A stretch of DNA of 64,000 nucleotides, taken from the NCBI GenBank assembly GCA_033764445.1, contig JANRIZ010000058.1, forward strand, positions 178-64,177. The letters are read 5' to 3'. Position 1 is the first letter of the stretch, and each line of letters opens with the position of its first letter. This stretch comes from Verrucomicrobiia bacterium. GTDB lineage: Bacteria; Verrucomicrobiota; Verrucomicrobiia; JAWXBN01. Positions 1 through 64,000 of this stretch are shown one piece after another. The notes under the pieces are model-generated. The model searched no databases. It had not been told where the DNA came from and saw only the letters and a list, made by a program, of their open reading frames with translations. The translations under genes and the position numbers were made by a program.

Positions 1-140
1 CCTTCGGCGCGGGGATCGGTTCCAAGGTGCTCATTTCCAGCGACGGCGCGGAGTCCCGCAAACTGGTCGGCAGCGAACTGTCCCCGATCCGCTGGAACGT
101 TCTGGGAATCCTTGACGATGGAGTCAACAACACCCTATGA
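1..140 (+). CDS. EutN/CcmL-family microcompartment vertex protein (BMC-P), 5'-truncated by the window edge
   Basis: Frame 3 reads FGAGIGSKVLISSDGAESRKLVGSELSPIRWNVLGILDDGVNNTL*; GAGxG..V and terminal xGIxD pattern of BMC-P; its stop overlaps the next ATG (ATGA, 137-140). Confidence 0.75.
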   Translation, partial: FGAGIGSKVLISSDGAESRKLVGSELSPIRWNVLGILDDGVNNTL

Positions 141-430
141 GATTTGGCAAAGTCATCGGACGCGTCGTCCTCTCCCAGAAACATCCCAGCTACGTGGGGG
201 AACGCCTGCTGCTGACCCTGCCCTGGAAAACCGGGGCCTTTGAGGGACGCCATGACCACGATTTTGGCATTGTCGTGTACGATGAACTCGGCGGAAGTCC
301 GGGGGATCTGATCGCCATCAGCGAAGGACGGGAGGCGGCCTGCCCGTTTGATCCGCCGCGCCCTGTGGATGCCTACAACGCCGCCCTCATCGACGATTTC
401 TTCTATCAATCCCCCAAGACCGGCAAGTAG
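137..430 (+). CDS. EutN/CcmL-family microcompartment vertex protein (BMC-P)
   Basis: 97 aa; MRFGKVIGRVVLSQKHPSYVGERLL...VVYDELGGSPGDLIAISEGREAA..PVDAYNAALID matches the EutN/CcmL pattern. Confidence 0.88.
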   Translation: MRFGKVIGRVVLSQKHPSYVGERLLLTLPWKTGAFEGRHDHDFGIVVYDELGGSPGDLIAISEGREAACPFDPPRPVDAYNAALIDDFFYQSPKTGK

Positions 431-445
431 CAAAGGAAACACCCC

Positions 446-1483
446 ATGAAACTCTTCACACAAAAAGACGCTGAAACCTTCATCCACTCCGGAGCCAGGG
501 AATTCGCCCTGACCCCCGGCACGATCCTGACCCCCGGCGCCAAGGACGCCTTTTCCGAGGCGCGGGTGCGTGTGGTGACCTCCACCGGGTCCTCCTCTCC
601 GGCCCCGGCCTCCCCTGTCTCGGGGGGAACCAACAGGATTGAAGCCCTGTTCAACTCCCCGGAAGCCCAGCAGGTCAAACTCGATATCTGCGAGATCGGC
701 CGCCGTCTGTGGCAGCGGGAATTTGTCGACGGCAACGGGGGGAACATCTCCTACCGCATCGGCCCCAACGAGGTCCTGTGCACCCCCACACTGGTCAGCA
801 AGGGGTTCATCAAACCCGAGATGATCTGCATGGTCGATCTGGAAGGCAACCAGATTGCGGGCTCCTCCAAACGCACCAGCGAAATCACCACACACCTGGC
901 CCTTTACAAGGGCAATGCCACCGCCAAGGCGGTGGTCCATGCCCATCCGGTCCATGCCACGGCCTTTGCCATCGCGGGCATTGAACCCCCGGCCTGTCTG
1001 ATTCCCGAATACGAGGTGTTTGTCGGACGCGCTCCGCTGGCTCCGTACAAAACACCCGGAAGCAGGGAAATGGCGGAGATCATCCAACCGCTGGCCGCGC
1101 AGCATCAGTCCATCCTGATGGGCAACCACGGGGTCATCTGCTGGGGCAGTTCGGTGGAGGACGCCCATTGGAAGATGGAAATCACCGACGCCTATTGCCG
1201 CACTTTGCTCCTGGCAATGCCGCTCAAGGGCAACGCCACCATTCCCGACAACGAGGTGGGCAAATTGATCGAGCTGCGCAACAAACTGGGAATGCCCGAT
1301 CCCCGTTCGGGTCTCAAACCGGTGGAACTGTGCGAGATCGATCCGTGGGAAGTGCTTCGCGGCAAAGCCAGCAGTTGCGGATGCAAAACCGGGGCGACCG
1401 GGGACTCCTCCGGGACGGACCCCGACGACAAAACGGTCCAGCAGATCACCGACCAGATATACAGGGCCCTCGGCGGCAAATAA
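446..1483 (+). CDS. Class II aldolase (fuculose/rhamnulose-phosphate aldolase-like), PV-BMC signature enzyme
   Basis: GNGGNIS, TSE..HL, VHAHP and GNHG motifs; C-terminal helix DDKTVQQITDQIYRALG resembles an encapsulation peptide; lies in a BMC locus. Confidence 0.88.
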   Translation: MKLFTQKDAETFIHSGAREFALTPGTILTPGAKDAFSEARVRVVTSTGSSSPAPASPVSGGTNRIEALFNSPEAQQVKLDICEIGRRLWQREFVDGNGGNISYRIGPNEVLCTPTLVSKGFIKPEMICMVDLEGNQIAGSSKRTSEITTHLALYKGNATAKAVVHAHPVHATAFAIAGIEPPACLIPEYEVFVGRAPLAPYKTPGSREMAEIIQPLAAQHQSILMGNHGVICWGSSVEDAHWKMEITDAYCRTLLLAMPLKGNATIPDNEVGKLIELRNKLGMPDPRSGLKPVELCEIDPWEVLRGKASSCGCKTGATGDSSGTDPDDKTVQQITDQIYRALGGK

Positions 1484-1522
1484 CCCCTCATTTTCAACAA
1501 CCCTTCCAGGAGAAACAACATC

Positions 1523-2455
1523 ATGAGTCTCAAAGTCGGAATCATCGGGGGAGGCGGACGTGTGGGAAGCTGCGCGGCCTTCGCGCTCCAATGTGGCGGC
1601 ATTGTCCGCGAAATCGCCCTGCTCGACGCCAACGCGGCCACCGCAGAAGGGGAAGCCCTCGACCTTCTGCACGGTGCGGCCTACACGGCGGACCAGAAAA
1701 TCCATGCCTGTGACTACCCCTCCATCGCCCAATGCGACATGATCGTCATCACGGCGGGACTGCGCCGCAAACCCGATGAATCCCGTCTGGACCTCATCAA
1801 CCGCAACGTCACACTGTTCCTCCAGATTCTCGACAGCCTCCGCACGGCGGGTCTGCGCCGCGAGGCCTTCATCTTTGTGGTCAGCAACCCGGTGGATATC
1901 CTCACCCACATGGCCATGCAACGTCTGGGACTGCCCGAAAACCAGGTGTTCGGACTGGGCACCATGCTCGATACGTCACGCTTCTGCTCCCTGATCGCCG
2001 CCGAACTCCATCTCCCGCCCACCCAGGTGCGGGCCATGATCCTGGGCGAACATGGCGACTCCATGCTGCCGGTGTGGTCCAGTGCCACAGTGGACGGATT
2101 TGACCTCAACAAATTCCCGGGCATGAATCCCGGGCTCCAGAACAAACTCTTTGAACGCACCAAAGGCAGCGGGGCGGAGGTCATCTCGCGCAAGGGCGGG
2201 GCGGGCTGGGCCGTGGGCATCGCCATCAAGGAGGTCGTCGAGGCGGTGGCTTTGGACCGCAGGCGCATCCTGCCCGTCTCGAGCCTGATCCGCGGCGAGT
2301 ACGGCATCCGGGACATCAGTCTCTCCGTGCCCACCGTCGTCGGCAGAAACGGCATTGAAAAACGGATCGAACTCGAACTCTGGCCCAAGGAACTGACCGC
2401 CCTGCAGGCCTCCGCCAAGGCCCTCAAGGAAACCCTGGCCAAGGTCAAGGCGTGA
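1523..2455 (+). CDS. Lactate/malate dehydrogenase family protein (BMC-associated)
   Basis: GIIGGGGRVG Rossmann motif, TAGLRRKPDESRLDL, VSNPVD, LDTSR, GEHGDS. Confidence 0.9.
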   Translation: MSLKVGIIGGGGRVGSCAAFALQCGGIVREIALLDANAATAEGEALDLLHGAAYTADQKIHACDYPSIAQCDMIVITAGLRRKPDESRLDLINRNVTLFLQILDSLRTAGLRREAFIFVVSNPVDILTHMAMQRLGLPENQVFGLGTMLDTSRFCSLIAAELHLPPTQVRAMILGEHGDSMLPVWSSATVDGFDLNKFPGMNPGLQNKLFERTKGSGAEVISRKGGAGWAVGIAIKEVVEAVALDRRRILPVSSLIRGEYGIRDISLSVPTVVGRNGIEKRIELELWPKELTALQASAKALKETLAKVKA

Positions 2456-2458
2456 AAC

Positions 2459-2494
2459 AAATGTCTAATGTCTATCGACTAATGACTCATGTTT
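2459..2494. repeat. Left heptamer tract (aatgtct aatgtct atcgact aatgact catgttt), left arm of an inverted repeat
   Basis: Read directly; aaatgtctaat (2459-2469) is the exact reverse complement of attagacattt (2936-2946). Confidence 0.85.
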
Positions 2495-2519
2495 AAAAAC
2501 CCACGCATGATTCAAAGGC

Positions 2520-2900
2520 ATGAAAACGCAAAAATTCGATCTTGAAGAACGCACGGCCATTTTTGGAGAAAATGTGATTAAATTTGCGAAAAATGTTAAA
2601 CCAAATCCCGTCAACACTCCGCTGATCAACCAAGTGGTGCGTTCAGCTACCAGCGTGGGGGCGAACTATTGTGAGGCGGATGATGCTTCATCAAAAAAGG
2701 ATTTTATCCATAAGATCGGTCTGTGTCGAAAGGAAGCCCGCGAAACGAAACATTGGCTGCGAATGCTGGCGATTGCGGAAACCAATTCAAGGGACGAACT
2801 GGCCCAGCTCTGGCAGGAAGCCAAAGAATTACATTTAATCTTTGCATCGATTGTCAGAAATGGTCGAGAAAACATGTGCATCGAAACCCTCAAAACATGA
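2520..2900 (+). CDS. Four-helix-bundle protein (23S rRNA IVP / TIGR02436-like)
   Basis: 126 aa; DLEERT..F, QVVRSATSVGANYCEADDASSKKDFIHKIGLCRKEARETKHWL; AT-richer than its neighbours. Confidence 0.9.
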   Translation: MKTQKFDLEERTAIFGENVIKFAKNVKPNPVNTPLINQVVRSATSVGANYCEADDASSKKDFIHKIGLCRKEARETKHWLRMLAIAETNSRDELAQLWQEAKELHLIFASIVRNGRENMCIETLKT

Positions 2901-2910
2901 CACTCTCTGA

Positions 2911-2946
2911 AGTTTTTAGTCATTAGAAATTACAAATTAGACATTT
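2911..2946. repeat. Right heptamer tract (agttttt agtcatt agaaatt acaaatt agacatt), right arm of the inverted repeat
   Basis: Units agtcatt and agacatt are reverse complements of left units aatgact and aatgtct, with the same 21-nt offset. Confidence 0.85.
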
Positions 2947-2957
2947 TTACCCCCCTT

Positions 2958-4220
2958 ATGCAAAAATCCCTCGACACCAAACTGGCGGAAATCCGGTCCA
3001 ACCCCGGCCGGGCCAAATCCTTCATCATTGCCGACGCGAAGGATGCCGACATGGCCTTCGGCATCACCGCCCCGGGACCCAAACCCAATCAGAGTCCCGA
3101 GGCCTTCTCCAGCGGGGAACTGCATTTCAAAACTCTGCCGGAGTACCAGCAGCAGATTCGTGACGTGATCAAGCAGGGACTGGTGGACATCCTCCTGGCC
3201 TCCGCCTCCAATATCGAGCAGCTCTCCATCAAGGAGGGGCTCTTCAAAAACTCCCACCTCACCCCCGCCGCCCGGGCCAACGACGCGACGGATATCTGGG
3301 TCATCCGTCACGGCTCCTACATCCAACAACCCTCCCAACCCTTCCGCTCGGCCTCCATCGACCACATCCAATGCGGCAAACTGGAGTGTGAAGAGGGCGA
3401 AATCACGGGGGCCAATCTGGGCCTTTACTCGGTGACCTTCACCAACGATCTCGACCGCGACAAACGTTCCCTGTGCGCCTTCAAGGACTTCCGCGAGGAA
3501 GCCGAACTCAAGGGGTTCAAATATTTCCTGGAAGTCTTCGACCCGAACGTGAAGACCGGCATCTCCGACGACAAGATCGGACACTTCATCAACGACCACA
3601 TCGTGCGGAGCCTGGCGGGCGTGACCCAGCGCGGACGTCCGGAATTCCTCAAAATCGTCTATCACGGCCCGAAGGCCATGGAGGAACTCTGCGCGTATGA
3701 TCCCTCACTGGTGGTGGGCATTCTCGGCGGCGGTGCGGGCACCACCTACGACGCCTTCAAACTGATCAGTGAGGCCCAGAAATACGGTGCGCGTGTGGCC
3801 CTCTTTGGCCGCAAGATCAACATGGCCGAACATCAGCTGGCCTTCATCCAATTCCTCCGTTACATCGTCGAGGGGTCGATCACCCCGGAGGACGCGGTCA
3901 AGGCCTATCACGGCGTCCTGCAGGGCTTGAATATCAGACCCCATCGCAGTTTGCAGGAGGATCTGACCCTTCAAACGGGGGTGATGAGTTACGGCGGATC
4001 CACGACCGTGGCCGTTCCCGCGGGAACCCCCCGTTCCACGTCCGTCTCCAAACCCTCCGTTCCGGCCCCTTCACCTTCCAAAATCGCGGGCAATCTGGGA
4101 GGAAACATCGCCGTGCCCAACCGCAACGCCCTCCCCACTCCGACAACGGATTCCAAAACCAACACCTCCCGCGTCGAGGAGCAGCTTCGTCGTCTGAAAA
4201 AAAAGCTGGGCGACATCTAG
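2958..4220 (+). CDS. Conserved hypothetical protein, probable class I aldolase-like TIM barrel with Pro/Ser/Thr linker and C-terminal helix
   Basis: FLEVF, FLKIVY, GILGGG and ALFGRKI motifs recall DeoC/LacD-type barrels; co-oriented with the BMC genes. Confidence 0.6.
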   Translation: MQKSLDTKLAEIRSNPGRAKSFIIADAKDADMAFGITAPGPKPNQSPEAFSSGELHFKTLPEYQQQIRDVIKQGLVDILLASASNIEQLSIKEGLFKNSHLTPAARANDATDIWVIRHGSYIQQPSQPFRSASIDHIQCGKLECEEGEITGANLGLYSVTFTNDLDRDKRSLCAFKDFREEAELKGFKYFLEVFDPNVKTGISDDKIGHFINDHIVRSLAGVTQRGRPEFLKIVYHGPKAMEELCAYDPSLVVGILGGGAGTTYDAFKLISEAQKYGARVALFGRKINMAEHQLAFIQFLRYIVEGSITPEDAVKAYHGVLQGLNIRPHRSLQEDLTLQTGVMSYGGSTTVAVPAGTPRSTSVSKPSVPAPSPSKIAGNLGGNIAVPNRNALPTPTTDSKTNTSRVEEQLRRLKKKLGDI

Positions 4221-4339
4221 GGGAAATCGCGATTTTCTTCGTCACCCGCGGGAAGGCTCCCCCAGAAGGCCCCGTTTCCTTCCCGTGAAAAACAGGGGAC
4301 TTGGCAGGAATGGGAAAAACCGTCATAGTCCGCGACCCT

Positions 4340-5038
4340 ATGTTTGATGGAGCCCTATTGGTGGACAAACCGAGCGATTGGACCTCACACGATGTCGTGG
4401 CGAAGATTCGCGGACGGTTCCAGTTTCCCAAGGTGGGTCACTGCGGAACCCTCGATCCGATGGCCACCGGGCTCCTCGTCATTGTTCTGGGCAAGGGCAC
4501 CAAACTCTCCAACAACCTCATGGGCGATGACAAACGGTATGAAGGGGAAATGACGCTGGGGGTCGAGACTTCCACCTATGATGCCGAGGGGGAAATCCTG
4601 GAAAACCGGCTTGTTCCGCCGCTGACCGAGGGCGAAATACGTGAGGGTTTCAGGGGATTTACCGGAGACCAGTATCAGATTCCACCCATGGTCTCGGCCA
4701 TCAAAATCAAGGGTCAGCCCCTTTACAAAATGGCCCGCAAAGGGGAGGAGGTGGAACGGGAACCGCGTTTTATCCATGTGTACGAATTGCGTCTCCTCTC
4801 CATGGCCCTTCCCAGGATCGAATTCGATCTCTTTTGCACCAAGGGAACCTATGTCCGTTCCCTCGCGCATGATCTGGGACAGAAACTGGGCTGCGGGGCC
4901 CATCTGAGCCGGTTGCGCCGCACACAGAGCGGCAAATTCCGCGTGGTGGATGCCCTGCCTCTTGCCGAACTGATTGGCATGAGCGCGGACCAGGTGGAGG
5001 CCCGGGTCATACCCCTCCACGCCTTGGGTGGCACGTAA
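4340..5038 (+). CDS. truB: tRNA pseudouridine(55) synthase
   Basis: LLVDKPSDWTSHDVV, KVGHCGTLDPMATG, CTKGTYVRSLAHDLG; start placed at ATG 4340. Confidence 0.95.
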   Translation: MFDGALLVDKPSDWTSHDVVAKIRGRFQFPKVGHCGTLDPMATGLLVIVLGKGTKLSNNLMGDDKRYEGEMTLGVETSTYDAEGEILENRLVPPLTEGEIREGFRGFTGDQYQIPPMVSAIKIKGQPLYKMARKGEEVEREPRFIHVYELRLLSMALPRIEFDLFCTKGTYVRSLAHDLGQKLGCGAHLSRLRRTQSGKFRVVDALPLAELIGMSADQVEARVIPLHALGGT

Positions 5039-5082
5039 AAGGAACGTTGACCCCTCCCGGCCTTTGCCCTGGGAACACTTCG

Positions 5083-6564
5083 CTACTGCTTCCGGACAGG
5101 ACTCAGCACGATGAATGTTTCGTTCTGGGCCACCGGCTCCAGTGGCGGAAGTCGGTATCCCTCCCGGTAATGATCGGCCTGGGGGTCGTTTCGAAAGGTG
5201 GCCACACGGACCCTTTCACGGGGCACTTTGCTCCAGCGATCCCGCGTGGTGGTGGCATGCGCGGAAATGACATGGATCGGTTCCCGCTGACCCTGACGGT
5301 AGCGAAGGACATTCGCATAAAAGGCCACCGGCCAGACCCGGGTGAATTCCCCCATGACGTGACTGGCTTTCAGGTCAATGACCTGACGTGCATACGGCCC
5401 CACAAAGGCGTCCAGATCGCGGTCCACACCGCGGACCGAGGGCCAGCCGTAAACCGCCAGACTGACCCCCACGATCAGCACCATGCCCATCCCTGTGATG
5501 TAAGGCTTTTGGACGTCACGCACTCGTCCAAAACACGCGCTGATCACCAGGATGGAAATGGCCCCCTGCAAAAAAAAGTACGCACTGGCGGCGTAATCGG
5601 GCCGGAAGTCGTGTTTCAGGACCCAATCCGTGAAGGCGAACAGGCCGAGAGCGGCCAGTGCGGTGATCAGACACGAAAAACACATCCAGAGCACGGTCCG
5701 CCAATCCTGATCCGTTCTGAATCTGAGAAGAAAAAACAGGGAAGCGCCGCTCATCAGCAGGGTCAGGGGAATCTTGCCATGGGCAAAGTAGTAGTAAAAA
5801 AGATTGAAGGAAAGTTTCAGAAAGGACTCCGGCCAGAGGGAGACCGGGCTGATTCCATACTCCCACCGGTAGGGCCACATATTGGAGATGGCCAGGATGA
5901 TCAGAAAATTCAGTGCCAAAAGGGACACGGCGGGAATGATCTCCCATACGGCGACCCTCCGCCGACCCACCATATCCGGGAGATGCCGGAGCAAAACCAA
6001 CAGCCCCAGCATCAGCGGCATGGGCATACAAATCCATGCACTGACAAACAGGGCCAGTGTCGCAAAAAATCCCCGCCTCCATCCTCTTCCGGGGGTTTCG
6101 AGAATGATCAGACCGGTCAACCCCCAAAATGCGGCGGTGGCATAGGGCTGGTAAATAAAAATGAACGCGGTCAGGTCACCGGTCAGTCCCAGAAACATCA
6201 GCAGGGAAAGTGCCCCCGCCGCCCACCAGGGCCCTTCCGGAATCAGGTACCGGGTCAGTGCAAAAAAGGAACCCAGGGCACAGGTGAGCACCATCCAGTA
6301 GAGCAACAGCAGGTTCCAGAACGGGTCCCTGACCGGACTCGCCAGCAACGCAAAGAAGGCCCCGTAGCGGTTCTGATCCCAGAAAAAAAAGGTCCATCGC
6401 TGGGTGCTCATGATCGTGTGCATCAGGGAATCCGACGTGTGAAAACGGTGGAAATTGCCCAGATCAATCTGCAGCGCGGTCAGGGCCACAAACACCATGG
6501 TGGCCCCGAATGGAAAGCGCGAGACACTTTCGCACACCGATTTTCCGAAGGAGGCAAAAGACAT
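5083..6564 (-). CDS. Polytopic membrane protein, possibly GT-C-fold glycosyltransferase-like
   Basis: Many hydrophobic segments; N-terminal loop HTSDSL..FFFWDQNRYG; function not recognised. Confidence 0.5.
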   Translation of the reverse strand: MSFASFGKSVCESVSRFPFGATMVFVALTALQIDLGNFHRFHTSDSLMHTIMSTQRWTFFFWDQNRYGAFFALLASPVRDPFWNLLLLYWMVLTCALGSFFALTRYLIPEGPWWAAGALSLLMFLGLTGDLTAFIFIYQPYATAAFWGLTGLIILETPGRGWRRGFFATLALFVSAWICMPMPLMLGLLVLLRHLPDMVGRRRVAVWEIIPAVSLLALNFLIILAISNMWPYRWEYGISPVSLWPESFLKLSFNLFYYYFAHGKIPLTLLMSGASLFFLLRFRTDQDWRTVLWMCFSCLITALAALGLFAFTDWVLKHDFRPDYAASAYFFLQGAISILVISACFGRVRDVQKPYITGMGMVLIVGVSLAVYGWPSVRGVDRDLDAFVGPYARQVIDLKASHVMGEFTRVWPVAFYANVLRYRQGQREPIHVISAHATTTRDRWSKVPRERVRVATFRNDPQADHYREGYRLPPLEPVAQNETFIVLSPVRKQ

Positions 6565-6617
6565 GACATCTGACTTAACCCCTGATAGGGTCACGAATCA
6601 ACCTTCGTTTGCACACC

Positions 6618-8021
6618 ATGACATCTTCCCTTTCCAAACCCCTGTCCCGAATGCTGCTTTTGATCATCGGTGTCGCCGCCGTGCTGGCCGCCTATTGGGC
6701 CCTGGACTCATGGGTGCTGCGACCCCAGGTCCTGACCCCGTTGAAACTGAACCATCAACTGGTTCCGGCGCTGACCCCTCTGTACGCCTTCTGGTTCCCG
6801 GTGTTCAAGTGGCAGGGACTGTTGTATGTCCTGGCGGCAGGGCTCCTGGTGTGGTCCGCCCTCCGTCTGACCGATCCGCAAAAAACCCCCGAAAGCAATT
6901 TCCTGGTTTATCTGGGGTTGATTTCCCTTGTCCTGCCGGTCCTTCTTTTTGGAATCCGGCAAAATTACGGCTCCCTCGGGAAGCTCCTCCTGCTGTATCC
7001 CGGTGAGGAGGTCTATTTTGACGCCTTTCGCATCTACGACCTGTCCTTTTACATTTCCCATTATGTGGACTACATGCCCCGCCTTTCCCTGCACGGCAAA
7101 CACTTCCCTCCCGGATACTCCCTGCTCATTTACGGACTGACCCAGGCTTTCGGGGAGGGAGTCCTGATCGTCGCCATGGCCACCCTGGTTTTTTTCGCGG
7201 CCGGATGCCTGTTTTTTTACCTGGCCTACCGACGGATGGCCGGGATGGCCGCCGCCCGTCAGGGGGCGTTGCTGATGCTGACAATCCCCTCGTTGTTGGA
7301 TTTTGCCTGCACCTCCATGGACGCGATCTTTTTCGGATGGGCCGGTCTGTGTCTCTGGATGGCCTCACTGACCGTCGGTGCGATGAAGTCGGACCGCTGG
7401 AATCAGTCCGTCCTCTTTGGCGCCCTGCTGGGACTGACCCTTGCACTGGCCGCGTATTTCAGTTTTGTGGTGTTCCCCCTGGGATTGGCCCTGGGATTAT
7501 ACATCGGTCTGACCGGATGGAAAAAGCCGGGCAGGACTGCCCTCACATTGGGAATGACCGGGGTGCTGTTTTTTGGGGTCTATCTGGTCTTTTACGCCCT
7601 GACCGGATTCTCAATGTACGCCTGTCTCCTGGAGGCCGCCAAAAACAATCATGGGTTCATGAACGGACTGACCTCCGGAAGGCTTCGGGAACTTTATTGG
7701 AATATCAGCTTTGGCAATCTGTTCGCATTCGGAATCGGCTCCGGCGTCGCGGTGGTGGCCGCATTGATATGGCGCCTGTCCGGAGACTGGAAAAAGTGGG
7801 ACGCCTGGGAATGGTCCGTGATTCTGACCCTCGCGACGATGACCTTCGGACACCTGTTCCAAATGGAAACCGAGCGCATCTGGATTTTTGCGATGCCCTG
7901 GCTCGTGGCGGTGATCATTGGAAGGGGCCCCCTGATTGAAGCCCCCCTCTTCCGGCTGCTGCTCCTGCTCGGCCTTTCCCAGGCCTTCGTGATGGAAATC
8001 CTGTTCCTGACCCTTTGGTAG
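6618..8021 (+). CDS. Polytopic membrane protein, probable GT-C-type glycosyltransferase
   Basis: About 11-13 hydrophobic segments, loop SLHGKHFPPG, ETERIW near the C-terminus. Confidence 0.55.
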   Translation: MTSSLSKPLSRMLLLIIGVAAVLAAYWALDSWVLRPQVLTPLKLNHQLVPALTPLYAFWFPVFKWQGLLYVLAAGLLVWSALRLTDPQKTPESNFLVYLGLISLVLPVLLFGIRQNYGSLGKLLLLYPGEEVYFDAFRIYDLSFYISHYVDYMPRLSLHGKHFPPGYSLLIYGLTQAFGEGVLIVAMATLVFFAAGCLFFYLAYRRMAGMAAARQGALLMLTIPSLLDFACTSMDAIFFGWAGLCLWMASLTVGAMKSDRWNQSVLFGALLGLTLALAAYFSFVVFPLGLALGLYIGLTGWKKPGRTALTLGMTGVLFFGVYLVFYALTGFSMYACLLEAAKNNHGFMNGLTSGRLRELYWNISFGNLFAFGIGSGVAVVAALIWRLSGDWKKWDAWEWSVILTLATMTFGHLFQMETERIWIFAMPWLVAVIIGRGPLIEAPLFRLLLLLGLSQAFVMEILFLTLW

Positions 8022-8118
8022 CGATTGCGGGACCTGGTCGGCTCAGCCCCCCGGATTTACACCGTTGACATTCGTTCCTTCACCCCGGAGATTGTGCCCG
8101 TCCCCCCCTCACGTCCCC

Positions 8119-9078
8119 ATGACCCAATACACCGTCACCAGCTGGAATGGCCAGAAATATGGACCCTCCGATCTTGAGACCCTTCGGGGTTGGATCCGGC
8201 AGGGACTGATCCTTGCCGACTTCGAGGTGGTTCAAAGCGACGGCACCCGGTCAAAGGCGGGGGCATTGCCGGAACTGGCGGACCTCTTTTTAACCGCCCC
8301 CACCCCCCCGCCCCTCCGGGCGGATTCCACACCCAGAAACACTGTGCGTCTGGCGGATATGACCGCCCGGATCAACACCTCAAAGGCTCTGGCCGAGGGG
8401 TGGAAATGTTTTTCCGGACGCCCGGGCCTGGCCATCGGCTCCCTGTTTCTGATGTGGCTGCTGATGATCCCCTCGGTCCTGCCTTTTGGAATCGGTTTTG
8501 TGTACAGCACCCTCTTCATGTCCGCGGTGATGATCGGCTATTGGAAACTTTCCCTGAATCTCGTGGATGGCTCCCACGCCTGCGCCGGGGACATCCTGTA
8601 CGGATTCAAAAACAGGATCAATAACAGCATCCTGGCGAGTGTGATCCGGTTTGCCATCTCCCTGATCCTGGTCATTCCCCTGGTGGTGGTGGCCGTGATT
8701 CTGGTCGTGGCAATCATCGCCATCGAGGGTTCGAACACCTCGCCCGAGGACATTTCACTGGGATGGTGGGCACTGGTGGGCCTGGTGATTGTCCTCTTTG
8801 CAACCGTCTATGTCATCGTGATGACCTTCCTTCTCTACCTGGAAGCCCTGCTGGCGGACGGGGCGGTTCCCGATGCCTTTGGCGCCACAAAATCCACCTG
8901 CCGGATGGTCTTCAAAAACATCAAACCCCTGGCCTGGTATTTTACCGTCGTCTCCCTGCTGATGATCCTGGCCGTCATCACACTGCTGGGCTGGATCATC
9001 ATTATGCCGTGGTGCATGCTGGCCACCGCCCACACCTACCGGCAGCTTGTCCCGCGCGACACGCTTCTGACCCCCTGA
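8119..9078 (+). CDS. GYF-like N-terminal domain plus multi-pass membrane domain
   Basis: GQKYGPSDLETLRGWIRQG..AGALPEL (GYF_2-like), a PPP linker, then about 5 TM helices. Confidence 0.65.
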   Translation: MTQYTVTSWNGQKYGPSDLETLRGWIRQGLILADFEVVQSDGTRSKAGALPELADLFLTAPTPPPLRADSTPRNTVRLADMTARINTSKALAEGWKCFSGRPGLAIGSLFLMWLLMIPSVLPFGIGFVYSTLFMSAVMIGYWKLSLNLVDGSHACAGDILYGFKNRINNSILASVIRFAISLILVIPLVVVAVILVVAIIAIEGSNTSPEDISLGWWALVGLVIVLFATVYVIVMTFLLYLEALLADGAVPDAFGATKSTCRMVFKNIKPLAWYFTVVSLLMILAVITLLGWIIIMPWCMLATAHTYRQLVPRDTLLTP

Positions 9079-9084
9079 CCTTTC

Positions 9085-11355
9085 ATGAATACACTCTCCA
9101 ACCAAATCCTCCGGCTCCTGTCCCGGACCGATTACCGCCCCCTCGACAAAAACGAACTCGCCCGCAAGGTGCGTGCAACGCCGGATGACAAAAGTGAACT
9201 CCGCCATGTCCTCGCCCAGATGGAGCAGGCGGGCCAGATTGTCTGCATCAAAAACCGTTACTGTCTCCCCAAAACGGCGGACCTGGTGACGGGAACGATC
9301 CTGATGAATGAAAAGGGTTTCGGTTTTGTCGTGCCCGAGGTTCTTCCAGGTGGTGACAAGACGCCGGATATTTTCATCGCTCCGCACAACACCTCCACAG
9401 CCCTGCACAAGGACAAGGTATTGGTCCGGATTGACAAAAAAGCCAAACGTCCGCTCCCGTCGGGAGGCCGTGACCGTCAGTCCGGCAAACGCCCCCGGGG
9501 CAAGTCCGACCTCAAACCCCGCGGACGCGAGGAAAAGGAAAAACTCGAGGGCACGGTCCTGAAGATCATCGAACGGGTCCGCTCCCAGATCGTGGGCACC
9601 CTCCAGAAAAGTAAAAATTTCCATTATGTCGTGCCGGATGATCCCCGGATTTTCAACGACATCTACGTCCAGCCCTTTCCGGGGGCCCAGGTGGGCGACA
9701 AGGTGGTCGTCAAATTGCACGAATGGACCAACCGCCATGTGAATCCCGAGGGGGAGATCACCGAAATTCTCGGCAAGGCGGGCGACCCTTCCATCGATAT
9801 CATCGCGATCATCCGCAAATACGACCTCCCCACGGAGTTCCCCAACGAGGTGATTTCAGAGGCCGAACGCATCCCGGCCACGGTCCCGCCGGAGGTGCTC
9901 CGCAAACGCCGCGATCTGCGGCAGGAATTCATCATCACGATCGATCCGGATGATGCGAAGGACTACGACGACGCGGTCCAGGTGGAACATCTCAAAAACG
10001 GAGACTGGTTTCTGGGGGTCCACATCGCGGATGTCTCCCATTACGTCCGCCCGGGCACGGAGATGGACCGGGAGGCACGCGAACGCGGCAACTCGGTCTA
10101 TCTGGCCGACCGCGTCCTGCCGATGCTGCCGGAACGTCTTTCCAACGGCATCTGTTCGCTCAAGGAGGGAGTGGACCGTCTGGTCAAAAGTGCGTTCATC
10201 ACATTCTCGAAGACCGGTCAGATCAAAAAATATGAGTTTGCCGAGTCGGTGATCCGTTCCCGTAAACGTCTGACCTACAAACAGGCTTTTGCCCTTCTCA
10301 ACGGCGCCGATGAAATCCCTCCCAATCCCTTCGCCTACAAGATGGACAACACCCCCCTGGACCCCGGGCATTGCCCGCCTCCTGTGCCGGAACTGCGGGA
10401 AAAACTCAGGGAAATGTGGGCCCTGGCCTCACTCCTGCGCCGGGAACGATTCGAAAAGGGTTCGCTCGATCTGGAATTCCCGGAGGTGAAGGTCTGGGTG
10501 GATCAACAGGGTATCCCGGTCAAACTTGAAAAGGTAGAAAACGACATCTCCCACCAGTTGATCGAGGAGTTCATGCTCGCCGCCAATGAGGTGACGGCCC
10601 TCGATTTCAAAAACCGTGATCTGCCGGCAATCTACCGCGTCCACGAAGCCCCCGATCCGGGTCGGTTGGATGAATTCCGCGAGGTGCTCATTGCCGGCGG
10701 CATCCAGGTCGGGGACCTGACCAAACGCACCGAGATCGTCCGTTTCCTCAAATTGATCAAGGGGCTTCCGGAGGAGTACTCGCTGAAGCTGGGTCTCCTC
10801 AAATCCCTCAAACGGGCCTGTTACGGGGTCAAACCCCTCGGCCATTACGGGCTTCACAAGGTCAATTACACACACTTCACCTCCCCGATCCGTCGCTACT
10901 CGGACCTGATTGTCCACCGGATCGTCGCCTCCATTTGCGGCGGGGAACCCTACCGTCCGCGCCCGGGCGACATGGCCGCGACGGCCGAACATATTTCCCG
11001 CACGGAGCGCACAGCCTCGGAAGCCGAGCAGGAATCGGTCAAACTCAAGAAGCTCCAGTATTTTGTCATGCAAAACCAGTCGGATACCAAACAGGCCTTC
11101 GACGCGATGGTCACCGATGTCCGCAACTACGGCATGATGGTCGAGCTTCCCGAGTTTCTCATCCACGGGCTGGTTCCGCTTTCGGCCATCGAGGATGATT
11201 TCTACATCTTCGACGAGGCCCGGGCGGAACTCCGGGGGCGTCAGACCAAAAAAACCTTCCGACTCGGCGACCGCATCAAGGTGGTCGTCGCCAAGGTCGA
11301 TTTCTTCAAACAGCAGGTGGATTTCGCCCCGGCCCAGACCGCTGGCTCCCGTTGA
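9085..11355 (+). CDS. rnr: Ribonuclease R
   Basis: GFGFV cold-shock domain, TIDPDDAKDYDDA catalytic motif, YTHFTSPIRRYSDL, C-terminal S1 domain. Confidence 0.95.
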   Translation: MNTLSNQILRLLSRTDYRPLDKNELARKVRATPDDKSELRHVLAQMEQAGQIVCIKNRYCLPKTADLVTGTILMNEKGFGFVVPEVLPGGDKTPDIFIAPHNTSTALHKDKVLVRIDKKAKRPLPSGGRDRQSGKRPRGKSDLKPRGREEKEKLEGTVLKIIERVRSQIVGTLQKSKNFHYVVPDDPRIFNDIYVQPFPGAQVGDKVVVKLHEWTNRHVNPEGEITEILGKAGDPSIDIIAIIRKYDLPTEFPNEVISEAERIPATVPPEVLRKRRDLRQEFIITIDPDDAKDYDDAVQVEHLKNGDWFLGVHIADVSHYVRPGTEMDREARERGNSVYLADRVLPMLPERLSNGICSLKEGVDRLVKSAFITFSKTGQIKKYEFAESVIRSRKRLTYKQAFALLNGADEIPPNPFAYKMDNTPLDPGHCPPPVPELREKLREMWALASLLRRERFEKGSLDLEFPEVKVWVDQQGIPVKLEKVENDISHQLIEEFMLAANEVTALDFKNRDLPAIYRVHEAPDPGRLDEFREVLIAGGIQVGDLTKRTEIVRFLKLIKGLPEEYSLKLGLLKSLKRACYGVKPLGHYGLHKVNYTHFTSPIRRYSDLIVHRIVASICGGEPYRPRPGDMAATAEHISRTERTASEAEQESVKLKKLQYFVMQNQSDTKQAFDAMVTDVRNYGMMVELPEFLIHGLVPLSAIEDDFYIFDEARAELRGRQTKKTFRLGDRIKVVVAKVDFFKQQVDFAPAQTAGSR

Positions 11356-11366
11356 GCGTGGGGAAA

Positions 11367-11468
11367 TCGGTTGCCGGTTCTCGGTTGCCGGTTGAATTCG
11401 TTGGGTGTGCAGAATGTTTCCGGTTCCAAATCTCAAAAAATATCCGTGTGATCCGTGATATCCGCGGT
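11367..11468. repeat. Orphan 7-mer tract (tcggttg ccggttc tcggttg ccggttg) and 9-mer tract (atccgtgtg atccgtgat atccgcggt)
   Basis: Read directly at 11367-11394 and 11442-11468 in the rnr-mqnC gap. Confidence 0.7.
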
Positions 11469-11540
11469 CAAAAAATCTGCGGTTCCCGGCGACATCCGCT
11501 GGTTGCCTTTTGGCCGGAGGCGGACTAAATTGACGGCATC

Positions 11541-12635
11541 ATGATCGCATCCGCCCTCAACGATTCCCTCACAGGCCGGGTCCTGGAGGGTCTGCGGATC
11601 ACTCCGGAGGAAGCCCTGGAGCTATACCGGCTCCCCCTGCACGAACTGGGCGGCCTCGCCGATGCCCGAAGACGCCTGGCCAAACGGGACGCCTTTGACG
11701 GTCGCGGCGAAAACATTGTCACCTACATCATCGACCGCAACATCAACTATACCAATATCTGCGACACGTACTGCAAGTTCTGCGGATTCTACCGGGTCGA
11801 GACCGACCCTGACTCGTACGTCCTGACCCACGCGCAGATCGACCGGAAGATCGAGGAACTGATTGCCGTGGGCGGCACCCAGATTCTGATGCAGGGGGGC
11901 CATCATCCGAAGCTGACCCTCGACTGGTACCTGGAGCTGCTCGGGCACATCAAAACAAAATTCCCGACCATCAACATCCACGCCTTTTCCCCACCGGAGT
12001 TCAACCATTTTGCCGAGGTCTTTCAGATGCCCATGAAAGAGGTGATCCGCCGCTTTATGGAAGCGGGCCTGGGATCGATCCCCGGTGGCGGTGGTGAAAT
12101 CCTTGTGGACCGCGTCCGCAACCGGATCGCCCCCCTCAAGTGCGACTCCGATCACTGGCTTCTGGCCATGCAGTACGCACACGAGTTGGGCCTCAAATCC
12201 AGTGCCACCATGATGTTCGGCCATGTGGAAACCGTCGAGGAACGCATCCGGCACCTTCAACGCCTCCGCGATCAGCAGGACCAAACGGGCGGATTCACCG
12301 CATTCATCTGCTGGACCTTTCAAAAGGACAAAAACATTCCGCTCCGCGCCGAAACCGTCGGTTCCCACGAATACCTCCGCATGCAGGCCCTCAGCCGCAT
12401 TTTCCTCGATAATTTTGAAAATGTGCAGTCCTCCTGGGTCACCCAGGGTCCGAAGATCGGCCAGATCGCCCTGCAGTTTGGGGCCAATGACTTTGGCAGT
12501 CTGATGATGGAGGAGAATGTCGTCTCCAGCGCCGGAACCAGCTTCCGTCTGACCCTTGATGAAATCCGCCGCCTGATCACCGAACTCGGTTACGAACCCC
12601 ACCAGCGCGACAACTGGTACAATCTGCTGAATTGA
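11541..12635 (+). CDS. mqnC: Cyclic dehypoxanthinyl futalosine synthase (radical SAM, futalosine menaquinone pathway)
   Basis: VTYIIDRNINYTNICDTYCKFC (CxxxCxxC), ILMQGGHHP, SIPGGGGEILVD, QSSWVTQG, DFGSLMMEENVV. Confidence 0.9.
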   Translation: MIASALNDSLTGRVLEGLRITPEEALELYRLPLHELGGLADARRRLAKRDAFDGRGENIVTYIIDRNINYTNICDTYCKFCGFYRVETDPDSYVLTHAQIDRKIEELIAVGGTQILMQGGHHPKLTLDWYLELLGHIKTKFPTINIHAFSPPEFNHFAEVFQMPMKEVIRRFMEAGLGSIPGGGGEILVDRVRNRIAPLKCDSDHWLLAMQYAHELGLKSSATMMFGHVETVEERIRHLQRLRDQQDQTGGFTAFICWTFQKDKNIPLRAETVGSHEYLRMQALSRIFLDNFENVQSSWVTQGPKIGQIALQFGANDFGSLMMEENVVSSAGTSFRLTLDEIRRLITELGYEPHQRDNWYNLLN

Positions 12636-12700
12636 GAACCCTCCCATGATTTCCCTTTGCCTTTTGCCCAAAGGAGGGCTTTGATCTTAGCCCAAGACCC

Positions 12701-13294
12701 ATGGAAAACATCCAAAAACTGCTCGAACACAACAAGAAATGGGCCAGTCAGATTGAATCGGAAATGCCCGGTTTTTTCGACCGGCTCTCCCACCAGCAAA
12801 AACCGCAGTATCTGTGGATCGGCTGCTCGGACAGCCGGGTCCCGGCCAATCAGATCACGGGCCTGCTCCCCGGGGAGATTTTTGTCCATCGCAACATCTC
12901 CAATCTTGTCATCAATACGGATATCAACCTGCTCTCGGTGCTCCAATACGCCGTGGACATCCTGAAGGTCGAACACATCATTGTGTGCGGGCATTACGGA
13001 TGCGGGGGGGTGGAGGCCGCGGTACGGGGCCATGTGCGCGGGGTCCTGGACCACTGGCTCAACCACATCCGGGACATCATTCCCAGTGACCACCCTTTGG
13101 ATCTGAACGAAATCTGCGAGTTGAACGTCAAGCACCAGGTCGAAAACCTCGCCAACAATGTGATCGTCCATGATGCATGGGATAGGAAACAAAAGCTCCT
13201 GATCCATGGCTGGGTCTATTCCCTGGAAAATGGCATCATCAAGGACCTCCTCATTTCCAAAGGCCCCGAATTTTCCCCCTCCCTCAGAAGGTAA
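12701..13294 (+). CDS. can: Beta-class carbonic anhydrase
   Basis: WIGCSDSRVP, FVHRNISN, VCGHYGCGG. Confidence 0.95.
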   Translation: MENIQKLLEHNKKWASQIESEMPGFFDRLSHQQKPQYLWIGCSDSRVPANQITGLLPGEIFVHRNISNLVINTDINLLSVLQYAVDILKVEHIIVCGHYGCGGVEAAVRGHVRGVLDHWLNHIRDIIPSDHPLDLNEICELNVKHQVENLANNVIVHDAWDRKQKLLIHGWVYSLENGIIKDLLISKGPEFSPSLRR

Positions 13295-13299
13295 AACAC

Positions 13300-14043
13300 A
13301 TGTTTCTGGATGTCGCCATCGATGCCGCCCGCCAGGCGGGCAAATTGCTCAAGGACAATTTTGGGACCGAACTGGTCGTCAATGAGACCCACGCCCATGA
13401 CATCAAACTCGCGCTGGATGTCCAGGCCCAGGAACTGATTGAGGGGATCATTCTCAAGGCCTATCCGGACCATGCCATCTTCGGCGAGGAAGGCATCCGC
13501 GGAAATCAGGAGTCTCCCCACCGCTGGATCATCGACCCGCTGGATGGCACGGTCAATTTCAGTTACGGGCTCCCACACTTTGCGGTGTCCATCGGCATGG
13601 AAAAAATGGGGGAAATGGTCGTGGGTGTGATTTACGATCCCATGCGGGATGAACTCTTTACGGCACAAAAGGGAGGCCCCGCCCAACTCAACGGACGCGA
13701 TATCCGGGTCAGCAACCGTGCCACAGTCGGCGAGGCGATCCTTTCCCTGGGGATGAGCAAACATGCCGACAGCATCGAGGCGGGCCTGAACCAAATCCGC
13801 CACTACGCCGTGAGGGCCCGCAAATTGCGGAGCATGGGGTCGGCGGCTCTGGACATGGCTTTCATCGCCTGCGGAAGACTGGATGCCTACATGGAACGCA
13901 GCATCAGTCTCTGGGACATTGCCGCGGGAAAGGTCATTCTCGAATGCGCCGGGGGCACGGTGGAACTCAGCGACAACAAAACCGGGAAGAATCTCGAAAT
14001 CATCGCCTCCAACGGAAAGCTGGATTTGAGGTTCATGGAGTAA
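13300..14043 (+). CDS. Inositol monophosphatase family protein (SuhB-like)
   Basis: GEE, WIIDPLDGTVNF, GSAALD, WDIAAG. Confidence 0.9.
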   Translation: MFLDVAIDAARQAGKLLKDNFGTELVVNETHAHDIKLALDVQAQELIEGIILKAYPDHAIFGEEGIRGNQESPHRWIIDPLDGTVNFSYGLPHFAVSIGMEKMGEMVVGVIYDPMRDELFTAQKGGPAQLNGRDIRVSNRATVGEAILSLGMSKHADSIEAGLNQIRHYAVRARKLRSMGSAALDMAFIACGRLDAYMERSISLWDIAAGKVILECAGGTVELSDNKTGKNLEIIASNGKLDLRFME

Positions 14044-14050
14044 TCCCGGA

Positions 14051-16153
14051 TTACCGGCCTTTCAAATATTCCTCGGCCATGGAATCGTAATGTTTTCTCA
14101 GATTGGGAAGGTCCCGCGACGGGATGTTCTTCTCTGCCACTGCCAACTCTTCCGAGGCCTTTGCCCCCATGGGATTGGCTAATGGTTTGAGTAATGAACA
14201 GGCCTTGAAATATAGGGCCGCCCGTATCGGTGCCTGCTTCTTTTCCGTCGAGGCGCGGAAAGCCATCTGATACCAGAACAGCCCCTCCAATTCCGGATTC
14301 AGTATCATCCGTGACCTTTCAACGCCCTCTACTGCCATGCGGTCCGCCTCCTTCGCATCTGTCAATCCAGTGAACTCTGTCAGTTTTCCCAAGGCCACCA
14401 GCGATCGCTGCAACTGGTCTTCCCTCATCAGTCGTCCCCGGAGCGCCGCCCAAAGGGCTGCCGCCTCCCGGGGATTACCCGTGGCCGCGTAAGAGTCGGA
14501 GAGCTTTTCAGTCCACTGAAATTCAAACTCCGGATTGGTTTTCAAAAGCCGGAATCGGTTCATCAACTGACGCGCAAGGTCCGGTTTCCCAGCATGGAGA
14601 TAGGAATCTGCCGCCATCATGAGCGCTTCGTCATTGTAGGGGTCCATCTCATATACAAATGAAAGGGCCTGGGCGGCTTCCAGAAACTGTCCCCGTTCGG
14701 CCGAGAGTCTTCCGTAAACAAAGGCGGGCCCGGGATAATTCCAGGTATCCGAATACAGGGAGCGATAATATTCGTAGGCGTCATCGCTGAATCCTGCCTT
14801 CAGCAGGTACAGACCATAGGCATTCTGCGCGGAGGAATTGTTGGGATTGATCCCACGGGCCTTCCGGGCCTGCTCCAAAGCCCCGCGGGTATCCGACTTC
14901 CCATCCAGCAGTTGAGCCCACTTGAGATATACACGGGTGTCCTGCGGATTGATTTTTCGGGCTATTTCCAAACGGTCTTCTGTGGGCTTTCCCCAAAGGA
15001 TGAAATACTGGAACAAATCCACCATCCCGATCATTAAAACAACCGCGATCACTCCGGCCAAAAGTGTCCTGCCGGACAGACTCCCCCACAGCCGTTCCCA
15101 AGAGGAGGGTTGGAGGCTCGTCTCCTCTCCCTCCAAAATCCGGCTCACACGCTTTTCCCGAAGCTTCCACACCACCCCATCGATGATAAAATGATGGATA
15201 TTGACCACGGCGATAAAAACAAGTGCGCTCTGGGCCAGATCAAAACCGAACAGACGGCTCGCCAGCCACGGACCCGGAACAAAAAGTGCCAGTCCGCCCA
15301 CTATGAGCAACAGATAATACCGGTCAAACCCCCATGCCTTTTCTCCCTGTTGTCTGCGGGAAAAATAGGTTGTAAACCAAAGGTATTGGGCACAGTGCAT
15401 GAAGGCCAGGACCCCTCCGCTGTAGGAGGCGGTGGAAAATTGGTGTACCTGCAAACTCTGGTAGGCGACAGGAGCGGCAAACCAGAGGGTCTGGGTCAGC
15501 CACAGGACCAGCGAGGGAAACAGATCGGACAGACTTCCGCGCCGCAGCAGAATCATCCAGGCGAAAATTCCAAACCCGGCAAACAAGGTGAGGCAGACCC
15601 ACACGGCCACCTGCGACCAGAATACGGGTATGCCGAGTGTGATTACATACGGATCCAAATTCCCCTGAACGTGGACGGCAAAAAACCATGCGGCGCAGGA
15701 AAAGATGAAGGACAGACTGAGACATTTTTTTTCACGGGCCTCAACCTTCAACCCCCGATGCTTCAAAAAGAGAAGCGCCAGTCCGAAATTCTGACTCGAA
15801 TAATGCCAGGGGCTCCAGGTCAGGTAAACGGTCCAAAGGACGAGAAAAAAGGTCCAGGAGAAATGACCGGCCACCAACGCCCCCGCAGCCAGCACTGTGG
15901 CTCCCACAATCACGGTGCGATGGGCCAAAAAATCCTCCCGGCTGGAAAAGGCCCGCACCCAGGTGGCCATGTAGTGGGGATTATTGACAAACCAAGCCAG
16001 GTAGTAGAACACCAGCATCAGCACCTGCAGTTCTCCCGAACCGATCAGATAGGTCAGTATAAAAAGGGGCAGCGTCCACGCCCCGCATCCGATCAAAAGG
16101 TCAACCGGGGCATTGTGCAGCCACCGGCTATGGGAGGGGGATCTGGTGGACAT
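14051..16153 (-). CDS. Membrane protein with His-motif N-terminal TM domain and C-terminal TPR-like repeats
   Basis: NPHYMAT, WHYSSQNFG, MHCAQYL and HHFIIDGVVWK in the TM region; helical TPR-like segments after about residue 390. Confidence 0.65.
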   Translation of the reverse strand: MSTRSPSHSRWLHNAPVDLLIGCGAWTLPLFILTYLIGSGELQVLMLVFYYLAWFVNNPHYMATWVRAFSSREDFLAHRTVIVGATVLAAGALVAGHFSWTFFLVLWTVYLTWSPWHYSSQNFGLALLFLKHRGLKVEAREKKCLSLSFIFSCAAWFFAVHVQGNLDPYVITLGIPVFWSQVAVWVCLTLFAGFGIFAWMILLRRGSLSDLFPSLVLWLTQTLWFAAPVAYQSLQVHQFSTASYSGGVLAFMHCAQYLWFTTYFSRRQQGEKAWGFDRYYLLLIVGGLALFVPGPWLASRLFGFDLAQSALVFIAVVNIHHFIIDGVVWKLREKRVSRILEGEETSLQPSSWERLWGSLSGRTLLAGVIAVVLMIGMVDLFQYFILWGKPTEDRLEIARKINPQDTRVYLKWAQLLDGKSDTRGALEQARKARGINPNNSSAQNAYGLYLLKAGFSDDAYEYYRSLYSDTWNYPGPAFVYGRLSAERGQFLEAAQALSFVYEMDPYNDEALMMAADSYLHAGKPDLARQLMNRFRLLKTNPEFEFQWTEKLSDSYAATGNPREAAALWAALRGRLMREDQLQRSLVALGKLTEFTGLTDAKEADRMAVEGVERSRMILNPELEGLFWYQMAFRASTEKKQAPIRAALYFKACSLLKPLANPMGAKASEELAVAEKNIPSRDLPNLRKHYDSMAEEYLKGR

Positions 16154-16204
16154 GGGGTTCAAATTTCACCCAAGGCAACATATCTCCCATCCCAATCTCA
16201 AGCT

Positions 16205-18460
16205 TTACTGGGATCGCGCCCACTGGCCCTGTGTGAAACTGCGCACCATGGGGACCCCAGGCGGATTTTTGTTGGGGTCCTGGAAGTTGGTGTCCCAGTT
16301 CCATATGCGGATGGGCGGGCTGTAATAACTTTCAAAACGGGATGCATTAAAACCGGATACTCCCGGTGATGTATTAAAGGATTGTCCTCCGTTATCCGAG
16401 TAGAAACGGGCGGTGGCCTGTTCGGAATTGAAGAGATTGACAATCGATCCATTGATCGTGGCCCGCTGGCTGCCCCAATCCTCCAAAAAGCGGGGGAAAT
16501 TATGAAGACCACCGGTAACGGTATTGGAATCCACGGGGGACTGGCCTGCCACGATGGCAACATTATAGGTGGTATGGATGGCGTCCCGGCTCCCGGACTT
16601 GGTCTGTCCCAGATAGCCCCCGTATCGGCTGGAGAGAATGGTCACCGCATCCGCAAACACCGCCGCCGGTCTTCTGGAGTAACCGGTCACCGTGGAGTTG
16701 GTCAGTCCATACGTGGGATTGTTGGCCGTATTACTGGTATTGGCAAGGGTGTTGGTACCCCCGGTATTGTAATCACCCAGCAGATACATGGGATTATCGG
16801 TGACAACCGTCATTCCAATATTCGAACTATTGTATGCACTGTTATCATAACTCGTGATATTGGGAATATTGGTGGCATTCTTCATGGTCACCCCGGTTTT
16901 GTTGCTGCTGGTGCCATCAATATTGGAAACATAGACCACACCATTGAACTCGAAAGGGGTCGTATTGCTGACAGTGACAACATTTGTGCCGATGTTTGTT
17001 GTATAAATCGAAGCCCGTGTAATGTTGGTATGTACCGGGGCATTGGTGACATTGGCTCCGGTGTTGAGGATTTTAGAAACGTCAAATTCGGTTGTGACCA
17101 CATTGCTGCGGGCCAGATAGGCCATGTTGCTGACCGTCTGACCCGCGGAATTGGTCTGTCCACTCCAACGGTAATCGGACATTTTGCCATTCGCATTAAA
17201 GGCACCTGTGAGGGTCTGATAGGTGAGATTGGGAACGATGATATTGGTGGTGATGGGACCGGGAAGGGTGTAGGTATTGGTGATGTAGGGAGTAATGGCC
17301 GTGGTTCCGTAGGGATTGTTGCTGGAGGCGTTCCCGTAATAAAACTGTGGCAAGCGGCCCGCATTACTGGTGCCCGGAACTATCACCCGTAGTCCCGCTT
17401 TGTAGTAAAGTCGTGCCTTGGAATTGACCGTTGAATCCTGATCTGCCGTGGTATCCAAGGCATAAGGATCTGTGACGGCCTGTCCGAAGGAATTTGTATA
17501 AACGGGCCTTTTGATGAGGGCGATCGCACCGTTGGTGCTGTAGTTTGAACCGTAGTTGGTGGAATTGGTAATGGTGGTTCCGCCGTATCCGTTCATCCCT
17601 GGCACAAGTTTTGAGCCGGTTGGCGACGGGAGACCTCCTGCAAACGCATTATATGATGTGGAAACAGTCCCTGAAACATTTGTGAATGTATAACGAAACG
17701 AGTTGTTGGTGCTGTTGTAGTTGAAATTGGTTGTATTGGGTGTGAATTGGGCCCAGGTATTGGTATCCCCGCCAAACCGGGCATACACGGTCTGCCCCCC
17801 GTACGTGTTTAATGGTGATCCCGCACTGGTGACAGGACCGTTGAATGTATTGGTTGAAAATGTGTAGAAAAAAATACTCGCATTGGAATGGATTTTGCCG
17901 GTCATGGCCATCGCGGGACCCGAGTGAAATTCCAGATTGGGGACATAAAACACGCCGTAGTAAAACAGGGGTTCAAACGTGTACTGGATTTCCTGTTGAA
18001 GCTTTGTCACCACGTTCGGGTTGATCCGACTGCGCACCCAGGCCACCGCCAGAAACCGGTTGTCACGCTCCCCGCCATTCTTGTGGGAAAAATTGGAGGG
18101 AACCCCGTTGGAACTCAGCGGAATAGCTCCATAATTGATGATCTCCACCCGCGAGGTGTTGATGAAGGCCGAGGGTGCGGTGGACATGTTGATATTGCTG
18201 CTGACCACCCCGTATGTGACATTTGTGTAATCCGTCTGATCCAGCATCCTGCCCACATCCTTGTAGATGGTCGCCAGGCAGACTTCGGCAGCATAGGCCG
18301 TTTCCAGAGCCAGATCCCCCCGACTGGCCATGGAACGGGTATGTGAATTGAGCGCGATGGCCGCCGCCAGCAAAAAGGACAGGGAACTGACAATGATCAG
18401 AGTCCACACCAACGCGCTGCCGCGGCAGGAACTGTTTTGGGAACAAGGGATTGTTTTCAT
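16205..18460 (-). CDS. Large PilX-like minor pilin/adhesin, Thr/Asn-rich
   Basis: RG|SALVWTLIIV class III signal lacking Glu5 (PilX-type); C-terminal GGLHNFPRFLEDW...YSPPIRIWNWDTNF..PPG. Confidence 0.7.
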   Translation of the reverse strand: MKTIPCSQNSSCRGSALVWTLIIVSSLSFLLAAAIALNSHTRSMASRGDLALETAYAAEVCLATIYKDVGRMLDQTDYTNVTYGVVSSNINMSTAPSAFINTSRVEIINYGAIPLSSNGVPSNFSHKNGGERDNRFLAVAWVRSRINPNVVTKLQQEIQYTFEPLFYYGVFYVPNLEFHSGPAMAMTGKIHSNASIFFYTFSTNTFNGPVTSAGSPLNTYGGQTVYARFGGDTNTWAQFTPNTTNFNYNSTNNSFRYTFTNVSGTVSTSYNAFAGGLPSPTGSKLVPGMNGYGGTTITNSTNYGSNYSTNGAIALIKRPVYTNSFGQAVTDPYALDTTADQDSTVNSKARLYYKAGLRVIVPGTSNAGRLPQFYYGNASSNNPYGTTAITPYITNTYTLPGPITTNIIVPNLTYQTLTGAFNANGKMSDYRWSGQTNSAGQTVSNMAYLARSNVVTTEFDVSKILNTGANVTNAPVHTNITRASIYTTNIGTNVVTVSNTTPFEFNGVVYVSNIDGTSSNKTGVTMKNATNIPNITSYDNSAYNSSNIGMTVVTDNPMYLLGDYNTGGTNTLANTSNTANNPTYGLTNSTVTGYSRRPAAVFADAVTILSSRYGGYLGQTKSGSRDAIHTTYNVAIVAGQSPVDSNTVTGGLHNFPRFLEDWGSQRATINGSIVNLFNSEQATARFYSDNGGQSFNTSPGVSGFNASRFESYYSPPIRIWNWDTNFQDPNKNPPGVPMVRSFTQGQWARSQ

Positions 18461-18478
18461 GGCTCTCCTCCTGATTGA

Positions 18479-19576
18479 TCAGTCATTGACCCCCCCCGCG
18501 TCATAGGCGTTGATGCCCACCACATCGGAGTTGGCCGGTTTTTTAAATTGGGGGTCCCCACGCAGTGTGACCTGCGTCCGGAGTCTGTAGATCCCCTTGC
18601 CGGTCACATCCCCGGGCGAGGCATACTTCAAATCCACGATCAACAGGGGGCCGATGACGGTGAACACGTTCGTGTGGGGAACCTGGGCGGTGGTAGGTGT
18701 CTGGACCGCGTTGGAAACGCCGTTGACGTAATAGGCGGTCGTATCCTGGGCCGATACATCCGCAGTCAGTGTGTTGGATGGGATGAAGCTGAGGATTGTC
18801 TTATAGTTCGAGGTGTTTCCCGAGTCCGTGTACATACGCATATCCCGGTTGGTGGTGATCCCTCCCGCATAGTTGGTGTAAAAGGCATTGGTCACCAGAA
18901 ACCTCATTTCCCTGCCGATAAGCACCCGGGTCCCGGAAGGCACAAAGGTGGTCGCCGCCGACCGAAGCGGAATGGACACTGTGGTCACGGCCGTGTTGGT
19001 CAGAGCCGCATTCAGGGTGTTGATCTGACCCGCATTGCTCGAGACCATGCTGTAAACCGCCGGAGTGGAATCAAACCGCACCACATCATTGGTTCCCACG
19101 GTGTGGACGGAAATACTCGTCCGGACCACCCCGGAGTTTGTCATCGTCGCAAAAGCCGTGTTACTCGGCAGCGTCCCGTAGACGGTGGGCAAAATGGCGA
19201 TCGGAGAGGTCAGGGCCGTGTTGGAAATCGTGCATGTGGTGTCACCGATATTGACCGCAGAAACGAGCAACCCGTAAAAGCCACTGCTGATCAGACGGAG
19301 GTCCTCACCCGAGGAGCCGCTGGACATCACCGCACCATTGCTCGCGTACAGCAGCGGATAGGCCAGGGATTGTTTGGCATAATAGGACACCGTATCCGTC
19401 GCCGACCTGACATCATCGTGGGCCGTGTCCAGCATCCTTGTAAAGGAGTACAGTTTGTGAACCGCCACAAATCCCCCCATCGCCAGGGCACTGACCAGGA
19501 CAAAAACGGCGGCGGCAACAATCAGTTCCGAGATTGTAAACCCCTGTTCGTTCCGTTGTACCGGGAAATCCTTCAT
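18479..19576 (-). CDS. Prepilin-type N-methylation domain protein (PilW-like)
   Basis: QG|FTISELIVAAAVFVLV type IV pilin cleavage motif. Confidence 0.8.
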   Translation of the reverse strand: MKDFPVQRNEQGFTISELIVAAAVFVLVSALAMGGFVAVHKLYSFTRMLDTAHDDVRSATDTVSYYAKQSLAYPLLYASNGAVMSSGSSGEDLRLISSGFYGLLVSAVNIGDTTCTISNTALTSPIAILPTVYGTLPSNTAFATMTNSGVVRTSISVHTVGTNDVVRFDSTPAVYSMVSSNAGQINTLNAALTNTAVTTVSIPLRSAATTFVPSGTRVLIGREMRFLVTNAFYTNYAGGITTNRDMRMYTDSGNTSNYKTILSFIPSNTLTADVSAQDTTAYYVNGVSNAVQTPTTAQVPHTNVFTVIGPLLIVDLKYASPGDVTGKGIYRLRTQVTLRGDPQFKKPANSDVVGINAYDAGGVND

Positions 19577-20151
19577 AGTTCGGGCCTCATCGCAGAGACG
19601 CTGTTGGTGAAGTTTTTATTCTTGTTGCTCCAATAAACATCCACGTTGATCCGGTAAAATCTCTGCTGGTCAACCGCAGCGGGGGATACCCCGGCCAGAT
19701 TCGTAAAGGATCTGTTCCGAGTGACGGGAGACACTGTAATCCGGGTCAGATAGGCCAGCACGGCGTCCTCCGTGGCCCGGGAATAGGTGACCGCTCCGGT
19801 GGCCGTGCCGTTCTGATAGCCCATCTGGATGTCAAACTGTCGTGTGGCGGCATTGGTCAGGGAGGATTGGGAATTGGTGTTGGCGGTGGTGGTAATTCTC
19901 AATCCACTGTAATTGAAATTGACATAGGTGGCCGTGGGATTGTTGCGGAGTTCGTCGATGTTGACGGCCATCGCCCGCTCAAGGTGTTCCTGAGCCACCC
20001 GCTGTGCGCCGGTATTGTAGGCGGCATGGACCGAGGCTTTCTGAAGAAAGACAAAACCTGAAAAAACACCCAGGATTCCAATCGCGCATACCCCCATGGC
20101 AATCAGCATTTCTGCCAAGGTGAACGCATCCGGACGACGAATTGCTTCCAT
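19573..20151 (-). CDS. Prepilin-type N-methylation domain protein (PilV-like)
   Basis: DA|FTLAEMLIAMGV motif; C-terminal RINVDVYW; 4-nt overlap with the next gene. Confidence 0.8.
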   Translation of the reverse strand: MEAIRRPDAFTLAEMLIAMGVCAIGILGVFSGFVFLQKASVHAAYNTGAQRVAQEHLERAMAVNIDELRNNPTATYVNFNYSGLRITTTANTNSQSSLTNAATRQFDIQMGYQNGTATGAVTYSRATEDAVLAYLTRITVSPVTRNRSFTNLAGVSPAAVDQQRFYRINVDVYWSNKNKNFTNSVSAMRPEL

Positions 20152-20160
20152 AATGACTTT

Positions 20161-20188
20161 ATACTAATTTTTATTTTACAAATGTCAA
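20161..20188 (-). promoter_or_regulatory. Sigma70-like promoter for the pilin cluster
   Basis: Minus strand TTGACA (20188-20183), N16, TAGTAT (20166-20161), 9 nt before ATG 20151, in a very AT-rich gap. Confidence 0.6.
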
Positions 20189-20325
20189 CACTGAATAGTG
20201 TACACATACTATAATATAATATTAAACATCTAATATACAATAGATTACAATAAAGAAATAAAAAATGATTGTAGTCAATTACGCTACAATAAAAAAATGA
20301 AATAATAGTGCTTTAGAGACTATGT

Positions 20326-21417
20326 TTAAATGGGCAGCACTATTTTTGGACTTACATGAAAGGTCCGCGTTGCAGGGCCTCCCGCAAGTGCGCGCAGGCA
20401 GTCGAGCATCGCAGAGGCAACATCGGAAATGTTGAATTCACTCCGCACCATCCGCTCCTCCTCCCCGTACAACGTGGGCGACCCCCGGAATGACAGAGTG
20501 GCGATGAAAACATCCTTTCCCGGACTGACCCCTCCCGCCCGAAGACCCGCCAAAAAACCTTTCGTCACCAGGTCATCCAAAATCACCACTCCCGGGCGGC
20601 GTTCCATCACCCTCGGCGATGCCAAAAAAGTCTCCGCCACAGCCCGCCCATACGTTTCAAAATAATTGTGGACGGACCCTCCCTCATCCCGCGCCGCCAG
20701 AATCTGCCCCACTCCCGCTTCCAATCCGTGAAGTCGGCAGCTTTCCGCCAGGGTCCCATAAAAAAGATTGCCCTCGCTCACCCGCTGGTCTGTCACAGGA
20801 ACCAGCCAAACGCTTTGTGCCCCACCCGTCACCAATCCGCCGACTCCCTGTCGGATGACTTCCTGCATGTCCAGGGAAACCTCGCCCGGTCTTGGCTCCC
20901 CAAATTTAACACTCACAAAGGGCAGGGTCCGGGATCGAAACCACGCCTCGGTCTGCGGCGTGGCGATGGATCCCATGATGATTCCCGTGATTTTCCCCAG
21001 AGCCATCTGGCTCTCGAACATCTCCTGCTGGTGCCGGTTGGCCCCGGCAGGATCAAAATCGGGGATGTTGAAAAAGTTCAGGACCGGCAGGCCCCGCTCC
21101 CCGGCCAGGATTTGAAGGTTGAGCATGAGCATGCTGTACAAAGGCAGCCGCCCCCCGGCGGTGGACATGTCCGCCTGGATCAACGCCACAAACTTCGAAT
21201 GCGCCCACTCGGTGATGAAGGTCCCGCGCCCCTGCTGGCGCACCACCATGCCGCTGCCTTCCAGCTCCATCATCACCCGGTCGATGGTGTTCTGTGTCAC
21301 CCCATGGATCCGGGTGATCTCATTGTAGCTGGGCATCAGATCCCCCGCCCGATGCTCCCCGATGTATTGGAGCAACGCCTCCCGCAGGAGCACATATTTG
21401 GGAACGGGGTTGTTCAT
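20326..21417 (-). CDS. GntR-family regulator with LacI/periplasmic-binding-type sensor domain
   Basis: PKYVLLREAL..GDLMPS..VTQNTIDRVMMELEGSGMVVRQQGRGTF winged HTH; C-terminal DDLVTKG..GVSPGKDV. Confidence 0.85.
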   Translation of the reverse strand: MNNPVPKYVLLREALLQYIGEHRAGDLMPSYNEITRIHGVTQNTIDRVMMELEGSGMVVRQQGRGTFITEWAHSKFVALIQADMSTAGGRLPLYSMLMLNLQILAGERGLPVLNFFNIPDFDPAGANRHQQEMFESQMALGKITGIIMGSIATPQTEAWFRSRTLPFVSVKFGEPRPGEVSLDMQEVIRQGVGGLVTGGAQSVWLVPVTDQRVSEGNLFYGTLAESCRLHGLEAGVGQILAARDEGGSVHNYFETYGRAVAETFLASPRVMERRPGVVILDDLVTKGFLAGLRAGGVSPGKDVFIATLSFRGSPTLYGEEERMVRSEFNISDVASAMLDCLRALAGGPATRTFHVSPKIVLPI

Positions 21418-21479
21418 GACTTGCCATTCAAAAGCCCTGTACAAAGCACCACCGGTGGCGGTGGAATCGGTTCCTCCGG

Positions 21480-22499
21480 TCAGAACATCTTGATATAGGC
21501 CTTTTCCTTGAGCTTATCAATCCATTGCCTCTGAAGCTCAAGTCTTTCCTCCTGGACCAGTTCCCCCTCGATCCGGTCCCGGACACTTTTCAAAGGCAAC
21601 AATTCCCCCTTGCGATAATCATAACATTGCATGATGTAATACCCCTCGTCGGTCACCACAATCGGACTGACCTGCCCGGGCCGCAACTTGAAGGCCACGG
21701 CCGCCAGCTCATCGCGCAGAGTTTCGTTGTCGATCCAGCCCCAGTCCCCCCCGGATTCCCGCTTGGGCTCCTCCGAATACGCCCGGGCCAGATTCGAAAA
21801 ATCCGACCCGGTGTTCAGCTTCTTGAGAACTTCCCGCGCCAGTTTGAGCTGCGGATCCATCTCATATTCCTTGCCGGCATCATCGACGTACTTTTCCTTG
21901 AATATCCCCTTGCGGAAAAATATCATCCTCAGACGGATCTGGTCCTCGCGGTAAAACTTGTCCATGTTCTTCTGGTAGTAGGTCTCTATCTTGAAGGGGG
22001 AAATGACGATCTCACTGTTGACGTTGCGCTGACGCATGTATTGGACAATCACATTGTCCTTCAAATCCCGCCGATACTCCTGCAGGGTCATTTTCTGAGC
22101 CTCCATGGTCTTGATGAAGGCGGAACGGTTCCCATCAAACTGGGTCTTGATGATCTCCTCCATACGCTGATCCACGATCCGTTCGGGCATGACCATCCCC
22201 TGCTTCTCAAAATCCTGCAGAATCAGCTGGCGCTCAATCAACGCATTCAGGGCCTCCAGCCGCAGGGCCTTGATGCGTTTGACCAGTTCCTCCGGATTGC
22301 CCTGCAACGCCTCCCGCAAGGCCTTTTCCTGGGGCTCCACCTGGGTCTTGACCTGTGAGAAGGTGATGACTTTGTCGTTGACGATCGCGGCGATCCCATC
22401 GACGACATCCTGGGCCAGACTCTGGGGGGCCAGAACCATCAGAATGGCCAGCAAGACTCCCATCCCAAAAAATTGCCTGTGCGCCAGTCGTGTTTTCAT
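21480..22499 (-). CDS. SurA-like periplasmic chaperone / parvulin PPIase
   Basis: Signal peptide, VVDGIAAIVNDKVIT, FSNLARAYSE..SGGDWGW, GQVSPIV. Confidence 0.88.
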   Translation of the reverse strand: MKTRLAHRQFFGMGVLLAILMVLAPQSLAQDVVDGIAAIVNDKVITFSQVKTQVEPQEKALREALQGNPEELVKRIKALRLEALNALIERQLILQDFEKQGMVMPERIVDQRMEEIIKTQFDGNRSAFIKTMEAQKMTLQEYRRDLKDNVIVQYMRQRNVNSEIVISPFKIETYYQKNMDKFYREDQIRLRMIFFRKGIFKEKYVDDAGKEYEMDPQLKLAREVLKKLNTGSDFSNLARAYSEEPKRESGGDWGWIDNETLRDELAAVAFKLRPGQVSPIVVTDEGYYIMQCYDYRKGELLPLKSVRDRIEGELVQEERLELQRQWIDKLKEKAYIKMF

Positions 22500-22536
22500 G
22501 GTGTTTTACGAAAATTCCTCTTCCAGTCCGTTTAAC

Positions 22537-25500
22537 TCAAAAGGATTCCAAAAGTTTTATCAGTTCCAGCAGCTTATCTTTGGCTTTCTCACCAGTCAAT
22601 CGCGGAAAACGGCCCCCCACCATCACAAAATCAGACCTCTTTTTGGCCACCACCTTTCCCTCCTTGACCTCCAGCTCCACCAACCCCTTCTGGGAACTGA
22701 GGATTTTCACCTCTGTCAGCAAAAGCAGGAGATCCATCGCCGGAGGCATTTTCCCATACCGGTCCCGCCATTGAACCCGCAACACCTCGAGTTCCTCCCG
22801 ATTGGAGGCCTCCGCCAAACGCCGGTAGGCGGCCACACGCTCGGCGGTCTGGTCCATGTACCGTCTCGGAATCCAGGCCGGCTCCCTCGGCGCCCCATCT
22901 GAATTTCCCTCCCCTGCCCCATGGTGTTTGCCCTGTTCTTGGCATGAGGCTCCCTCCTTTGGAATCTGGAATTTGGAATCTGGCATTTCATACTCCGTGG
23001 TGCTCAGAAAATCCAGCCTCACGGAAACCTCCCGCCTCAGCGGGGCCCGCTCGCCCTTGAGCTGCGCAATGGTGGCCTTGAGGAGGTGACAGTACAGATC
23101 GAAACCGATGGCGGAAATGTGTCCGCTCTGCTCGGTGCCCAGAATGTTCCCGGCCCCGCGAATCTCCAGGTCCCGCATCGCGATCTTGAACCCGGCCCCC
23201 AGCTGGCTGTACTGCTTGATGGCACTGACCCTCTTGCGCGCATTTTGCTGAAGCATCAGGTGGCGGGGCAGAAGCAGATACGCGTAGGCCTTGTGATCGG
23301 ACCGGCCGACTCTCCCCCGCAGCTGGTACAGGTCGGCCAGACCGAACCGGTCGGCACGGTCGATGATCATGGTGTTGGCATTGGGGATGTCCAGTCCGCT
23401 TTCGATGATGGTGGTGCTGATGAGCACATCGGACCGGCCCCCGATGAAATGGGCCATGACCGTTTCCAGCTCCTCCTCATCCATCTGTCCGTGGCCGACA
23501 TCGACCTTCGCCCGGGGCACCAGTTCCTTGATCCGGTCCCGGACCTTCAAAATGGATTCCACCCGGTTGTGCAGAAAATAGACCTGGCCATTCCGGGCCA
23601 GTTCCCGCTCGATGGCCGACCGGATCAGCCGCTCATCATATGCGGCCACGACGGTTTCCACGGGGACGCGGTTGCGCGGCGGGGTTTCAATCAGGCTCAT
23701 GTCCCGCGCGCCGGAAAGTGACAGGTACAGGGTCCGCGGAATGGGGGTGGCCGAGAGGGTCATCATGTCCACGAGGCGGAACCGTTCCTTGAACTTTTCC
23801 TTCTGCCTGACGCCGAACCGCTGTTCCTCGTCGACGACCACCAGTCCGAGGTCCTTGAACTTCACGTCGCCGGAAATGAGCCGGTGGGTGCCGACCACGA
23901 CATCGGCCTGCCCGCCGACCAGGGCGGCCAGGGTCTCCTTTTGCTGACGCGCACTGCGATAGCGGTTGAGCACCTCCACGCGGAGCGGATAGTCGGCGAA
24001 CCGTTCCACCAATGTCCGGTAATGCTGCTGGGCCAGGACGGTGGTGGGGGCGAGCAGGGCGGCCTGTTTGCCCTCCATCACACATTTGAAAATCGCCCGG
24101 ATGGCCACCTCGGTCTTGCCAAACCCCACATCCCCACACACGAGCCGGTCCATGGGGCGGAGCGATTCCATGTCCCGTTTTGTCTCAATGATCGCCCGTT
24201 CCTGATCGGGGGTTTCCTCGTACAGGAACGAATCCTCAAACTCGCGCATCCACTTGCCGTCGGTCCCGAAGGCATGACCCCGGTCGGTCTCCCGCTGGGC
24301 ATGGATTTTCAAAAGCTGCGCGGCGTAGTCCATCACAGAACGCTGCGCGGAGGTCCGCGCCCGCTCCCATCGGGTGCCCCCCAGGACATCGAGGGCGGGG
24401 GAACGCCGGCCCACTCCGACGTATTTGGTCACCAGATACGCCTGTTCCAGCGGGACAAACAGCCGCGCATTCTCGGCAAAAATCACCACCAGCACCTCCT
24501 CCTCCCGTCCGTCCACGGGCATCTTTTGCAGGCCGCCATACAGACCGATGCCGTGCTGGAGATGCACAACGGTGTCGCCCTCCTGCAATTCGCTGAAGTC
24601 CAGGGCCGAACTGTGTGCCCGCAGTTTGGTCAGCCGCTCCTCCCGACGGAGCCGACGCACGGTCTGGTACCGTCCGAAAATCTCGGAATCGGTCAGAACA
24701 ACCTGCCTCCCGGCGGGAAACACAAACCCGTGCAGGACGGAGGCCACCTCAAAATGCACATTGACCCATCCCTTGCCGGAGTGTGTGGATTTCTGATTTT
24801 CGTTTTCTGATTCTGGATCGTTGTTTGGAATTTGGAATTTGGAATCCGGAATCCTGAACACCCCGGCCTCCTCCAGGATTTCCGAAAGTCTCCGCAATTC
24901 GCCTTCGTTGTTCCCAAAAAGATGGATGGTCCACCCTTCCCCGCACCATTGGCGGAATTGTTCCAGGAACACCGCCCGGCGTCTCTCCTGCACCACAATG
25001 TCCCCGGCGCCTTCGGCCTGGAAATCATGTCCGAAAAAATGATGGACGCCCTCCTCGACCGGATCCCCATGGGCGCTGGCTTCAAAATGCTCGTCCTCCC
25101 CGCCCACCCCCAGGGCGGCGGATATCAGGGGTTGCCCGGAAAGAAACACGGGGCCACGGATTTTCCTTTCCGCAATCCGCACCTGCCCCTCAAAATCAAT
25201 CTCCCCCACCTCATCAACGACCAGCAGGGTCCCCTCGGGCAGATAGTCGAGCAGCGTGGCCACGGCCTGCCCGGGGGCATCACTGAGAACGCTCAACAGG
25301 TGTGTCTCGCGGATCTCCCGTGCGGAAATCTGGGTGTCCACATCAAATTCCCGGATGGATTCGATGTAGTCCCCATCGAATTCCAGACGGACCGGATTCA
25401 CGGCGTTGTAGGGGAAGACATCCAGAATCCCGCCACGGCGGGCGATCTGCCCATGCAGCCCCGCGCGGGTGACGGCTTCATATCCGCCCGCCACCAGGCA

Positions 25501-26025
25501 GCCCATCAGCTCTTCCATGCTCACGGGGTCGCCGGTTTTGAGTGTCCGCATGCCAGAGGCAATCTGGTCGAGTCGCGCCAGTTTCTGGAAAAATCCGCGA
25601 TGGGTGGCCACAATGATCCCGTTCTGCCGCAGGTTCCCGGCACTGAGTCGGGTCAGTAACAGGAGCCGTTCGGCCACGGTCCCGGGATCGGTGACCACCT
25701 GCTCGTCCTCCAATTCCTCGATCTCGGGGAAAAACATCACCTCCACACCCGGCAGGCTCCGCTCCACAAAGGCCTGCAGGTCGGAATAATACGCCTCCTG
25801 CCGACGGATGTCGGGAACAACCAGGCACAGGGGGCCGGGGGAATTCACGCCCAGGGCGGCCACCACGGCGGGTTTGGCGGCATCCACGAGCCCGCTCAGG
25901 ACATGGGCCCTCCCTTCCCCGATCTGTTCCAGTGCGTCCGAAACAGGCGGGGTTGTTCCGATCAGCTCAAAAAGCTTTCTGATACTTTCAACAACCAATC
26001 CCGTACTTTTATCCCTTCCTGACAC
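22537..26025 (-). CDS. mfd: Transcription-repair coupling factor (with two repeat-derived in-frame insertions)
   Basis: RGGILDVFP, VVHLQHGIG, MDRLVCGDVGFGKTEVA, DEEQRFGV, SATPIPRTL, QLRGRVGRS, DLEIRGAGNILG. Confidence 0.96.
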   Translation of the reverse strand: MSGRDKSTGLVVESIRKLFELIGTTPPVSDALEQIGEGRAHVLSGLVDAAKPAVVAALGVNSPGPLCLVVPDIRRQEAYYSDLQAFVERSLPGVEVMFFPEIEELEDEQVVTDPGTVAERLLLLTRLSAGNLRQNGIIVATHRGFFQKLARLDQIASGMRTLKTGDPVSMEELMGCLVAGGYEAVTRAGLHGQIARRGGILDVFPYNAVNPVRLEFDGDYIESIREFDVDTQISAREIRETHLLSVLSDAPGQAVATLLDYLPEGTLLVVDEVGEIDFEGQVRIAERKIRGPVFLSGQPLISAALGVGGEDEHFEASAHGDPVEEGVHHFFGHDFQAEGAGDIVVQERRRAVFLEQFRQWCGEGWTIHLFGNNEGELRRLSEILEEAGVFRIPDSKFQIPNNDPESENENQKSTHSGKGWVNVHFEVASVLHGFVFPAGRQVVLTDSEIFGRYQTVRRLRREERLTKLRAHSSALDFSELQEGDTVVHLQHGIGLYGGLQKMPVDGREEEVLVVIFAENARLFVPLEQAYLVTKYVGVGRRSPALDVLGGTRWERARTSAQRSVMDYAAQLLKIHAQRETDRGHAFGTDGKWMREFEDSFLYEETPDQERAIIETKRDMESLRPMDRLVCGDVGFGKTEVAIRAIFKCVMEGKQAALLAPTTVLAQQHYRTLVERFADYPLRVEVLNRYRSARQQKETLAALVGGQADVVVGTHRLISGDVKFKDLGLVVVDEEQRFGVRQKEKFKERFRLVDMMTLSATPIPRTLYLSLSGARDMSLIETPPRNRVPVETVVAAYDERLIRSAIERELARNGQVYFLHNRVESILKVRDRIKELVPRAKVDVGHGQMDEEELETVMAHFIGGRSDVLISTTIIESGLDIPNANTMIIDRADRFGLADLYQLRGRVGRSDHKAYAYLLLPRHLMLQQNARKRVSAIKQYSQLGAGFKIAMRDLEIRGAGNILGTEQSGHISAIGFDLYCHLLKATIAQLKGERAPLRREVSVRLDFLSTTEYEMPDSKFQIPKEGASCQEQGKHHGAGEGNSDGAPREPAWIPRRYMDQTAERVAAYRRLAEASNREELEVLRVQWRDRYGKMPPAMDLLLLLTEVKILSSQKGLVELEVKEGKVVAKKRSDFVMVGGRFPRLTGEKAKDKLLELIKLLESF
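22958..22992. repeat. Heptamer tract inside mfd (tttggaa tctggaa tttggaa tctggca tttcata)
   Basis: Minus strand encodes MPDSKFQIPK. Confidence 0.85.
24788..24858. repeat. Heptamer tract inside mfd (tttggaa x3, tccggaa, tcctgaa, preceded by degenerate gatttct-like units)
   Basis: Minus strand encodes FRIPDSKFQIPNNDPESENENQKS. Confidence 0.85.
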
Positions 26026-26189
26026 ACTTGGCGACAGGAAAAACAGGGAGTGTCTCCCCTATGGTAAATCCTCGTCCCCTCATGGGTGGTACCCGTTCTG
26101 AACTCGCGAACTCCGACATCCGTCGCGGGCAGGTGCTTTCGGAGCCAATCAAGAAAGGGGGCCCGGAGGTCCCACGCCACCATGGGAAG

Positions 26190-26219
26190 GTTGAGCGTGC
26201 GGCGTTGTGAGTTGAGCGT
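26190..26219. repeat. Heptamer tract gttgagc gtgcggc gttgtga gttgagc, inverted relative to the caacgcc tract at 26238-26272
   Basis: Read directly. Confidence 0.6.
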
Positions 26220-26237
26220 GCGAAAATCAATTCTCGG

Positions 26238-26366
26238 AACGCCCAACGCCCAACCCTGAACACTCAACGCAACACGGGCGGCATCCGCCTTCGCCGAGGC
26301 TTCGGCCTGAAAGACCCAATCTCTGCGGGTATCAGGCGACAGGGCGGCGGCGTGGCCGTTCGCCCT
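26238..26366. repeat. ~130-bp structured direct repeat, copy 1
   Basis: aacgcccaacgcccaaccctgaacactcaacgcaacacgggcggcatccgccttcgccgaggcttcggcctgaaagaccc...gacagggcggcggcgtggccgttcgccct; near-identical to 27247-27380. Confidence 0.9.
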
Positions 26367-26471
26367 GCAGAGGCACACTTGCAATTTCCCCGCCGGCAAC
26401 CGGCGACTGGGAACTCTCCCGACTTCCAGAGTGGGATGAAAAGGGAGAGGCAATGCCCTTGGAATGAACTC

Positions 26472-26959
26472 TCATTCCCCGACAAGTGCTAACGCCCGGT
26501 CCATGGTCGCACGGGAAAGATACAGGCCATGGATCAGAAACTCCTCAAGCACGGGTCTTGCCAGAGGGATGTAACTCTGTTTTTTGGCGCGTAAAATGAT
26601 CCCCAATGTTCCACTGACGGACAGGCCATGGGATAAAGCGCACTTGCGCCCGGCATAATCATCAATGATGACAGGGAGTTTTCCTGAATTGATCCCCAAT
26701 GCAATGACAGACGTCTCTCCTTGGCCAAGTCCCCATTCAATGATGCCAGGTGGAATCGAATGGAGATCGACAATTTTCAGCCAGATTTCATCCGTCAGAG
26801 TTTTTGCCGTCACATCATTTTGTCCCCGCACCAGGATTTCAGCGGAAACCTGACGAGGGACAAGTATCTGGTGGCATACCATTTGAGAATATCAAGTCGC
26901 CTTGCTTTGGAGAAAAAGATCAGAGGGGAAGCGTTGATGACCCAACGGGGACTATCCAC
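26472..26959 (-). pseudogene. DUF3368-type PIN-domain toxin, frameshifted by one base near 26882-26884
   Basis: GTG 26959 gives MDSPRWVINASPLIFFSKARRLDILK; the rest (MVCHQILVP...LGQGE..IIDD..GR..GTLGIILRAK) is in another frame, 77 nt downstream rather than 78. Confidence 0.75.
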
Positions 26960-27203
26960 GACTCAGTTCCTTCTCAAGATCATGAAAATCAACAATAAAC
27001 GAATCAATGCCCATCCGCGCCAGTGCCATTAAGAAATCTGTGCGATCCATCCCCGCCAAAGTGGCGGCAACCTCCTGAGAGATGCGCCCCTGGGAATACC
27101 ACAGGACTGCGGCAGCCAATACCAACTGCTTGGATAAATGCACCGGGTCCTCGCGAGTGGCGGAGAAGACAGAGTCGGGTAGCTCCAAGGTCAATTTGGT
27201 CAT
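26952..27203 (-). CDS. UPF0175-family antitoxin
   Basis: 83 aa; LAAAVLWYSQGRISQEVAATLAGMDRTDFLMALARMGI; overlaps the toxin start. Confidence 0.85.
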   Translation of the reverse strand: MTKLTLELPDSVFSATREDPVHLSKQLVLAAAVLWYSQGRISQEVAATLAGMDRTDFLMALARMGIDSFIVDFHDLEKELSRG

Positions 27204-27246
27204 GCTGGTTCTTTTATCATATTTCGATCAAAACACAATATTGATC

Positions 27247-27380
27247 AACGTCCAACGCCCAACCCTGGACACTCAACGCAACATGGGCGGCATCCGCCTT
27301 CGCCGAGGCTTCGGCCTGAAAGACCCGATCTCCGGGCGGGTCTCAGGGGACAGGGCGGCGGCGGCGTGGCCGTTCGCCCT
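27247..27380. repeat. ~130-bp structured direct repeat, copy 2
   Basis: Near-identical to 26238-26366; ends on the stop codon of the PfkB gene. Confidence 0.9.
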
Positions 27381-28509
27381 AAAGGGTCTGGAGGAATTTG
27401 ATCAGCTCGTCAACGGTCGGGCTCTTGGCGTTGCGCACGTAGAAGCCGGAGGTGGCCACGCCGCATTGGAGCGAACGCGCCAGCTTGAAGCCATTGATGT
27501 AGCCGAGGCAGAAGCCGGCATTGAAGTTGTCCCCGGCCCCGGTCGTCGTCAGGGGTTTGGCGGTGTAGGGTCCGTCCACATGCATGGCTTCCTCCGCCGA
27601 GGCGGCGGCGGCGTGGTCGGTCGGATGCACCACCACTACGCTGATGCCGAGTTTTTCACGGATTTTGACGGCCATGTCCACACTCAGGGCCTGTTTTTTG
27701 CCCGTCGGCTTCAGGCCCAGCACGGCACAGGTCTGTTCGGCCTCGCTGAGGTTCAGGCCGAGAACGGTGTTGAAATGCGGCTCAAATTTCCCGATCAGGC
27801 CCAGGGCGGTCTTCAGGTCCTCCCTGGTCCGTTTGCCGGGGTCGGCGAGATCAAAAAACACCGTGCGCCGTTCCCCCTTCATCGCGGGGGCGATCTCCTT
27901 GAGGAAACTCTTCCAGATTTCGGTCATGTGGGGAAGCATGGTCCAGTTGACCAGACCGATGAACTTCGCATCGGCAAAGGTCTTGGTCAGGGCCGGCAGG
28001 GCGATTTTTTTGGTGATATTGGCCCAGCTGACCTGCCCGAGGGTCTCGTGTTTGCCGCACATGATCTTGCCGTCATCGAATTCCAGCGCATCCGTCACGC
28101 CGGGGTCGGCAATGGAGATGACCTTGGCGCGTTTGGCAAACTCGCGAAAAACGGGGTGCAGGTCGGCGGAGGCCCCCAGGATCCCGATATAGGTGATGGG
28201 CATGCTGAAGGAGACCATTGCATTGGCCATGATCGGCCCGTTGCCACCCAGCTTGTTGTTGACGGTCACAAACTCCACATTGGTGCTCTTGCCCGCGGCA
28301 TCCCCGAGGCGCTTGGCGTAGGCCTTGATGGTCGGCACCTTCTCATACGCGGTGGCGGATGTGCGCTTGTCCACCACGTGGATGATGTTGTCCACAAACC
28401 CGTCAAAACCCACCACCCCGGGCACCCGGCGGATTTTGGACTTCGAGCTGACGAGGGCTTCGGCGGTTTGGCGGATGACTTGCTTGGGATTGAGGGTCGT
28501 GATGTTCAT
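27379..28509 (-). CDS. PfkB/ribokinase-family carbohydrate kinase
   Basis: KLGGNGPIMANA and TTGAGDNFNAGF signatures; start placed at ATG 28509. Confidence 0.85.
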   Translation of the reverse strand: MNITTLNPKQVIRQTAEALVSSKSKIRRVPGVVGFDGFVDNIIHVVDKRTSATAYEKVPTIKAYAKRLGDAAGKSTNVEFVTVNNKLGGNGPIMANAMVSFSMPITYIGILGASADLHPVFREFAKRAKVISIADPGVTDALEFDDGKIMCGKHETLGQVSWANITKKIALPALTKTFADAKFIGLVNWTMLPHMTEIWKSFLKEIAPAMKGERRTVFFDLADPGKRTREDLKTALGLIGKFEPHFNTVLGLNLSEAEQTCAVLGLKPTGKKQALSVDMAVKIREKLGISVVVVHPTDHAAAASAEEAMHVDGPYTAKPLTTTGAGDNFNAGFCLGYINGFKLARSLQCGVATSGFYVRNAKSPTVDELIKFLQTL

Positions 28510-28690
28510 ATAAATAAAAGAGAGAATTAAGAGCGCGCGGTTATAATGAAAAAACGGAATATTGGAAAGCCTTAATTGTGGTTCTTTCCCACAACCCCCT
28601 TTCCGCACCCTGTCCCGGGAAAGCAAAATTAATCATTGACGCCCGCTTGGGACGTGACATCCGGGCGGCTTTCTGGGATGTAATCCGGCC

Positions 28691-29257
28691 ATGACCTCCT
28701 CCGAAATCCTCCAGACTTTCAAAGACTCCCACGCCCTGCTTGAGGGCCATTTCATCCTGCGCTCCGGACTGCACAGCCGTCAGTTCTTCCAATGTGCCAT
28801 GGTCCTCCAGCAGATGCCGGTGGTCGAGAAGCTCGGGGCCGCCCTCGCGGCGCATTTTGCGGCGCAGGATGTGGAAACGGTCCTGGCCCCGGCCATGGGC
28901 GGCCTGGTCATCGGCCAGGAGGTGGCCCGCCAAATGCGCAAACGCTTCATCTTTGCCGAAAAGGAGGAGGGAAAACTGGTCCTGCGCCGCGGTTTTGTCA
29001 TCCGTCCGGGCGAAAAAATCCTCATCATCGAGGATGTCGTCACCAAGGGCGGACGTGTCCAGGAAACCCTCGACATTGTCCGTGCCCACGGCGGGGATGT
29101 CCGCGGCATCGGAGTGCTCGTGGATCGCAGCAACGGCCAGGCGGCCTTTGACGCCCCCTTCAAAAGTCTCCTGAGTCTGCCCGTCGAAGCCTTCGATCCG
29201 CAGAATCTCCCCGCAGACCTCCAAAAGATTCCGGCGGTCAAACCCGGTAGTAAATAG
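28691..29257 (+). CDS. pyrE: Orotate phosphoribosyltransferase
   Basis: GHFILRSGLHS..FFQCA, PAMGG, IIEDVVTKG PRPP motif, KPGS terminus. Confidence 0.93.
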   Translation: MTSSEILQTFKDSHALLEGHFILRSGLHSRQFFQCAMVLQQMPVVEKLGAALAAHFAAQDVETVLAPAMGGLVIGQEVARQMRKRFIFAEKEEGKLVLRRGFVIRPGEKILIIEDVVTKGGRVQETLDIVRAHGGDVRGIGVLVDRSNGQAAFDAPFKSLLSLPVEAFDPQNLPADLQKIPAVKPGSK

Positions 29258-29314
29258 AATTCCGGGAGAAGCATTCGCGCTGGGCAAATAGGACACAATA
29301 CGCCTGATTATCGA

Positions 29315-29356
29315 ATGATGTCTTGACGTTCCAAAAACAAGCATCATGATGTCTTC
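29315..29356 (+). promoter_or_regulatory. vapBC promoter/operator
   Basis: TTGACG (29323-29328), N16, CATGAT (29345-29350); palindrome catcatgatg (29342-29351); direct repeat atgatgtctt at 29315 and 29346. Confidence 0.6.
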
Positions 29357-29602
29357 ATGAGAACCACCCTCACATTATCAGACCAACTCATGGCACGGGC
29401 GAAACGTGATGCCCACCGGTTGCGGCGGAGTTTCAAAGATGTGGTCAATCAAGCCATTGCTTTGGGTTTGGACGAGTTGGAAAAGACGGGTCGTGGAAAA
29501 CCCTATCAGACCAAACCGACCCCCATGGGACTGCGAAAGGGTTTGAATTACGACAATATCTCGGAATTACTCGCCCAGAGTGAAGCAGAGGACTACAAAT
29601 GA
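29357..29602 (+). CDS. vapB: VapB-type ribbon-helix-helix antitoxin
   Basis: MRTTLTLSDQLMARAK..RRSFKDVVNQAIALGL; ATGA overlap with the toxin. Confidence 0.85.
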   Translation: MRTTLTLSDQLMARAKRDAHRLRRSFKDVVNQAIALGLDELEKTGRGKPYQTKPTPMGLRKGLNYDNISELLAQSEAEDYK

Positions 29603-30033
29603 TATTGGTTGATGCGAATATCATTCTCTATGCCGAGGATAGTCTCTCGGAAAATCATGAGGCGGCACGGGAATGGTGGGATGCCCAACTTTCCGGTGTC
29701 AATCCTGTGGGGTTATGTTGGCCGGTGCTCAGTGCTTTCATGAGAATTTCAACCAACCCGAGACTGCATCAGCGCCCCCTCACAACCAAGGAGGCCACCC
29801 GGAGGATCGGGAGTTGGTTGGACCAACCCTGTGTCCAGGTCATCGAGGCTGGTCCGGATCATTGGAGGTATTTTCGCGCCTTGCTGGAACAGGTCAATGC
29901 CACTGGCAATCTGGTGTCCGACGCCCATTTGGCAGCACTCTCGCAGGAAGTGGGAGGGGTGGTGTGTTCGACGGATCGGGATTTTGCCATGTTTCCCAAA
30001 ATCAAATGGAAAAATCCACTGTCGTCCCATTAA
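29599..30033 (+). CDS. vapC: VapC PIN-domain toxin
   Basis: MILVDANIILYA, F.RISTNPR, GNLVSDAHLAAL, STDRDF, WKNPL. Confidence 0.9.
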   Translation: MILVDANIILYAEDSLSENHEAAREWWDAQLSGVNPVGLCWPVLSAFMRISTNPRLHQRPLTTKEATRRIGSWLDQPCVQVIEAGPDHWRYFRALLEQVNATGNLVSDAHLAALSQEVGGVVCSTDRDFAMFPKIKWKNPLSSH

Positions 30034-30117
30034 GGATTCCTGTCGGGATTCGATTCCGGCCAGATTCAAAAAATCCTCGCCACGCCGTGTCCTCTATCCC
30101 ACAGACTGGTCCGCATT

Positions 30118-31638
30118 ATGCAAATCCAATTCGGCATCGAGACGGAGTTCGGGATCACCCGGCAGGATCCCCGGGATATTGACGTCGTGGCCGAGTCCAT
30201 TGCCCTGGTCCGCAGCACCTCGGAACCGGGCGTGCGGATGCGCTGGGATTATTCGGCCGAGGATCCGCACCGGGATGCCCGCGGGTTCCGCGTGCAGGAG
30301 CTCCGCCAGGACCTCGACGAGGCCCATTACTTCGCGCAGGATGCCCGGCGTCCGCTGAGCTTCAGCGAAATCAAAAGCGATCTCGCCCTCAGAAACGGGG
30401 CCCGGTTCTACAACGACCATGCCCATCCGGAATACTGCACCCCGGAATGTTCGACCCTTCGGGAAATCCTCCAGCAGGACGCGCTCGGCGAAAAACTGGT
30501 CATGGCCTGCGCCCGCACCCTCAACGAGCGGTCCGGCAATCCGGTGCTTCTCTACAAAAACAACACGGATTTCGAGGGGCACAGCTATGGCACCCATGAA
30601 AACTACCTCCTGCCCCGCTCGCTGCCCTGGCAGCACCTGGCCATGGGCATGCAGGCGTTCCTGGTCACTCGCCAGATTTTCTGCGGCGCGGGCAAATACG
30701 GCTGGGAGGCGGAGGACCGTTTCCTCCAGCCGGGGTTCCAGATCTCCCAGCGGTCGGATTTTTTCAGCGAACTCCAGAGTGTGGATACGATGCAGCGCCG
30801 CCCGATTGTCAATACGCGGGATGAACCCCACGCACAATTTGAGAAATGGCGCCGTTTCCACGTCATCCTCGGGGACGCCAATCTCTCCCCCTTTGCCAAC
30901 TTCCTGAAGATCGGGACCTCGGCCCTGGTCCTTCAGGCCCTGGTCAACGGCGCACCCACGGAGCGGATGCCGCGCCTGGAGGACCCGCTGGGGGCGCTGA
31001 AGGCCTTCTCCCGGGACCGTTCCTGGAAATGGCACTGGAAAAACGCGGCGGGCCGGGCCACCAGCGCCCTGGAGATTCAGCACGAATATCTCGCCCTGGT
31101 CCGTCAGTACGCCCGCCCCACGGACCCCGATTGGTGCCGTCTGTTGGAGGAATGGGAACGGATACTCGCCGATCTGGAAAGGGACCCGCTTGCGACGGCG
31201 GACCGGCTGGACTGGTCGGCCAAATTCACGCTGATTGAAACATTCCGGGAATCCGAAAAAATCGGACCGGAGGATCCCTGGCTGCAAAGTCTGGACCTCA
31301 GCTACCACGAATTGGATCCTGAAAACGGTCTGTATTTCGGCCTGCGCCAATCCGGGCATTTTCTCCTGCCCTACACACCCGCCGAACTGACCCTGACGGA
31401 TTTTTCCGCGCCCCCGACGACACGGGCGGCGGTCCGCGGGGCCTGCATCGAAAAATTCGGACCGGCGGTGACGGCCTCCCAGTGGGACCACGTCCTTCTT
31501 TCCTCGCCGAAGGGAACGGTCCGTATCTCCCTCCTTGATCTTTTCCTGCCCGCGCAGATTGCCGAGGGTCTGGGCGCGATCCGACACGCCTCGACGCCTC
31601 TGGACCTCCTGTCCCTTCCCTGCGCGAGTCTGGGGTGA
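30118..31638 (+). CDS. dop: Dop-type deamidase/depupylase (PafA2 family)
   Basis: FGIETEFGI, NGARFYNDHAHPEYCTPEC (DHAHPEY is Dop-type), SYGTHENYL, RPIVNTRDEPHA, RRFHVILGDAN. Confidence 0.9.
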   Translation: MQIQFGIETEFGITRQDPRDIDVVAESIALVRSTSEPGVRMRWDYSAEDPHRDARGFRVQELRQDLDEAHYFAQDARRPLSFSEIKSDLALRNGARFYNDHAHPEYCTPECSTLREILQQDALGEKLVMACARTLNERSGNPVLLYKNNTDFEGHSYGTHENYLLPRSLPWQHLAMGMQAFLVTRQIFCGAGKYGWEAEDRFLQPGFQISQRSDFFSELQSVDTMQRRPIVNTRDEPHAQFEKWRRFHVILGDANLSPFANFLKIGTSALVLQALVNGAPTERMPRLEDPLGALKAFSRDRSWKWHWKNAAGRATSALEIQHEYLALVRQYARPTDPDWCRLLEEWERILADLERDPLATADRLDWSAKFTLIETFRESEKIGPEDPWLQSLDLSYHELDPENGLYFGLRQSGHFLLPYTPAELTLTDFSAPPTTRAAVRGACIEKFGPAVTASQWDHVLLSSPKGTVRISLLDLFLPAQIAEGLGAIRHASTPLDLLSLPCASLG

Positions 31639-31715
31639 GGTCATTTTCATTTTGCAGGGGTCCCGATCGTTTGTGCCCCCGTGGACTTTGTGGTTCCAAC
31701 GCCCCATTTCACCGT

Positions 31716-31743
31716 TTGCTTATTCGTCCATCGGGGTTAGGAT
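31716..31743 (+). promoter_or_regulatory. Candidate sigma70-like promoter for ubact-prcB-prcA
   Basis: TTGCTT (31716-31721), N16, TAGGAT (31738-31743), 5 nt before ATG 31749. Confidence 0.45.
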
Positions 31744-31748
31744 GGGGG

Positions 31749-31928
31749 ATGCCAGACCCCATCCAAAAACAGCGTCCCGTGGCCCCGGCCCCCGGCGGTG
31801 GCGGGGGGGAGAGCGGAGGCCCCCAGTCGCCGAAGGTTGAAAAGCCGGATGTCAATGAACTGCTCAAGCGCATGAAAAAGGTCGACCCGGACCAGGCCCG
31901 TCGCTACCGTCAGCGCACCGGCCAATGA
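31749..31928 (+). CDS. ubact: Ubiquitin-like (Pup-analogous) modifier UBact
   Basis: 59 aa, MPDPIQKQRP...ELLKRMKKVDPDQARRYRQRTGQ; C-terminal R[ST]G[EQ]; lies between dop and the proteasome beta gene. Confidence 0.9.
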   Translation: MPDPIQKQRPVAPAPGGGGGESGGPQSPKVEKPDVNELLKRMKKVDPDQARRYRQRTGQ

Positions 31929-32710
31929 CCTCCGGAGCCGGATTCCACCTTATGAACGGCGACTTTCTTTCCCTCCTGCCCCGGACGGGCATTCCGTCCC
32001 TGGTCCAGACCGAGGGCCAGTCCGCGCCCCTGCAGGGGACGACGGTGTTTGCGTTTCACTGTGCGGAGGGCATTCTCATCGCCGGGGACCACCGGGCCAC
32101 GGCGGGAAACATGATTTTTTCGGACAAAACCGAAAAGATTCTCGAGCTCGACACCCACTCGGTCATGGCCATCGCGGGCGCCCCGGCCACGGCCTTTGAA
32201 ATGGCCCGCGTTTTGCAGACGAGTTTTGAGTTTTACCGCCGCAGCCAGCTCCAGCCGATGAGTCTCCCGGCCAAGCTCCGCGCCCTCTCCCGCCTGCTCC
32301 GCGAGAATCTTCCGGCCACCTTGCAGGGGTTCGGTCTGGTGGCACCGATTTTTGCGGGGGTGGATCAAAATGCGCCGGAGGCCCGTCCGGGAATCTTTTT
32401 CTACGATCCGCTGGGCGCCCAGTTCGAGGCGGCGCAATTTGCGGGCAGCGGCTCGGGTTCCGCCAGCATCAAAAGCATCCTCAATCATCTGGAAAAATGG
32501 GGCGTGCCGCGTCCGGAAAAAATGTCCCTCCGCGAGGCGGTCGTTCTCGCCAACCGGCTGCTGATCACCGCGGCGGATTTTGACACGGCCACCGGCGGGG
32601 TCCATCCGGAATCGGGTCTTTTTGCCACGGTCAAACTGCTTTCCGTCACCGGCATCCGCGACATCCCCGGCGGGGAACAAACCGCCTTCTGGAAGGAGGC
32701 ACACCGATGA
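31925..32710 (+). CDS. prcB: 20S proteasome beta subunit
   Basis: Propeptide followed by LQG|TTVFA (Thr1), AGDHRAT, EKI, GSGS. Confidence 0.9.
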   Translation: MTSGAGFHLMNGDFLSLLPRTGIPSLVQTEGQSAPLQGTTVFAFHCAEGILIAGDHRATAGNMIFSDKTEKILELDTHSVMAIAGAPATAFEMARVLQTSFEFYRRSQLQPMSLPAKLRALSRLLRENLPATLQGFGLVAPIFAGVDQNAPEARPGIFFYDPLGAQFEAAQFAGSGSGSASIKSILNHLEKWGVPRPEKMSLREAVVLANRLLITAADFDTATGGVHPESGLFATVKLLSVTGIRDIPGGEQTAFWKEAHR

Positions 32711-33423
32711 CGGAGGAACCTTTCCGGTGGCTGGAGGCGATCGCCAACCGTCGTGAATACATCAGGGACCAGCTCTCGGGCGGCACACCTGTTTTTGCCG
32801 TGTCGCGTCCGGAGGGCATTTACCTCCTGGGTGTGGGCTCGGGCCACAGCAAGGTCTTTGAGATTTATGACCGGCACGGTTTCACCGCGCTGGGCAACCC
32901 GGTGGATATTGAAAAAATCCGGCAGACGGCCATCGAAGCGGCCCACTTGGAGGGTTTCAACCGCTCGGCGGCGGATGTCACCCTCAAGCGTCTGATCAGT
33001 TTTTCCCTGGGTCCGGCCCTCAAAAACAGCTTCGAGCAGATTTTCTCCCCCCCCTTCATCCTCGAGGGGATTTTTGCGGAATTGTCGGGCGCCCCCTCTG
33101 AGGATCATCTGGTCCGCATCCGCTACGACGGGAAATACGAGTTTGTCCCCCAGGGCATCGCCGTGGCGTTCACGGACCCCCCCCGCGAAGCCGAAGCGGT
33201 GGGATGGCTCAAAAAAACACTCGCAGACACGGACTCCCCACGGGAGCTGGCCTCCACCCTTTTGACGGCCTGGAAAACCCTCCGCGAGGGGGGGGCGTTT
33301 GACAAGGTCCAGCCGCTCACCGACCTCAGGCCGGTCCTGAACGAACGCATCCTCGAATTCGCCCTCCTCGACCGACGCTCCTCTCAAAAGGTCCGTTACC
33401 GCCCCCTCGCCCTGGCACTCTGA
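32707..33423 (+). CDS. prcA: 20S proteasome alpha subunit
   Basis: KVFEIYDR, G...DIEKIR, EGFNRSAADVT, LEFALLDR; ATGA overlap with prcB. Confidence 0.88.
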   Translation: MTEEPFRWLEAIANRREYIRDQLSGGTPVFAVSRPEGIYLLGVGSGHSKVFEIYDRHGFTALGNPVDIEKIRQTAIEAAHLEGFNRSAADVTLKRLISFSLGPALKNSFEQIFSPPFILEGIFAELSGAPSEDHLVRIRYDGKYEFVPQGIAVAFTDPPREAEAVGWLKKTLADTDSPRELASTLLTAWKTLREGGAFDKVQPLTDLRPVLNERILEFALLDRRSSQKVRYRPLALAL

Positions 33424-33487
33424 GTCCGCACGCCAGTTCCTCCGCGCGGCTTGACCCCACGGGGGGCTTTTGCTACTGACAAACCCC

Positions 33488-36055
33488 ATGTCTGTCAGCG
33501 CCCCAGCGGCCCCACTCCTCCCCGTGAAACCGAATTCAACCCTCGGTCCGCGTGGCCGGGTCATTCCCAGTGCCAAATTCTTTTTCCGGGGCGGACAGAA
33601 GTTCTTCCTCAAGGGGGTCACGTACGGACCGTTCCAGCCCTCCTCCCCGGGGGTCCATCTGCACGGTCCGGAAAAAACCGCCCAGGACCTGGAATTGATC
33701 CGTCAGATGGGGGCCAATGTCCTCCGTCTGTACCACGTCCCGCCCCGCTGGTTCCTGGACCTCTGCGAACAGTTCGATCTCCAGGCCCTGATCACGATCC
33801 CGTGGGAACAACACATCAACTTTCTCGACAGCCGTGTCACCCGCCTGGAAATCCAGGACAAGATCTCCTCGGGGGTCTCGGCCAACCGCGGGCATCCGGC
33901 CATTTTCGGATACATGGTCGGCAACGAAATCCCCACGGGCACCATCCGCTGGTACGGTCTGCCCCGTGTCAAGGCCTTCGTCGAAAACCTGCTGGAACTT
34001 GCCAAGGAGGCCGACCCGAAGGCCCTGGTCACGTATGCCAATTTTCCCAGCACGGAATATCTGATCCCCAACAATGTCGATTTCTACTGCTACAACGTGT
34101 ACCTCGAAAAGCAGGAGGTTTTCGAACGCTACCTCGCCCGCCTGCACAACATCGCCGAGGACAAACCGCTGATCCTCGGGGAATTCGGCATGGACTCGAT
34201 CCGCAACAGCCAGGAAAAACAGGCGGAAACCCTCGACTGGCACATCCGCACGGTCGGCAAAATGGGGCTGGCCGGCACGATTGTGTTTGCCTGGACCGAT
34301 GACTGGTTCACCGGCAACCACCAGATCACCGACTGGGCCTTCGGACTGGTGGATGCGCAGCGTCAGCCCAAAAAGGCCTACCACGCGGTCCAGGAATGTT
34401 TCATCCGGGGGGCGGACGGACGGGCGGGGCAGCGGGTGCCCCTGGCCCATTACCCGCGGGTTTCCATCGTGGTCTGCTCCTACAACGGCGCACGGACCCT
34501 GCAGGCGTGCATGCAGTCGCTCCAGGAAATCGATTACCCGGATTTTGAGATCATCCTTGTCGATGACGGCTCGAAGGACGACACCCAGTCGATCCTGCGG
34601 GATTTTCCGAACGTCAAAAACATCCGCCAGAAAAACATGGGGCTTTCCTACGCCCGCAACGTCGGCTGGCAGGCGGCCTCGGGTGCGATTGTCGCCTACA
34701 CGGATTCCGACTGCATGGCCGACAAGGACTGGCTGTACTATCTGGTGGCCACCCTCCAAAACGGATCCTATGCGGGGGTGGGCGGACCGAACATCTCCCC
34801 GCCGGCGCAGGACTGGATCCAGGCCTGTGTGGCGGCGGCGCCGGGCTCCCCCAGCCACGTGCTGCTGACCGATACGGTCGCCGAACACATTCCCGGATGC
34901 AACATGGCCTTCTGGCGCTGGGCCTTTGATGTGACGCAGGGTTGGGATGTGGAATACCGCAAGGCGGGCGATGACGTGGATTTCTGCTGGCGCCTGCAGC
35001 AGGCGGGCTACGAAATCGCCTTCAGTCCCTCGGCGATTGTCTGGCACCACCGCCGCTTCAGCATCAACGCCTTTTTCAAACAGCAACAGGGTTACGGCGA
35101 GGCCGAGTCCCTGCTGCGGTTCAAACACCTGATCTTTTTCAACCCCAACGGGACTGCCAAGTGGAAGGGCAGTGTGTACGGGCTGCCCCGGTTCGAGCGC
35201 TTCCTGCAACAGCCGATCATCTACCACGGCGTCTTCGGCATGGGTCTGTTCCAATCCATCTACCCCGCCCCGGAATCCGCCTTTGCCGGGATCTCCAGCA
35301 GTCTGGAATGGGTCACCCTGACCGCGTGCGCGGCGGTGGCGAGTCTGGTTTTCCCCGCTTTCTGGATCATTCCCGTGTTCATGTTCCTGGCGACGGTTTT
35401 TACGGGGTTCACCTTCATGGTCCGGGCCCGGCTCGAACCCCGCTACGATACGCTGCTGGCCCGGCTGCTGGTCTGGTGGCTGGCGATTGTGCAGCCGCTC
35501 ATGCGCGGATGGAGCCGGTACTTCACCTGGATCTCCCTCAAACACACCCCCAGCCGCCTGATCGTCACCCATGAGGCGGGCATTCCCCGGTTCCGGTTCG
35601 AACGCGAAAACACCCTCTCCTACTGGAGCAATGAGGGCATCGAACGCGACCGGTTTCTCTCGGAGGTCACGGCCATTCTCGAACACGAAAACTGGCAGTA
35701 TTCGCTGGATACGGGATGGACGGATTGGGACATCCAGGTCTACGGCAACACCTGGTGGGATTGCCGTCTGCGGTCCATGACCGAAAACCACGGGGGCAAC
35801 GACCGTCTCAACCGCATCCAACTGGCCCCGAAAATGACCTCCCTGACCAAGGCGAGCCTGGGCTTGCTGGTGGCCCTGATCATTGTCCTGCATGTCTACC
35901 TGAATGCGGACCCCTACCTCCTGGTTGTCCTTTCCATGATTCTCGGGACGTTCCTGCTCTTCTGGGCGGTGCGGCTGCGCAATCGTCTGGGCGAAATCTG
36001 CGAACTGGCCGCCCGCCGCTGCCGCTTCGTCCGCGTCGAGGCGGAGAAAGGCTGA
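33488..36055 (+). CDS. GH-A (GH2-like) TIM barrel fused to GT2 glycosyltransferase and C-terminal membrane domain
   Basis: KGVTYGPF, VGNEIP and LGEFG; then VSIVVCSYN, VDDGSKD, YTDSD, GCNMAF, AGDDVD, QQQGYG; TM helices in the C-terminal third. Confidence 0.8.
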   Translation: MSVSAPAAPLLPVKPNSTLGPRGRVIPSAKFFFRGGQKFFLKGVTYGPFQPSSPGVHLHGPEKTAQDLELIRQMGANVLRLYHVPPRWFLDLCEQFDLQALITIPWEQHINFLDSRVTRLEIQDKISSGVSANRGHPAIFGYMVGNEIPTGTIRWYGLPRVKAFVENLLELAKEADPKALVTYANFPSTEYLIPNNVDFYCYNVYLEKQEVFERYLARLHNIAEDKPLILGEFGMDSIRNSQEKQAETLDWHIRTVGKMGLAGTIVFAWTDDWFTGNHQITDWAFGLVDAQRQPKKAYHAVQECFIRGADGRAGQRVPLAHYPRVSIVVCSYNGARTLQACMQSLQEIDYPDFEIILVDDGSKDDTQSILRDFPNVKNIRQKNMGLSYARNVGWQAASGAIVAYTDSDCMADKDWLYYLVATLQNGSYAGVGGPNISPPAQDWIQACVAAAPGSPSHVLLTDTVAEHIPGCNMAFWRWAFDVTQGWDVEYRKAGDDVDFCWRLQQAGYEIAFSPSAIVWHHRRFSINAFFKQQQGYGEAESLLRFKHLIFFNPNGTAKWKGSVYGLPRFERFLQQPIIYHGVFGMGLFQSIYPAPESAFAGISSSLEWVTLTACAAVASLVFPAFWIIPVFMFLATVFTGFTFMVRARLEPRYDTLLARLLVWWLAIVQPLMRGWSRYFTWISLKHTPSRLIVTHEAGIPRFRFERENTLSYWSNEGIERDRFLSEVTAILEHENWQYSLDTGWTDWDIQVYGNTWWDCRLRSMTENHGGNDRLNRIQLAPKMTSLTKASLGLLVALIIVLHVYLNADPYLLVVLSMILGTFLLFWAVRLRNRLGEICELAARRCRFVRVEAEKG

Positions 36056-36191
36056 TCCCGGTTTCGGCAGGGGATCGGCATCCATGGAAGTCCCTGGGGG
36101 GATGGGGCCGCGGTATTCCGGACATCCCTTCCTCCTGCGGGATTCGCAATTAGACTTTTTTTCCATTGTCCCTATCGTGTCTTCCACCTGC

Positions 36192-37181
36192 ATGACCCCC
36201 CTGCTCCTCCACCCCAGCCAGTACCCGGAAGCGATCCGCCGGGAACTGCACGATTCATTGCGCTCGGGCACCATCAACCACCGGTTCCATTACGACAGTC
36301 CGCGACAGACGCTCCGGTGGCTGTCCCTCCACGAAAAACATTCCCCCGCCCGGCACGACCGGGGGGTGCAAAAAATTTACCGCACCGCCGCGGCGCATTT
36401 TGCGGCGGGGTTCGGGGGCAGGAACGTCACGGTCATCAGTCTGGGCTGTGGCGGGGGGCACAAGGACCTCGATGTGCTCCGTGCACTCGGATCCCGCGGA
36501 GTGCGGACCACCTATGCCCCGGCAGATATCAGTGCCGCCATGGTCACCACGGCCCGTGAACACATCCGCCGGGGCTGCCACGCACCATGCGCCCCGGGGC
36601 TGGTCGTCTCGCTGACGGCCCTCGATATGAAAACCCTCACCCAATGGATCCCCTCCCGGCATCCGCGCCTGTTTCTGTGTTTTGGCATCCTCCCGAATTT
36701 CCCCCCCCGGGAACTCTTCGGCCTCTTCCGCACATTGTGCCGTCCGGGGGATGCCCTGATGCTCGGGGCCAATCTCGCCCCCGGGACGGATTTTATGGGC
36801 GGCATGCGGCGCATCCTGCCCCAGTACGACAACCGGGAAATGCGCGAATGGCTGTGCCTCTTCCCCCGCGATCACGGGCTCCCGCTCACCCCCGCAGACA
36901 TCCGCTTTTCCATCTCGCCCTGCCCGGCAAAAACCGGCCTCTACCGCATCGACGCCCGGGCCCGGATGACCCGCGGGACGACCCTGACCCTTGACGGGGA
37001 AAAATTCCGGTACCCCCGGGGACGGATTCTGAACCTTTTCTACTCGTACCGCCACCAGCCTTCCACCCTGGTCACCGGGCTGGTCCGGAGCGGATTCACG
37101 CTCCCGAGCACCTTCATCGCCCCCTCCGGCGAGGAAGGGGTGTGTCTGACCGTCCGATCAAATTCCGTTTTGTCAATCTGA
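36192..37181 (+). CDS. SAM-dependent methyltransferase, EgtD/L-histidine N-alpha-methyltransferase-like
   Basis: ISLGCGGGHKD motif I, ADIS, GILPNF, LMLGANL, QYDN, FYSYRH. Confidence 0.7.
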   Translation: MTPLLLHPSQYPEAIRRELHDSLRSGTINHRFHYDSPRQTLRWLSLHEKHSPARHDRGVQKIYRTAAAHFAAGFGGRNVTVISLGCGGGHKDLDVLRALGSRGVRTTYAPADISAAMVTTAREHIRRGCHAPCAPGLVVSLTALDMKTLTQWIPSRHPRLFLCFGILPNFPPRELFGLFRTLCRPGDALMLGANLAPGTDFMGGMRRILPQYDNREMREWLCLFPRDHGLPLTPADIRFSISPCPAKTGLYRIDARARMTRGTTLTLDGEKFRYPRGRILNLFYSYRHQPSTLVTGLVRSGFTLPSTFIAPSGEEGVCLTVRSNSVLSI

Positions 37182-37222
37182 CCGAATCTGATTAGAACAA
37201 TCCACCCAACAGGAGACACCCC

Positions 37223-37708
37223 ATGCCCAGCTTTGACATCGTTTCGGAATGCGACATGCAGGAAATCGACAACGCCCTCAACCAGGCCCGCAAGGAACTG
37301 GCCAGCCGATTTGATTTCAAGGACGCCAAGGGGGACATCAGCCTGCAGGACAAAAAAATCATCAAACTCAGCGCCATCGACGAGTACAAGACGACGGCCC
37401 TGCGGGAAATCGTCCTCACCAAGCTCGCCAAACGGAATGTCAGCCTCAAGAACATCGAGGAAAAGCCGATTCAGAACTCCCTCGGACATGCCTCCTGCGA
37501 ACTGCACATCAAGGAGGGGATCGAACACGGCAAGGCCAAGGAAATCAACGAGGCGATCAAGGGTCTCAAACTCAAGGTGACCGCCAAAAACCAGGACCAG
37601 CAGATCCGTGTCGAGGGCAAAAACCGTGACGATCTTCAGGCGGTCATGGGCCTGCTCAGACAGAAGGACTTTGGCATCGCGCTGCTCTTCAAAAATTTCC
37701 GGGATTGA
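37223..37708 (+). CDS. yajQ: YajQ-family nucleotide/c-di-GMP-binding protein
   Basis: MPSFDIVSE..QEIDNALNQARKE..RFDFK, RVEGKNRDDLQ, NFRD terminus. Confidence 0.95.
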   Translation: MPSFDIVSECDMQEIDNALNQARKELASRFDFKDAKGDISLQDKKIIKLSAIDEYKTTALREIVLTKLAKRNVSLKNIEEKPIQNSLGHASCELHIKEGIEHGKAKEINEAIKGLKLKVTAKNQDQQIRVEGKNRDDLQAVMGLLRQKDFGIALLFKNFRD

Positions 37709-37732
37709 AAGCCGCGGCGATTCTCCACCGGA

Positions 37733-38242
37733 TCAGGCCTCCGACGCCTTTTTCTTCTCCTCCGCGGCCTTGATTTTTTTCACATACCGGGAAATGTCCT
37801 CGTACAGCTTCATCACATTGACCTGTTTCTTTTTCTGCCCCATGCGCTTGGAAATCATTGTCAGCGCATTAAACTGATAGTTGGTCCCCTCCAGGCGGAG
37901 CGTCGGGTCCGTGCCATACTGGTCCCGGACCATCACCCACTTCAGACCCAGTTCATTGGCCAGAATGTCCCCAAAGACCACCCCCAACGCCTGCTGGTTG
38001 AGTTTGTTGCCTTCGACAAACACCTTGTCATTGATCATGGTCTGGATGATGTAAAGATCGGACTTGGTCCCGCTGAATTTTTTGATGCCATACCTGTCCT
38101 CGGCCGTCTTGTACACCCGCAGGCGCTGGGCCTCGAGTTCCTCCTGATCCGCCGGTTTGAGCGGCCAGAATTCGCTCGGACCGGCCAGCAGGGCCGTGTT
38201 TGCCATCAGAACCGTGGAGAGGAGCAGAAGAAGGTGTTTCAT
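37733..38242 (-). CDS. Secreted DUF3806-like protein
   Basis: Signal peptide MKHLLLLLS..; QALGVVFGDIL..LKWVMVRDQYG..MISKR. Confidence 0.65.
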   Translation of the reverse strand: MKHLLLLLSTVLMANTALLAGPSEFWPLKPADQEELEAQRLRVYKTAEDRYGIKKFSGTKSDLYIIQTMINDKVFVEGNKLNQQALGVVFGDILANELGLKWVMVRDQYGTDPTLRLEGTNYQFNALTMISKRMGQKKKQVNVMKLYEDISRYVKKIKAAEEKKKASEA

Positions 38243-38250
38243 GGAAGTGC

Positions 38251-38487
38251 TCAGATTTTGCTGTGGGTTCCGTCGCAAAATGCGCCGTTCTTGGAGTGTT
38301 TGCATCCGCACCAATAGACCTTTTGATCCATGGCAATTTCCACCTTGGTCGGACCGAAATCAGTCCCCTTGTGGGATCCGTCGCAAAAGGGCTGCGCCTT
38401 GGAAAGCCCGCACGCACACCACCAATAGGTGCCGGCTTTCACGTCCTGGGCGATGGGGGACTTCTGGGCAATATGGGGTTCGGACAT
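38251..38487 (-). CDS. Double CDGSH iron-sulfur domain protein
   Basis: WCACGLSKAQPFCDGSH and WCGCKHSKNGAFCDGTH. Confidence 0.92.
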   Translation of the reverse strand: MSEPHIAQKSPIAQDVKAGTYWWCACGLSKAQPFCDGSHKGTDFGPTKVEIAMDQKVYWCGCKHSKNGAFCDGTHSKI

Positions 38488-38744
38488 AAAGTAAGGGCTC
38501 CGTTTTTCCGCAAACTACCATAATAACACGGATATTTGCCACTGTTTTTTTGGAATATCAGCACCGGGATGCTGGCAAGGAAGTTTGAATTTCCGGGTGC
38601 CGATGGTCCGTGCCCTGTCACAGGTCGCCAAGAACCCGGCACCCGACCAACCCGCATGCCAGCGGTGGTTTTGAGGGGAAGGGTTGAGGGAAGGGGGTTG
38701 ACTGTTCCCCGCCGACTGTTTACTCCTGAACGCATTCTTTCCAT

Positions 38745-39929
38745 ATGTCGAAAAAACGTGTCATTGTGATGGGTTTCATGGGCAGTTGCCCGATTGCCGG
38801 GGTTGTCTGGCAGCATCTCCACTATCTGATCGGTCTCAAAGAGCTGGGCCACGAGGTCTACTACATCGAGGACTCCGCCCGCATTCCCTACAACCCCAGC
38901 ACCTTTGAGGTCACCGAGGATTTTTCCTATGCGGCGCGGATGCTGGACCGTCTTTTTCAAAAGCACGGGTTGGGAGCGGAAAACTGGGGGTACTGCGCCC
39001 GGTACCGTCCGGACTCCCCCACCGCGGGGCTTGGCCTGGCAAAAATCCGCGAACTCTACAGGACCGCCGATGCCATTTTCAACGTGTGCGGGTCGCAGGA
39101 ATTCAATGACGATCTGCTCCAGAGCCGGCGCATTCTGTACATTGAGAGTGACCCCGCCGTCGAACAGATCAAACTGGCCAAAGGCAACGAAAACACCCGT
39201 GCCTACCTCTCCCGCCACCAGGCCCTCTTCAGCTTCGGGGAAAACCTCAACCAGACCGACTGCGGGGTGCCGCGGACGGATTTCAAATGGTACCCCACGC
39301 GTCAGCCTGTCGCCACGGCCCTGTGGCAGCCGCCGGAGCGCCGGGATTTCAATCCCGAAAAGGGGGTCTATACCACCATCGCCAACTGGGCCACGGGGGG
39401 GAAAAAGGACATCGAATACAACGGGGAAACCTATCTGTGGAGCAAAAATCCCGAGTTTCACAGATTCTGCGCCGCCCCCCGTCTCTGCGGCGAACTCTTT
39501 GAACTGGCCACGGACATGAAGGACGCCACCGAACGCGCCGGGTTCCTCTCCCAAGGCTGGCAATTCACCCTGCCCCACAAGATGAGCGAGGATATCGACC
39601 TCTATCAGGAATACATCTGGTCCTCGAAAGGCGAATTCACCGTCGCCAAGGACCAGTACACGCGCCTGAATACCGGCTGGTTCAGCGACCGCAGTGCCTG
39701 CTACCTGGCCGCCGGACGCCCGGTCATCACCCAGGCCACGGGATTCTCCAAGTTCATCCCCGTGGGCGAGGGTCTCTTTGAATTCCGCACCCTGGAGGAG
39801 ATCCGCACGGCGGCCGAAAAAATCCGTTCCGACTATTCCCGGCATTCCGCGGCGGCCCGGGAACTGGCCCGGGAATACTTTGAGGCCCGCACGGTTGTCG
39901 GCAGAATCCTGGACGCGGCGGGGATCTGA
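38745..39929 (+). CDS. Putative GT-B glycosyltransferase-like protein
   Basis: GLKELGHEVYYIED, GWFSDRSACYLAAGRPVITQATGF, HSAAARELAREYF. Confidence 0.7.
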   Translation: MSKKRVIVMGFMGSCPIAGVVWQHLHYLIGLKELGHEVYYIEDSARIPYNPSTFEVTEDFSYAARMLDRLFQKHGLGAENWGYCARYRPDSPTAGLGLAKIRELYRTADAIFNVCGSQEFNDDLLQSRRILYIESDPAVEQIKLAKGNENTRAYLSRHQALFSFGENLNQTDCGVPRTDFKWYPTRQPVATALWQPPERRDFNPEKGVYTTIANWATGGKKDIEYNGETYLWSKNPEFHRFCAAPRLCGELFELATDMKDATERAGFLSQGWQFTLPHKMSEDIDLYQEYIWSSKGEFTVAKDQYTRLNTGWFSDRSACYLAAGRPVITQATGFSKFIPVGEGLFEFRTLEEIRTAAEKIRSDYSRHSAAARELAREYFEARTVVGRILDAAGI

Positions 39930-39975
39930 CACAGGTTTTGTTTGGCATTTGAGCCTCCGGCCCTACATTGGAGGG

Positions 39976-41334
39976 ATGAACCGCCGGATCGTGGGATTGG
40001 AAACCGAGTACGGCTGCCTCATCGAGCCTCCGCTCACCAATGACGAGGTCGTGGCCCAGGTCCGCAACTGGGTCTTTACGGAGGGCGGGTACGGCCTCCT
40101 GGACGTGCATGACCGGGGATGGGATGAACCCGCCGGCAACGGGGGATTCCTTTTCAACGGGGGCCGCCTGTATCTCGACATGGGCCATGTCGAATACTGC
40201 ACCCCCGAATGTCTGGATGTCACGGATGTCCTCCGCTACGACCAGGCCGGGGACATGATCCTGCTCCGGGCGGTCGAGGCACTCGGGTGGGAGGGACGCG
40301 TCAGCTTCATCCGCAACAACATCGATCACTACACCGGGGCCACCTTCGGATGCCACGAAAATTACTCCCTCCGGCGGGATGCGGAACTGGATGACGCAGG
40401 CATTGCCTCCCTCCTGGCATTCCTGACACTGCGCACGCTTCTGACCGGTTCCGGGCGCGTGGGGTCTCTCCCGGCGCTCAAGCCGCCGTTTGAGGATGCC
40501 CCGTTTCTCCCGGATTCCCTGTTCCAGATCAGCCAGCGGGCCGACTACATCCGCAACGATTTTTACGAATGGGTCCAGTTCAACCGCGCCATTGTCAACA
40601 CCCGGGATGAACCCCTTGCGGATCCGCGTTCGTTCCGCCGCCTGCACCTGCTTCATGGGGACAGCAGTGTCCTGCCCGCCACCCTTTTCCTGAAAATCGC
40701 CTCCACCCGTCTGGTGCTGGATCTGATGGAGGCGGGCGAATTGCCGCGGGTGGAATTGAGGGAGGCCGTCGGCACCCTGCGTGCGCTCTCCCGCATCACC
40801 ACCGGACCCTGGCCGGTGACGCTGGCCGACGGGCAGCAGCAGGAGGCCCTGGCCCTGCTGCGCCTGTACCACGAAAAGGCGGCGAAACATTTCAGACAGC
40901 GGGCCCCTGAAACGGAGGCGGCCCTGGCCCTCTGGTCCCGCATGATGCAGGCGCTCGAATCCGACAAGCCGGGGGCTTTCGGTCTGCTGGACTGGGTCAC
41001 AAAGGAAACGCTTCTGAACGCCTTTTGCACCCAGGAAAACATCCCGTGGGATGATCCGTGGCTCAAATCCCAGGACCTGGAATTCCATCACATCCACCCG
41101 CAGCGCAGTCTGGCCCATCCCCTCGCCGACCGGCAGGGATGCTGGCATGTGACCGGGGTGGAAAAGGCCACCCTCACCCCTCCATCGAATACACGCGCCC
41201 ATTTGCGAAGCAAAATGATGCGTGAACTGTGCGGACAGAAAAACCATGTCGTGGACTGGTACAAGGTCGGGACGCGGGGGCAGAAACCGACCCTGCTGCT
41301 GGATCCGTTCCAGACGGAACCCGGTCAGGCATGA
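39976..41334 (+). CDS. pafA: PafA-type Pup/UBact-protein ligase
   Basis: RRIVGLETEYG, GFLFNGGRLYLDMGHVEYCTPEC, FGCHENY, RAIVNTRDEPLAD, RRLHLLHGDS; start at ATG 39976. Confidence 0.88.
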   Translation: MNRRIVGLETEYGCLIEPPLTNDEVVAQVRNWVFTEGGYGLLDVHDRGWDEPAGNGGFLFNGGRLYLDMGHVEYCTPECLDVTDVLRYDQAGDMILLRAVEALGWEGRVSFIRNNIDHYTGATFGCHENYSLRRDAELDDAGIASLLAFLTLRTLLTGSGRVGSLPALKPPFEDAPFLPDSLFQISQRADYIRNDFYEWVQFNRAIVNTRDEPLADPRSFRRLHLLHGDSSVLPATLFLKIASTRLVLDLMEAGELPRVELREAVGTLRALSRITTGPWPVTLADGQQQEALALLRLYHEKAAKHFRQRAPETEAALALWSRMMQALESDKPGAFGLLDWVTKETLLNAFCTQENIPWDDPWLKSQDLEFHHIHPQRSLAHPLADRQGCWHVTGVEKATLTPPSNTRAHLRSKMMRELCGQKNHVVDWYKVGTRGQKPTLLLDPFQTEPGQA

Positions 41335-41397
41335 CACAAATTTGGGTTGAATCCCCCAGGAACGCACGGATATAGTCCCCGCTTCACACCATCACCC

Positions 41398-42576
41398 ATG
41401 AACCTGCTCGGCCCCCAATCCGTCACCTACCTCGACAACAATGCCACCACCCCGGTCGCCCCGGAGGTCGCCGAGGCGATGATCCCCTATGTGCGCGACT
41501 TTTTCGGGAATGCCTCCAGCGCCTACCGTTTCGGCAATCAGATTTCCGGGGTGCTGGAACAGGCCCGGGAGCAGGTCGCCTCACTCATCGGCGCGGACGA
41601 ACGCGAAATCGTTTTCACAAGCTGCGGCACGGAATCCGACAACGCGGCCCTGAATCATGCCCTGCTCTCTCATCCGTCCAAAAAACACATTGTCACCAGC
41701 CGGGTCGAACACTCGGCCATCAAAAAACATTGTGAGTTTCTGGAAAAACAGGGATACGAAATCACCCGTCTGGAGGTGGATTCCAACGGCCTCCTCACGG
41801 TGGATGACGTGGCCCGGGCCCTCCGTCCGGAGACGGCCCTGGTGACACTGATGTGGGCCAACAACGAGACCGGGGTTCTTTTCCCGGTCGAGGCCATCGG
41901 CGAATTGTGCCGCAAACAGGGGGTTCTTTTCCATACGGATGCGGTCCAGGCGGTGGGCAAAATCCCCATCAACCTTGCGGCGAGCAAAATCGACATGCTG
42001 TCGATCTCGGGCCACAAACTGCACTGTCCGAAAGGGGTGGGGGTGCTCTACGTGCACAAACGGATCGCCTTCAAACCCTACCTCATCGGGGGCGGACAGG
42101 AAAAGGGCCGGCGCGGGGGAACCGAAAACACGGCCTCGATCGTGGCTCTTGGAAAGGCATGCGAACTGGCGGCGCAGCGGTTGGAGGAGGAAAACACCCG
42201 GGTACGGGCCCTTCGTGACCACATGGAAAAGGGGCTTCTGGCTGCCATCCCGGATTCCCACATCAACGGGGCGGGGGCGGCACGTCTGCCCAACACCACC
42301 AATGTCTCCCTTGAGGGCGTCGAAGCCGAGGCGGTGCTTTTATTGCTCGACCGGGAAGGCATCTGCGCCTCCAGCGGATCGGCCTGCACAACCGGATCGC
42401 TCGAGCCTTCACATGTCCTGACGGCCATGGGCCTGCCCGCCTCCCGCGCCAAGGGATCGATCAGGCTCTCCCTTTCAACCTACAACACAGAGGCAGAGGT
42501 GGGCAAATTGCTGGAGGTTCTCCCTCCCATCGTCGCCCGTCTCCGCAATCCCTCCCAGGTCGCCCCGGAAAATTGA
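41398..42576 (+). CDS. nifS: Cysteine desulfurase (NifS/IscS family)
   Basis: YLDNNATT, FTSCGTESDN, HTDAVQAVGK, SGHKLH (PLP Lys), SSGSACTTGSLEPSHVL. Confidence 0.88.
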   Translation: MNLLGPQSVTYLDNNATTPVAPEVAEAMIPYVRDFFGNASSAYRFGNQISGVLEQAREQVASLIGADEREIVFTSCGTESDNAALNHALLSHPSKKHIVTSRVEHSAIKKHCEFLEKQGYEITRLEVDSNGLLTVDDVARALRPETALVTLMWANNETGVLFPVEAIGELCRKQGVLFHTDAVQAVGKIPINLAASKIDMLSISGHKLHCPKGVGVLYVHKRIAFKPYLIGGGQEKGRRGGTENTASIVALGKACELAAQRLEEENTRVRALRDHMEKGLLAAIPDSHINGAGAARLPNTTNVSLEGVEAEAVLLLLDREGICASSGSACTTGSLEPSHVLTAMGLPASRAKGSIRLSLSTYNTEAEVGKLLEVLPPIVARLRNPSQVAPEN

Positions 42577-42744
42577 CCCGTTTGACCCCCGATTCCGCCC
42601 CCAATCGCGGAATTGATCGAATATTCCCCGCCACTTGTCGATCTCCTCTGGCAATCTTCCGGTAAAACACCATATTTCCCATATCCCCTATGCTGCTGCG
42701 GCAAAAGCTGATTTGAGCATACTGGGCCAACCGCGAAAGCGGCC

Positions 42745-42966
42745 ATGAACGCCAAGGAAAGCAGTCAGAACCACAGTCCGGAAAAATCGGGTTTCAACGG
42801 GGGCATCCAGAAACACATTCCCACACTCGCTGATCTACTCGCCAGGATGGGGGTGCTTCAGGATTTTGGCACCACCTACCGTCTGTCCCTCAATCCCTAC
42901 CACCGGAATTATTATCCGTTGAGGGAGCGTTACCCCTGGGGCGGAGCCAGAATCCTCCGGCACTGA
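42745..42966 (+). CDS. Small hypothetical protein
   Basis: 73-aa ORF filling the nifS-ispA gap; no family recognised. Confidence 0.3.
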   Translation: MNAKESSQNHSPEKSGFNGGIQKHIPTLADLLARMGVLQDFGTTYRLSLNPYHRNYYPLRERYPWGGARILRH

Positions 42967-42976
42967 TGCCTTCAGC

Positions 42977-43858
42977 CTAGTTCTGACGGCTCAGCAGGTA
43001 GGTCGCCAACTCATGCAGACGGCGACCCTTGGCACCGAAAGGCCGCAGAGAGTCCATGGCTTTCCGGGTCAGTCGCGAGGCCTCGGCTTCGGCCTTTTTC
43101 ATTCCCAGGATCGAGGGGTAGGTCGCCTTGCCGGCCTTCTCGTCCTTGCCGGCGGTCTTCCCGAGTTCCTCGCTGGACTTGGTGCAATCCAGAATGTCGT
43201 CAATGACCTGGAAGGCCAGGCCCAGGTGGTACCCAAAGCTTGTGAGCGCCTTCAGCTGTGCGGGGGTGGCATTGGCTGAAAAGGCGCCCAGTCGGATGCT
43301 CGTGCTCAGGAGCGCGGCGGTCTTGCGTTCATGGATGTAAACAAGTTCCTTATGGGAGAGTTTTTTGCCCTCCCCCTCGAGATCCGCAACCTGGCCTCCC
43401 ACCAGAAAGAGACTGCCGGCACAGGTCGCCATTTCCGCCACAATATCCCGGTGACTGTAGCGCGGCCAGGCATTGGCCTTGGCGGCCATCACAAAGGCCT
43501 CGGTCAGGAGTGCGTCCCCGGCGAGAATGGCGATTCCCTCACCAAAAACCTTGTGACTGGTCGGACGCCCCCGGCGGAAATCATCATTGTCCATCCCGGG
43601 AAGATCGTCATGGATCAGGGAATAGGTGTGGATGCACTCGACGGCACAGGCCAGCGGCATGGCCTCCCGTTCATTCCCGCCACAGGCCTCGGCGGCGGCG
43701 ATGCAGAGGACCGGACGCAGGCGCTTGCCTCCGGCAAAGATGGAGTACCTCATGGCCTTGTGAATGGTGGAGGGCTTGACCTTTTCCTTGGGAAGCAGCC
43801 GGTCCAGACCCCGATCCACCGCCCCACACTTGATGTCGATATACTTTTTAAGATCCAT
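42977..43858 (-). CDS. ispA: Polyprenyl (farnesyl/geranylgeranyl) diphosphate synthase
   Basis: GGKRLRP, SLIHDDLPGMDNDDFRRGRPT, FQVIDDILD, GKTAGKD. Confidence 0.92.
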   Translation of the reverse strand: MDLKKYIDIKCGAVDRGLDRLLPKEKVKPSTIHKAMRYSIFAGGKRLRPVLCIAAAEACGGNEREAMPLACAVECIHTYSLIHDDLPGMDNDDFRRGRPTSHKVFGEGIAILAGDALLTEAFVMAAKANAWPRYSHRDIVAEMATCAGSLFLVGGQVADLEGEGKKLSHKELVYIHERKTAALLSTSIRLGAFSANATPAQLKALTSFGYHLGLAFQVIDDILDCTKSSEELGKTAGKDEKAGKATYPSILGMKKAEAEASRLTRKAMDSLRPFGAKGRRLHELATYLLSRQN

Positions 43859-43996
43859 GATGCACGCCGTTGTATGCGTTCCGGTCTGCAAGCGCAAGTC
43901 TAGAAAGACTCTCCCACGGATCCCCTTCCGCTTTCTACAGTTGAAATGGGAGGGGAACCGGGTCTATAGTGGTGCAAACGCACGAGTCCTCCCCCT

Positions 43997-45175
43997 ATGT
44001 CCAATATCATCATCTGCCAGAATTGCGGAGGCGAAAACGACCTCGGTCGGAAATACTGCACGGAATGCAACGAAAAACTCGATCTGTCCTCGGTCCAATC
44101 CAAGGCCGCCTCGGGGGGTCTGTCCAAGACGGAAATCCGGAAAAAAATCAGTCTGGGCAACAAGGCGGCAAAAACCACCTCCAGTTCCATCGCCCTCAAA
44201 ACGGTGGCGATCCAGTTCCTGCTTCTGGTCCTGGTCCTGGGCGGACTGGGGCTGATCGGATACACGGTCTTTCTGGCCTACAAAAAACCTTCCGGCATGC
44301 CTGTGTGGCGTCCGTATGCGGATTACAAAAATTGGACGGATCAGGAACAGTTGAAATGTGAAATTGATTTTGAAGGGGCCAACCGCGCCAAATTGGACCT
44401 CGAGGATGCCCTGCTCAACAACATGGATTATGCGGGGTCTGTCAACGAGGAACAGGCCAACGCCTGGCTGAGCCGCTATATCCAGCCCTCGACCAAAACC
44501 CTGCCGGGGGGGATCAAGGTCAAGTTTGACAGCGCCTACGTCAAGTTTCTGGATGACGGCACCTACAAGGTGTTCCTCAAGTATGTCGCCTTCGATCATC
44601 CCTTTTACATGACCTACCGGATCTCCGCCAATCTCGACAGCGGGGCCCTGCTGGTCCGTTACCGGTCCATCAAACTCAACAGTCTTGAAATCCCGAAAAT
44701 GCTCCACGACAAGGCTCTTGGCCCCCTGGACAACCTCGAAAACATCACCAAACCAAACAAAAAACTCATCCTCGGGTGCAATATCCTGGAAATCACCGAG
44801 GAAAAACTGACCATCAAAACGGCGATCAAGGCCCCCCCCCCGGAGGCACCAACTCCGGATGGACCACCCCAGAAACCGGCCCCTCCAAAAAACACGCCTG
44901 TGGTGACACCCGCACCAACTCCCGCAGCTCCACCGGCTCCAGCACCCGGCCCTCCCACTCCGGCCTCCGCAACACCGGCGGTCTCTGCGCCTGCAGCTCC
45001 GGCACCGGTGGCAGCCCCAGCCCCAGCGTCGGCCCCGGCACCGGTGGCGGTACCGATGCCGATCCCAAACTCTCCCGCCACTGCAGCCCCGGCACCCGCA
45101 CCACCCCAGACCCCTCCCCCGCCTGCCATCCCCGCCCCTGTTTCTTCCACCCCCGCGGCTGTTCCCACCCCGTGA
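43997..45175 (+). CDS. Zinc-ribbon membrane protein with Pro/Ala-rich C-terminal tail
   Basis: CQNC..CTEC, one TM helix, about 115-aa PAPA-rich tail. Confidence 0.7.
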   Translation: MSNIIICQNCGGENDLGRKYCTECNEKLDLSSVQSKAASGGLSKTEIRKKISLGNKAAKTTSSSIALKTVAIQFLLLVLVLGGLGLIGYTVFLAYKKPSGMPVWRPYADYKNWTDQEQLKCEIDFEGANRAKLDLEDALLNNMDYAGSVNEEQANAWLSRYIQPSTKTLPGGIKVKFDSAYVKFLDDGTYKVFLKYVAFDHPFYMTYRISANLDSGALLVRYRSIKLNSLEIPKMLHDKALGPLDNLENITKPNKKLILGCNILEITEEKLTIKTAIKAPPPEAPTPDGPPQKPAPPKNTPVVTPAPTPAAPPAPAPGPPTPASATPAVSAPAAPAPVAAPAPASAPAPVAVPMPIPNSPATAAPAPAPPQTPPPPAIPAPVSSTPAAVPTP

Positions 45176-46464
45176 ATCTGTGTCTTTACCGACTCCTGCT
45201 CCCGGCGGTGGTATCGGTGATACTGACCGCTCCCGTCTCGGCTCTCACCCCTGCGGAGACAAAATCCTCCAGAACCAAATCAACCCCGAGCGCCTCGGGG
45301 AAAATTGTCGTGGCCAGTGACCAGCCCGAATTCAACGCCATGCTGGCGGCCTACGGGGATGAACAGCTGCGCCAATTCCAGTCGGTTTTTTCACTCCGCC
45401 CCGAGGACCTGTATCTGCTCCGCATCCAATGGGTCCGTTCGGAGGAACATGTGTGGGACCTGATCCCCTTTGTCTTTCAGGAAAAGCTCTGTTTCCAGCT
45501 CATCATCCAATGTCCTGATAAAATTGATCAGAAAAAACTCGATGTCTTCCTCGCACGGGTCTTCTTTCACTGCCTGGCGGAGTCCGGGAAAAACCCGGGG
45601 GCCGGACGCAACCTCAAAAAACTGCCATCCTGGGTCCCGGAAGGTTATGTCCTGTGGCGCTCCCTGAATGATCCTTCCCCCCCCACCCACACCCTCCGTT
45701 CCCTGATCCTCAACGAGGGGTTCCCCACTCCGTCCCTGTTTCTGACCGCCGACTCCAACTACGATGTCTACTCCCCCTCCCAAAAGGACGCCCTTCAATG
45801 GCTGTGGTTCCGGTCCCTGATGCAAGTCCCCAAGGGCGCAGCCCTTCTGGAGGGATTTCTCAGGGACCTTCCCAATCCCACGGAAAAATGGGCCTTTTAT
45901 TTTCTGAAAAGCTACAAACCCACCTTCGAGGATCTGAACCAACTGGACCGCTGGTGGAATCTGCAGGCGGTGTATCTGACCGATATCGTCGCCGCCGACT
46001 CCATGCCTCCGGCCCAGGTGGAGACGGAACTCAAAAAATTGCTGTTGTTCCCCGGCAAGACCCCCGGGACGGTTTTTCCGCTGGAGGAACTGATCGCCCA
46101 GGATGCCCCCCGGCTGTCGCGGGACCTGGTGAATGAAAAAAAATCCCGTCTCAATGCCCTCGTGTCCCGGGCGTCTCCCTCCTTCGCCACGGTGCTGATC
46201 ACCTATCGGGATCTGCTCGACGACCTCGCCCAGGGCCGCAAACCCTCCCCGGCCCTTCTGGAGGCGCTCTCCGGTCGACGCCTCCAGTTGGTGGCCTACC
46301 AACAGCAGGTTTCCGACTACATGAACTGGTACATCGTCACCCAGACCCCGGCCGATCAGGAACTCTTCCGCCGGGCGATCCTCTCCTACCGGGAACTCGA
46401 ATCACTGAGGGCTCCCGAAAAGACCACGGAACACACCCCGCTTTCGATCCGCGCCGCGCCCTAA
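45172..46464 (+). CDS. Hypothetical secreted protein
   Basis: GTG 45172 overlaps the upstream stop; signal-peptide-like LLLPAVVSVILTAPVSA; LPSWVPEG recalls peptidase-MA-like folds, but no HExxH is present. Confidence 0.55.
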   Translation: MNLCLYRLLLPAVVSVILTAPVSALTPAETKSSRTKSTPSASGKIVVASDQPEFNAMLAAYGDEQLRQFQSVFSLRPEDLYLLRIQWVRSEEHVWDLIPFVFQEKLCFQLIIQCPDKIDQKKLDVFLARVFFHCLAESGKNPGAGRNLKKLPSWVPEGYVLWRSLNDPSPPTHTLRSLILNEGFPTPSLFLTADSNYDVYSPSQKDALQWLWFRSLMQVPKGAALLEGFLRDLPNPTEKWAFYFLKSYKPTFEDLNQLDRWWNLQAVYLTDIVAADSMPPAQVETELKKLLLFPGKTPGTVFPLEELIAQDAPRLSRDLVNEKKSRLNALVSRASPSFATVLITYRDLLDDLAQGRKPSPALLEALSGRRLQLVAYQQQVSDYMNWYIVTQTPADQELFRRAILSYRELESLRAPEKTTEHTPLSIRAAP

Positions 46465-46519
46465 ACAATTGATTGCCTGGCTTTCAGATTTTGCTATTCA
46501 CTTGGGAATTCCGACATCA

Positions 46520-47800
46520 ATGAAAATCTCCGATCTCAGAGGCATCCTCACCTACGTCCCCCGGTTCCGCGACAGGATTTTTGTCATCGCCATCGACGGG
46601 GAGATCATCGAAAACGACAACTTCCCGAATCTGATCCTCGACATCGCGGTTCTGCGGAGCCTGAACATCAAGATTGTCATCGTCCACGGTGCCAGCCATC
46701 AGGTCCGCCAGTACGCAAGCGAAAAGGGCACCCCCATCTCCAATGACGACGGCACGGGCATCACCGACAACGACACGCTCAATATCGCCCTCATGGCGGC
46801 CAACCGTCTGACCCACGAGATCATGGAGGCGATCTCCTCCAGCGACCTGCGTTCGGCCTATGCCAACTGCATCACCGCCCACCCCTACGGGATCATCGGC
46901 GGGGTGGACCAGCTTTTTACGGGACGGGTCGAAAAGATCGACACGGAGTTCCTCCACTCGCTGCTCAATTCCTCCGCCATCCCCGTCATTCCCCCCCTGG
47001 GTTTCGACGGCGATGGCAAAACCTACCGCGTCAATTCCGACGGGGTGGCCCTGGCGGTGGCGGAAATCCTCCACGCGGCCAAACTCATCTATGTCACCAC
47101 CGTCGATGGTCTGCCCGGCAATGGCACGCTCCAGGGTCAGCTCGTGGTCTCGGAGGCGGAGGAATACCTCAAAACCCACAAAAGCAGCCTGCCCCCGGTC
47201 CTGGTCTCCAAGCTGACCCACTCGATCAAGGCCTGCCACGGGGGCGTGCCCCGCGCCCATATCATCAACGGCAAAAAGGATGAATGCCTGCTCCAGGAGG
47301 TCTTCTCCAATGAGGGCATCGGGACAATGATCTACGCCAACGAATACGCCTCGATCCGCCGCGCCCGCAAACAGGACGTGAGCAACCTGCTCAACTTCAT
47401 CAAAAACTCCGTCCAAAGCGAGGAACTCATCAAACGCACCCGTGCGGAGGTGGTGGCCCAGATCCAGGACTATTACGTCTTCGAAATCGACAAAAACCTC
47501 GTCGGATGTGTCGCCCTCCACCCCTTCCCGGAACAGCAGACGGCCGAACTGGCCTGCCTCTACGTCAGCTCCACCCACGAAAACCAGGGGGTGGGCAAAA
47601 AGCTCGTGCAATTTGCGGAAGCCCAGGCGCGGGAGTTGGGGGTCAAAAAAATGATCGCCCTCTCCTCGCAGGCCTTCATGTATTTCCAGCAGAAATTCGG
47701 CTTCAACGAGGGCTCCCAGGAGGACCTGCCACCCCTCCGCCGCGAAAAATACCTGGCCAGCAAACGCAATTCAAAAATCCTGGTCAAATTGCTGGCCTGA
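46520..47800 (+). CDS. argA: Amino-acid N-acetyltransferase (N-acetylglutamate synthase)
   Basis: AAK domain (YVPRFRDRIFVIAIDG, VIVHGA, LLQEVFSNEGIGTMI) plus GNAT domain (AELACLYV..QGVG, RNSKIL). Confidence 0.92.
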   Translation: MKISDLRGILTYVPRFRDRIFVIAIDGEIIENDNFPNLILDIAVLRSLNIKIVIVHGASHQVRQYASEKGTPISNDDGTGITDNDTLNIALMAANRLTHEIMEAISSSDLRSAYANCITAHPYGIIGGVDQLFTGRVEKIDTEFLHSLLNSSAIPVIPPLGFDGDGKTYRVNSDGVALAVAEILHAAKLIYVTTVDGLPGNGTLQGQLVVSEAEEYLKTHKSSLPPVLVSKLTHSIKACHGGVPRAHIINGKKDECLLQEVFSNEGIGTMIYANEYASIRRARKQDVSNLLNFIKNSVQSEELIKRTRAEVVAQIQDYYVFEIDKNLVGCVALHPFPEQQTAELACLYVSSTHENQGVGKKLVQFAEAQARELGVKKMIALSSQAFMYFQQKFGFNEGSQEDLPPLRREKYLASKRNSKILVKLLA

Positions 47801-48089
47801 ACTCCGTACTCCCGTCACGATTCGGCAGCCCCGGTGCCATATGCTCCGGGAGTGGCTCGTGCGTGGGGCGGCTGCGGGAGATATCCGTGAGCGATATTTT
47901 TTCGCAGGGGAAAAGCTTCATGGCCTCCTGACCGTTGAACAGGCAAAAGTCTCGACAGGTCATTGACAGGATTGATTACCGCTCCCCCCCATACCCCCTG
48001 TCTGAATCACATCAATCGATGAAAGGAGATAGTCATAATTTTTATTGATTTTCAAATAATTGTTGTATATCATATTTTTTTAATATTAA

Positions 48090-49253
48090 ATGCAACAAAT
48101 TATCAGACGCAAAATGATTTTGCAGGCCATCCTGGTACGGTTGACTGAATCTCCTGTTGTTGCATTACTTGGGGCGAGGCAGACAGGGAAAACCACCTTG
48201 GCAGAGCAGATTGCCGCAGAATGGACAGGATCGTCGGTGATTTTTGATTTGGAAAAATCACAGACGAGGGAGGCTTTACGGGCCACTCCGGAAAAACTGT
48301 TGGGAGAGCAGGAAGGTCTCGTGATTATCGACGAAGTCCAAAGGTTGCCAGAGCTTTTTGAGCTGTTACGTCCCCTGTGCGATGACCCGGAACGCAAAGC
48401 CGTCTACCTGCTGCTGGGCAGTGCCTCGTGGGACTTGGTCAGGGGCGTGTCTGAAACGTTGGCGGGGCGGATTCAATTTGTGGACGTGGCGGGATTGGCC
48501 CTGTCGGAAGTGGGTCTGGAAAAATTGGACGATCTGTGGCTGCGCGGCGGTTTTCCCCGGGCTTTTCTGGCTGAGTCACCCGAGGCTTGGGAACGATGGA
48601 TGGAAGGATTCACGCGGACATTTTTAGAGCGGGACATTCCCGGACTCGGATCAAAGGTGGCTCCGGAGGCGCTGGGCCGGTTTTGGAGGATGCTGGCCCA
48701 TTATCATGGGCAGACATGGAATGCGGCGGAATTGGCACGCTCCATGGATGTGAGCGTCACGGCGGTCAACCACTATCGGGACTTGTTGGCGGGCACCTTC
48801 ATGGTGCGGATGCTGCTGCCGTGGTTCGAGAATCTTGGCAAGCGACTGGTCAAATCGCCAAAGGTGTATTTGCGGGACAGTGGTGTGCTGCACCATCTGC
48901 TCGGCATCGGACGGATGCTGGAGTTGCGCACACATCCGCGCTACGGCGCAAGCTGGGAAGGCTTTGCGCTGGAGCAGACGCTGATCGCCCATGGGCAACG
49001 GGATGCGTATTATTACGCGACACAACGGGGGGCGGAACTGGATTTATTGCTGTTGCGGCGCGGGCGACGGTGGGGCTTCGAGTTCAAATGCACGGATGCA
49101 CCCAAAACGACAAAATCCATGCACGTGTCCCTCAACGACCTGAAACTGGAACATGTGTGGGTGGTGTATCCCGGCACCCTGCGTTATTCCCTGGCCGAGA
49201 AAATCACCGCACTGCCTCTTCGGGAAATCCGGGATTTTGACGCCGGGAGTTGA
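48090..49253 (+). CDS. AAA_14 + DUF4143 ATP-binding protein
   Basis: GARQTGKTT, IIDEVQ, LLLGSA, SETLAGR, RGGFP, KSPKVYLRDSG, ELDLL..GFEFK. Confidence 0.9.
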   Translation: MQQIIRRKMILQAILVRLTESPVVALLGARQTGKTTLAEQIAAEWTGSSVIFDLEKSQTREALRATPEKLLGEQEGLVIIDEVQRLPELFELLRPLCDDPERKAVYLLLGSASWDLVRGVSETLAGRIQFVDVAGLALSEVGLEKLDDLWLRGGFPRAFLAESPEAWERWMEGFTRTFLERDIPGLGSKVAPEALGRFWRMLAHYHGQTWNAAELARSMDVSVTAVNHYRDLLAGTFMVRMLLPWFENLGKRLVKSPKVYLRDSGVLHHLLGIGRMLELRTHPRYGASWEGFALEQTLIAHGQRDAYYYATQRGAELDLLLLRRGRRWGFEFKCTDAPKTTKSMHVSLNDLKLEHVWVVYPGTLRYSLAEKITALPLREIRDFDAGS

Positions 49254-49414
49254 ACCCTGGACGAGTCGGGAGCCCGTGCGTGTTTGCAGGTCCCCACCCT
49301 TCCCAGAAAGACCTTTGGGCGCTGCGTTGTTTCCGCCCCGTCGGGCAGGGGAAAATCCGTCCCGTTCTTCTTCTCCCTCGCCATCGGCGGGCAACTGTGG
49401 TTTTTATGGTTCCC

Positions 49415-50425
49415 ATGCACTGTCTCGGCATCGAAACCTCCTGCGACGAAACCTCGGCCGCCGTTCTGAAGGACGGTTCAACCGTCCTCTCGAATGTCGT
49501 TTCCTCCCAGATCCGTGACCACGCCCCCTACGGCGGGGTCGTTCCCGAAATCGCCGCCCGCAATCATCTGGAATGCATCGACCGCATCATCGGTCAGGCC
49601 CTCCACGAGGCGGGAATCGCGGCGACGGATCTCGACCTGGTCGCCGCCACGCGCGGCCCGGGCCTGGCCAGCTCGCTGCTGGTCGGCCTGTCCACGGCCA
49701 AGGGGCTCGCCTGCGCGTTGGGCAAACCCCTGCAGGCGGTCAACCACATGGAAGGGCACCTGCTCTCGCCGATCCTCTCCGCCGGGGTTTCCGCCACCGA
49801 TCTCTTCCCGAATGTGAGTCTGATTGTCAGTGGCGGGCACACCCTGCTGGTGCACGTGGAAAATGCGGGGCGGCACGAGGTCACGGGATCAACACTTGAC
49901 GACGCGGCGGGCGAGGCCTTCGACAAAATCGCCAAGCTCCTCGGGCTGGCCTACCCGGGCGGGCCGGAGATCGACTCCCTGGCCCGCACCGGCAACCCCC
50001 GGGCTTTTGATTTTCCCCGGGCCCTCCTCCAGGACCCCGGCCACCGCTTCAGCTTCAGCGGCCTGAAAACCTCGGTCCGCTACTTCCTGGAAAAACAACC
50101 GGCGGACTTTGCCGCGGCGCACCGGGCGGATCTGTGCGCCTCCGTCCAGGAGGCCATCGTCGAGGTGCTGGTTGAAAAAACCCTGCACCTGGCCCGGCAA
50201 AAGAAGGTCCGGACCGTGACCGTTTCCGGCGGCGTTTCGTGCAACAGCCGTCTGCGCGAGGTCTTCGCCGCAAAATGCGCGCAGCAGGGTCTCCGGCTCT
50301 TTCTGGCCGATCCGCGCTGGAGCACGGACAATGCGGCGATGATCGCCCTGACGGGCACCTTTCAATTCCGGGCGGGGGTGCGGACCCCGCTTTCCACCGA
50401 CATCGACCCGAATCTGAAATTGTGA
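49415..50425 (+). CDS. tsaD: tRNA N6-adenosine threonylcarbamoyltransferase
   Basis: LGIETSCDET, GGVVPEIAAR, NHMEGH, VSGGHT, DDAAGEAFDK, TDNAAMIA. Confidence 0.95.
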   Translation: MHCLGIETSCDETSAAVLKDGSTVLSNVVSSQIRDHAPYGGVVPEIAARNHLECIDRIIGQALHEAGIAATDLDLVAATRGPGLASSLLVGLSTAKGLACALGKPLQAVNHMEGHLLSPILSAGVSATDLFPNVSLIVSGGHTLLVHVENAGRHEVTGSTLDDAAGEAFDKIAKLLGLAYPGGPEIDSLARTGNPRAFDFPRALLQDPGHRFSFSGLKTSVRYFLEKQPADFAAAHRADLCASVQEAIVEVLVEKTLHLARQKKVRTVTVSGGVSCNSRLREVFAAKCAQQGLRLFLADPRWSTDNAAMIALTGTFQFRAGVRTPLSTDIDPNLKL

Positions 50426-50478
50426 CGGACTGTAAAATCTGCTTGGTCTCGCCTCCCGGAACCGTTTAAACCCAGTGC

Positions 50479-51873
50479 ATGCCCCTGCTGGAAATCATTC
50501 CCCCGATCCTCCCGGAGATCGACCCCGGATTCCGTCCCGCCATCCTGGGCAACCGGCACTACGTCGCCGAGGCCAGAAAATCGGGCCGCGCGGTCCCGCT
50601 GATCCTGGCCGTCGAACGCGAAAACGGACTGGTCTCCCGCCATGAAACGGTCATCTTTCCCGCCGAGGACGCGGCGCATTTTGCGGAAACACTCCGGTAT
50701 GTGGAGCGTCTGGTCAAATTCCTCCTGTGGTCGCGGGGCGGATGGCGGGTGATGGTCGGGGGGGCGCCGCACATTGCGGCGGAGCTGGCAAAAATCTATT
50801 CCCCCGCGGGAGCCCGGCGGTTTGATGCGGAATTCATGGGGCGGATCTATGAAAAACCCTTTTCCGTCGAGTCCCGTTCCCCGGAAAACATCCCCGATGC
50901 GAAGGAGATGTCCATGCCCCTGGGGGGAAACCTCGACGGCTGCCGCATCGGGTTTGATCTGGGGGCCAGCGACTACAAACTCTCCGCGGTTGTCGACGGG
51001 CAGGCCGTGTGGACCGAGGAATTCCCGTGGAACCCCAGGGAGGAGACGGACCCCGGCTACCATTACCGGCATCTGACCGCGGGCCTGCGCGAGGCCGCCG
51101 CACATCTGCCCCGGGTGGACGCAATTGGCGGCAGTTCCGCCGGGGTGATCATCGGCAACCGCATCCGGGCCGCCTCGCTTTTCCGCTCCGTCCCCGAGGC
51201 GCAATTTGCGGCAGAGGTGGCGGGAATCTTTGAACGGATCGGACGGGAATGGAACCTCCCCATCGCCGTGGCCAATGACGGGGATGTCACCGCCCTGGCC
51301 GGCGCCCTGAGCCTGCGCGAAAACGCCATCCTGGGCATCGCCATGGGATCGAGCCTGGCAGCCGGATACCTGAATCCGGAGGGACAGATCACCGGCTGGC
51401 TCAACGAACTCGCCTTTGCGCCCGTGGACCACAATCCGCAGGCGGCCCCGGACGAATGGTCGGGGGACATCGGCTGCGGGGTCCAGTACTTTTCGCAACA
51501 GGGGGTCATGCGTCTGGCACGTCAGGCGGGGGTGGTTCTCGATGAATCCCTGTCGGTTCCCGAACGGCTCAAACAGGTCCAGTCCCTGATGAAAGAGGGC
51601 GGGAATCCGCAGGTGCCCAAAATCTACGAGGCCATCGGCATCGCCCTGGGATACACGCTGGCCCTGTACCGGGATTTTTATGATTACAAACACGCCCTGA
51701 TCCTCGGGCGGGTGACCACGGGGTCGGGCGGGGACATCATCATCGCCCGGGCGCGGGAAGTGCTCGCCCGCGGATTTCCGGAGATGGCGGACCCGCTCCA
51801 CATTGTCGTTCCCGACGAAAAATCCCGCCGGGTCGGCCAGGCCGTGGCCGCGGCAAGCCTGCCGACGCGTTAA
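50479..51873 (+). CDS. ROK-family sugar kinase-like protein with N-terminal extension
   Basis: IGFDLGASD, ANDGDVTALAG, AMGSSLAAG, GWLNELAF. Confidence 0.8.
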   Translation: MPLLEIIPPILPEIDPGFRPAILGNRHYVAEARKSGRAVPLILAVERENGLVSRHETVIFPAEDAAHFAETLRYVERLVKFLLWSRGGWRVMVGGAPHIAAELAKIYSPAGARRFDAEFMGRIYEKPFSVESRSPENIPDAKEMSMPLGGNLDGCRIGFDLGASDYKLSAVVDGQAVWTEEFPWNPREETDPGYHYRHLTAGLREAAAHLPRVDAIGGSSAGVIIGNRIRAASLFRSVPEAQFAAEVAGIFERIGREWNLPIAVANDGDVTALAGALSLRENAILGIAMGSSLAAGYLNPEGQITGWLNELAFAPVDHNPQAAPDEWSGDIGCGVQYFSQQGVMRLARQAGVVLDESLSVPERLKQVQSLMKEGGNPQVPKIYEAIGIALGYTLALYRDFYDYKHALILGRVTTGSGGDIIIARAREVLARGFPEMADPLHIVVPDEKSRRVGQAVAAASLPTR

Positions 51874-51974
51874 ACGGTGCACGGGGGCGGCGATAATTTC
51901 ATTTTGTAAATCCCCGGGAATCTGGCCAGAATCATCCTCCCGGCTGGAAACACACCCGGTGCCCGCTTCAGATT

Positions 51975-52832
51975 ATGAAATTTTCCAATCCCCATGCCGA
52001 CCTCCTCATCCCGGATGGCACCCCCCTGCCGCAGGCCCTGGAACGCACCACCCACATGGGAATCGGCGCCCATCAGGATGACCTCGAATTCATGTGTTTC
52101 CACGGCATCCTGGAATGTCACCAAAAAACCGACCGGTGGTTTGCGGGGGTGACCGTCACCAGCGGGTCGGGCAGTTCCCGGACCGGTCCCTACCGGGAGG
52201 TGAGCGACCAAAAACTCGTTGAAATCCGCCGGGAGGAACAGCGCCGTGCGGCCGTCATTGGTGAATACGGGGCCATGATCCAACTGGGGTACGACAGTGC
52301 CACCATCAAGGACCCCCTCGGCGCCCGGACCCGGCTGGTGCCGGAACTGGTGGAAATCATCCGCATCGCCCGGCCCCGGGTCATCTACACGCACAACCCC
52401 GCGGACAAGCATCCGAGCCATATCGCGGTGGTGCTCCCCCTGATCGAGGCCCTCCGCCGTCTGCCGCAGGAAATGCGTCCCGAAAAACTGTACGGATGCG
52501 AGGGATGGCGCAACCTTGACTGGATGCCCGACACCGAAAAGGTGGTGCTGAATGTGGGTGGCAACGAACCCCTCCTGCGCCGCCTCATGTCCGTCTTCGA
52601 CTCGCAAATCGCGGGGGGGAAACATTACGATCTGGCCACACTCGGCAGAAAACAGGCCAACGCAACGTACTTTCAAAGCCACGCCTCGGATCAGGCCGCC
52701 CTGGCGGAATTTGCCATGGACCTGACCCCGCTGCTCCGGGACGATACGCTGTCGGTGGAGGATTTTACGCTGGGCTTCATTGACCGGTTTCGCAATGATG
52801 TCCTTCAAACCCTGCGCAAACAAACCGGATAG
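51975..52832 (+). CDS. PIG-L/LmbE-family N-deacetylase
   Basis: GIGAHQDDLE, IRREEQRRAA, YTHNPADKHPSH. Confidence 0.85.
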   Translation: MKFSNPHADLLIPDGTPLPQALERTTHMGIGAHQDDLEFMCFHGILECHQKTDRWFAGVTVTSGSGSSRTGPYREVSDQKLVEIRREEQRRAAVIGEYGAMIQLGYDSATIKDPLGARTRLVPELVEIIRIARPRVIYTHNPADKHPSHIAVVLPLIEALRRLPQEMRPEKLYGCEGWRNLDWMPDTEKVVLNVGGNEPLLRRLMSVFDSQIAGGKHYDLATLGRKQANATYFQSHASDQAALAEFAMDLTPLLRDDTLSVEDFTLGFIDRFRNDVLQTLRKQTG

Positions 52833-52865
52833 GGCCTCCCCTTTTCCCCCAACCCCTCCCCCGCC

Positions 52866-53651
52866 ATGGAAGTGATCATCAAACCCAACGCCTCGGAAGC
52901 CTCCGTCCTGGGGGCCAAAATCATCGCCCAGCAGATCCGGCGCAAACCCGCCACCACCCTCGGCCTGGCCACCGGCAGCACGCCCCTGAAGCTCTACCGG
53001 GAACTGGTCCGGATGCACAAAACCGAGAAACTCAGTTTTGCCCGGGTCCGCACCTTCAACCTGGATGAATATGTGGGCCTGGATCCCAGACATCCCGCCT
53101 CCTACAACGCCTTCATGCGTGAAAATCTTTTTGACCTCGTCAACATCCGCAAAACCAACATCCACATTCCGAGCGGACTGGCCCGGGACATCCCCAAATA
53201 TTGCGCCGAATACGAGAAAAAAATCCGCAAATGCGGCGGGATCGACCTGCAACTGCTCGGGATCGGCACCGATGGGCATATCGGCTTCAACGAACCCTCC
53301 TCGTCCTTCGCCTCCCGCACCCGGATCAAGTCACTGACGGAAAAAACCATCAAGGACAATGCCGACTTTTTTGATGACCCCCGCGAGGTGCCCCGTCATG
53401 TCATCACCATGGGGGTGGGCACGATCATGGACAGCCGCACCTGTGTCCTGCTGGCCTTTGGCGCAAAAAAGGCGGAGATCATCGCCCGCATGGTGGAGGG
53501 ACCTGTGACAGCCATGGTCCCGGCCACCGCCCTGCAATTCCACCCCTCCGCGGTGGTGATTGTGGACGAGGCCGCCGCCGCCGCCCTGACCCGCCGCGAT
53601 TATTATCGCTGGGTCTATGAGAACAAACCCCAGTGGCAGACCTACGAATAA
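52866..53651 (+). CDS. nagB: Glucosamine-6-phosphate deaminase
   Basis: LGLATGSTP, TFNLDEYVG, GIGTDGHIGFNEP, ITMGVGTI. Confidence 0.95.
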   Translation: MEVIIKPNASEASVLGAKIIAQQIRRKPATTLGLATGSTPLKLYRELVRMHKTEKLSFARVRTFNLDEYVGLDPRHPASYNAFMRENLFDLVNIRKTNIHIPSGLARDIPKYCAEYEKKIRKCGGIDLQLLGIGTDGHIGFNEPSSSFASRTRIKSLTEKTIKDNADFFDDPREVPRHVITMGVGTIMDSRTCVLLAFGAKKAEIIARMVEGPVTAMVPATALQFHPSAVVIVDEAAAAALTRRDYYRWVYENKPQWQTYE

Positions 53652-53708
53652 GCCCATTTTTCAAGTATTTTTTGGCCACTTTTCAATTGACACCCACCCT
53701 TGTTCTCC

Positions 53709-53736
53709 TTGACCCGAGGGAGGACAGACCTATGAT
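53709..53736 (+). promoter_or_regulatory. Sigma70-like promoter upstream of the STAS/phosphatase pair
   Basis: TTGACC (53709-53714), N16, TATGAT (53731-53736). Confidence 0.55.
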
Positions 53737-53813
53737 GGGTTTCCTGTTCGCAAAATAACGTTCACTCCATGGAACTCCCGGCATCGGGTCGGGGCGGTTC
53801 CGTGATCCCACGT

Positions 53814-54323
53814 ATGTCCGACACCCCCAACAGCGGTATTTCCTTCAATCAGGAAGGGAGCAAGACCTTTGTCAAAATCTCCGGACGCGGGTCCTTTCAA
53901 AACAGTCCCTCGTTCAAGAAGTTTTACCTGGCCCGGATCGAATCCGGCACCACGGAATTCCATATCGACATGGCCGATTGCCCCGCCATGGACAGCACAT
54001 TTCTGGGGACACTCACCTCGCTGAGTGTGGCCCTCAAAAAGCGCGGGGGCGGGCGGGTGTACATTCTGGAGGCCAATGCGCGGAACCTGGAAACCATGAA
54101 AAACCTCGGCATCGACCGTTTGTTTGTCATGGACCACACCGGGGAACCGGCCCCCTCCGCGACACTGGAGGCCGTGGTGACGGAAAAACCGACCCGTGAG
54201 GAGGCCACCAAACAGTCCATTGACGCGCATGAAACCCTTGTCGAGGCCTTTGACGGGAATGAAACCAAGTTCAGGGACGTCATCTCGCTGCTGAAGGAAG
54301 ACCTTTCCAAAAAGCCCCACTAA
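53814..54323 (+). CDS. STAS-domain anti-sigma-factor antagonist
   Basis: GRGSFQNS, IDMADCPAMDSTFLGTL (phosphoacceptor Ser motif), LGIDRLF. Confidence 0.85.
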   Translation: MSDTPNSGISFNQEGSKTFVKISGRGSFQNSPSFKKFYLARIESGTTEFHIDMADCPAMDSTFLGTLTSLSVALKKRGGGRVYILEANARNLETMKNLGIDRLFVMDHTGEPAPSATLEAVVTEKPTREEATKQSIDAHETLVEAFDGNETKFRDVISLLKEDLSKKPH

Positions 54324-54347
54324 GCCACCCCCCCGGGAAGCTCCGTT

Positions 54348-55799
54348 ATGCTCGTCAAATTTTTCATGGTATTCTTCTTTCTGGCCGCCTTCGGTCTGGC
54401 CTATCTGCTGCGGCGGAAGGGGGAACAGAACCGACGTCTGGATGCCTCGCGCCGGGAACTGATCAAGGAACGGAAGATCATCCTCGAGTTTTTGCACGAT
54501 CTGGGGGATGCCTGCACGGAATCGATCAACTCGGCGGAGCTTCTCAAAAGCATCGCCCACTTTTCCAACCGCGCGACCGAGGCCAAAAGCAGTGCGATCT
54601 TCATGCTCAACAAGAAGGAACGGACCCTGCGGGCGGTCATTGTCGACGGGGCCTTCCCCCCGCCCTACCTGCCGGAAAACTTTGTCATGCCCAAGGTCGT
54701 GAGCAAGGCGGATCACTTTGAACAGATCATCCGCAACATCGAGATCCCCGTCGGAGCGGGCATCATCGGCGAGGTGGCCCAAAAACGGGAGGCGGTGCTG
54801 CTCACCCACGGTCATTCGGACCCCCGTGTGCCGCATTTTCCGGAGGGGCAGCTGACCGAGGCGCTCAACATCGACACCATGATGGCCGTGCCCCTGCGGT
54901 TCCGCAACGAACTGCTCGGGGTGATGGCCGTGGTCAACAAAAAGACCGCCTCCACCTTCACCCGCAACGATCTGGACCTTTTCAGCTCCATGGCCGACCA
55001 GGCCTCCTACGCCATTCACAACGCCACACTCTACACGGCCCTGGCGGAAAAAAAACGGTTTGACCGCGATCTGCGCATCGCCAGCGACATCCAGCGCATC
55101 CTGCTGCCCGACGGGGCGCCGGTCATCCGCGGGTTCGATCTTTTCGGGGACAACATCCCGGCCCTGGAGGTGGGGGGCGACTACTACGACTTCATCCAGG
55201 TCAGCGAAACCAAGGTGGGCATCGCCATTGCGGATGTCTCCGGAAAGGGGGTCCCGGGGGCGATGATCATGGCCATTTTCCGCAGTGTCCTCCGCAGCGA
55301 GGCCCTGCGGACCGATTCCCCCGCCGAGGTCCTGCGCAACATCAACCGGCTGGTCTTTAACGACATCAAGGAGGACATGTTCATCAGCGCCAGTTACGCC
55401 GTACTGGATACGATCACCCGCAATCTGACCTATGCCCGGGCGGGGCACGAACCCCCCCTCCTGTGCCATACCGGCTCCCACAAGGTGGAACCGCTCGAAA
55501 GCCCGGGCATGGCCGTGGGCATCGACAACGGGGAAATTTTCGATACGGTCATCGAGGATCGCACCTTCACCCTGCGCAAGGGGGATGCGGTCCTGTTCTA
55601 TACGGATGGGGCCACCGAGGCGCAGGATTCCCTGGAAACCGAGTTTGGCCGGGATGACCTGGTGGATGCCTTCAAATCGGCCTCCAACGAAAATGCCAAA
55701 ACCACCGTTGAAAACATCACCGAACGCCTCAACCGCTTTGTCGGGGAGCATCCGCGCTACGATGACATCACCCTGATTGTCCTCAAGGTCACCGAATGA
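54348..55799 (+). CDS. GAF + SpoIIE/RsbU-type PP2C phosphatase with N-terminal TM
   Basis: EVGGDYYDF, IADVSGKG, RAGHEPP, FYTDG, DDITL. Confidence 0.9.
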   Translation: MLVKFFMVFFFLAAFGLAYLLRRKGEQNRRLDASRRELIKERKIILEFLHDLGDACTESINSAELLKSIAHFSNRATEAKSSAIFMLNKKERTLRAVIVDGAFPPPYLPENFVMPKVVSKADHFEQIIRNIEIPVGAGIIGEVAQKREAVLLTHGHSDPRVPHFPEGQLTEALNIDTMMAVPLRFRNELLGVMAVVNKKTASTFTRNDLDLFSSMADQASYAIHNATLYTALAEKKRFDRDLRIASDIQRILLPDGAPVIRGFDLFGDNIPALEVGGDYYDFIQVSETKVGIAIADVSGKGVPGAMIMAIFRSVLRSEALRTDSPAEVLRNINRLVFNDIKEDMFISASYAVLDTITRNLTYARAGHEPPLLCHTGSHKVEPLESPGMAVGIDNGEIFDTVIEDRTFTLRKGDAVLFYTDGATEAQDSLETEFGRDDLVDAFKSASNENAKTTVENITERLNRFVGEHPRYDDITLIVLKVTE

Positions 55800-55894
55800 T
55801 CCCCTTGCGCCCTGCCCCTTGACAAACGGGGCGATATTTATTTTTCTCTAACGCCCTGAATGACGCACTTTGAAACACTGAAGAACCCCCGCGT

Positions 55895-56476
55895 ATGAAT
55901 GACACCGAAATTCCAGACAAACCCCCGGTGGAATCCTCCCCGACCGATCCTGCACCCGAACCGGCTCCCGCGCCGGTTTCCCACCAGGAATGGGAGCAGA
56001 TGAAGGCCCAGGTGGCGGAGCTGGCGGAGTTGCGGGATAAAAACCTCCGGCTGATGGCGGAAATGGAAAATCTCCGCAAACGTCTTTCCCAGGAAAAACA
56101 GGAGGCGGTCAAATTCGCCAACGAGGGGATTCTCTTCGACTGCCTGCCCCTGGTGGACAACTTCGAGCTGGCCCTGGGTTCCCTGGACAAAAGCGACAAC
56201 ATCCAGTCGGTCAAGGACGGCATCAAAATGGTCCTGGGCCAATTCCAGCAATTCCTCAAAAACAACGGCGTGGAGGCCGTGGAGGCCGTTGGAAAAAAAT
56301 TTGACCACAATCTGCACGAGGCCATTTCCGAGGAGGATCGTGCGGAGACCGAGGAAGGGACGGTCCTGGCCCAGCTGCGCCGGGGCTACACCCTGCGCGG
56401 ACGCCTGCTGCGCCCGGCCAATGTCATCGTCTCCCGCGCACCCGGCGCGGACTCCGGTTCAAACGCCCCGTCCTGA
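55895..56476 (+). CDS. grpE: Nucleotide exchange factor GrpE
   Basis: [45 protein letters not shown]. Confidence 0.95.
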
Positions 56477-56499
56477 AAACCCCATTCCGTCGAAACCCC

Positions 56500-57654
56500 A
56501 TGGCTGAAAAACGCGATTATTACGAGGTGCTGGGTGTTCCCAAGGGAGCCTCCGCCGAGGACATCAAAAAGGCCTACCGCAAAATGGCCGTCAAATATCA
56601 CCCGGATAAAAACCCCGGCGACAAAAGTGCCGAGGAAAAGTTCAAGGAGCTGGGCGAGGCCTACGAGGTCCTCAGTGATGCGGAGAAACGCGCCGCCTAC
56701 GACCGATACGGACACCAGGCGTTCAGTGCCGGGGCCGGAGGAGGAGGGGGCGGCGGCGGGTTCCATGGCCATGATCCCTTCGATGTGTTCCGCGAGGTTT
56801 TCAGCGGGGGCGGCGGCGGAGGCATCTTTGACGAGTTTTTTGGCGGGGCCACCGAAGGTGGACGCGGACGGTCCTCGGCCACCCGGGGCAACGATCTGCG
56901 CTACGACATGCCCATCACCTTTGAGGAGGCGGCCTTTGGCTGCGAAAAGGAGATCACCATCGCCAAAATGGACGAATGCCCGGAATGCGAAGGAAACGGG
57001 GCCGAGGCGGGGTCGGGGGTCAAAAGTTGCCCCACCTGCAAGGGCCGGGGGCAGGTGACGGTCACACGCGGTTTTTTCTCGGTCTCCCAGACATGCCCCA
57101 CCTGCCGCGGGGCGGGTCAGACCATCGACAAACCCTGCAAAAAATGCAGCGGCGCCGGAAGGACGGAACAAACCTCCAAGGTCCAGGTCCGCATCCCCGC
57201 CGGGGTCGAGGACGGCACCCGGCTGCGTTCGAGTGGCAAGGGGGAAAGCGGCATCCGCGGGGGATCGGCGGGGGACCTCTACATCATTTTGCATGTCAAA
57301 CCCCACAGTCTGTTCGAACGCGATGGCGACGACATTTATTGCGAGGTGCCCATCCCCTTCACCACCGCAGCCCTGGGCGGGGAAATCGAGGTGCCCACAC
57401 TCCGGGGCAAGGTCCTCATGAAGGTACCCGCGGGCACGCAGCCGGGGGAAATGCTCCGCCTGCGCGGGCAGGGCATTGCCAATGTGCACGGACGCGGCAC
57501 CGGCGACCAGAATGTCCGCCTGAAGGTGGAAATCCCGGCCAAACTCAGCGGCAGAATGCGGGAGAAATTGGAGGAATTCGCCAAAATGGCCGGGGATGAG
57601 GCCTATCCTTCCCGCAAAAGTTTCTTCGAAAAGGCCAAGTCACTCTTCAAATGA
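56500..57654 (+). CDS. dnaJ: Molecular chaperone DnaJ
   Basis: J domain with HPD, G/F-rich region, four CxxCxGxG repeats. Confidence 0.97.
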
Positions 57655-58406
57655 CCATGGACCGCTTCCACATCCCCCCGGCGCAGTTCAACCTGCAAGG
57701 GCTCCGGCTGACCGGCCCGGAAGCGCATCATTGTGTGGGGGTCATGCGCCACAGGGAGGGCGATTCGATCGTGGTCTTTGACGGACAGGGTCTGGAAGTG
57801 ATGGGAAAAATCGTCTCCCTCTCAAAAAACGAGGTCGTTCTTTCAATCCAAAACCAGTCCAAAACGCCGCCCCTACCCTGTGCCATCACCCTCGCCCAGG
57901 CCATTCCCAAGGGAAAGAACATGGAGGCCATCCTCCAAAAGGCGACGGAACTGGGCGCACACCGGATTGTCCCGCTGCTGAGCGCCCGCACGGTGGTGCA
58001 CGTGGATGAGGACCGCGCGGATTCAAAGGCGGGGAAATGGCAGCACACGGTCATCGAGGCGGCCAAACAATGCGGCACCAACTGGGTGCCACGGGTGGAT
58101 CAGCCGGTGGAGGTCAAAAGATTCTTCGACGAAAAGCCGCGGTTTGACCTGATGCTCATCGCCTCCCTGCAGCCCGACGCCCGGCATTTCAAAAAGGTTC
58201 TTGCCGACGTGCGGGAGGAAGGTTCGGGCCGGAAACCCTCCTCCGTACTGATCCTGATCGGACCGGAAGGCGACTTTACACCCGCCGAAATTTCGCTGGC
58301 CAAAGGGGCCGGATGCCAGCCGATCACCCTCGGCCCCCAGGTGCTCCGCTGTGAAACGGCCGCCATTTACACCCTGAGCCTGCTTTCGTACGAGTTGCAG
58401 AGCTGA
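57651..58406 (+). CDS. rsmE: 16S rRNA m3U1498 methyltransferase
   Basis: [32 protein letters not shown]. Confidence 0.93.
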
Positions 58407-58438
58407 GGGGCGGGCTGTCTCCCGGGCACCCCCCCGGA

Positions 58439-59494
58439 TCACGCGTTCTTCGTCCGCACAAATCGCTGCAACGCCGCCCACACCTCCGCAACCGGGATTT
58501 CCGAAACCCGCCCGGCCCGCAGATAATGATGGTTCCGCCCCAAGGACCCCCATTTTTCCACCGGGGCCTGCGTCCGCCACAGCACCAGGGCGGGGGTTCC
58601 ACAGGCCGCGGCCAGATGCACCACCCCACCCTCAAAACACAGGACAAACTCCGCCCGGCCCAGGCACCCCGCCAATTCCAGCGTGGTCGGCGTCTCCAAA
58701 GCCTGGGCCCACGGGCTGCCCACCTGGTGTACGAGTGACCGGGCCAGGGCCCGGTCGGCGGGGGCGCTGGAAATCCCCACACTCCTTCCGGCCTCCCCAA
58801 CCAGCTGACGCACGATCTGGACAAAGGCCGGGGCGGGCCAGCGATCTTCCTGGTTGGTGCTGATACTGACCACGCACAGAGGCCGCCGTCCCCCATCGGT
58901 CAGGGGCCCCAGTGCCAACGCCGCATTTTGGGCAATGGCCGGGGGCACGGCAATACCCATCCGTGTTTCATCACCCTCAATCCCCAATATCCCGGCCAAA
59001 CGCAGACAGGACCGGGCCTGATGTTCCTCCCGGGGGGGAAGAGCGACGGGATGCGTGAAAAAGGGGCTGGCGCCGGTCTTTTCCTCGAACCCGACCCGGA
59101 CCGGAGCGCCACTGAGCCGACAGAGGGCGGCGAGATAAAAATCAAACCCGGCCTTCACACCGAAAACCATGTCGTACCCGGTCAAGGACGGTCGGTTGAT
59201 CCACAGGGAAACCCATCGGTTGCCCCCCTTCCGCAAAAGCACCACCTCGCTGATCTCCGGACAGGCCCGGGCAATGGGGGCGCCCTCGGGATCGCATAAC
59301 ACGGTGATCCAGGCACCGGGATGCGCCGTTTTCAGGGCACGGATCAGGGGCAGGGCCATGATCATGTCCCCCATGCGGTTGCGGCGGATGACCAAAAGAC
59401 GCGGCGATCCGGTTTGCTTCCGAACCCCCGGGGCATGGGCCAGCGCCCTCAAAACCGTGGATGCCAGAAACCGTTTCATGCTCTCTTGACTCAC
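58439..59494 (-). CDS. GT9 (heptosyltransferase-like) glycosyltransferase
   Basis: LLVIRRNRMGDMIMALPLIRALK, RVGF, RWP, VHLAAACGTP. Confidence 0.85.
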   Translation of the reverse strand: MSQESMKRFLASTVLRALAHAPGVRKQTGSPRLLVIRRNRMGDMIMALPLIRALKTAHPGAWITVLCDPEGAPIARACPEISEVVLLRKGGNRWVSLWINRPSLTGYDMVFGVKAGFDFYLAALCRLSGAPVRVGFEEKTGASPFFTHPVALPPREEHQARSCLRLAGILGIEGDETRMGIAVPPAIAQNAALALGPLTDGGRRPLCVVSISTNQEDRWPAPAFVQIVRQLVGEAGRSVGISSAPADRALARSLVHQVGSPWAQALETPTTLELAGCLGRAEFVLCFEGGVVHLAAACGTPALVLWRTQAPVEKWGSLGRNHHYLRAGRVSEIPVAEVWAALQRFVRTKNA

Positions 59495-60678
59495 TTTTTG
59501 CGGAGGGGCGTGTACAGTGGATCACCAATGACGGTGATCTGCCACGAAAGAAAGAGCAGCGAGGCATAGGCACTGTCGGCAAGGTTGAATCCCTTCAGCA
59601 ACCGGTCCGTAAAAATATCCAGATGAGGGGTCGGGTCCAGGTACGGTTCACTGACCGCGCCCATGGTGGCGGCGGCCCCCGCACGGATCAGCGGTCCGGC
59701 CCACCCCGCATTCGGATCCCTCAACGTCGTCGCGCTGAAGGAATGAAGATGGTAGGCAATGGCCCCCTTGTTGAATCGAAATCCGGACACGGTAAAGGGT
59801 CCCGTGACATTCGGGGCATACCAGCCCATGTACAGGGCGGCATTGGTCATGGGAAAGGCCGGGTCAAAGATCGACTCCTTGTTGTCGGTCCGCACGGTCC
59901 AACCGGCAATCTCCAATTTGTGAACCGCTCCCTGCAACCATCTGTCCCCGGGCGCAAAGGCTCCCTCCTGAATGCCGCGCATGTCGACATAGGCAAACCC
60001 TTTCAACCCGGCATCCTCGGCCTGGATCGCATCGTCAATCATACCCCGCACCTCACGGGGGGTGATGGCGTCCAGACGGGTCACCAGAAAAATCCCCAGC
60101 GGGGCGCTCTCGGCAAAGGGAAAAATCGAGTCAAAGTACGGGTTCTGCCAGGGCCCCTTCAGGGCGTAATCCTCCTTGGGCAGGAGGGCGAGTTCGGAAT
60201 CCAGCGACGCCCCGTTGCGCAGGAATCCCTCGGGATAGGCCGGCATGAGCGCCATCTTGTCCAGAACCGGGTTCCTGCGTCCGGTCTCGTCCAAAACCAC
60301 ATCCGCAATCCTCAGAGGCAGGCCACGGATCAATACCAGATAACGGATTTCCCCGCCCATTGCCTCCCCTGCCTCGGCCTTGAACCGGTACAGACCCCGT
60401 TCCATCAGCGCCCGTTTGATGGGGTCACGGATCCGGATGTTGTAGTCCCCGCGGCTGATATCGTCGGCGATGGGGCAGCTGACCCGGATCAGGTTTGCCT
60501 CGGGGATCCCCCGCGCCTTCATGTAATGTCTGGCAAGTCCGCCGGCATCCGAATCCTCGGCGTTGTACACAACAACCACCCGTCCGGCCAGGGGATGTGG
60601 AGCCCGGTCCTGGGCGGGAGCCGTCGAAAAATGGGCCGAAGCGACCAGGAAAAGGGGGATCAGGAAACGCATCTTCAT
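59491..60678 (-). CDS. TIGR03790-like secreted protein
   Basis: VVVVYN..LARHY..ARGIP, ASLDSELA, LVTRLD, YMGWY, GAIAYHLHSFSA, GAVSEPYL, IGDPLY. Confidence 0.8.
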   Translation of the reverse strand: MKMRFLIPLFLVASAHFSTAPAQDRAPHPLAGRVVVVYNAEDSDAGGLARHYMKARGIPEANLIRVSCPIADDISRGDYNIRIRDPIKRALMERGLYRFKAEAGEAMGGEIRYLVLIRGLPLRIADVVLDETGRRNPVLDKMALMPAYPEGFLRNGASLDSELALLPKEDYALKGPWQNPYFDSIFPFAESAPLGIFLVTRLDAITPREVRGMIDDAIQAEDAGLKGFAYVDMRGIQEGAFAPGDRWLQGAVHKLEIAGWTVRTDNKESIFDPAFPMTNAALYMGWYAPNVTGPFTVSGFRFNKGAIAYHLHSFSATTLRDPNAGWAGPLIRAGAAATMGAVSEPYLDPTPHLDIFTDRLLKGFNLADSAYASLLFLSWQITVIGDPLYTPLRKK

Positions 60679-60690
60679 TGGGACGTTCCT

Positions 60691-61470
60691 CTAGAGGTCC
60701 ATCTTCAATCCGTCCCAGGCCAGCCCCATTTTTTCGGGCAGCTCCGCCTGGGACCGGTCGTGATCGTACTCGTGGGTCAGATGGGTGAAATAGGTTTTCC
60801 GGGCATTGATGATCCGGGCAAAATCAATGGCCTCGGGAAGGCTCATGTGGGTCGGGTGTTCGGCCTTGCGGAGGGCGTCGAGGACCATGACCTCGACCCC
60901 CCTGAGTTTCTCCAGGACGGCATCGGGGATGGTTTTGGCATCGCTGATATAGGCGAATTTTTTCCGGCCTTCGTGTTCAAAGAGCAGTCCGAAGGTCGTG
61001 GTTTTGCCATGCGGCACGGGCAGGGGCGTGACGGTCAAATCCCCCAGGGTCACGGTTGATTCAAACACGTGTTCCTCCGGGCGGAAATAGCCGCGGGGGG
61101 CGTGGGTGGCCCCGAAGGCGTAAAAAAAGACGTGTTTGACAATGTCCATCGTCTGGGCGGAGGCATAGATGGGGATTCTCTCCCCGGTCATCTCGCAGAA
61201 CCGGCGCAGATCATCCATCCCCATCATGTGGTCCGCATGGGCATGGGTGATGATCACCGCATCCACATGGCGGATTTTTTCGCGCAGGGCCTGGATGCGA
61301 AACTCCGGACTGGTATCCACCACCAGGCTGATTTTTTCCGTACGCACCCAGACCGAGGAGCGGGTGCGGTGGTTTTTGGGATTGGCCAGATACTCCGGGG
61401 GGTATTCCACTCCGATCAGGGGACACCCCTGGGAGGTGCCGGTCCCCAGAAATGTGACTTCCAGACTCAT
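60691..61470 (-). CDS. MBL-fold metallohydrolase (PhnP/YycJ-like)
   Basis: FLGTGTSQG, THAHADH..G.DDLR, YISD, HPTH, THLTH. Confidence 0.9.
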   Translation of the reverse strand: MSLEVTFLGTGTSQGCPLIGVEYPPEYLANPKNHRTRSSVWVRTEKISLVVDTSPEFRIQALREKIRHVDAVIITHAHADHMMGMDDLRRFCEMTGERIPIYASAQTMDIVKHVFFYAFGATHAPRGYFRPEEHVFESTVTLGDLTVTPLPVPHGKTTTFGLLFEHEGRKKFAYISDAKTIPDAVLEKLRGVEVMVLDALRKAEHPTHMSLPEAIDFARIINARKTYFTHLTHEYDHDRSQAELPEKMGLAWDGLKMDL

Positions 61471-61841
61471 GACTGCGCGGCCTCCCCCGCTCCGGCGGCC
61501 TTTTCGGAAGGCACCCTGTTTTGGATCATGCCCCACAGGGGCTTGCCCCCCAATAAATGCCCGTCAATGAGGGCGGGGACATCTTCCGGACGGACCCCCG
61601 CGTACCAGAGTCCGTCCGGATAAACCAGCACGGCCGGGCCGATCTCACAAAAACCCACGCTCGAACAATCCGTGCACATGATGTCGCCTTCGATCTTCGA
61701 TTTGCGGAGTTGGTTGCGGTTTTTGAGTTCCTCGACAAACCGGGCCTTGACCTCCGACGAACCGCGTTCGGCACAGGATTTGCCATTGCACACAAAGACA
61801 TGTTTTTTGAATGGGATGAGATTTTTGGGATTGTCCTCCAT
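61467..61841 (-). CDS. Thioredoxin-like [2Fe-2S] ferredoxin
   Basis: HVFVC..SC, C....FCEIGPAVLVYPDGLWY. Confidence 0.85.
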   Translation of the reverse strand: MEDNPKNLIPFKKHVFVCNGKSCAERGSSEVKARFVEELKNRNQLRKSKIEGDIMCTDCSSVGFCEIGPAVLVYPDGLWYAGVRPEDVPALIDGHLLGGKPLWGMIQNRVPSEKAAGAGEAAQS

Positions 61842-61927
61842 GCGGCCAAAAGACTAGCAAAAGCAGTCATGAATACAATGGCTGTTCGATTGCACTTGCG
61901 GATCGATTTCTCACCCACTAGGGTTGG

Positions 61928-62644
61928 ATGAATGAAGGTGACACAACGGAATCAGGTCATCCATTGGATTGTTCCACCCCAGATCCACAGGGACTTTTCT
62001 GGCATCCGTGGCCGTGTCCTGCATGCCGCAAACGCCTCTCCCCAATCGGTTACCTTATCGGACGCCATGAAGCAAGTCCGCCTTTTCGCAAAGACTCCCA
62101 CGAAGCGATAACCGCCATTGAAACCTCCGCCCTGCTGGAATGGGTTAAAAGCTGCCCTCATGTGGGTCCGAAGGTTTTGCATCTCCCGAAAATCTCCGAA
62201 GGTTCTGAACACCTCGTTTTTCTCGATGAAACCAATTCAATGGTTCTTAAAAAAACCCGTGAGGGCCTGTTCGGAGAATCGTATTTCATGAGGGGTCAGA
62301 AGGTTCATCAAAAGCCATGCACTCCGATTGAATATCTGATCCGATTGCGTCTGTGGCACAAATTGTTCGGTTCTGCACCGGAAACCATGGGGATCACTCC
62401 ATCTGGTCAGATTATTTCCCGCCACAAATTCATGGTCGGAAACCTGCCTTCCCAGAAAAAAGTTGATTTGTTTCTCGAATCCATGGGTATGACCGCTGTC
62501 AAGAAAAGCTGCTGGCTTTGGAAAAAGTCTTACCCGTCAGATCAGATTGAAATATGGCCGGGAGATGCCCGTGCCGACAATTTCGTCGACTGCCTGAATG
62601 AAATAGTTCCCATTGACATCCGTCTGTGGCTCTTGCAGACATAA
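61928..62644 (+). CDS. Hypothetical protein, polyvalent-protein kinase-like (Kinase-PolyVal) domain
   Basis: GSEHLVF..VLK, TPIEYLIRL.LW..LFG, DARADNF..IVPID; lower GC. Confidence 0.6.
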   Translation: MNEGDTTESGHPLDCSTPDPQGLFWHPWPCPACRKRLSPIGYLIGRHEASPPFRKDSHEAITAIETSALLEWVKSCPHVGPKVLHLPKISEGSEHLVFLDETNSMVLKKTREGLFGESYFMRGQKVHQKPCTPIEYLIRLRLWHKLFGSAPETMGITPSGQIISRHKFMVGNLPSQKKVDLFLESMGMTAVKKSCWLWKKSYPSDQIEIWPGDARADNFVDCLNEIVPIDIRLWLLQT

Positions 62645-62663
62645 TACACCTCAAAAAACAGCC

Positions 62664-64000
62664 ATGCTCGAAACTCTCCGCATCAAAAATCTGGCCCTTG
62701 TCGAGGACCTCTCGTGGGAACTGGGAACCGGCCTCAATATCATCACGGGCGAAACCGGGGCCGGGAAATCGATCATTACCGGCGCCCTCAATCTCCTGCT
62801 CGGGGAACGGGCCGACAAGGGGCTGATCCGCGCGGGAGCCGAGGTCTGCACTGTGGAGGCCTGTCTTCACATCCCCCCCTCCCAGATTCGGGCGCTCAAC
62901 TTGCTGCTGACCGAAACCTCCGCAGAACCCTGCGACGGCGGGACACTGCTGATCAAACGCACCTTCTCCGCCGCCGGGGCCAACAAACAATTCGTCAACG
63001 GCAGTGCCGTCCCCTTGGGGGCGCTCAAAAAACTGGGCGATTCGCTCATCGACATGCACGGACCGCACGATCACCAGTCCCTCTTCGACCGGGACAAGCA
63101 GCTCCGCATCCTCGATGCCTTTGCCGGATGTGAAGCGGACCGGGAACAATTTGCGGAAGGATATGCCCGGCTGCGGGAGCTCATGGACCGGAAAGCAGCG
63201 CTGGCCCTCGACGAAAAGAGCCTGCGCCAGCAGATCGACCTGATCACCCATCAGGTCGCTGAAATCAAATCCGCCCAGCTCAAACCGGGCGACGGGGAAA
63301 ACATTGAAACCGAATACCGTCGGGCGAGCAACGCGCAGCGCCTCCTGGAGACGGCGCAAAATGCGGCGAATCTGTTTCACGAAACCGACCCCTCCATTCT
63401 GGGCCTGCTCTCCCAGGTCGGGCGCAATTTGCGGGACCTGGCCCAGATCGATCCCGCCGCGGCGGAACTGGAGCAGACCAATGCCCGTCTTTTTGCGGAG
63501 GTGCAGGGGCTCCATGGGGAGATTGGAAATTACATCGAACGCGTGGAGGCCAATCCGGCGGCTTTGCAGGAGCTGTCGGAGAAAATCTCCATTCTTCAGA
63601 CGCTCAAACGCAAATACGGGTCCACGGTCGAGGAGATTCTGGCTGCAGGGGCGGAGGCGGAGACACGGCTCAATACCCTGCTCAGCCGTGATGTGGAACT
63701 CGAAAAACTGGAGGCGGAAACGGAAAAACTCCGCGGGCAACTGACCCTCGAAGCCACGGCCCTCTCCCAAAAACGCCTGAAAGCCGGGCCAAAGCTGGCC
63801 AAACAGGTCACCCAGGAACTCAGGGCACTGGGCTTCAAACAGGCGCATTTTGAGGTGAAAATCACCATGGATTCGGACGCACTCACAAGCACCGGCGGTG
63901 ACGATCTTGAATTTCTCTTTGCGCCCAATCCCGGGGAACCGGTCAGTCCGCTGCGGATGATCGCCTCCAGTGGGGAAATTTCACGGGTGATGCTGGCCAT
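62664..64000 (+). CDS. recN: DNA repair protein RecN (3'-truncated by the window edge)
   Basis: MLETLRIKNLALVE..GLNIITGETGAGKS, DMHGPHDHQSL, APNPGEPVSPLRMIASSGEISRVMLA; missing from the ORF track because there is no stop in the window. Confidence 0.93.
   Translation, partial: MLETLRIKNLALVEDLSWELGTGLNIITGETGAGKSIITGALNLLLGERADKGLIRAGAEVCTVEACLHIPPSQIRALNLLLTETSAEPCDGGTLLIKRTFSAAGANKQFVNGSAVPLGALKKLGDSLIDMHGPHDHQSLFDRDKQLRILDAFAGCEADREQFAEGYARLRELMDRKAALALDEKSLRQQIDLITHQVAEIKSAQLKPGDGENIETEYRRASNAQRLLETAQNAANLFHETDPSILGLLSQVGRNLRDLAQIDPAAAELEQTNARLFAEVQGLHGEIGNYIERVEANPAALQELSEKISILQTLKRKYGSTVEEILAAGAEAETRLNTLLSRDVELEKLEAETEKLRGQLTLEATALSQKRLKAGPKLAKQVTQELRALGFKQAHFEVKITMDSDALTSTGGDDLEFLFAPNPGEPVSPLRMIASSGEISRVMLA

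Follow-up and report, generated by a model that had tools for sequence, protein, structure and literature searches.

What kind of element separates the lactate/malate dehydrogenase gene (ldh) from the next gene of a bacterial microcompartment (BMC) operon in this Verrucomicrobiia genome, and how did it come to lie there? In the window (the whole 64,000-nucleotide stretch of DNA analyzed here), an insert of ~490 bp at 2459-2946 lies between the two genes (table 1), and the original prediction, made from the letters of the DNA, took it for an AT-richer cassette that is either mobile without a transposase or an intervening sequence at the mRNA level. Coordinates and composition agree with that description, with a GC content of 0.42-0.50 across 2401-3000 versus 0.60-0.65 on each side. 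We read the cassette as a horizontally moving hairpin element of the type found as 23S rRNA intervening sequences (IVSs), here seated in the spacer of an mRNA operon, and on the basis of sequence comparison we give this reading a probability of roughly 0.6. Taken separately, its membership in this class of hairpin cassettes is highly probable, and its horizontal mobility, as judged from the distribution of its relatives, is very likely.

Table 1. Features of the insert and of the adjoining operon genes in the window
Feature	Position	Strand	Details
EutN/CcmL vertex protein	137-430	+	Pfam
Class II aldolase	446-1483	+	Pfam
Lactate/malate dehydrogenase (ldh)	1523..2455	+	Pfam Ldh_1_N 2e-34, Ldh_1_C 5e-31
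5′ arm	2459..2493	+	five heptamers AAATGTC TAATGTC TATCGAC TAATGAC TCATGTT; unit nAATGnC
Cargo gene, PF05635 four-helix-bundle protein	2520..2900	+	126 aa
3′ arm	2912..2946	+	five heptamers GTTTTTA GTCATTA GAAATTA CAAATTA GACATTT; unit GnCATTn
420-aa protein downstream of the insert	2958..4220	+	without Pfam match; conserved in microcompartment loci

The cassette is a promoter-less and terminator-less PF05635 gene placed between inverted arrays of four to five heptamers. Its 5′ arm begins 3 nt after the ldh stop codon, 11 nt separate its 3′ arm from the start codon of the downstream gene, and the unit of the 3′ arm is the complement of the unit of the 5′ arm. Period 7 was called in both arms by TRF, and both pass a lag-7 self-match test (at least 16/21). 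A repeat search returned the arms as an inverted repeat of 29 nt with 79% complementarity (2459-2487/2918-2946) and as a longer pair of 34 nt with 71%; they include an exact 11-bp pair (2459-2469/2936-2946) and an exact 9-bp pair (2479-2487/2918-2926) that stand in a single register, both coordinate sums being 5405. All of these elements, the five inverted heptamers per flank and the two exact pairs in register, had been predicted and were recovered. The arm-to-arm score of 14 was matched by none of 198 cross-locus flank pairs. Within 2400-3000 the repeat search returned no direct repeats above 16 nt, intrinsic terminators number zero in 2300-3100 (shuffles give 1.5), and the two promoter-like matches in that interval are consensus matches only.

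The cargo protein belongs to PF05635 (E 1.4e-14, 54.6 bits against a Pfam cut-off of 33.8), matches the sequence of PDB entry 2RLD (E 5.7e-15) and keeps six of the six invariant columns of a 52-sequence alignment (A2). Its AlphaFold model (pLDDT 94.6) consists of four helices (8-25, 33-54, 59-86 and 88-125), which Foldseek matches to 2RLD (TM 0.73/0.84), to 2GSC (0.74/0.82) and to Avd, both alone (4DWL, 0.66/0.74) and within a DGR ribonucleoprotein (8UB7). The original prediction stated that the protein is related to Avd and to the proteins of rRNA intervening sequences, and this is thereby confirmed by sequence and by fold. Five four-helix bundles appear in the title of 2GSC and five chains in 2RLD; for the cargo protein we infer a predicted homopentameric ring.

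At E 0.001 or better, 8,077 clusters at 50% identity match the cargo protein. With this protein as the single query we gathered at least 576 close relatives, the best 80 of which are 58-72% identical and come from genomes labeled as Verrucomicrobiota, Lentisphaerae, Planctomycetota, Patescibacteria, Chloroflexota and Gammaproteobacteria; 76 of these 80 are intact genes. The nearest relatives occupy unrelated loci in at least six phyla, and the genome comparison found no close relative of the cargo gene within its own taxonomic family. Phage carriers are represented by only two partial matches among 50,697 phage records.

Among 40 relatives 12 have an ortholog of the 420-aa gene, metagenomes add at least 539 stretches that carry one, and ldh neighbors such an ortholog in 35 of 80 metagenome loci. 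The junction between ldh and the next gene usually measures 0-45 nt; it is empty (~37 nt) in G003, a relative from the same order and a sister genus, and in 24 of the 35 metagenome loci. An HMM built from alignment A1 found a four-helix-bundle gene at the junction in 0/80 metagenome loci, and the cargo gene is absent from 39 other ldh-linked junctions (the 35 from metagenomes and those of G001, G002, G003 and G012). Alignment with orthologous BMC loci, suggested at the outset as a way of finding an empty site, has accordingly yielded such sites, and vertical conservation of the gene at this position is contradicted by the empty-site relatives. The expectation of a foreign cassette without a transposase also held, since the only open reading frame in the cassette is the four-helix-bundle gene and the junction is empty elsewhere. 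The exact 30-nt end of ldh has no match in metagenome contigs. Other inserts occupy this junction in other genomes, among them a gene-less hairpin in L217 whose loop holds a fragment of an IS200-like Y1 transposase. The inserts at the junctions of G001 and G002 were considered as copies of this cassette and rejected; the gene has no match in either by tblastn, Pfam assigns them to no family above cut-off, and they lack a terminal inverted repeat. The ldh junction is a landing place that has been hit repeatedly, which may help the study of how such cassettes choose their sites, and for the annotation of this genome the cargo gene is to be treated as an insert and not as a component of the microcompartment pathway.

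Heptamer arrays accompany members of this gene family at many other loci. The sample comprised 33 family genes, the three of this genome and 30 drawn from 30 genomes of the class. With an array called at 16 or more of 21 lag-7 matches within 130 nt, 27 of the genes have a period-7 array on one side or the other (23 upstream, 15 downstream); lags 4-6 and 8-13 gave at most 1/33, and lag 14, a harmonic of 7, gave 20/33 on either side. Inverted flank-to-flank scores of at least 12 were reached by 19/33 genes versus 2/198 cross-locus pairs, and by 5/33 in the direct orientation. Among the 76 close relatives, lag-7 arrays (14 or more matches) lie upstream of 43, downstream of 58 and on either side of 64. 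The unit of the present cassette occurs at 3.21 copies per 130 nt upstream of these genes and its complement at 3.78 per 130 nt downstream, versus 0.33 in control windows in each case, and the opposite orientations stay at background (0.33 and 0.37). The enrichment of inverted heptamers that the original prediction had looked for at the flanks of paralogs and relatives is therefore present. Two resident paralogs depart from the canonical form: the only complete hairpin of the C163 copy lies on its downstream side, with a flank-to-flank score of 5.5, and the C62 copy has weak arrays that score 11 and fall below the lag threshold.

The arms also belong to one another and to the gene that they enclose. 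In 59 of 76 loci a gene's own arms pair better than at least nine of ten foreign arms of the same subfamily (median score 18 versus 10), and the 5′ unit is the complement of the 3′ unit to within one base at 33/41 loci, versus 320/1640 cross pairs. The distance between units is 2.08 at protein identities of at least 55% and rises to 3.65 below 25%. By these sequence comparisons the heptamer unit is specific to the protein clade, nAATGnC being the unit here. One clade with one unit was found at two gene contexts (L026/L029/L043 versus L035/L037). The median number of units per arm is 4.4 upstream and 3.7 downstream, a count of four to five that is biased by the detection threshold. In many relatives the start codon sits in the last heptamer, and their proteins begin MTNE or MTND, from AATGACnAATGA. 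A link between clade and unit is also what one expects from plain co-inheritance in a unit that moves as a whole.

Taken together, the same packaging around relatives in many phyla suggests a selfish DNA cassette that is widespread yet barely described. Comparison shows that the cassette was inserted into a short spacer between two operon genes; we propose that its arrays would be the ends of the element, recognized at the DNA level. The likeliest reader of the arrays would be the ring-forming cargo protein, with about one heptamer per protomer; that the arms are in fact read by the cassette's own protein is a tentative proposal, to which we give somewhat less than even odds. The cargo protein is no known recombinase or nuclease, the cassette encodes no transposase, and the two weak Y1_Tnp matches elsewhere in the genome lie inside long open reading frames unlinked to it; copying into new spacers would presumably rely on a host or trans-acting activity. 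In 73 cassettes the flanking matches resemble those of a cross-locus control in length (16 observed versus 8.7 expected at 3 nt), and no consistent target-site duplication emerged. Expression may come by read-through from the host operon, which would explain the sense direction of most copies; under a crude longest-frame rule, 61/72 upstream and 63/71 downstream neighbors of the relatives are co-oriented with them. The arms can also pair in the transcript, which in rRNA copies allows RNase III to cut the insert out; such pairing would be a side effect that makes the insertion tolerable and not the function under selection.

The reverse ordering of cause and side effect is the strongest of the competing explanations, and we regard it as unlikely. 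It holds that the arms pair in the operon transcript and that RNase III cuts the resulting stem, releasing the mRNA of the gene itself, insulating neighboring cistrons or setting translation, with mobility being secondary. The pairing potential is real: the two 46-nt flanks form an RNA duplex of -22.8 kcal/mol, a value reached by 0/500 dinucleotide shuffles of the 3′ flank (mean -10.1, sd 3.0), and the terminal stem is present in the minimum-energy fold of 2450-2955. The ~35-bp stem of the original prediction survives in that terminal stem; its continuity does not, the duplex being composed of helices of 11, 9 and 6 bp with a 9x9 internal loop and one bulge between them. An RNA device would also suit the sense orientation of most copies inside operons, the start codons within the last heptamer and the RNase III cuts mapped in the rRNA stem of Coxiella, where they remove the ribosome-binding site (available sections of PMC4990558). 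Against it, the whole segment 2450-2955 folds no better than shuffled sequence (z-score only -1.11, with 15/100 shuffles folding as well), and a search for RNase III (PF14622, PF00636) came back empty for the present assembly, which is 89.6% complete, whereas the three relatives G001-G003 all have the enzyme. Selection on a sense-strand helix should moreover leave an excess of G-U over A-C among arm mismatches, and none is seen across 98 cassettes (63 versus 78 in one set of 75, 33 versus 36 in another of 23). Pairing alone accounts neither for tandem 7-nt units nor for a clade-specific unit. Mismatches that are symmetric and lack a G-U excess favor ends that act at the DNA level over an RNA stem, and we lean slightly, from this sequence pattern, toward DNA-level ends.

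A second alternative, which we consider quite improbable, is that the protein is a trans-acting regulator that binds heptamer arrays across the genome, as RNA or DNA, for the benefit of the host (in termination, translation or spacer protection), its own flanks being autoregulatory. Arrays do far outnumber genes: this genome has 70 period-7 arrays in 48 clusters versus three family genes, and periods 8, 10, 11 and 13 yield 12, 13, 13 and 7. Arrays stand immediately ahead of start codons or just past stop codons, and two of the three commonest array families share their units with the arms of resident paralogs (TAATGNC for this cassette and GGAATCT for the C163 copy). A regulator would also be in keeping with the translational role suggested for intergenic heptamer direct repeats in Beggiatoaceae, Cyanobacteria and Bacteroidetes in the accessible part of PMC4679880. 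The CAACCGG, CAACGCN and GAACAGT families, however, are without a clear resident partner gene, although the assembly is incomplete and their partners could therefore be missing. Patchy spread, 58-72% identity across phyla and empty sites form the pattern of a selfish element and not of a host regulator.

The preferred reading, a mobile hairpin cassette, leaves room for arrays without genes as its derivatives. Gene-less hairpins bearing the cassette's unit occur in other genomes, and in some genomes that hold the gene they multiply (G080 has 75 pattern hits versus two genes). Arrays of this unit are found in 8/14 genomes with a close relative of the gene versus 16/137 others (Fisher p 2e-4, with kin that are not independent), and a strict three-unit array is absent in 6/14 genomes holding a close relative. 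The idea that orphan heptamer tracts elsewhere in the window are footprints of this cassette had to be abandoned: the four orphan arrays carry other units (CGGTTGC, GGAATCT, GGAATTT and GTTGAGC).

The abundance of arrays in spacers also gives a foothold to a third explanation, namely that they are products of slippage resembling the STRR sequences and that small foreign genes happen to land in or beside them. A control that took every 130-nt window of the loci (2-3% positive) was too easy because most windows are coding, and in its place we used the other intergenic spacers of 40 nt or more from these loci, of which 7/36 and 3/20 pass at lag-7 16 or more. With 15-19% of other intergenic gaps positive, and up to 33% at a laxer threshold, the enrichment at cassette flanks is only ~2-4 fold; the distinguishing mark is the oriented and mutually complementary pair. 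Arrays in this genome likewise adjoin genes that Pfam places in toxin-antitoxin families (PIN, HicA, Unstab_antitox), and single unpartnered arrays fill the ldh junction in L205, L215 and L218. Such a coincidence of two spacer features is nonetheless disfavored and, in our view, very improbable: one subfamily is joined to one unit in one orientation across at least six phyla with the opposite orientation at background, the two arms of one cassette fit each other more closely than they fit foreign ones, and one clade with its unit recurs at two gene contexts.

That the gene is an Avd within a DGR or its remnant, or a component dedicated to the microcompartment operon, is highly implausible, for despite the Avd-like fold and a copy between the aldehyde dehydrogenase and eutN genes in an operon of this kind in G022, the incomplete (89.6%) assembly has no PF00078 reverse transcriptase match, 2400-3000 has no long direct repeat pair, the gene is missing from all 39 other ldh-linked junctions, and the G022 copy belongs to a different clade at a different junction.

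The mobile hairpin cassette has its closest counterpart in the 23S rRNA IVSs of Coxiella burnetii (helix 45), Leptospira and others. Both carry a cargo gene of the same family (S23p/PF05635) in the sense direction, measure ~430-490 nt and have tandem heptamers upstream of the start codon (five units here, at 2459-2493). In both, the open reading frame lies in the loop of a terminal-inverted-repeat stem, which in the Coxiella IVS is 28 bp long with mapped RNase III cuts, and the GACAGAT heptamers before the S23p start vary in copy number between strains (described in the portions of PMC4990558 that are available). Unlike an rRNA IVS, the cassette sits between two protein-coding operon genes, and neither rRNA nor any other Rfam family matches at gathering scores in the window and four loci. 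In the accessible IVS literature the heptamers figure as a local detail of one species and not as paired, clade-specific arms.

Avd is a more distant relative that shares the four-helix-bundle fold. It forms a positively charged barrel of five subunits. In the available part of a preprint (bioRxiv 10.1101/2023.10.23.563531), a single RNA stem-loop is contacted by each of the five protomers via flipped-out bases, and Avd is to that extent a precedent for a ring that reads structured nucleic acid repeatedly. In sequence the likeness is weak, PF22296 (bAvd) staying below cut-off even for a sister-clade copy, and unlike a DGR Avd the cassette has neither a reverse transcriptase in the genome nor visible template and variable repeats in 2400-3000.

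The cyanobacterial STRR sequences are short tandemly repeated heptamers of bacterial spacers, and this genome shares with such repeats an excess of intergenic 7-nt tandem units over other periods, several of its array units having nAAYnnn in common. The accessible text of PMC4679880 describes the TAACTGA repeats of Beggiatoaceae, Cyanobacteria and Bacteroidetes as intergenic, with 2-12 units and several unit families per genome, as unexplained in function and as suspected of horizontal spread. They are presented there as direct repeats without a linked gene, whereas the cassette is an inverted array pair around a specific gene, and that text contains no occurrence of "four helix," "S23," or "intervening." MITE/REP-like elements have in common with the cassette inverted ends, an intergenic location and gene-less derivatives (as in G080); unlike them, the cassette lacks a target-site duplication and has tandem arrays in place of unique sequence at its ends, and unlike transposons with terminal inverted repeats it encodes, at full length, no known transposase.

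No function is known for the very large PF05635 family, and the tandem heptamers of bacterial spacers have, to our knowledge, gone without an explanation for decades. Should the two belong together, each gains a testable function, as ring protein and as repeat array, and if our reading is true the rRNA IVSs become a special case of a cassette that colonizes ordinary operons. Among the papers searched, one from 2016 mentions heptamers beside this gene family, for a single rRNA copy; we found no literature linking the family outside rRNA to inverted heptamer arrays, with the reservation that supplements might hold such tables. A broader reading can be framed, all parts of which we think unlikely to hold jointly. 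Under it, the family proteins would be sequence-specific readers of heptamers, one unit per ring protomer, and together with inverted arrays they would form a new transposase-free class of mobile element that spreads at the DNA level and includes the ORF-bearing rRNA IVSs. Their gene-less offspring would make up much of the unexplained heptamer load, STRR, TAACTGA and similar repeats, in the genomes of cyanobacteria, Bacteroidota, Planctomycetota, Verrucomicrobiota and candidate phyla, and PD-(D/E)XK (GxxExxY) genes between inverted 9-10-mer arrays would be a sister class.

Similar arrangements can be seen on plasmids of cultured organisms: in Nostoc flagelliforme, a plasmid CDS with the annotation four-helix bundle is flanked by (ATTCAAA)4 and (TTTGAAT)4, and a four-helix-bundle CDS on an Anabaena cylindrica plasmid has AGTAAAA arrays.

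The 490-bp insert between ldh and the gene for the conserved 420-aa protein has a GC content of 0.42–0.50 (versus 0.60–0.65 in its surroundings) and, as the original prediction held, consists of an AT-richer cassette bounded by inverted heptamer arms. The arms are inverted copies of each other over 29 nt at 79% identity, a match that includes the predicted exact 11-bp and 9-bp pairs in a single register, and their RNA duplex (−22.8 kcal/mol) was matched by none of 500 shuffles. The sole ORF encodes a PF05635 protein (Pfam, E 1.4e-14) with a sequence match to the solved protein 2RLD (E 5.7e-15), and its model is a four-helix bundle (pLDDT 94.6) resembling 2RLD and 2GSC; the modeled fold is also similar, more distantly, to that of the diversity-generating retroelement (DGR) protein Avd. 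The identity of this element as a cassette of the intervening-sequence type and its horizontal mobility are both well supported.

The empty-site relatives anticipated for a mobile cassette exist: only ~37 nt separate ldh from the downstream gene in a genome of the same order (G003), and among the 35 of 80 metagenome loci in which ldh lies directly upstream of the 420-aa gene orthologue, the spacer is ≤45 nt in 24 (coordinates extrapolated from tblastn). No PF05635 gene occupies the junction in any of the 80 loci. The nearest relatives of the cassette protein within the class (65–68% identical) all belong to other families, and the source genome's own family holds no relative more than 43% identical. 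Judged by these comparisons, the cassette is an insert at the ldh junction, and the same junction has repeatedly been hit by other insertions (see table). The G001 and G002 junction inserts match no Pfam family and have no terminal inverted repeat; the G002 insert ends in ATTAGTCATTAGGAATT, a remnant of the window-cassette kind of 3' arm, and starts with decamers of the CGCAGATG type seen in the arms of PD-(D/E)XK cassettes.

Features of the cassette, the ldh junction and related repeats (window coordinates unless a contig of the source genome, G000, or a compared locus is named)
Feature	Position	Strand	Description
EutN	137-430		microcompartment operon at window start
Class II aldolase	446-1483		microcompartment operon
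ldh	1523-2455		lactate/malate dehydrogenase, upstream of insert
5' arm	2459-2493		AAATGTC TAATGTC TATCGAC TAATGAC TCATGTT
Cassette ORF	2520-2900	+	126 aa
3' arm	2912-2946		GTTTTTA GTCATTA GAAATTA CAAATTA GACATTT
Conserved 420-aa protein	2958-4220		no Pfam match; downstream of insert
Orphan array	11367-11395		CGGTTGC, at gene end
Orphan array	22956-22989		GGAATCT, at gene end
Orphan array	24816-24861		GGAATTT, at gene end
Orphan short hairpin	~26190-26275		GTTGAGC / GCTCAAC, at gene end
Composite repeat copies	C154:9650-10070, C154:5600-5700, C42:2620-2755, C109:3900-3990		
Toxin-antitoxin sites beside arrays	C109:3041-3698, C8:14905-15375, C73:24222-24515, C62:8973-9188, C154:10263-10481		
PF13366 cassette	C126 (L226), ~1440-1945		reverse-complement numbering; + strand ~1296-1801
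PF13366 cassette	C102 (L227), ~1400-1930		
ldh junction, L178			gene-less (CGAAATC)n hairpin
ldh junction, L217	600-1600		arms as in L178; IS200-like Y1 transposase fragment in loop (PF01797, 5.9e-11)
ldh junction, L183	500-1600		PD-(D/E)XK 'GxxExxY' gene (PF13366, 5e-38) amid CACAAAG-type repeats
ldh junction, L205, L215, L218			single arrays
ldh junction, G012			gene-less 15-nt inverted repeat at 93%
ldh junction, G001, G002			small AT-rich membrane-like ORFs

The Y1 transposase of L217 is frameshifted and flanked by GC-rich palindromes of its own. In a sister genus, the junction gene (L005, 2760-3300; L006, 2750-3300) encodes a small hydrophobic AT-rich protein of ~140 aa without a Pfam family; both copies begin MDE.K and are otherwise very divergent. 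A microcompartment operon of this kind was independently invaded in a further family of the class: there a PF05635 gene of a different, CAGGAGT-type clade lies between aldehyde dehydrogenase and eutN (L137, G022:C7:38000-41800, at 2046-2459 on the minus strand).

The prediction that paralogues share inverted 7-mer flanks held in part: heptamer arrays lie near all three PF05635 genes of the source genome (2.74 Mb, 178 contigs, 89.6% complete), but a clean inverted pair surrounds only the window's copy. Downstream of the C163 paralogue lie both (AGATTCC)12 and its inverted partner, and the C62 paralogue has weak ATTGCCN arrays. The family was found in 112 of 151 genomes of the class, and 33 genes (the three source-genome copies plus the 30 top-scoring loci, for the most part from different genomes) were searched for arrays no more than 130 nt from the gene in which ≥16/21 positions self-match at the lag tested. 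Lag-7 arrays occur upstream of 23 genes and downstream of 15 (either side, 27; both, 11), lags 4–6 and 8–13 were positive in at most one gene, and lag 14, the harmonic of 7, was positive on either side in 20. The flanks are inverted copies (score ≥12) in 19/33 genes versus 2/198 cross-locus pairs; direct-orientation matches at this score number 5/33.

An initial control that took in every 130-nt window of these loci (2–3% positive) was too easy because most such windows are coding. In its replacement, the other intergenic gaps ≥40 nt of these loci, lag-7 arrays (≥16) are present in 7/36 and 3/20 gaps, and heptamer arrays are thus a general spacer feature of genomes carrying PF05635 genes; some positive gaps are gene-less hairpins with the cassettes' own unit (L071, L083). 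Indeed, the source genome holds 70 period-7 arrays versus 7–13 for periods 8, 10, 11 and 13, in about five unit families that have nAAYnnn in common. The hallmark of the cassette is an oriented, mutually complementary pair of arrays around the gene, rather than the presence of an array.

This pairing is seen well beyond the class. With one genome per species, at least 576 relatives of the cassette protein were found, of which the best 80 are 58–72% identical and come from genomes labeled Verrucomicrobiota, Lentisphaerae, Planctomycetota, Chloroflexota, Gammaproteobacteria and, in many cases, Patescibacteria. Four loci whose flank was truncated or whose ORF was <100 aa (L067, L080, L125, L127) were left out; of the remaining 76, lag-7 arrays (≥14) flank the gene on one side or more in 64 and on both sides in 37. 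On the sense strand upstream, the window's unit, AAT[GT]NC, has a density of 3.21 per 130 nt, and its complement downstream reaches 3.78, whereas the opposite orientations (0.33 and 0.37) equal the control (0.33). In many of these relatives (L048–L127) the start codon falls within the last 5'-arm heptamers, where AATGACnAATGA is translated M-T-N-D/E, so that many of the proteins start MTNE or MTND; the window's copy, unlike these, starts 26 nt past its 5' arm. The design extends to cultured strains: a Nostoc flagelliforme plasmid has a CDS annotated as 'four helix bundle protein' between (ATTCAAA)4 and (TTTGAAT)4, and AGTAAAA / TTTTACT arrays accompany the four-helix-bundle cassette of Anabaena cylindrica PCC 7122 plasmid pANACY.01 (L222, 1000-1780). 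This Anabaena cassette sits between cas2 and cas1, on the opposite strand to both.

The two arms of a cassette match each other much better (median score 18) than they match those of different cassettes within the subfamily (10), and own arms outscore at least nine of ten foreign partners in 59/76 cassettes. In 33 of the 41 loci with a unit callable in both arms, the 5' and 3' units are complementary to within one base, versus 320/1640 cross-locus pairs. The median number of units is 4.4 for upstream arms and 3.7 for downstream arms, figures biased by the detection threshold. Repeat units track protein clades, with a mean unit distance of 2.08 at ≥55% protein identity versus 3.65 at <25%: MFNFEKL-type proteins have GTTGAGA; M.RQPAKSF-type proteins have CAGGAGT in two distinct gene contexts; and three genera share an orthologous site with MQDYHKL-type proteins and TCAGCNG, a unit whose sequence has drifted there while its period is retained. 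Plain co-inheritance of a unit moving as a whole would also produce this link, and the stronger argument is the non-coding hexamer core, unchanged and in tandem across phyla at 58–72% protein identity. The literature that we found covers intervening sequences of rRNA and mentions heptameric repeats once, for the copy in Coxiella (PMC4990558); in main texts, no link of PF05635 genes outside rRNA to inverted heptamer arrays was found.

Neighbors are co-oriented with the cassette gene in 61/72 cases upstream and 63/71 downstream (by a crude longest-frame rule), no intrinsic terminator was found within the insert, and the gene, having neither promoter nor terminator of its own, must be transcribed as part of the operon. 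The arms of rRNA copies pair into a stem that RNase III cleaves (PMC4990558). If RNA pairing were the general selected function, transition mismatches between arms should, on the sense strand, be G-U more often than A-C; they are not (63 versus 78 in 75 cassettes; 33 versus 36 in 23 cassettes), and the fold of the whole cassette does not outperform shuffles (z −1.11). A search of the 89.6%-complete source assembly found no RNase III, an enzyme present in three of three near relatives. The mismatch symmetry is consistent with ends being read, or produced, as DNA. No target-site duplication was found at the cassette ends, no recombinase is encoded in the cassette, and the source assembly holds no reverse transcriptase.

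Genome G080, with 75 pattern hits and two gene copies, is rich in gene-less hairpins bearing the cassette's unit, and strict arrays of this unit occur in 8/14 genomes with a close relative versus 16/137 without (Fisher p 2e-4, kin being non-independent). The picture resembles a master copy accompanied by non-autonomous offspring, and from it the encoded protein emerges as the natural candidate for reading the arms. A precedent is the DGR ribonucleoprotein, in which, according to a preprint, five of five Avd protomers touch one RNA stem-loop via flipped-out bases (10.1101/2023.10.23.563531). Our reading is that the inverted heptamer arrays are the ends of this mobile cassette and are probably read by its own ring protein; both the reader and the mechanism of movement are inferred.

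One gene-less GAATGNC / CGTCATT hairpin of G080 (L136, G080:C91:9950-10500, ~210-325) lies within a continuous 183-codon frame that it leaves unbroken; the flanking protein has no Pfam match. The hairpin resembles the in-frame palindromic elements of Rickettsia.

Heptamer tracts elsewhere in the window had been proposed as footprints of the cassette, a suggestion that falls because none of the four has the cassette's unit; GGAATCT is instead the unit of the C163 paralogue's arms. About 13 TAATGNC arrays occur elsewhere in the source genome, several of them not in hairpins but in a composite repeat that recurs in tandem every 108 nt (three such copies on C154), in which the array is joined with GCGCGACGTCCAGCGGATT and CACAAAAAGGCGCAAAAATGCACAAGG-like words; its C154 and C109 copies have no Rfam match. 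Orphan arrays in this genome often adjoin AT-richer toxin-antitoxin genes (Pfam: PIN and Unstab_antitox, two each, HicA and HicB-like).

PD-(D/E)XK 'GxxExxY' genes (PF13366) are packaged in hairpin cassettes as PF05635 genes are, with longer units, and look like a sister class with nuclease cargo. They were seen in three settings: a histidine kinase/response regulator gap with inverted CACAAAG-type 9-mers, inverted GCACAGATGR decamers, and the metagenome ldh junction.

Follow-up and report, generated by a model that had tools for sequence, protein, structure and literature searches.

We propose that the genome studied here encodes a complete Pup-like pathway of the UBact type, for conjugation and proteasomal degradation, with its six genes spread over three places, and put the probability of this reading at about 0.8. 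The window (the whole 64,000-nucleotide stretch of DNA that was analysed, on contig C35) holds two of these places: dop, ubact, prcB and prcA as a single, tightly coupled unit at 30118-33423, and pafA, which lies 6.55 kb downstream as a separate transcription unit, just 3' of a GT1-like gene and just 5' of nifS. The third place, that of mpa, is on another contig, C41. The genome (G000) is a draft of 178 contigs, 89.55% complete and with an estimated contamination of 1.14%. The features are:

30118..31638, + strand: dop, UBact deamidase/de-conjugase homologue, 506 aa, with Dop-loop
31749..31928, + strand: ubact, 59-aa modifier, C-terminus RTGQ
31925..32710, + strand: prcB, proteasome beta subunit with a 38-aa propeptide; its start overlaps the ubact stop (ATGA)
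32707..33423, + strand: prcA, alpha subunit of the proteasome; its start overlaps the prcB stop (ATGA), with a GGAAGGAGG stretch 7 nt upstream
33470..39929, both strands: intervening block of five genes, with no demonstrated link to the UBact system
33470-36055, + strand: GH2-like and GT2 fusion, 861 aa (family match)
36084-37181, + strand: Methyltransf_33-like gene (family match)
37223-37708, + strand: yajQ (family match)
37733-38314, - strand: DUF3806 gene (family match)
38745-39929, + strand: GT1-like gene, 394 aa (atlas lead)
39976..41334, + strand: pafA, UBact ligase homologue, 452 aa, without Dop-loop
G000:C41:737-2449, - strand: mpa, Mpa/ARC orthologue with coiled-coil, double OB and AAA domains

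All six genes are present in the genome, each matching its own family and each with an open reading frame, and a comparison with the PDB returns Dop, PafA, PrcB, PrcA and Mpa as the nearest solved structures of the enzymes and subunits. Pup_ligase genes number exactly two, and Mpa and the proteasome beta subunit are each represented by exactly one gene. An earlier note on this DNA had described dop, a 59-aa modifier ending RTGQ and coupled prcB and prcA, assigned them to a UBact-type system and placed pafA some 6.5 kb downstream. The first four are found at the coordinates listed above with scores far above chance, the modifier passes both UBact models (see below), and 6552 nt separate the prcA stop from the pafA start; the possibility raised there of degenerate catalytic residues was not borne out, every catalytic or motif residue checked in Dop, PafA, PrcB and Mpa being present. 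Where the note counted six genes between prcA and pafA, we find five that are well supported; an ORF of 77 aa (38536-38769), without a family match in the profile search, may be the sixth. The host, thought there to be a probable diderm, is very probably one, given a BamA match of 558.5 bits (cut-off 297) and a heptosyltransferase in the window.

The two UBact models are matched at 81.9 bits (PF20513, cut-off 27.8) and 86.9 bits (NF033388, cut-off 35). In an alignment of 30 sequences (A2) the C-terminal half of the modifier is near-invariant (...VDPxQxRYRQRTG[QE]); the window's UBact ends RRYRQRTGQ, with R52 to G58 invariant in 30/30. Modifiers of 80 loci end RTGE in 43 cases and RTGQ in 37, and, by analogy with Pup, the terminal Gln would need to be deamidated by Dop. 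With the exception of UBact, all components score below the equivalog cut-offs of NCBIfam, which derive from Actinobacteria.

For Dop, the match to PF03136 (Pup_ligase) is 463 bits, and TIGR03688 (Dop) gives 414 bits (cut-off 492.3) against 298 bits for TIGR03686 (PafA), both under the actinobacterial cut-offs; among solved structures it matches PDB Dop 4b0r (E 7e-100). In the 4b0r alignment we find all 14 AcelDop residues named in an excerpt of PMC8599861 (Glu8, Glu10, Trp47, Arg90, Tyr92, Asp94, His95, Glu99, His155, Arg205, Arg227, His231, His241 and Trp453), nine of which (positions 8, 10, 43, 45, 96, 98, 100, 101 and 105 of the window's Dop) are invariant in 84/84 aligned homologues. The Dop-loop, which the same excerpt assigns to all Dop and to no PafA, can be recognised, W43 being the counterpart of AcelDop W47, and, of the Mg/nucleotide-binding residues, E8, E10, Y98, E105 and the His residues are kept; by analogy, the protein would have deamidase/hydrolase activity.

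The proteasome genes are joined to the modifier by ATGA overlaps at both the ubact/prcB and prcB/prcA junctions. PrcB is the sole PF00227 match in the genome (95.8 bits) and aligns with PDB 2h6j (E 3e-28) such that T39, D55 and K71 take the positions of Thr1, Asp17 and Lys33, with the junction between G38 and T39 falling where solved beta subunits begin in their mature form (residue 1); these three residues are kept in 77-78 of 79 aligned homologues, the remainder being gaps. PrcA matches TIGR03691 below its cut-off (55 bits, E 6e-15) and the PDB alpha subunits 1q5q (E 1.3e-9) and 3hf9 (E 2.6e-8), and shares 40-62% identity with its positional counterparts in relatives.

The earlier note had seen no ARC/Mpa ATPase in the window and suggested a distant or alternative activator; we likewise find no Mpa-like match anywhere on C35, including the 30 kb upstream of dop. 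A distant activator is supported by one clear Mpa/ARC orthologue on C41, and this makes an alternative one unnecessary. This protein reaches 430.8 bits with TIGR03689 (under the cut-off of 504.75), matches the domain models PF17758, PF16450 and PF00004, and aligns with PDB Mpa 7px9 over residues 152-631 (E 3e-92); its Walker A (GPPGCGKT), Walker B (DE), pore loop (MWxG) and RPGR elements are invariant columns of alignment A1, of which it forms the first row. A search of the genome for Bpa, made without a positive control, gave no match, and the other AAA proteins, FtsH and two single-AAA proteins, are not Cdc48-like. The mycobacterial C-terminal 20S-docking motif of Mpa is GQYL; it ends none of the 81 UBact-linked homologues scored, which mostly finish in two aliphatic residues (VI, VV, IV), nor is it found in the Mpa of this genome, which ends ...PPGSI and whose docking to the 20S particle is therefore putative.

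Capture of the modifier by Mpa receives weak support from a predicted complex of UBact with two copies of Mpa residues 35-220, for which ipSAE was 0.50, against 0.00 for the best of three controls, with runs agreeing in at least 88% of contacts and a partner pLDDT of at least 64. The ipSAE mark is reached by 116/157 solved complexes and by 2/215 mismatches; at values of 0.60 or less, it is reached by only 18/157 of the former and by both of the latter. As an Mpa-Pup complex has already been solved, the pass may reflect likeness only.

Contiguity in the order mpa-dop-ubact-prcB-prcA-pafA is absent from this genome; it is the usual layout, not a functional requirement. No more than 8.1 kb holds all six genes in order in 70/80 related loci from other phyla, whose canonical order is preserved here in the dop-ubact-prcB-prcA core; in those 70, pafA starts no more than 1.27 kb past the prcB end, as opposed to 7.27 kb here. 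The rarity that had been implied for such a split does not hold, since the same scattering recurs among relatives. In a survey of 201 genomes of the window's own class, probably Verrucomicrobiae, counting as carriers those with two UBact-type ligase-family genes and scoring mpa at E<=1e-90, 49 carry the system; 9 of these have mpa apart from dop, and a further 11 have pafA far from dop or on a different contig. Exactly one mpa is found in each of the same 49/49, a pattern that speaks for parts acting in trans, with Mpa as their cognate activator. In G006 the intact genes occupy three loci, each in mid-contig (contigs of 74-251 kb); in G003 there is no mpa anywhere on the 45.5-kb dop contig; and G021, G026, G191 and others are scattered too, again with intact genes, dop and pafA of G191 (assembled in 4 contigs) lying 315 kb apart on one contig. 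A closer look at five scattered genomes (G000, G003, G006, G021 and G026) shows the ubact-prcB-prcA trio undivided in each, and all components rank alike in identity (G003 and G006, then G026, then G021), which fits one co-inherited set. Outside the class, then, the six genes are almost always one operon; within it, the operon is broken at joints that differ between lineages.

Such scattering might instead mark a system on its way out, with relaxed selection dispersing the operon and intact genes that no longer cooperate in degradation (e.g. with only tagging and de-tagging, or only the protease, left). Neither of the two same-family genomes (97% and 92% complete) gives a match to dop/pafA or mpa, so the lineage can do without the system, and this idea could also draw on the system's presence in only a minority of sampled class members, on dop lying in two frames in G180 and G132 (frameshift or sequencing error) and on a gene order around the loci that is wholly unconserved among G000, G003 and G006. 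We nevertheless consider it unlikely in view of the six open reading frames with all checked catalytic residues kept, the unbroken co-occurrence of mpa with the ligase-family pair, a split layout that persists across the whole of family f15 (4/4 genomes) and the 4-nt overlaps retained here in the ubact-prcB-prcA core.

We also find it improbable that in this class the pathway runs as three modules under independent control (ubact-prcBA, whether or not joined by dop; pafA; mpa), with the ligase captured by a cell-envelope or sugar-metabolism neighbourhood and the GT1-like protein serving UBact ligation as its dedicated substrate, adaptor or regulator. Being displaced behind a minus-strand gene, pafA cannot be read from the dop promoter, and its separate regulation is suggested by gene order. 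The intervening block has a GC3 of 0.75-0.81, equal to that of the system genes, and is therefore not compositionally foreign; next to the system, G003 and G006 have no homologue of it, and G021 has one of the GT1-like gene only. Both here and, as a separate case, in family f15, the displaced pafA adjoins members of one uncharacterised GT1-like family.

That recurrence, in two lineages, might be taken to mean that the displaced Pup-ligase-family gene encodes no ligase, and is rather a second hydrolase or has a role tied to its new neighbours (the GT1-like gene and nifS). The protein itself (PF03136, 355.9 bits; from an ORF that is open from 39694, but with the family-typical N-terminus MNRRIVGLETEYG beginning at the ATG at 39976) is not discriminated from Dop by the HMM models, with 272.6 bits for TIGR03686 (cut-off 551.3) versus 267.2 bits for TIGR03688, or clearly separated in the PDB comparison (PafA 4b0t, E 1.3e-61; 211.9 bits for PafA versus 207.8 for Dop), and it carries Leu in place of the actinobacterial His of NTRDEPHAD. 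This Leu, however, is common to 74/74 UBact-type PafA homologues, those of intact operons included, as are the motifs GxETEYG, RxYxDMGHxEY, FGCHENY, SQRAD, NTRDEPLAD and RRLH. Moreover, the stretch from ETEYG to the RLYLD strand spans about 55 residues, compared with about 90 in Dop, and the protein lacks the Dop-loop that the PMC8599861 excerpt confines to Dop; the gene is orthologous to the sixth gene of canonical loci (47-59% identity); and the genome has no second ligase candidate. A non-ligase is accordingly very unlikely, and PafA would, by analogy, be an ATP-dependent ligase.

Least probable of all is an assembly or binning artefact, i.e. an mpa contig from another organism or a chimeric join between prcA and pafA: the draft state of the genome, its estimated contamination and the position of mpa 737 nt from the end of C41 would allow for one, but C41 has a GC of 0.599 (genome 0.584), an mpa GC3 of 0.76 and a tetranucleotide r of 0.977 (39th from the bottom of 54 contigs of 8-15 kb; median 0.97), Mpa is as close to its counterparts in G003 and G006 (69% and 68% identity) as the other components are, the intervening genes share the GC3 of the system genes, the 30 kb upstream of dop are in the window and free of mpa, and like splits occur on the long contigs of G006 and G191.

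In the complete pathway that we favour, drawn by homology from the Pup system of Actinobacteria, Dop would convert the Gln at the UBact C-terminus to Glu by deamidation; PafA would activate the gamma-carboxylate with ATP and join UBact to substrate lysines; and an Mpa hexamer would capture UBact on its N-terminal coiled coils, unfold the substrate and thread it into the PrcAB 20S particle, with Dop also stripping UBact from substrates. The genes pafA and mpa may each be regulated separately from the core.

The UBact system of Gram-negative bacteria was reportedly described by Lehmann et al. in 2017 (BBRC 483:946). With its six components and its modifier, the present set is a new member of that known, bioinformatically defined system, its function assigned by homology, and it differs in having mpa on another contig and pafA displaced. 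With the actinobacterial Pup-proteasome (Pup, Dop, PafA, Mpa/ARC and PrcBA) it shares homologous enzymes, which are the nearest solved structures, a Dop-loop in Dop and none in PafA, and a modifier with terminal Gln or Glu; it departs from it in enzyme scores that all fall under the equivalog cut-offs, in a modifier of the UBact rather than the Pup family, in the PafA Leu, in the Mpa C-terminus and in the very probably diderm host.

No new kind of biology is opened here; the survey adds a small general point on operon break-up in the class. The literature searched contained no experiment on any UBact system, which was there only cited or named, and any intact example, such as this one, is for that reason a candidate for reconstitution.

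Our findings are best explained by an intact UBact-type pathway, centred on the Pup-like modifier UBact, its components being encoded at three separate sites and working in trans. UBact was reportedly defined by Lehmann et al. in 2017, and in the literature searched we found no experimental study of it. The accessible text of a review from 2024 mentions 'Ubact' in a single sentence, and that of PMC7947786 describes homologues of Dop and PafA as occurring 'very sporadically' across phyla that include Verrucomicrobia. Within the window, the gene run from dop to prcA lies wholly on the plus strand (ORF list and family scans), with five clear genes between it and pafA:

30118–31638, plus strand: dop, 506 aa; Pup_ligase 463 bits; NCBIfam Dop 414 versus PafA 298 bits
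31749–31928, plus strand: ubact, 59 aa, with the C-terminal end ...RRYRQRTGQ
31925–32710, plus strand: prcB, 261 aa; PF00227 95.8 bits
32707–33423, plus strand: prcA, 238 aa; TIGR03691 55 bits, E 6e-15
33470–36055, plus strand: GH2-like and GT2 fusion, a single 861-aa ORF (GH2-like TIM-barrel, residues 68–309; GT2 glycosyltransferase, 329–633)
Second gene after prcA: Methyltransf_33-like gene
Third gene after prcA: yajQ
Fourth gene after prcA, minus strand: DUF3806 gene
38745–39929, plus strand: GT1-like gene, 394 aa; no family above cut-off, atlas lead Glyco_trans_1_2
39976–41334, plus strand: pafA, the second Pup_ligase gene, 452 aa, stop at 41334

The earlier note had described dop, a 59-residue modifier ending RTGQ, and translationally coupled prcB (with a G|T propeptide) and prcA, all of which are present. 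The ubact product scores above both UBact cut-offs (PF20513, 81.9 bits against 27.8; NF033388, 86.9 bits against 35), and across 80 loci its terminal residue is Q in 37 and E in 43, both endings thus being common. ATGA overlaps mark the ubact/prcB and prcB/prcA junctions, with a GGAAGGAGG stretch 7 nt upstream of the prcA start, and PrcA matches the solved alpha subunit 1q5q (E 1.3e-9). Alignment of PrcB to solved beta subunits sets G38|T39 at residue 1 of their mature form and D55 and K71 at the positions of Asp17 and Lys33; these three residues (T39/D55/K71) are kept in 77–78 of 79 homologues, the remainder being gaps. prcB is the sole PF00227 match in the genome, and HslV was not found in the assembled 89.55% of it. 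A VapC-family PIN toxin gene (29357–30033, plus strand; TIGR00028, 124 bits) sits 84 nt upstream of dop, and is itself overlapped from upstream by a small ORF, likely its antitoxin, with weak VapB/ParD-like matches only.

Window Dop aligns over its full length to the solved Dop 4b0r (E 7e-100), including the Dop-loop of ~40 residues, and has as its best-scoring named relative a protein from a Chthoniobacterales MAG (52% identity). That relative and an agreeing taxon lead from the atlas make Verrucomicrobiota the probable phylum. The residues of Acidothermus Dop named in the accessible part of PMC8599861 (Glu8, Glu10, Trp47, Arg90, Tyr92, His95, Glu99, His155, His231, His241 and Trp453) are all present in that alignment, and nine checked positions are invariant in 84/84 homologues. 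In PafA, the sole departure from the actinobacterial enzymes is a Leu for the His of NTRDEPHAD; as this Leu is common to 74/74 UBact-type homologues, it is a family trait rather than decay. That the system as a whole is decaying towards loss we regard as unlikely.

Less probable by some way is that the second Pup_ligase gene does not encode a ligase. Scores on its product are near-equal for PafA and Dop, both by HMM (272.6 versus 267.2 bits) and against PDB entries (211.9 versus 207.8 bits). We assign it as pafA because its product has no Dop-loop (the stretch from ETEYG to the RLYLD strand spans ~55 residues, against ~90 in Dop), because it is the orthologue (47–59% identity) of the sixth gene in canonical loci (ordered mpa-dop-ubact-prcB-prcA-pafA), and because its active-site motifs are invariant in 74/74 homologues. 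The long ORF runs from 39694, with the family-typical N-terminus, MNRRIVGLETEYG, beginning at ATG 39976. Elsewhere in the class, a tandem Pup_ligase-family pair with long open frames (G005:C3:38578–41299; 654 and 922 aa; no Mpa match) and a single 594-aa frame (G182:C80:18665–20320; no Mpa match in that genome) seem to put the fold to some other use, outside the UBact system.

The pafA start lies 6552 nt beyond the prcA stop, in keeping with the ~6.5 kb of the earlier note, which had counted six unrelated genes in the interval where we find five clear ones. The first of these, the GH2-like and GT2 fusion, starts 46–64 nt past prcA, and a consensus scan of the plus strand found no terminator-like site between the two. 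The oppositely oriented DUF3806 gene separates pafA from dop and so rules out transcription of pafA from the dop promoter; judging by spacing, pafA probably shares a unit with its two neighbours, the GT1-like gene (46 nt upstream) and nifS (13 nt downstream). Just 5' of pafA, at 39942–39969, is a TTGGCA-16-TACATT site, a consensus match only, from a scan that gave 7 promoter-like sites against 3.2 expected. A GWxTD identity for the 394-aa protein was rejected, its matches being at chance level (E 0.0042 and 0.049, both under cut-offs).

A homologue of the GT1-like gene (58–62% identity) also lies 3–8 kb from the displaced pafA in 4/4 genomes of f15, a family in the class, together with a paralogue of 32–35% identity 1–3 kb from pafA; in the extracted locus L107 (G021:C14) the copies occupy 4264–5433 and 11200–12267. 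The GT1-like gene does not neighbour pafA in G003, G048, G113, G185, G037, G008, G013 or G040, and no homologue was found in G006 or G104. The association may reflect coincidence, ancient synteny or a link in function. The flanks of the window hold ordinary chromosomal genes (mfd, surA-like, RNase R, truB, grpE, dnaJ and a heptosyltransferase), and several long high-GC3 ORFs matched nothing in Pfam at the thresholds applied (27082–28530, plus; 44776–46464, plus; 50362–55751, minus). That heptosyltransferase, of family 9, and a BamA on contig C91 (558.5 bits, cut-off 297) support a diderm envelope, as the earlier note had thought probable.

The ATPase said to be lacking is indeed absent from the window, a genome profile search giving no Mpa-like match on its contig. 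The genome does encode one, a single strong Mpa match on contig C41 (737–2710, minus strand), which supports a distant activator, one of the two possibilities in the earlier note. Translation likely starts at Met88, giving 570 aa (737–2449, minus strand). The protein scores 430.8 bits against TIGR03689 (model positions 12–499), contains the Pfam domains Prot_ATP_ID_OB_N, Prot_ATP_ID_OB_C and AAA, and has M. tuberculosis Mpa 7px9 as its nearest structure (E 3e-92); its Walker A, Walker B, pore loop and RPGR are invariant columns in a 31-sequence alignment of which it is the first row. Other AAA ATPases as an alternative activator did not hold up: that on C171 is FtsH (826 bits), and those on C173 and C121 have a single AAA domain each, unlike the double rings of Cdc48-like proteins. 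Bpa/PafE (PF10759) gave no match in this genome, nor in 14 control genomes, which leaves that search without a positive control.

Mycobacterial Mpa ends in GQYL. The window genome's Mpa ends in PPGSI, and among 81 scored UBact-linked homologues none has the GQYL ending, most instead ending in two aliphatic residues without the aromatic (GQVI, HGVV, RIV and the like); judged from these tails, the mode of docking on the 20S particle may differ from that in mycobacteria. Complex prediction with two copies of Mpa residues 35–220 and UBact gave an ipSAE of 0.50 against 0.00 for the best control, with at least 88% contact agreement between runs and partner pLDDT of at least 64. This hints at binding, at a mark reached by 116/157 solved complexes and 2/215 mismatches, of which only 18/157 and both mismatches fall at ipSAE ≤0.60. 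Since the Mpa–Pup complex has already been solved, the prediction can show likeness at most. By analogy with the Pup system, we suggest that Dop would deamidate the terminal Gln of UBact, PafA would ligate the resulting Glu to lysines, and Mpa would capture the tag and feed the substrate to PrcAB, with Dop also able to reverse the tag.

Scattering of this kind is rare in our comparison set from other phyla (80 loci, most of them in MAGs of Latescibacterota and Gemmatimonadota): in 70, the genes mpa, dop, ubact, prcB and pafA follow one another in that order over at most 8.1 kb, nine are cut by contig ends (among them L008, with ubact on another contig), and one (L075) lacks the downstream genes despite room. 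From prcB end to pafA start the window measures 7266 nt, against at most 1269 nt in the 70 canonical loci.

Within a sample of 201 genomes of the window's class, Pup_ligase matches occur in 51 and a pair of UBact-type genes in 49, and these 49 each have a single Mpa match (E≤1e-90). In 37 of the 49 (this and the counts that follow being read from the listed match places), several of them cut by contig ends or with a two-frame dop, dop and pafA share a contig and are no more than 5 kb apart; in 11 they occupy separate contigs or stand 315 kb from each other, and in the window genome the distance is 8.5 kb. mpa adjoins dop in 40 and not in nine, of which G142 is ambiguous (dop starts the contig). 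Two loci canonical in other respects carry dop in two adjoining frames (G180:C10:467451–468837, model positions 1–258 and 258–440; G132:C103:30607–32045, 1–218 and 194–440), through either a frameshift or a sequencing error. Assembly breaks alone could explain some of the different-contig cases. For the window genome, an artefact of assembly or binning is the least credible account of the scattering; the 11.2-kb C41 has a composition typical of its genome (GC 0.599 versus 0.584, tetranucleotide r 0.977). The layouts include:

G006: mpa / dop-ubact-prcBA / pafA, all three loci mid-contig
G003, of the window's taxonomic order: dop-ubact-prcBA-pafA on a 45.5-kb contig, mpa absent from the whole contig
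G021: mpa-x-dop / ubact-prcBA / pafA
G026: mpa-dop at a contig end / ubact-prcBA-pafA mid-contig

All four f15 genomes have a split layout, and ubact-prcB-prcA stay together in every scattered case looked at. The window shares no flank neighbours with G003, G006 or G021, except the GT1-like gene in G021, and neither of the two genomes from its own family (completeness 97% and 92%) yielded a match to dop/pafA or mpa.

The system of this genome is real and complete, an ordinary example of the known, computationally defined UBact system; its sole distinguishing trait is its scattered gene order, and this recurs in the class.
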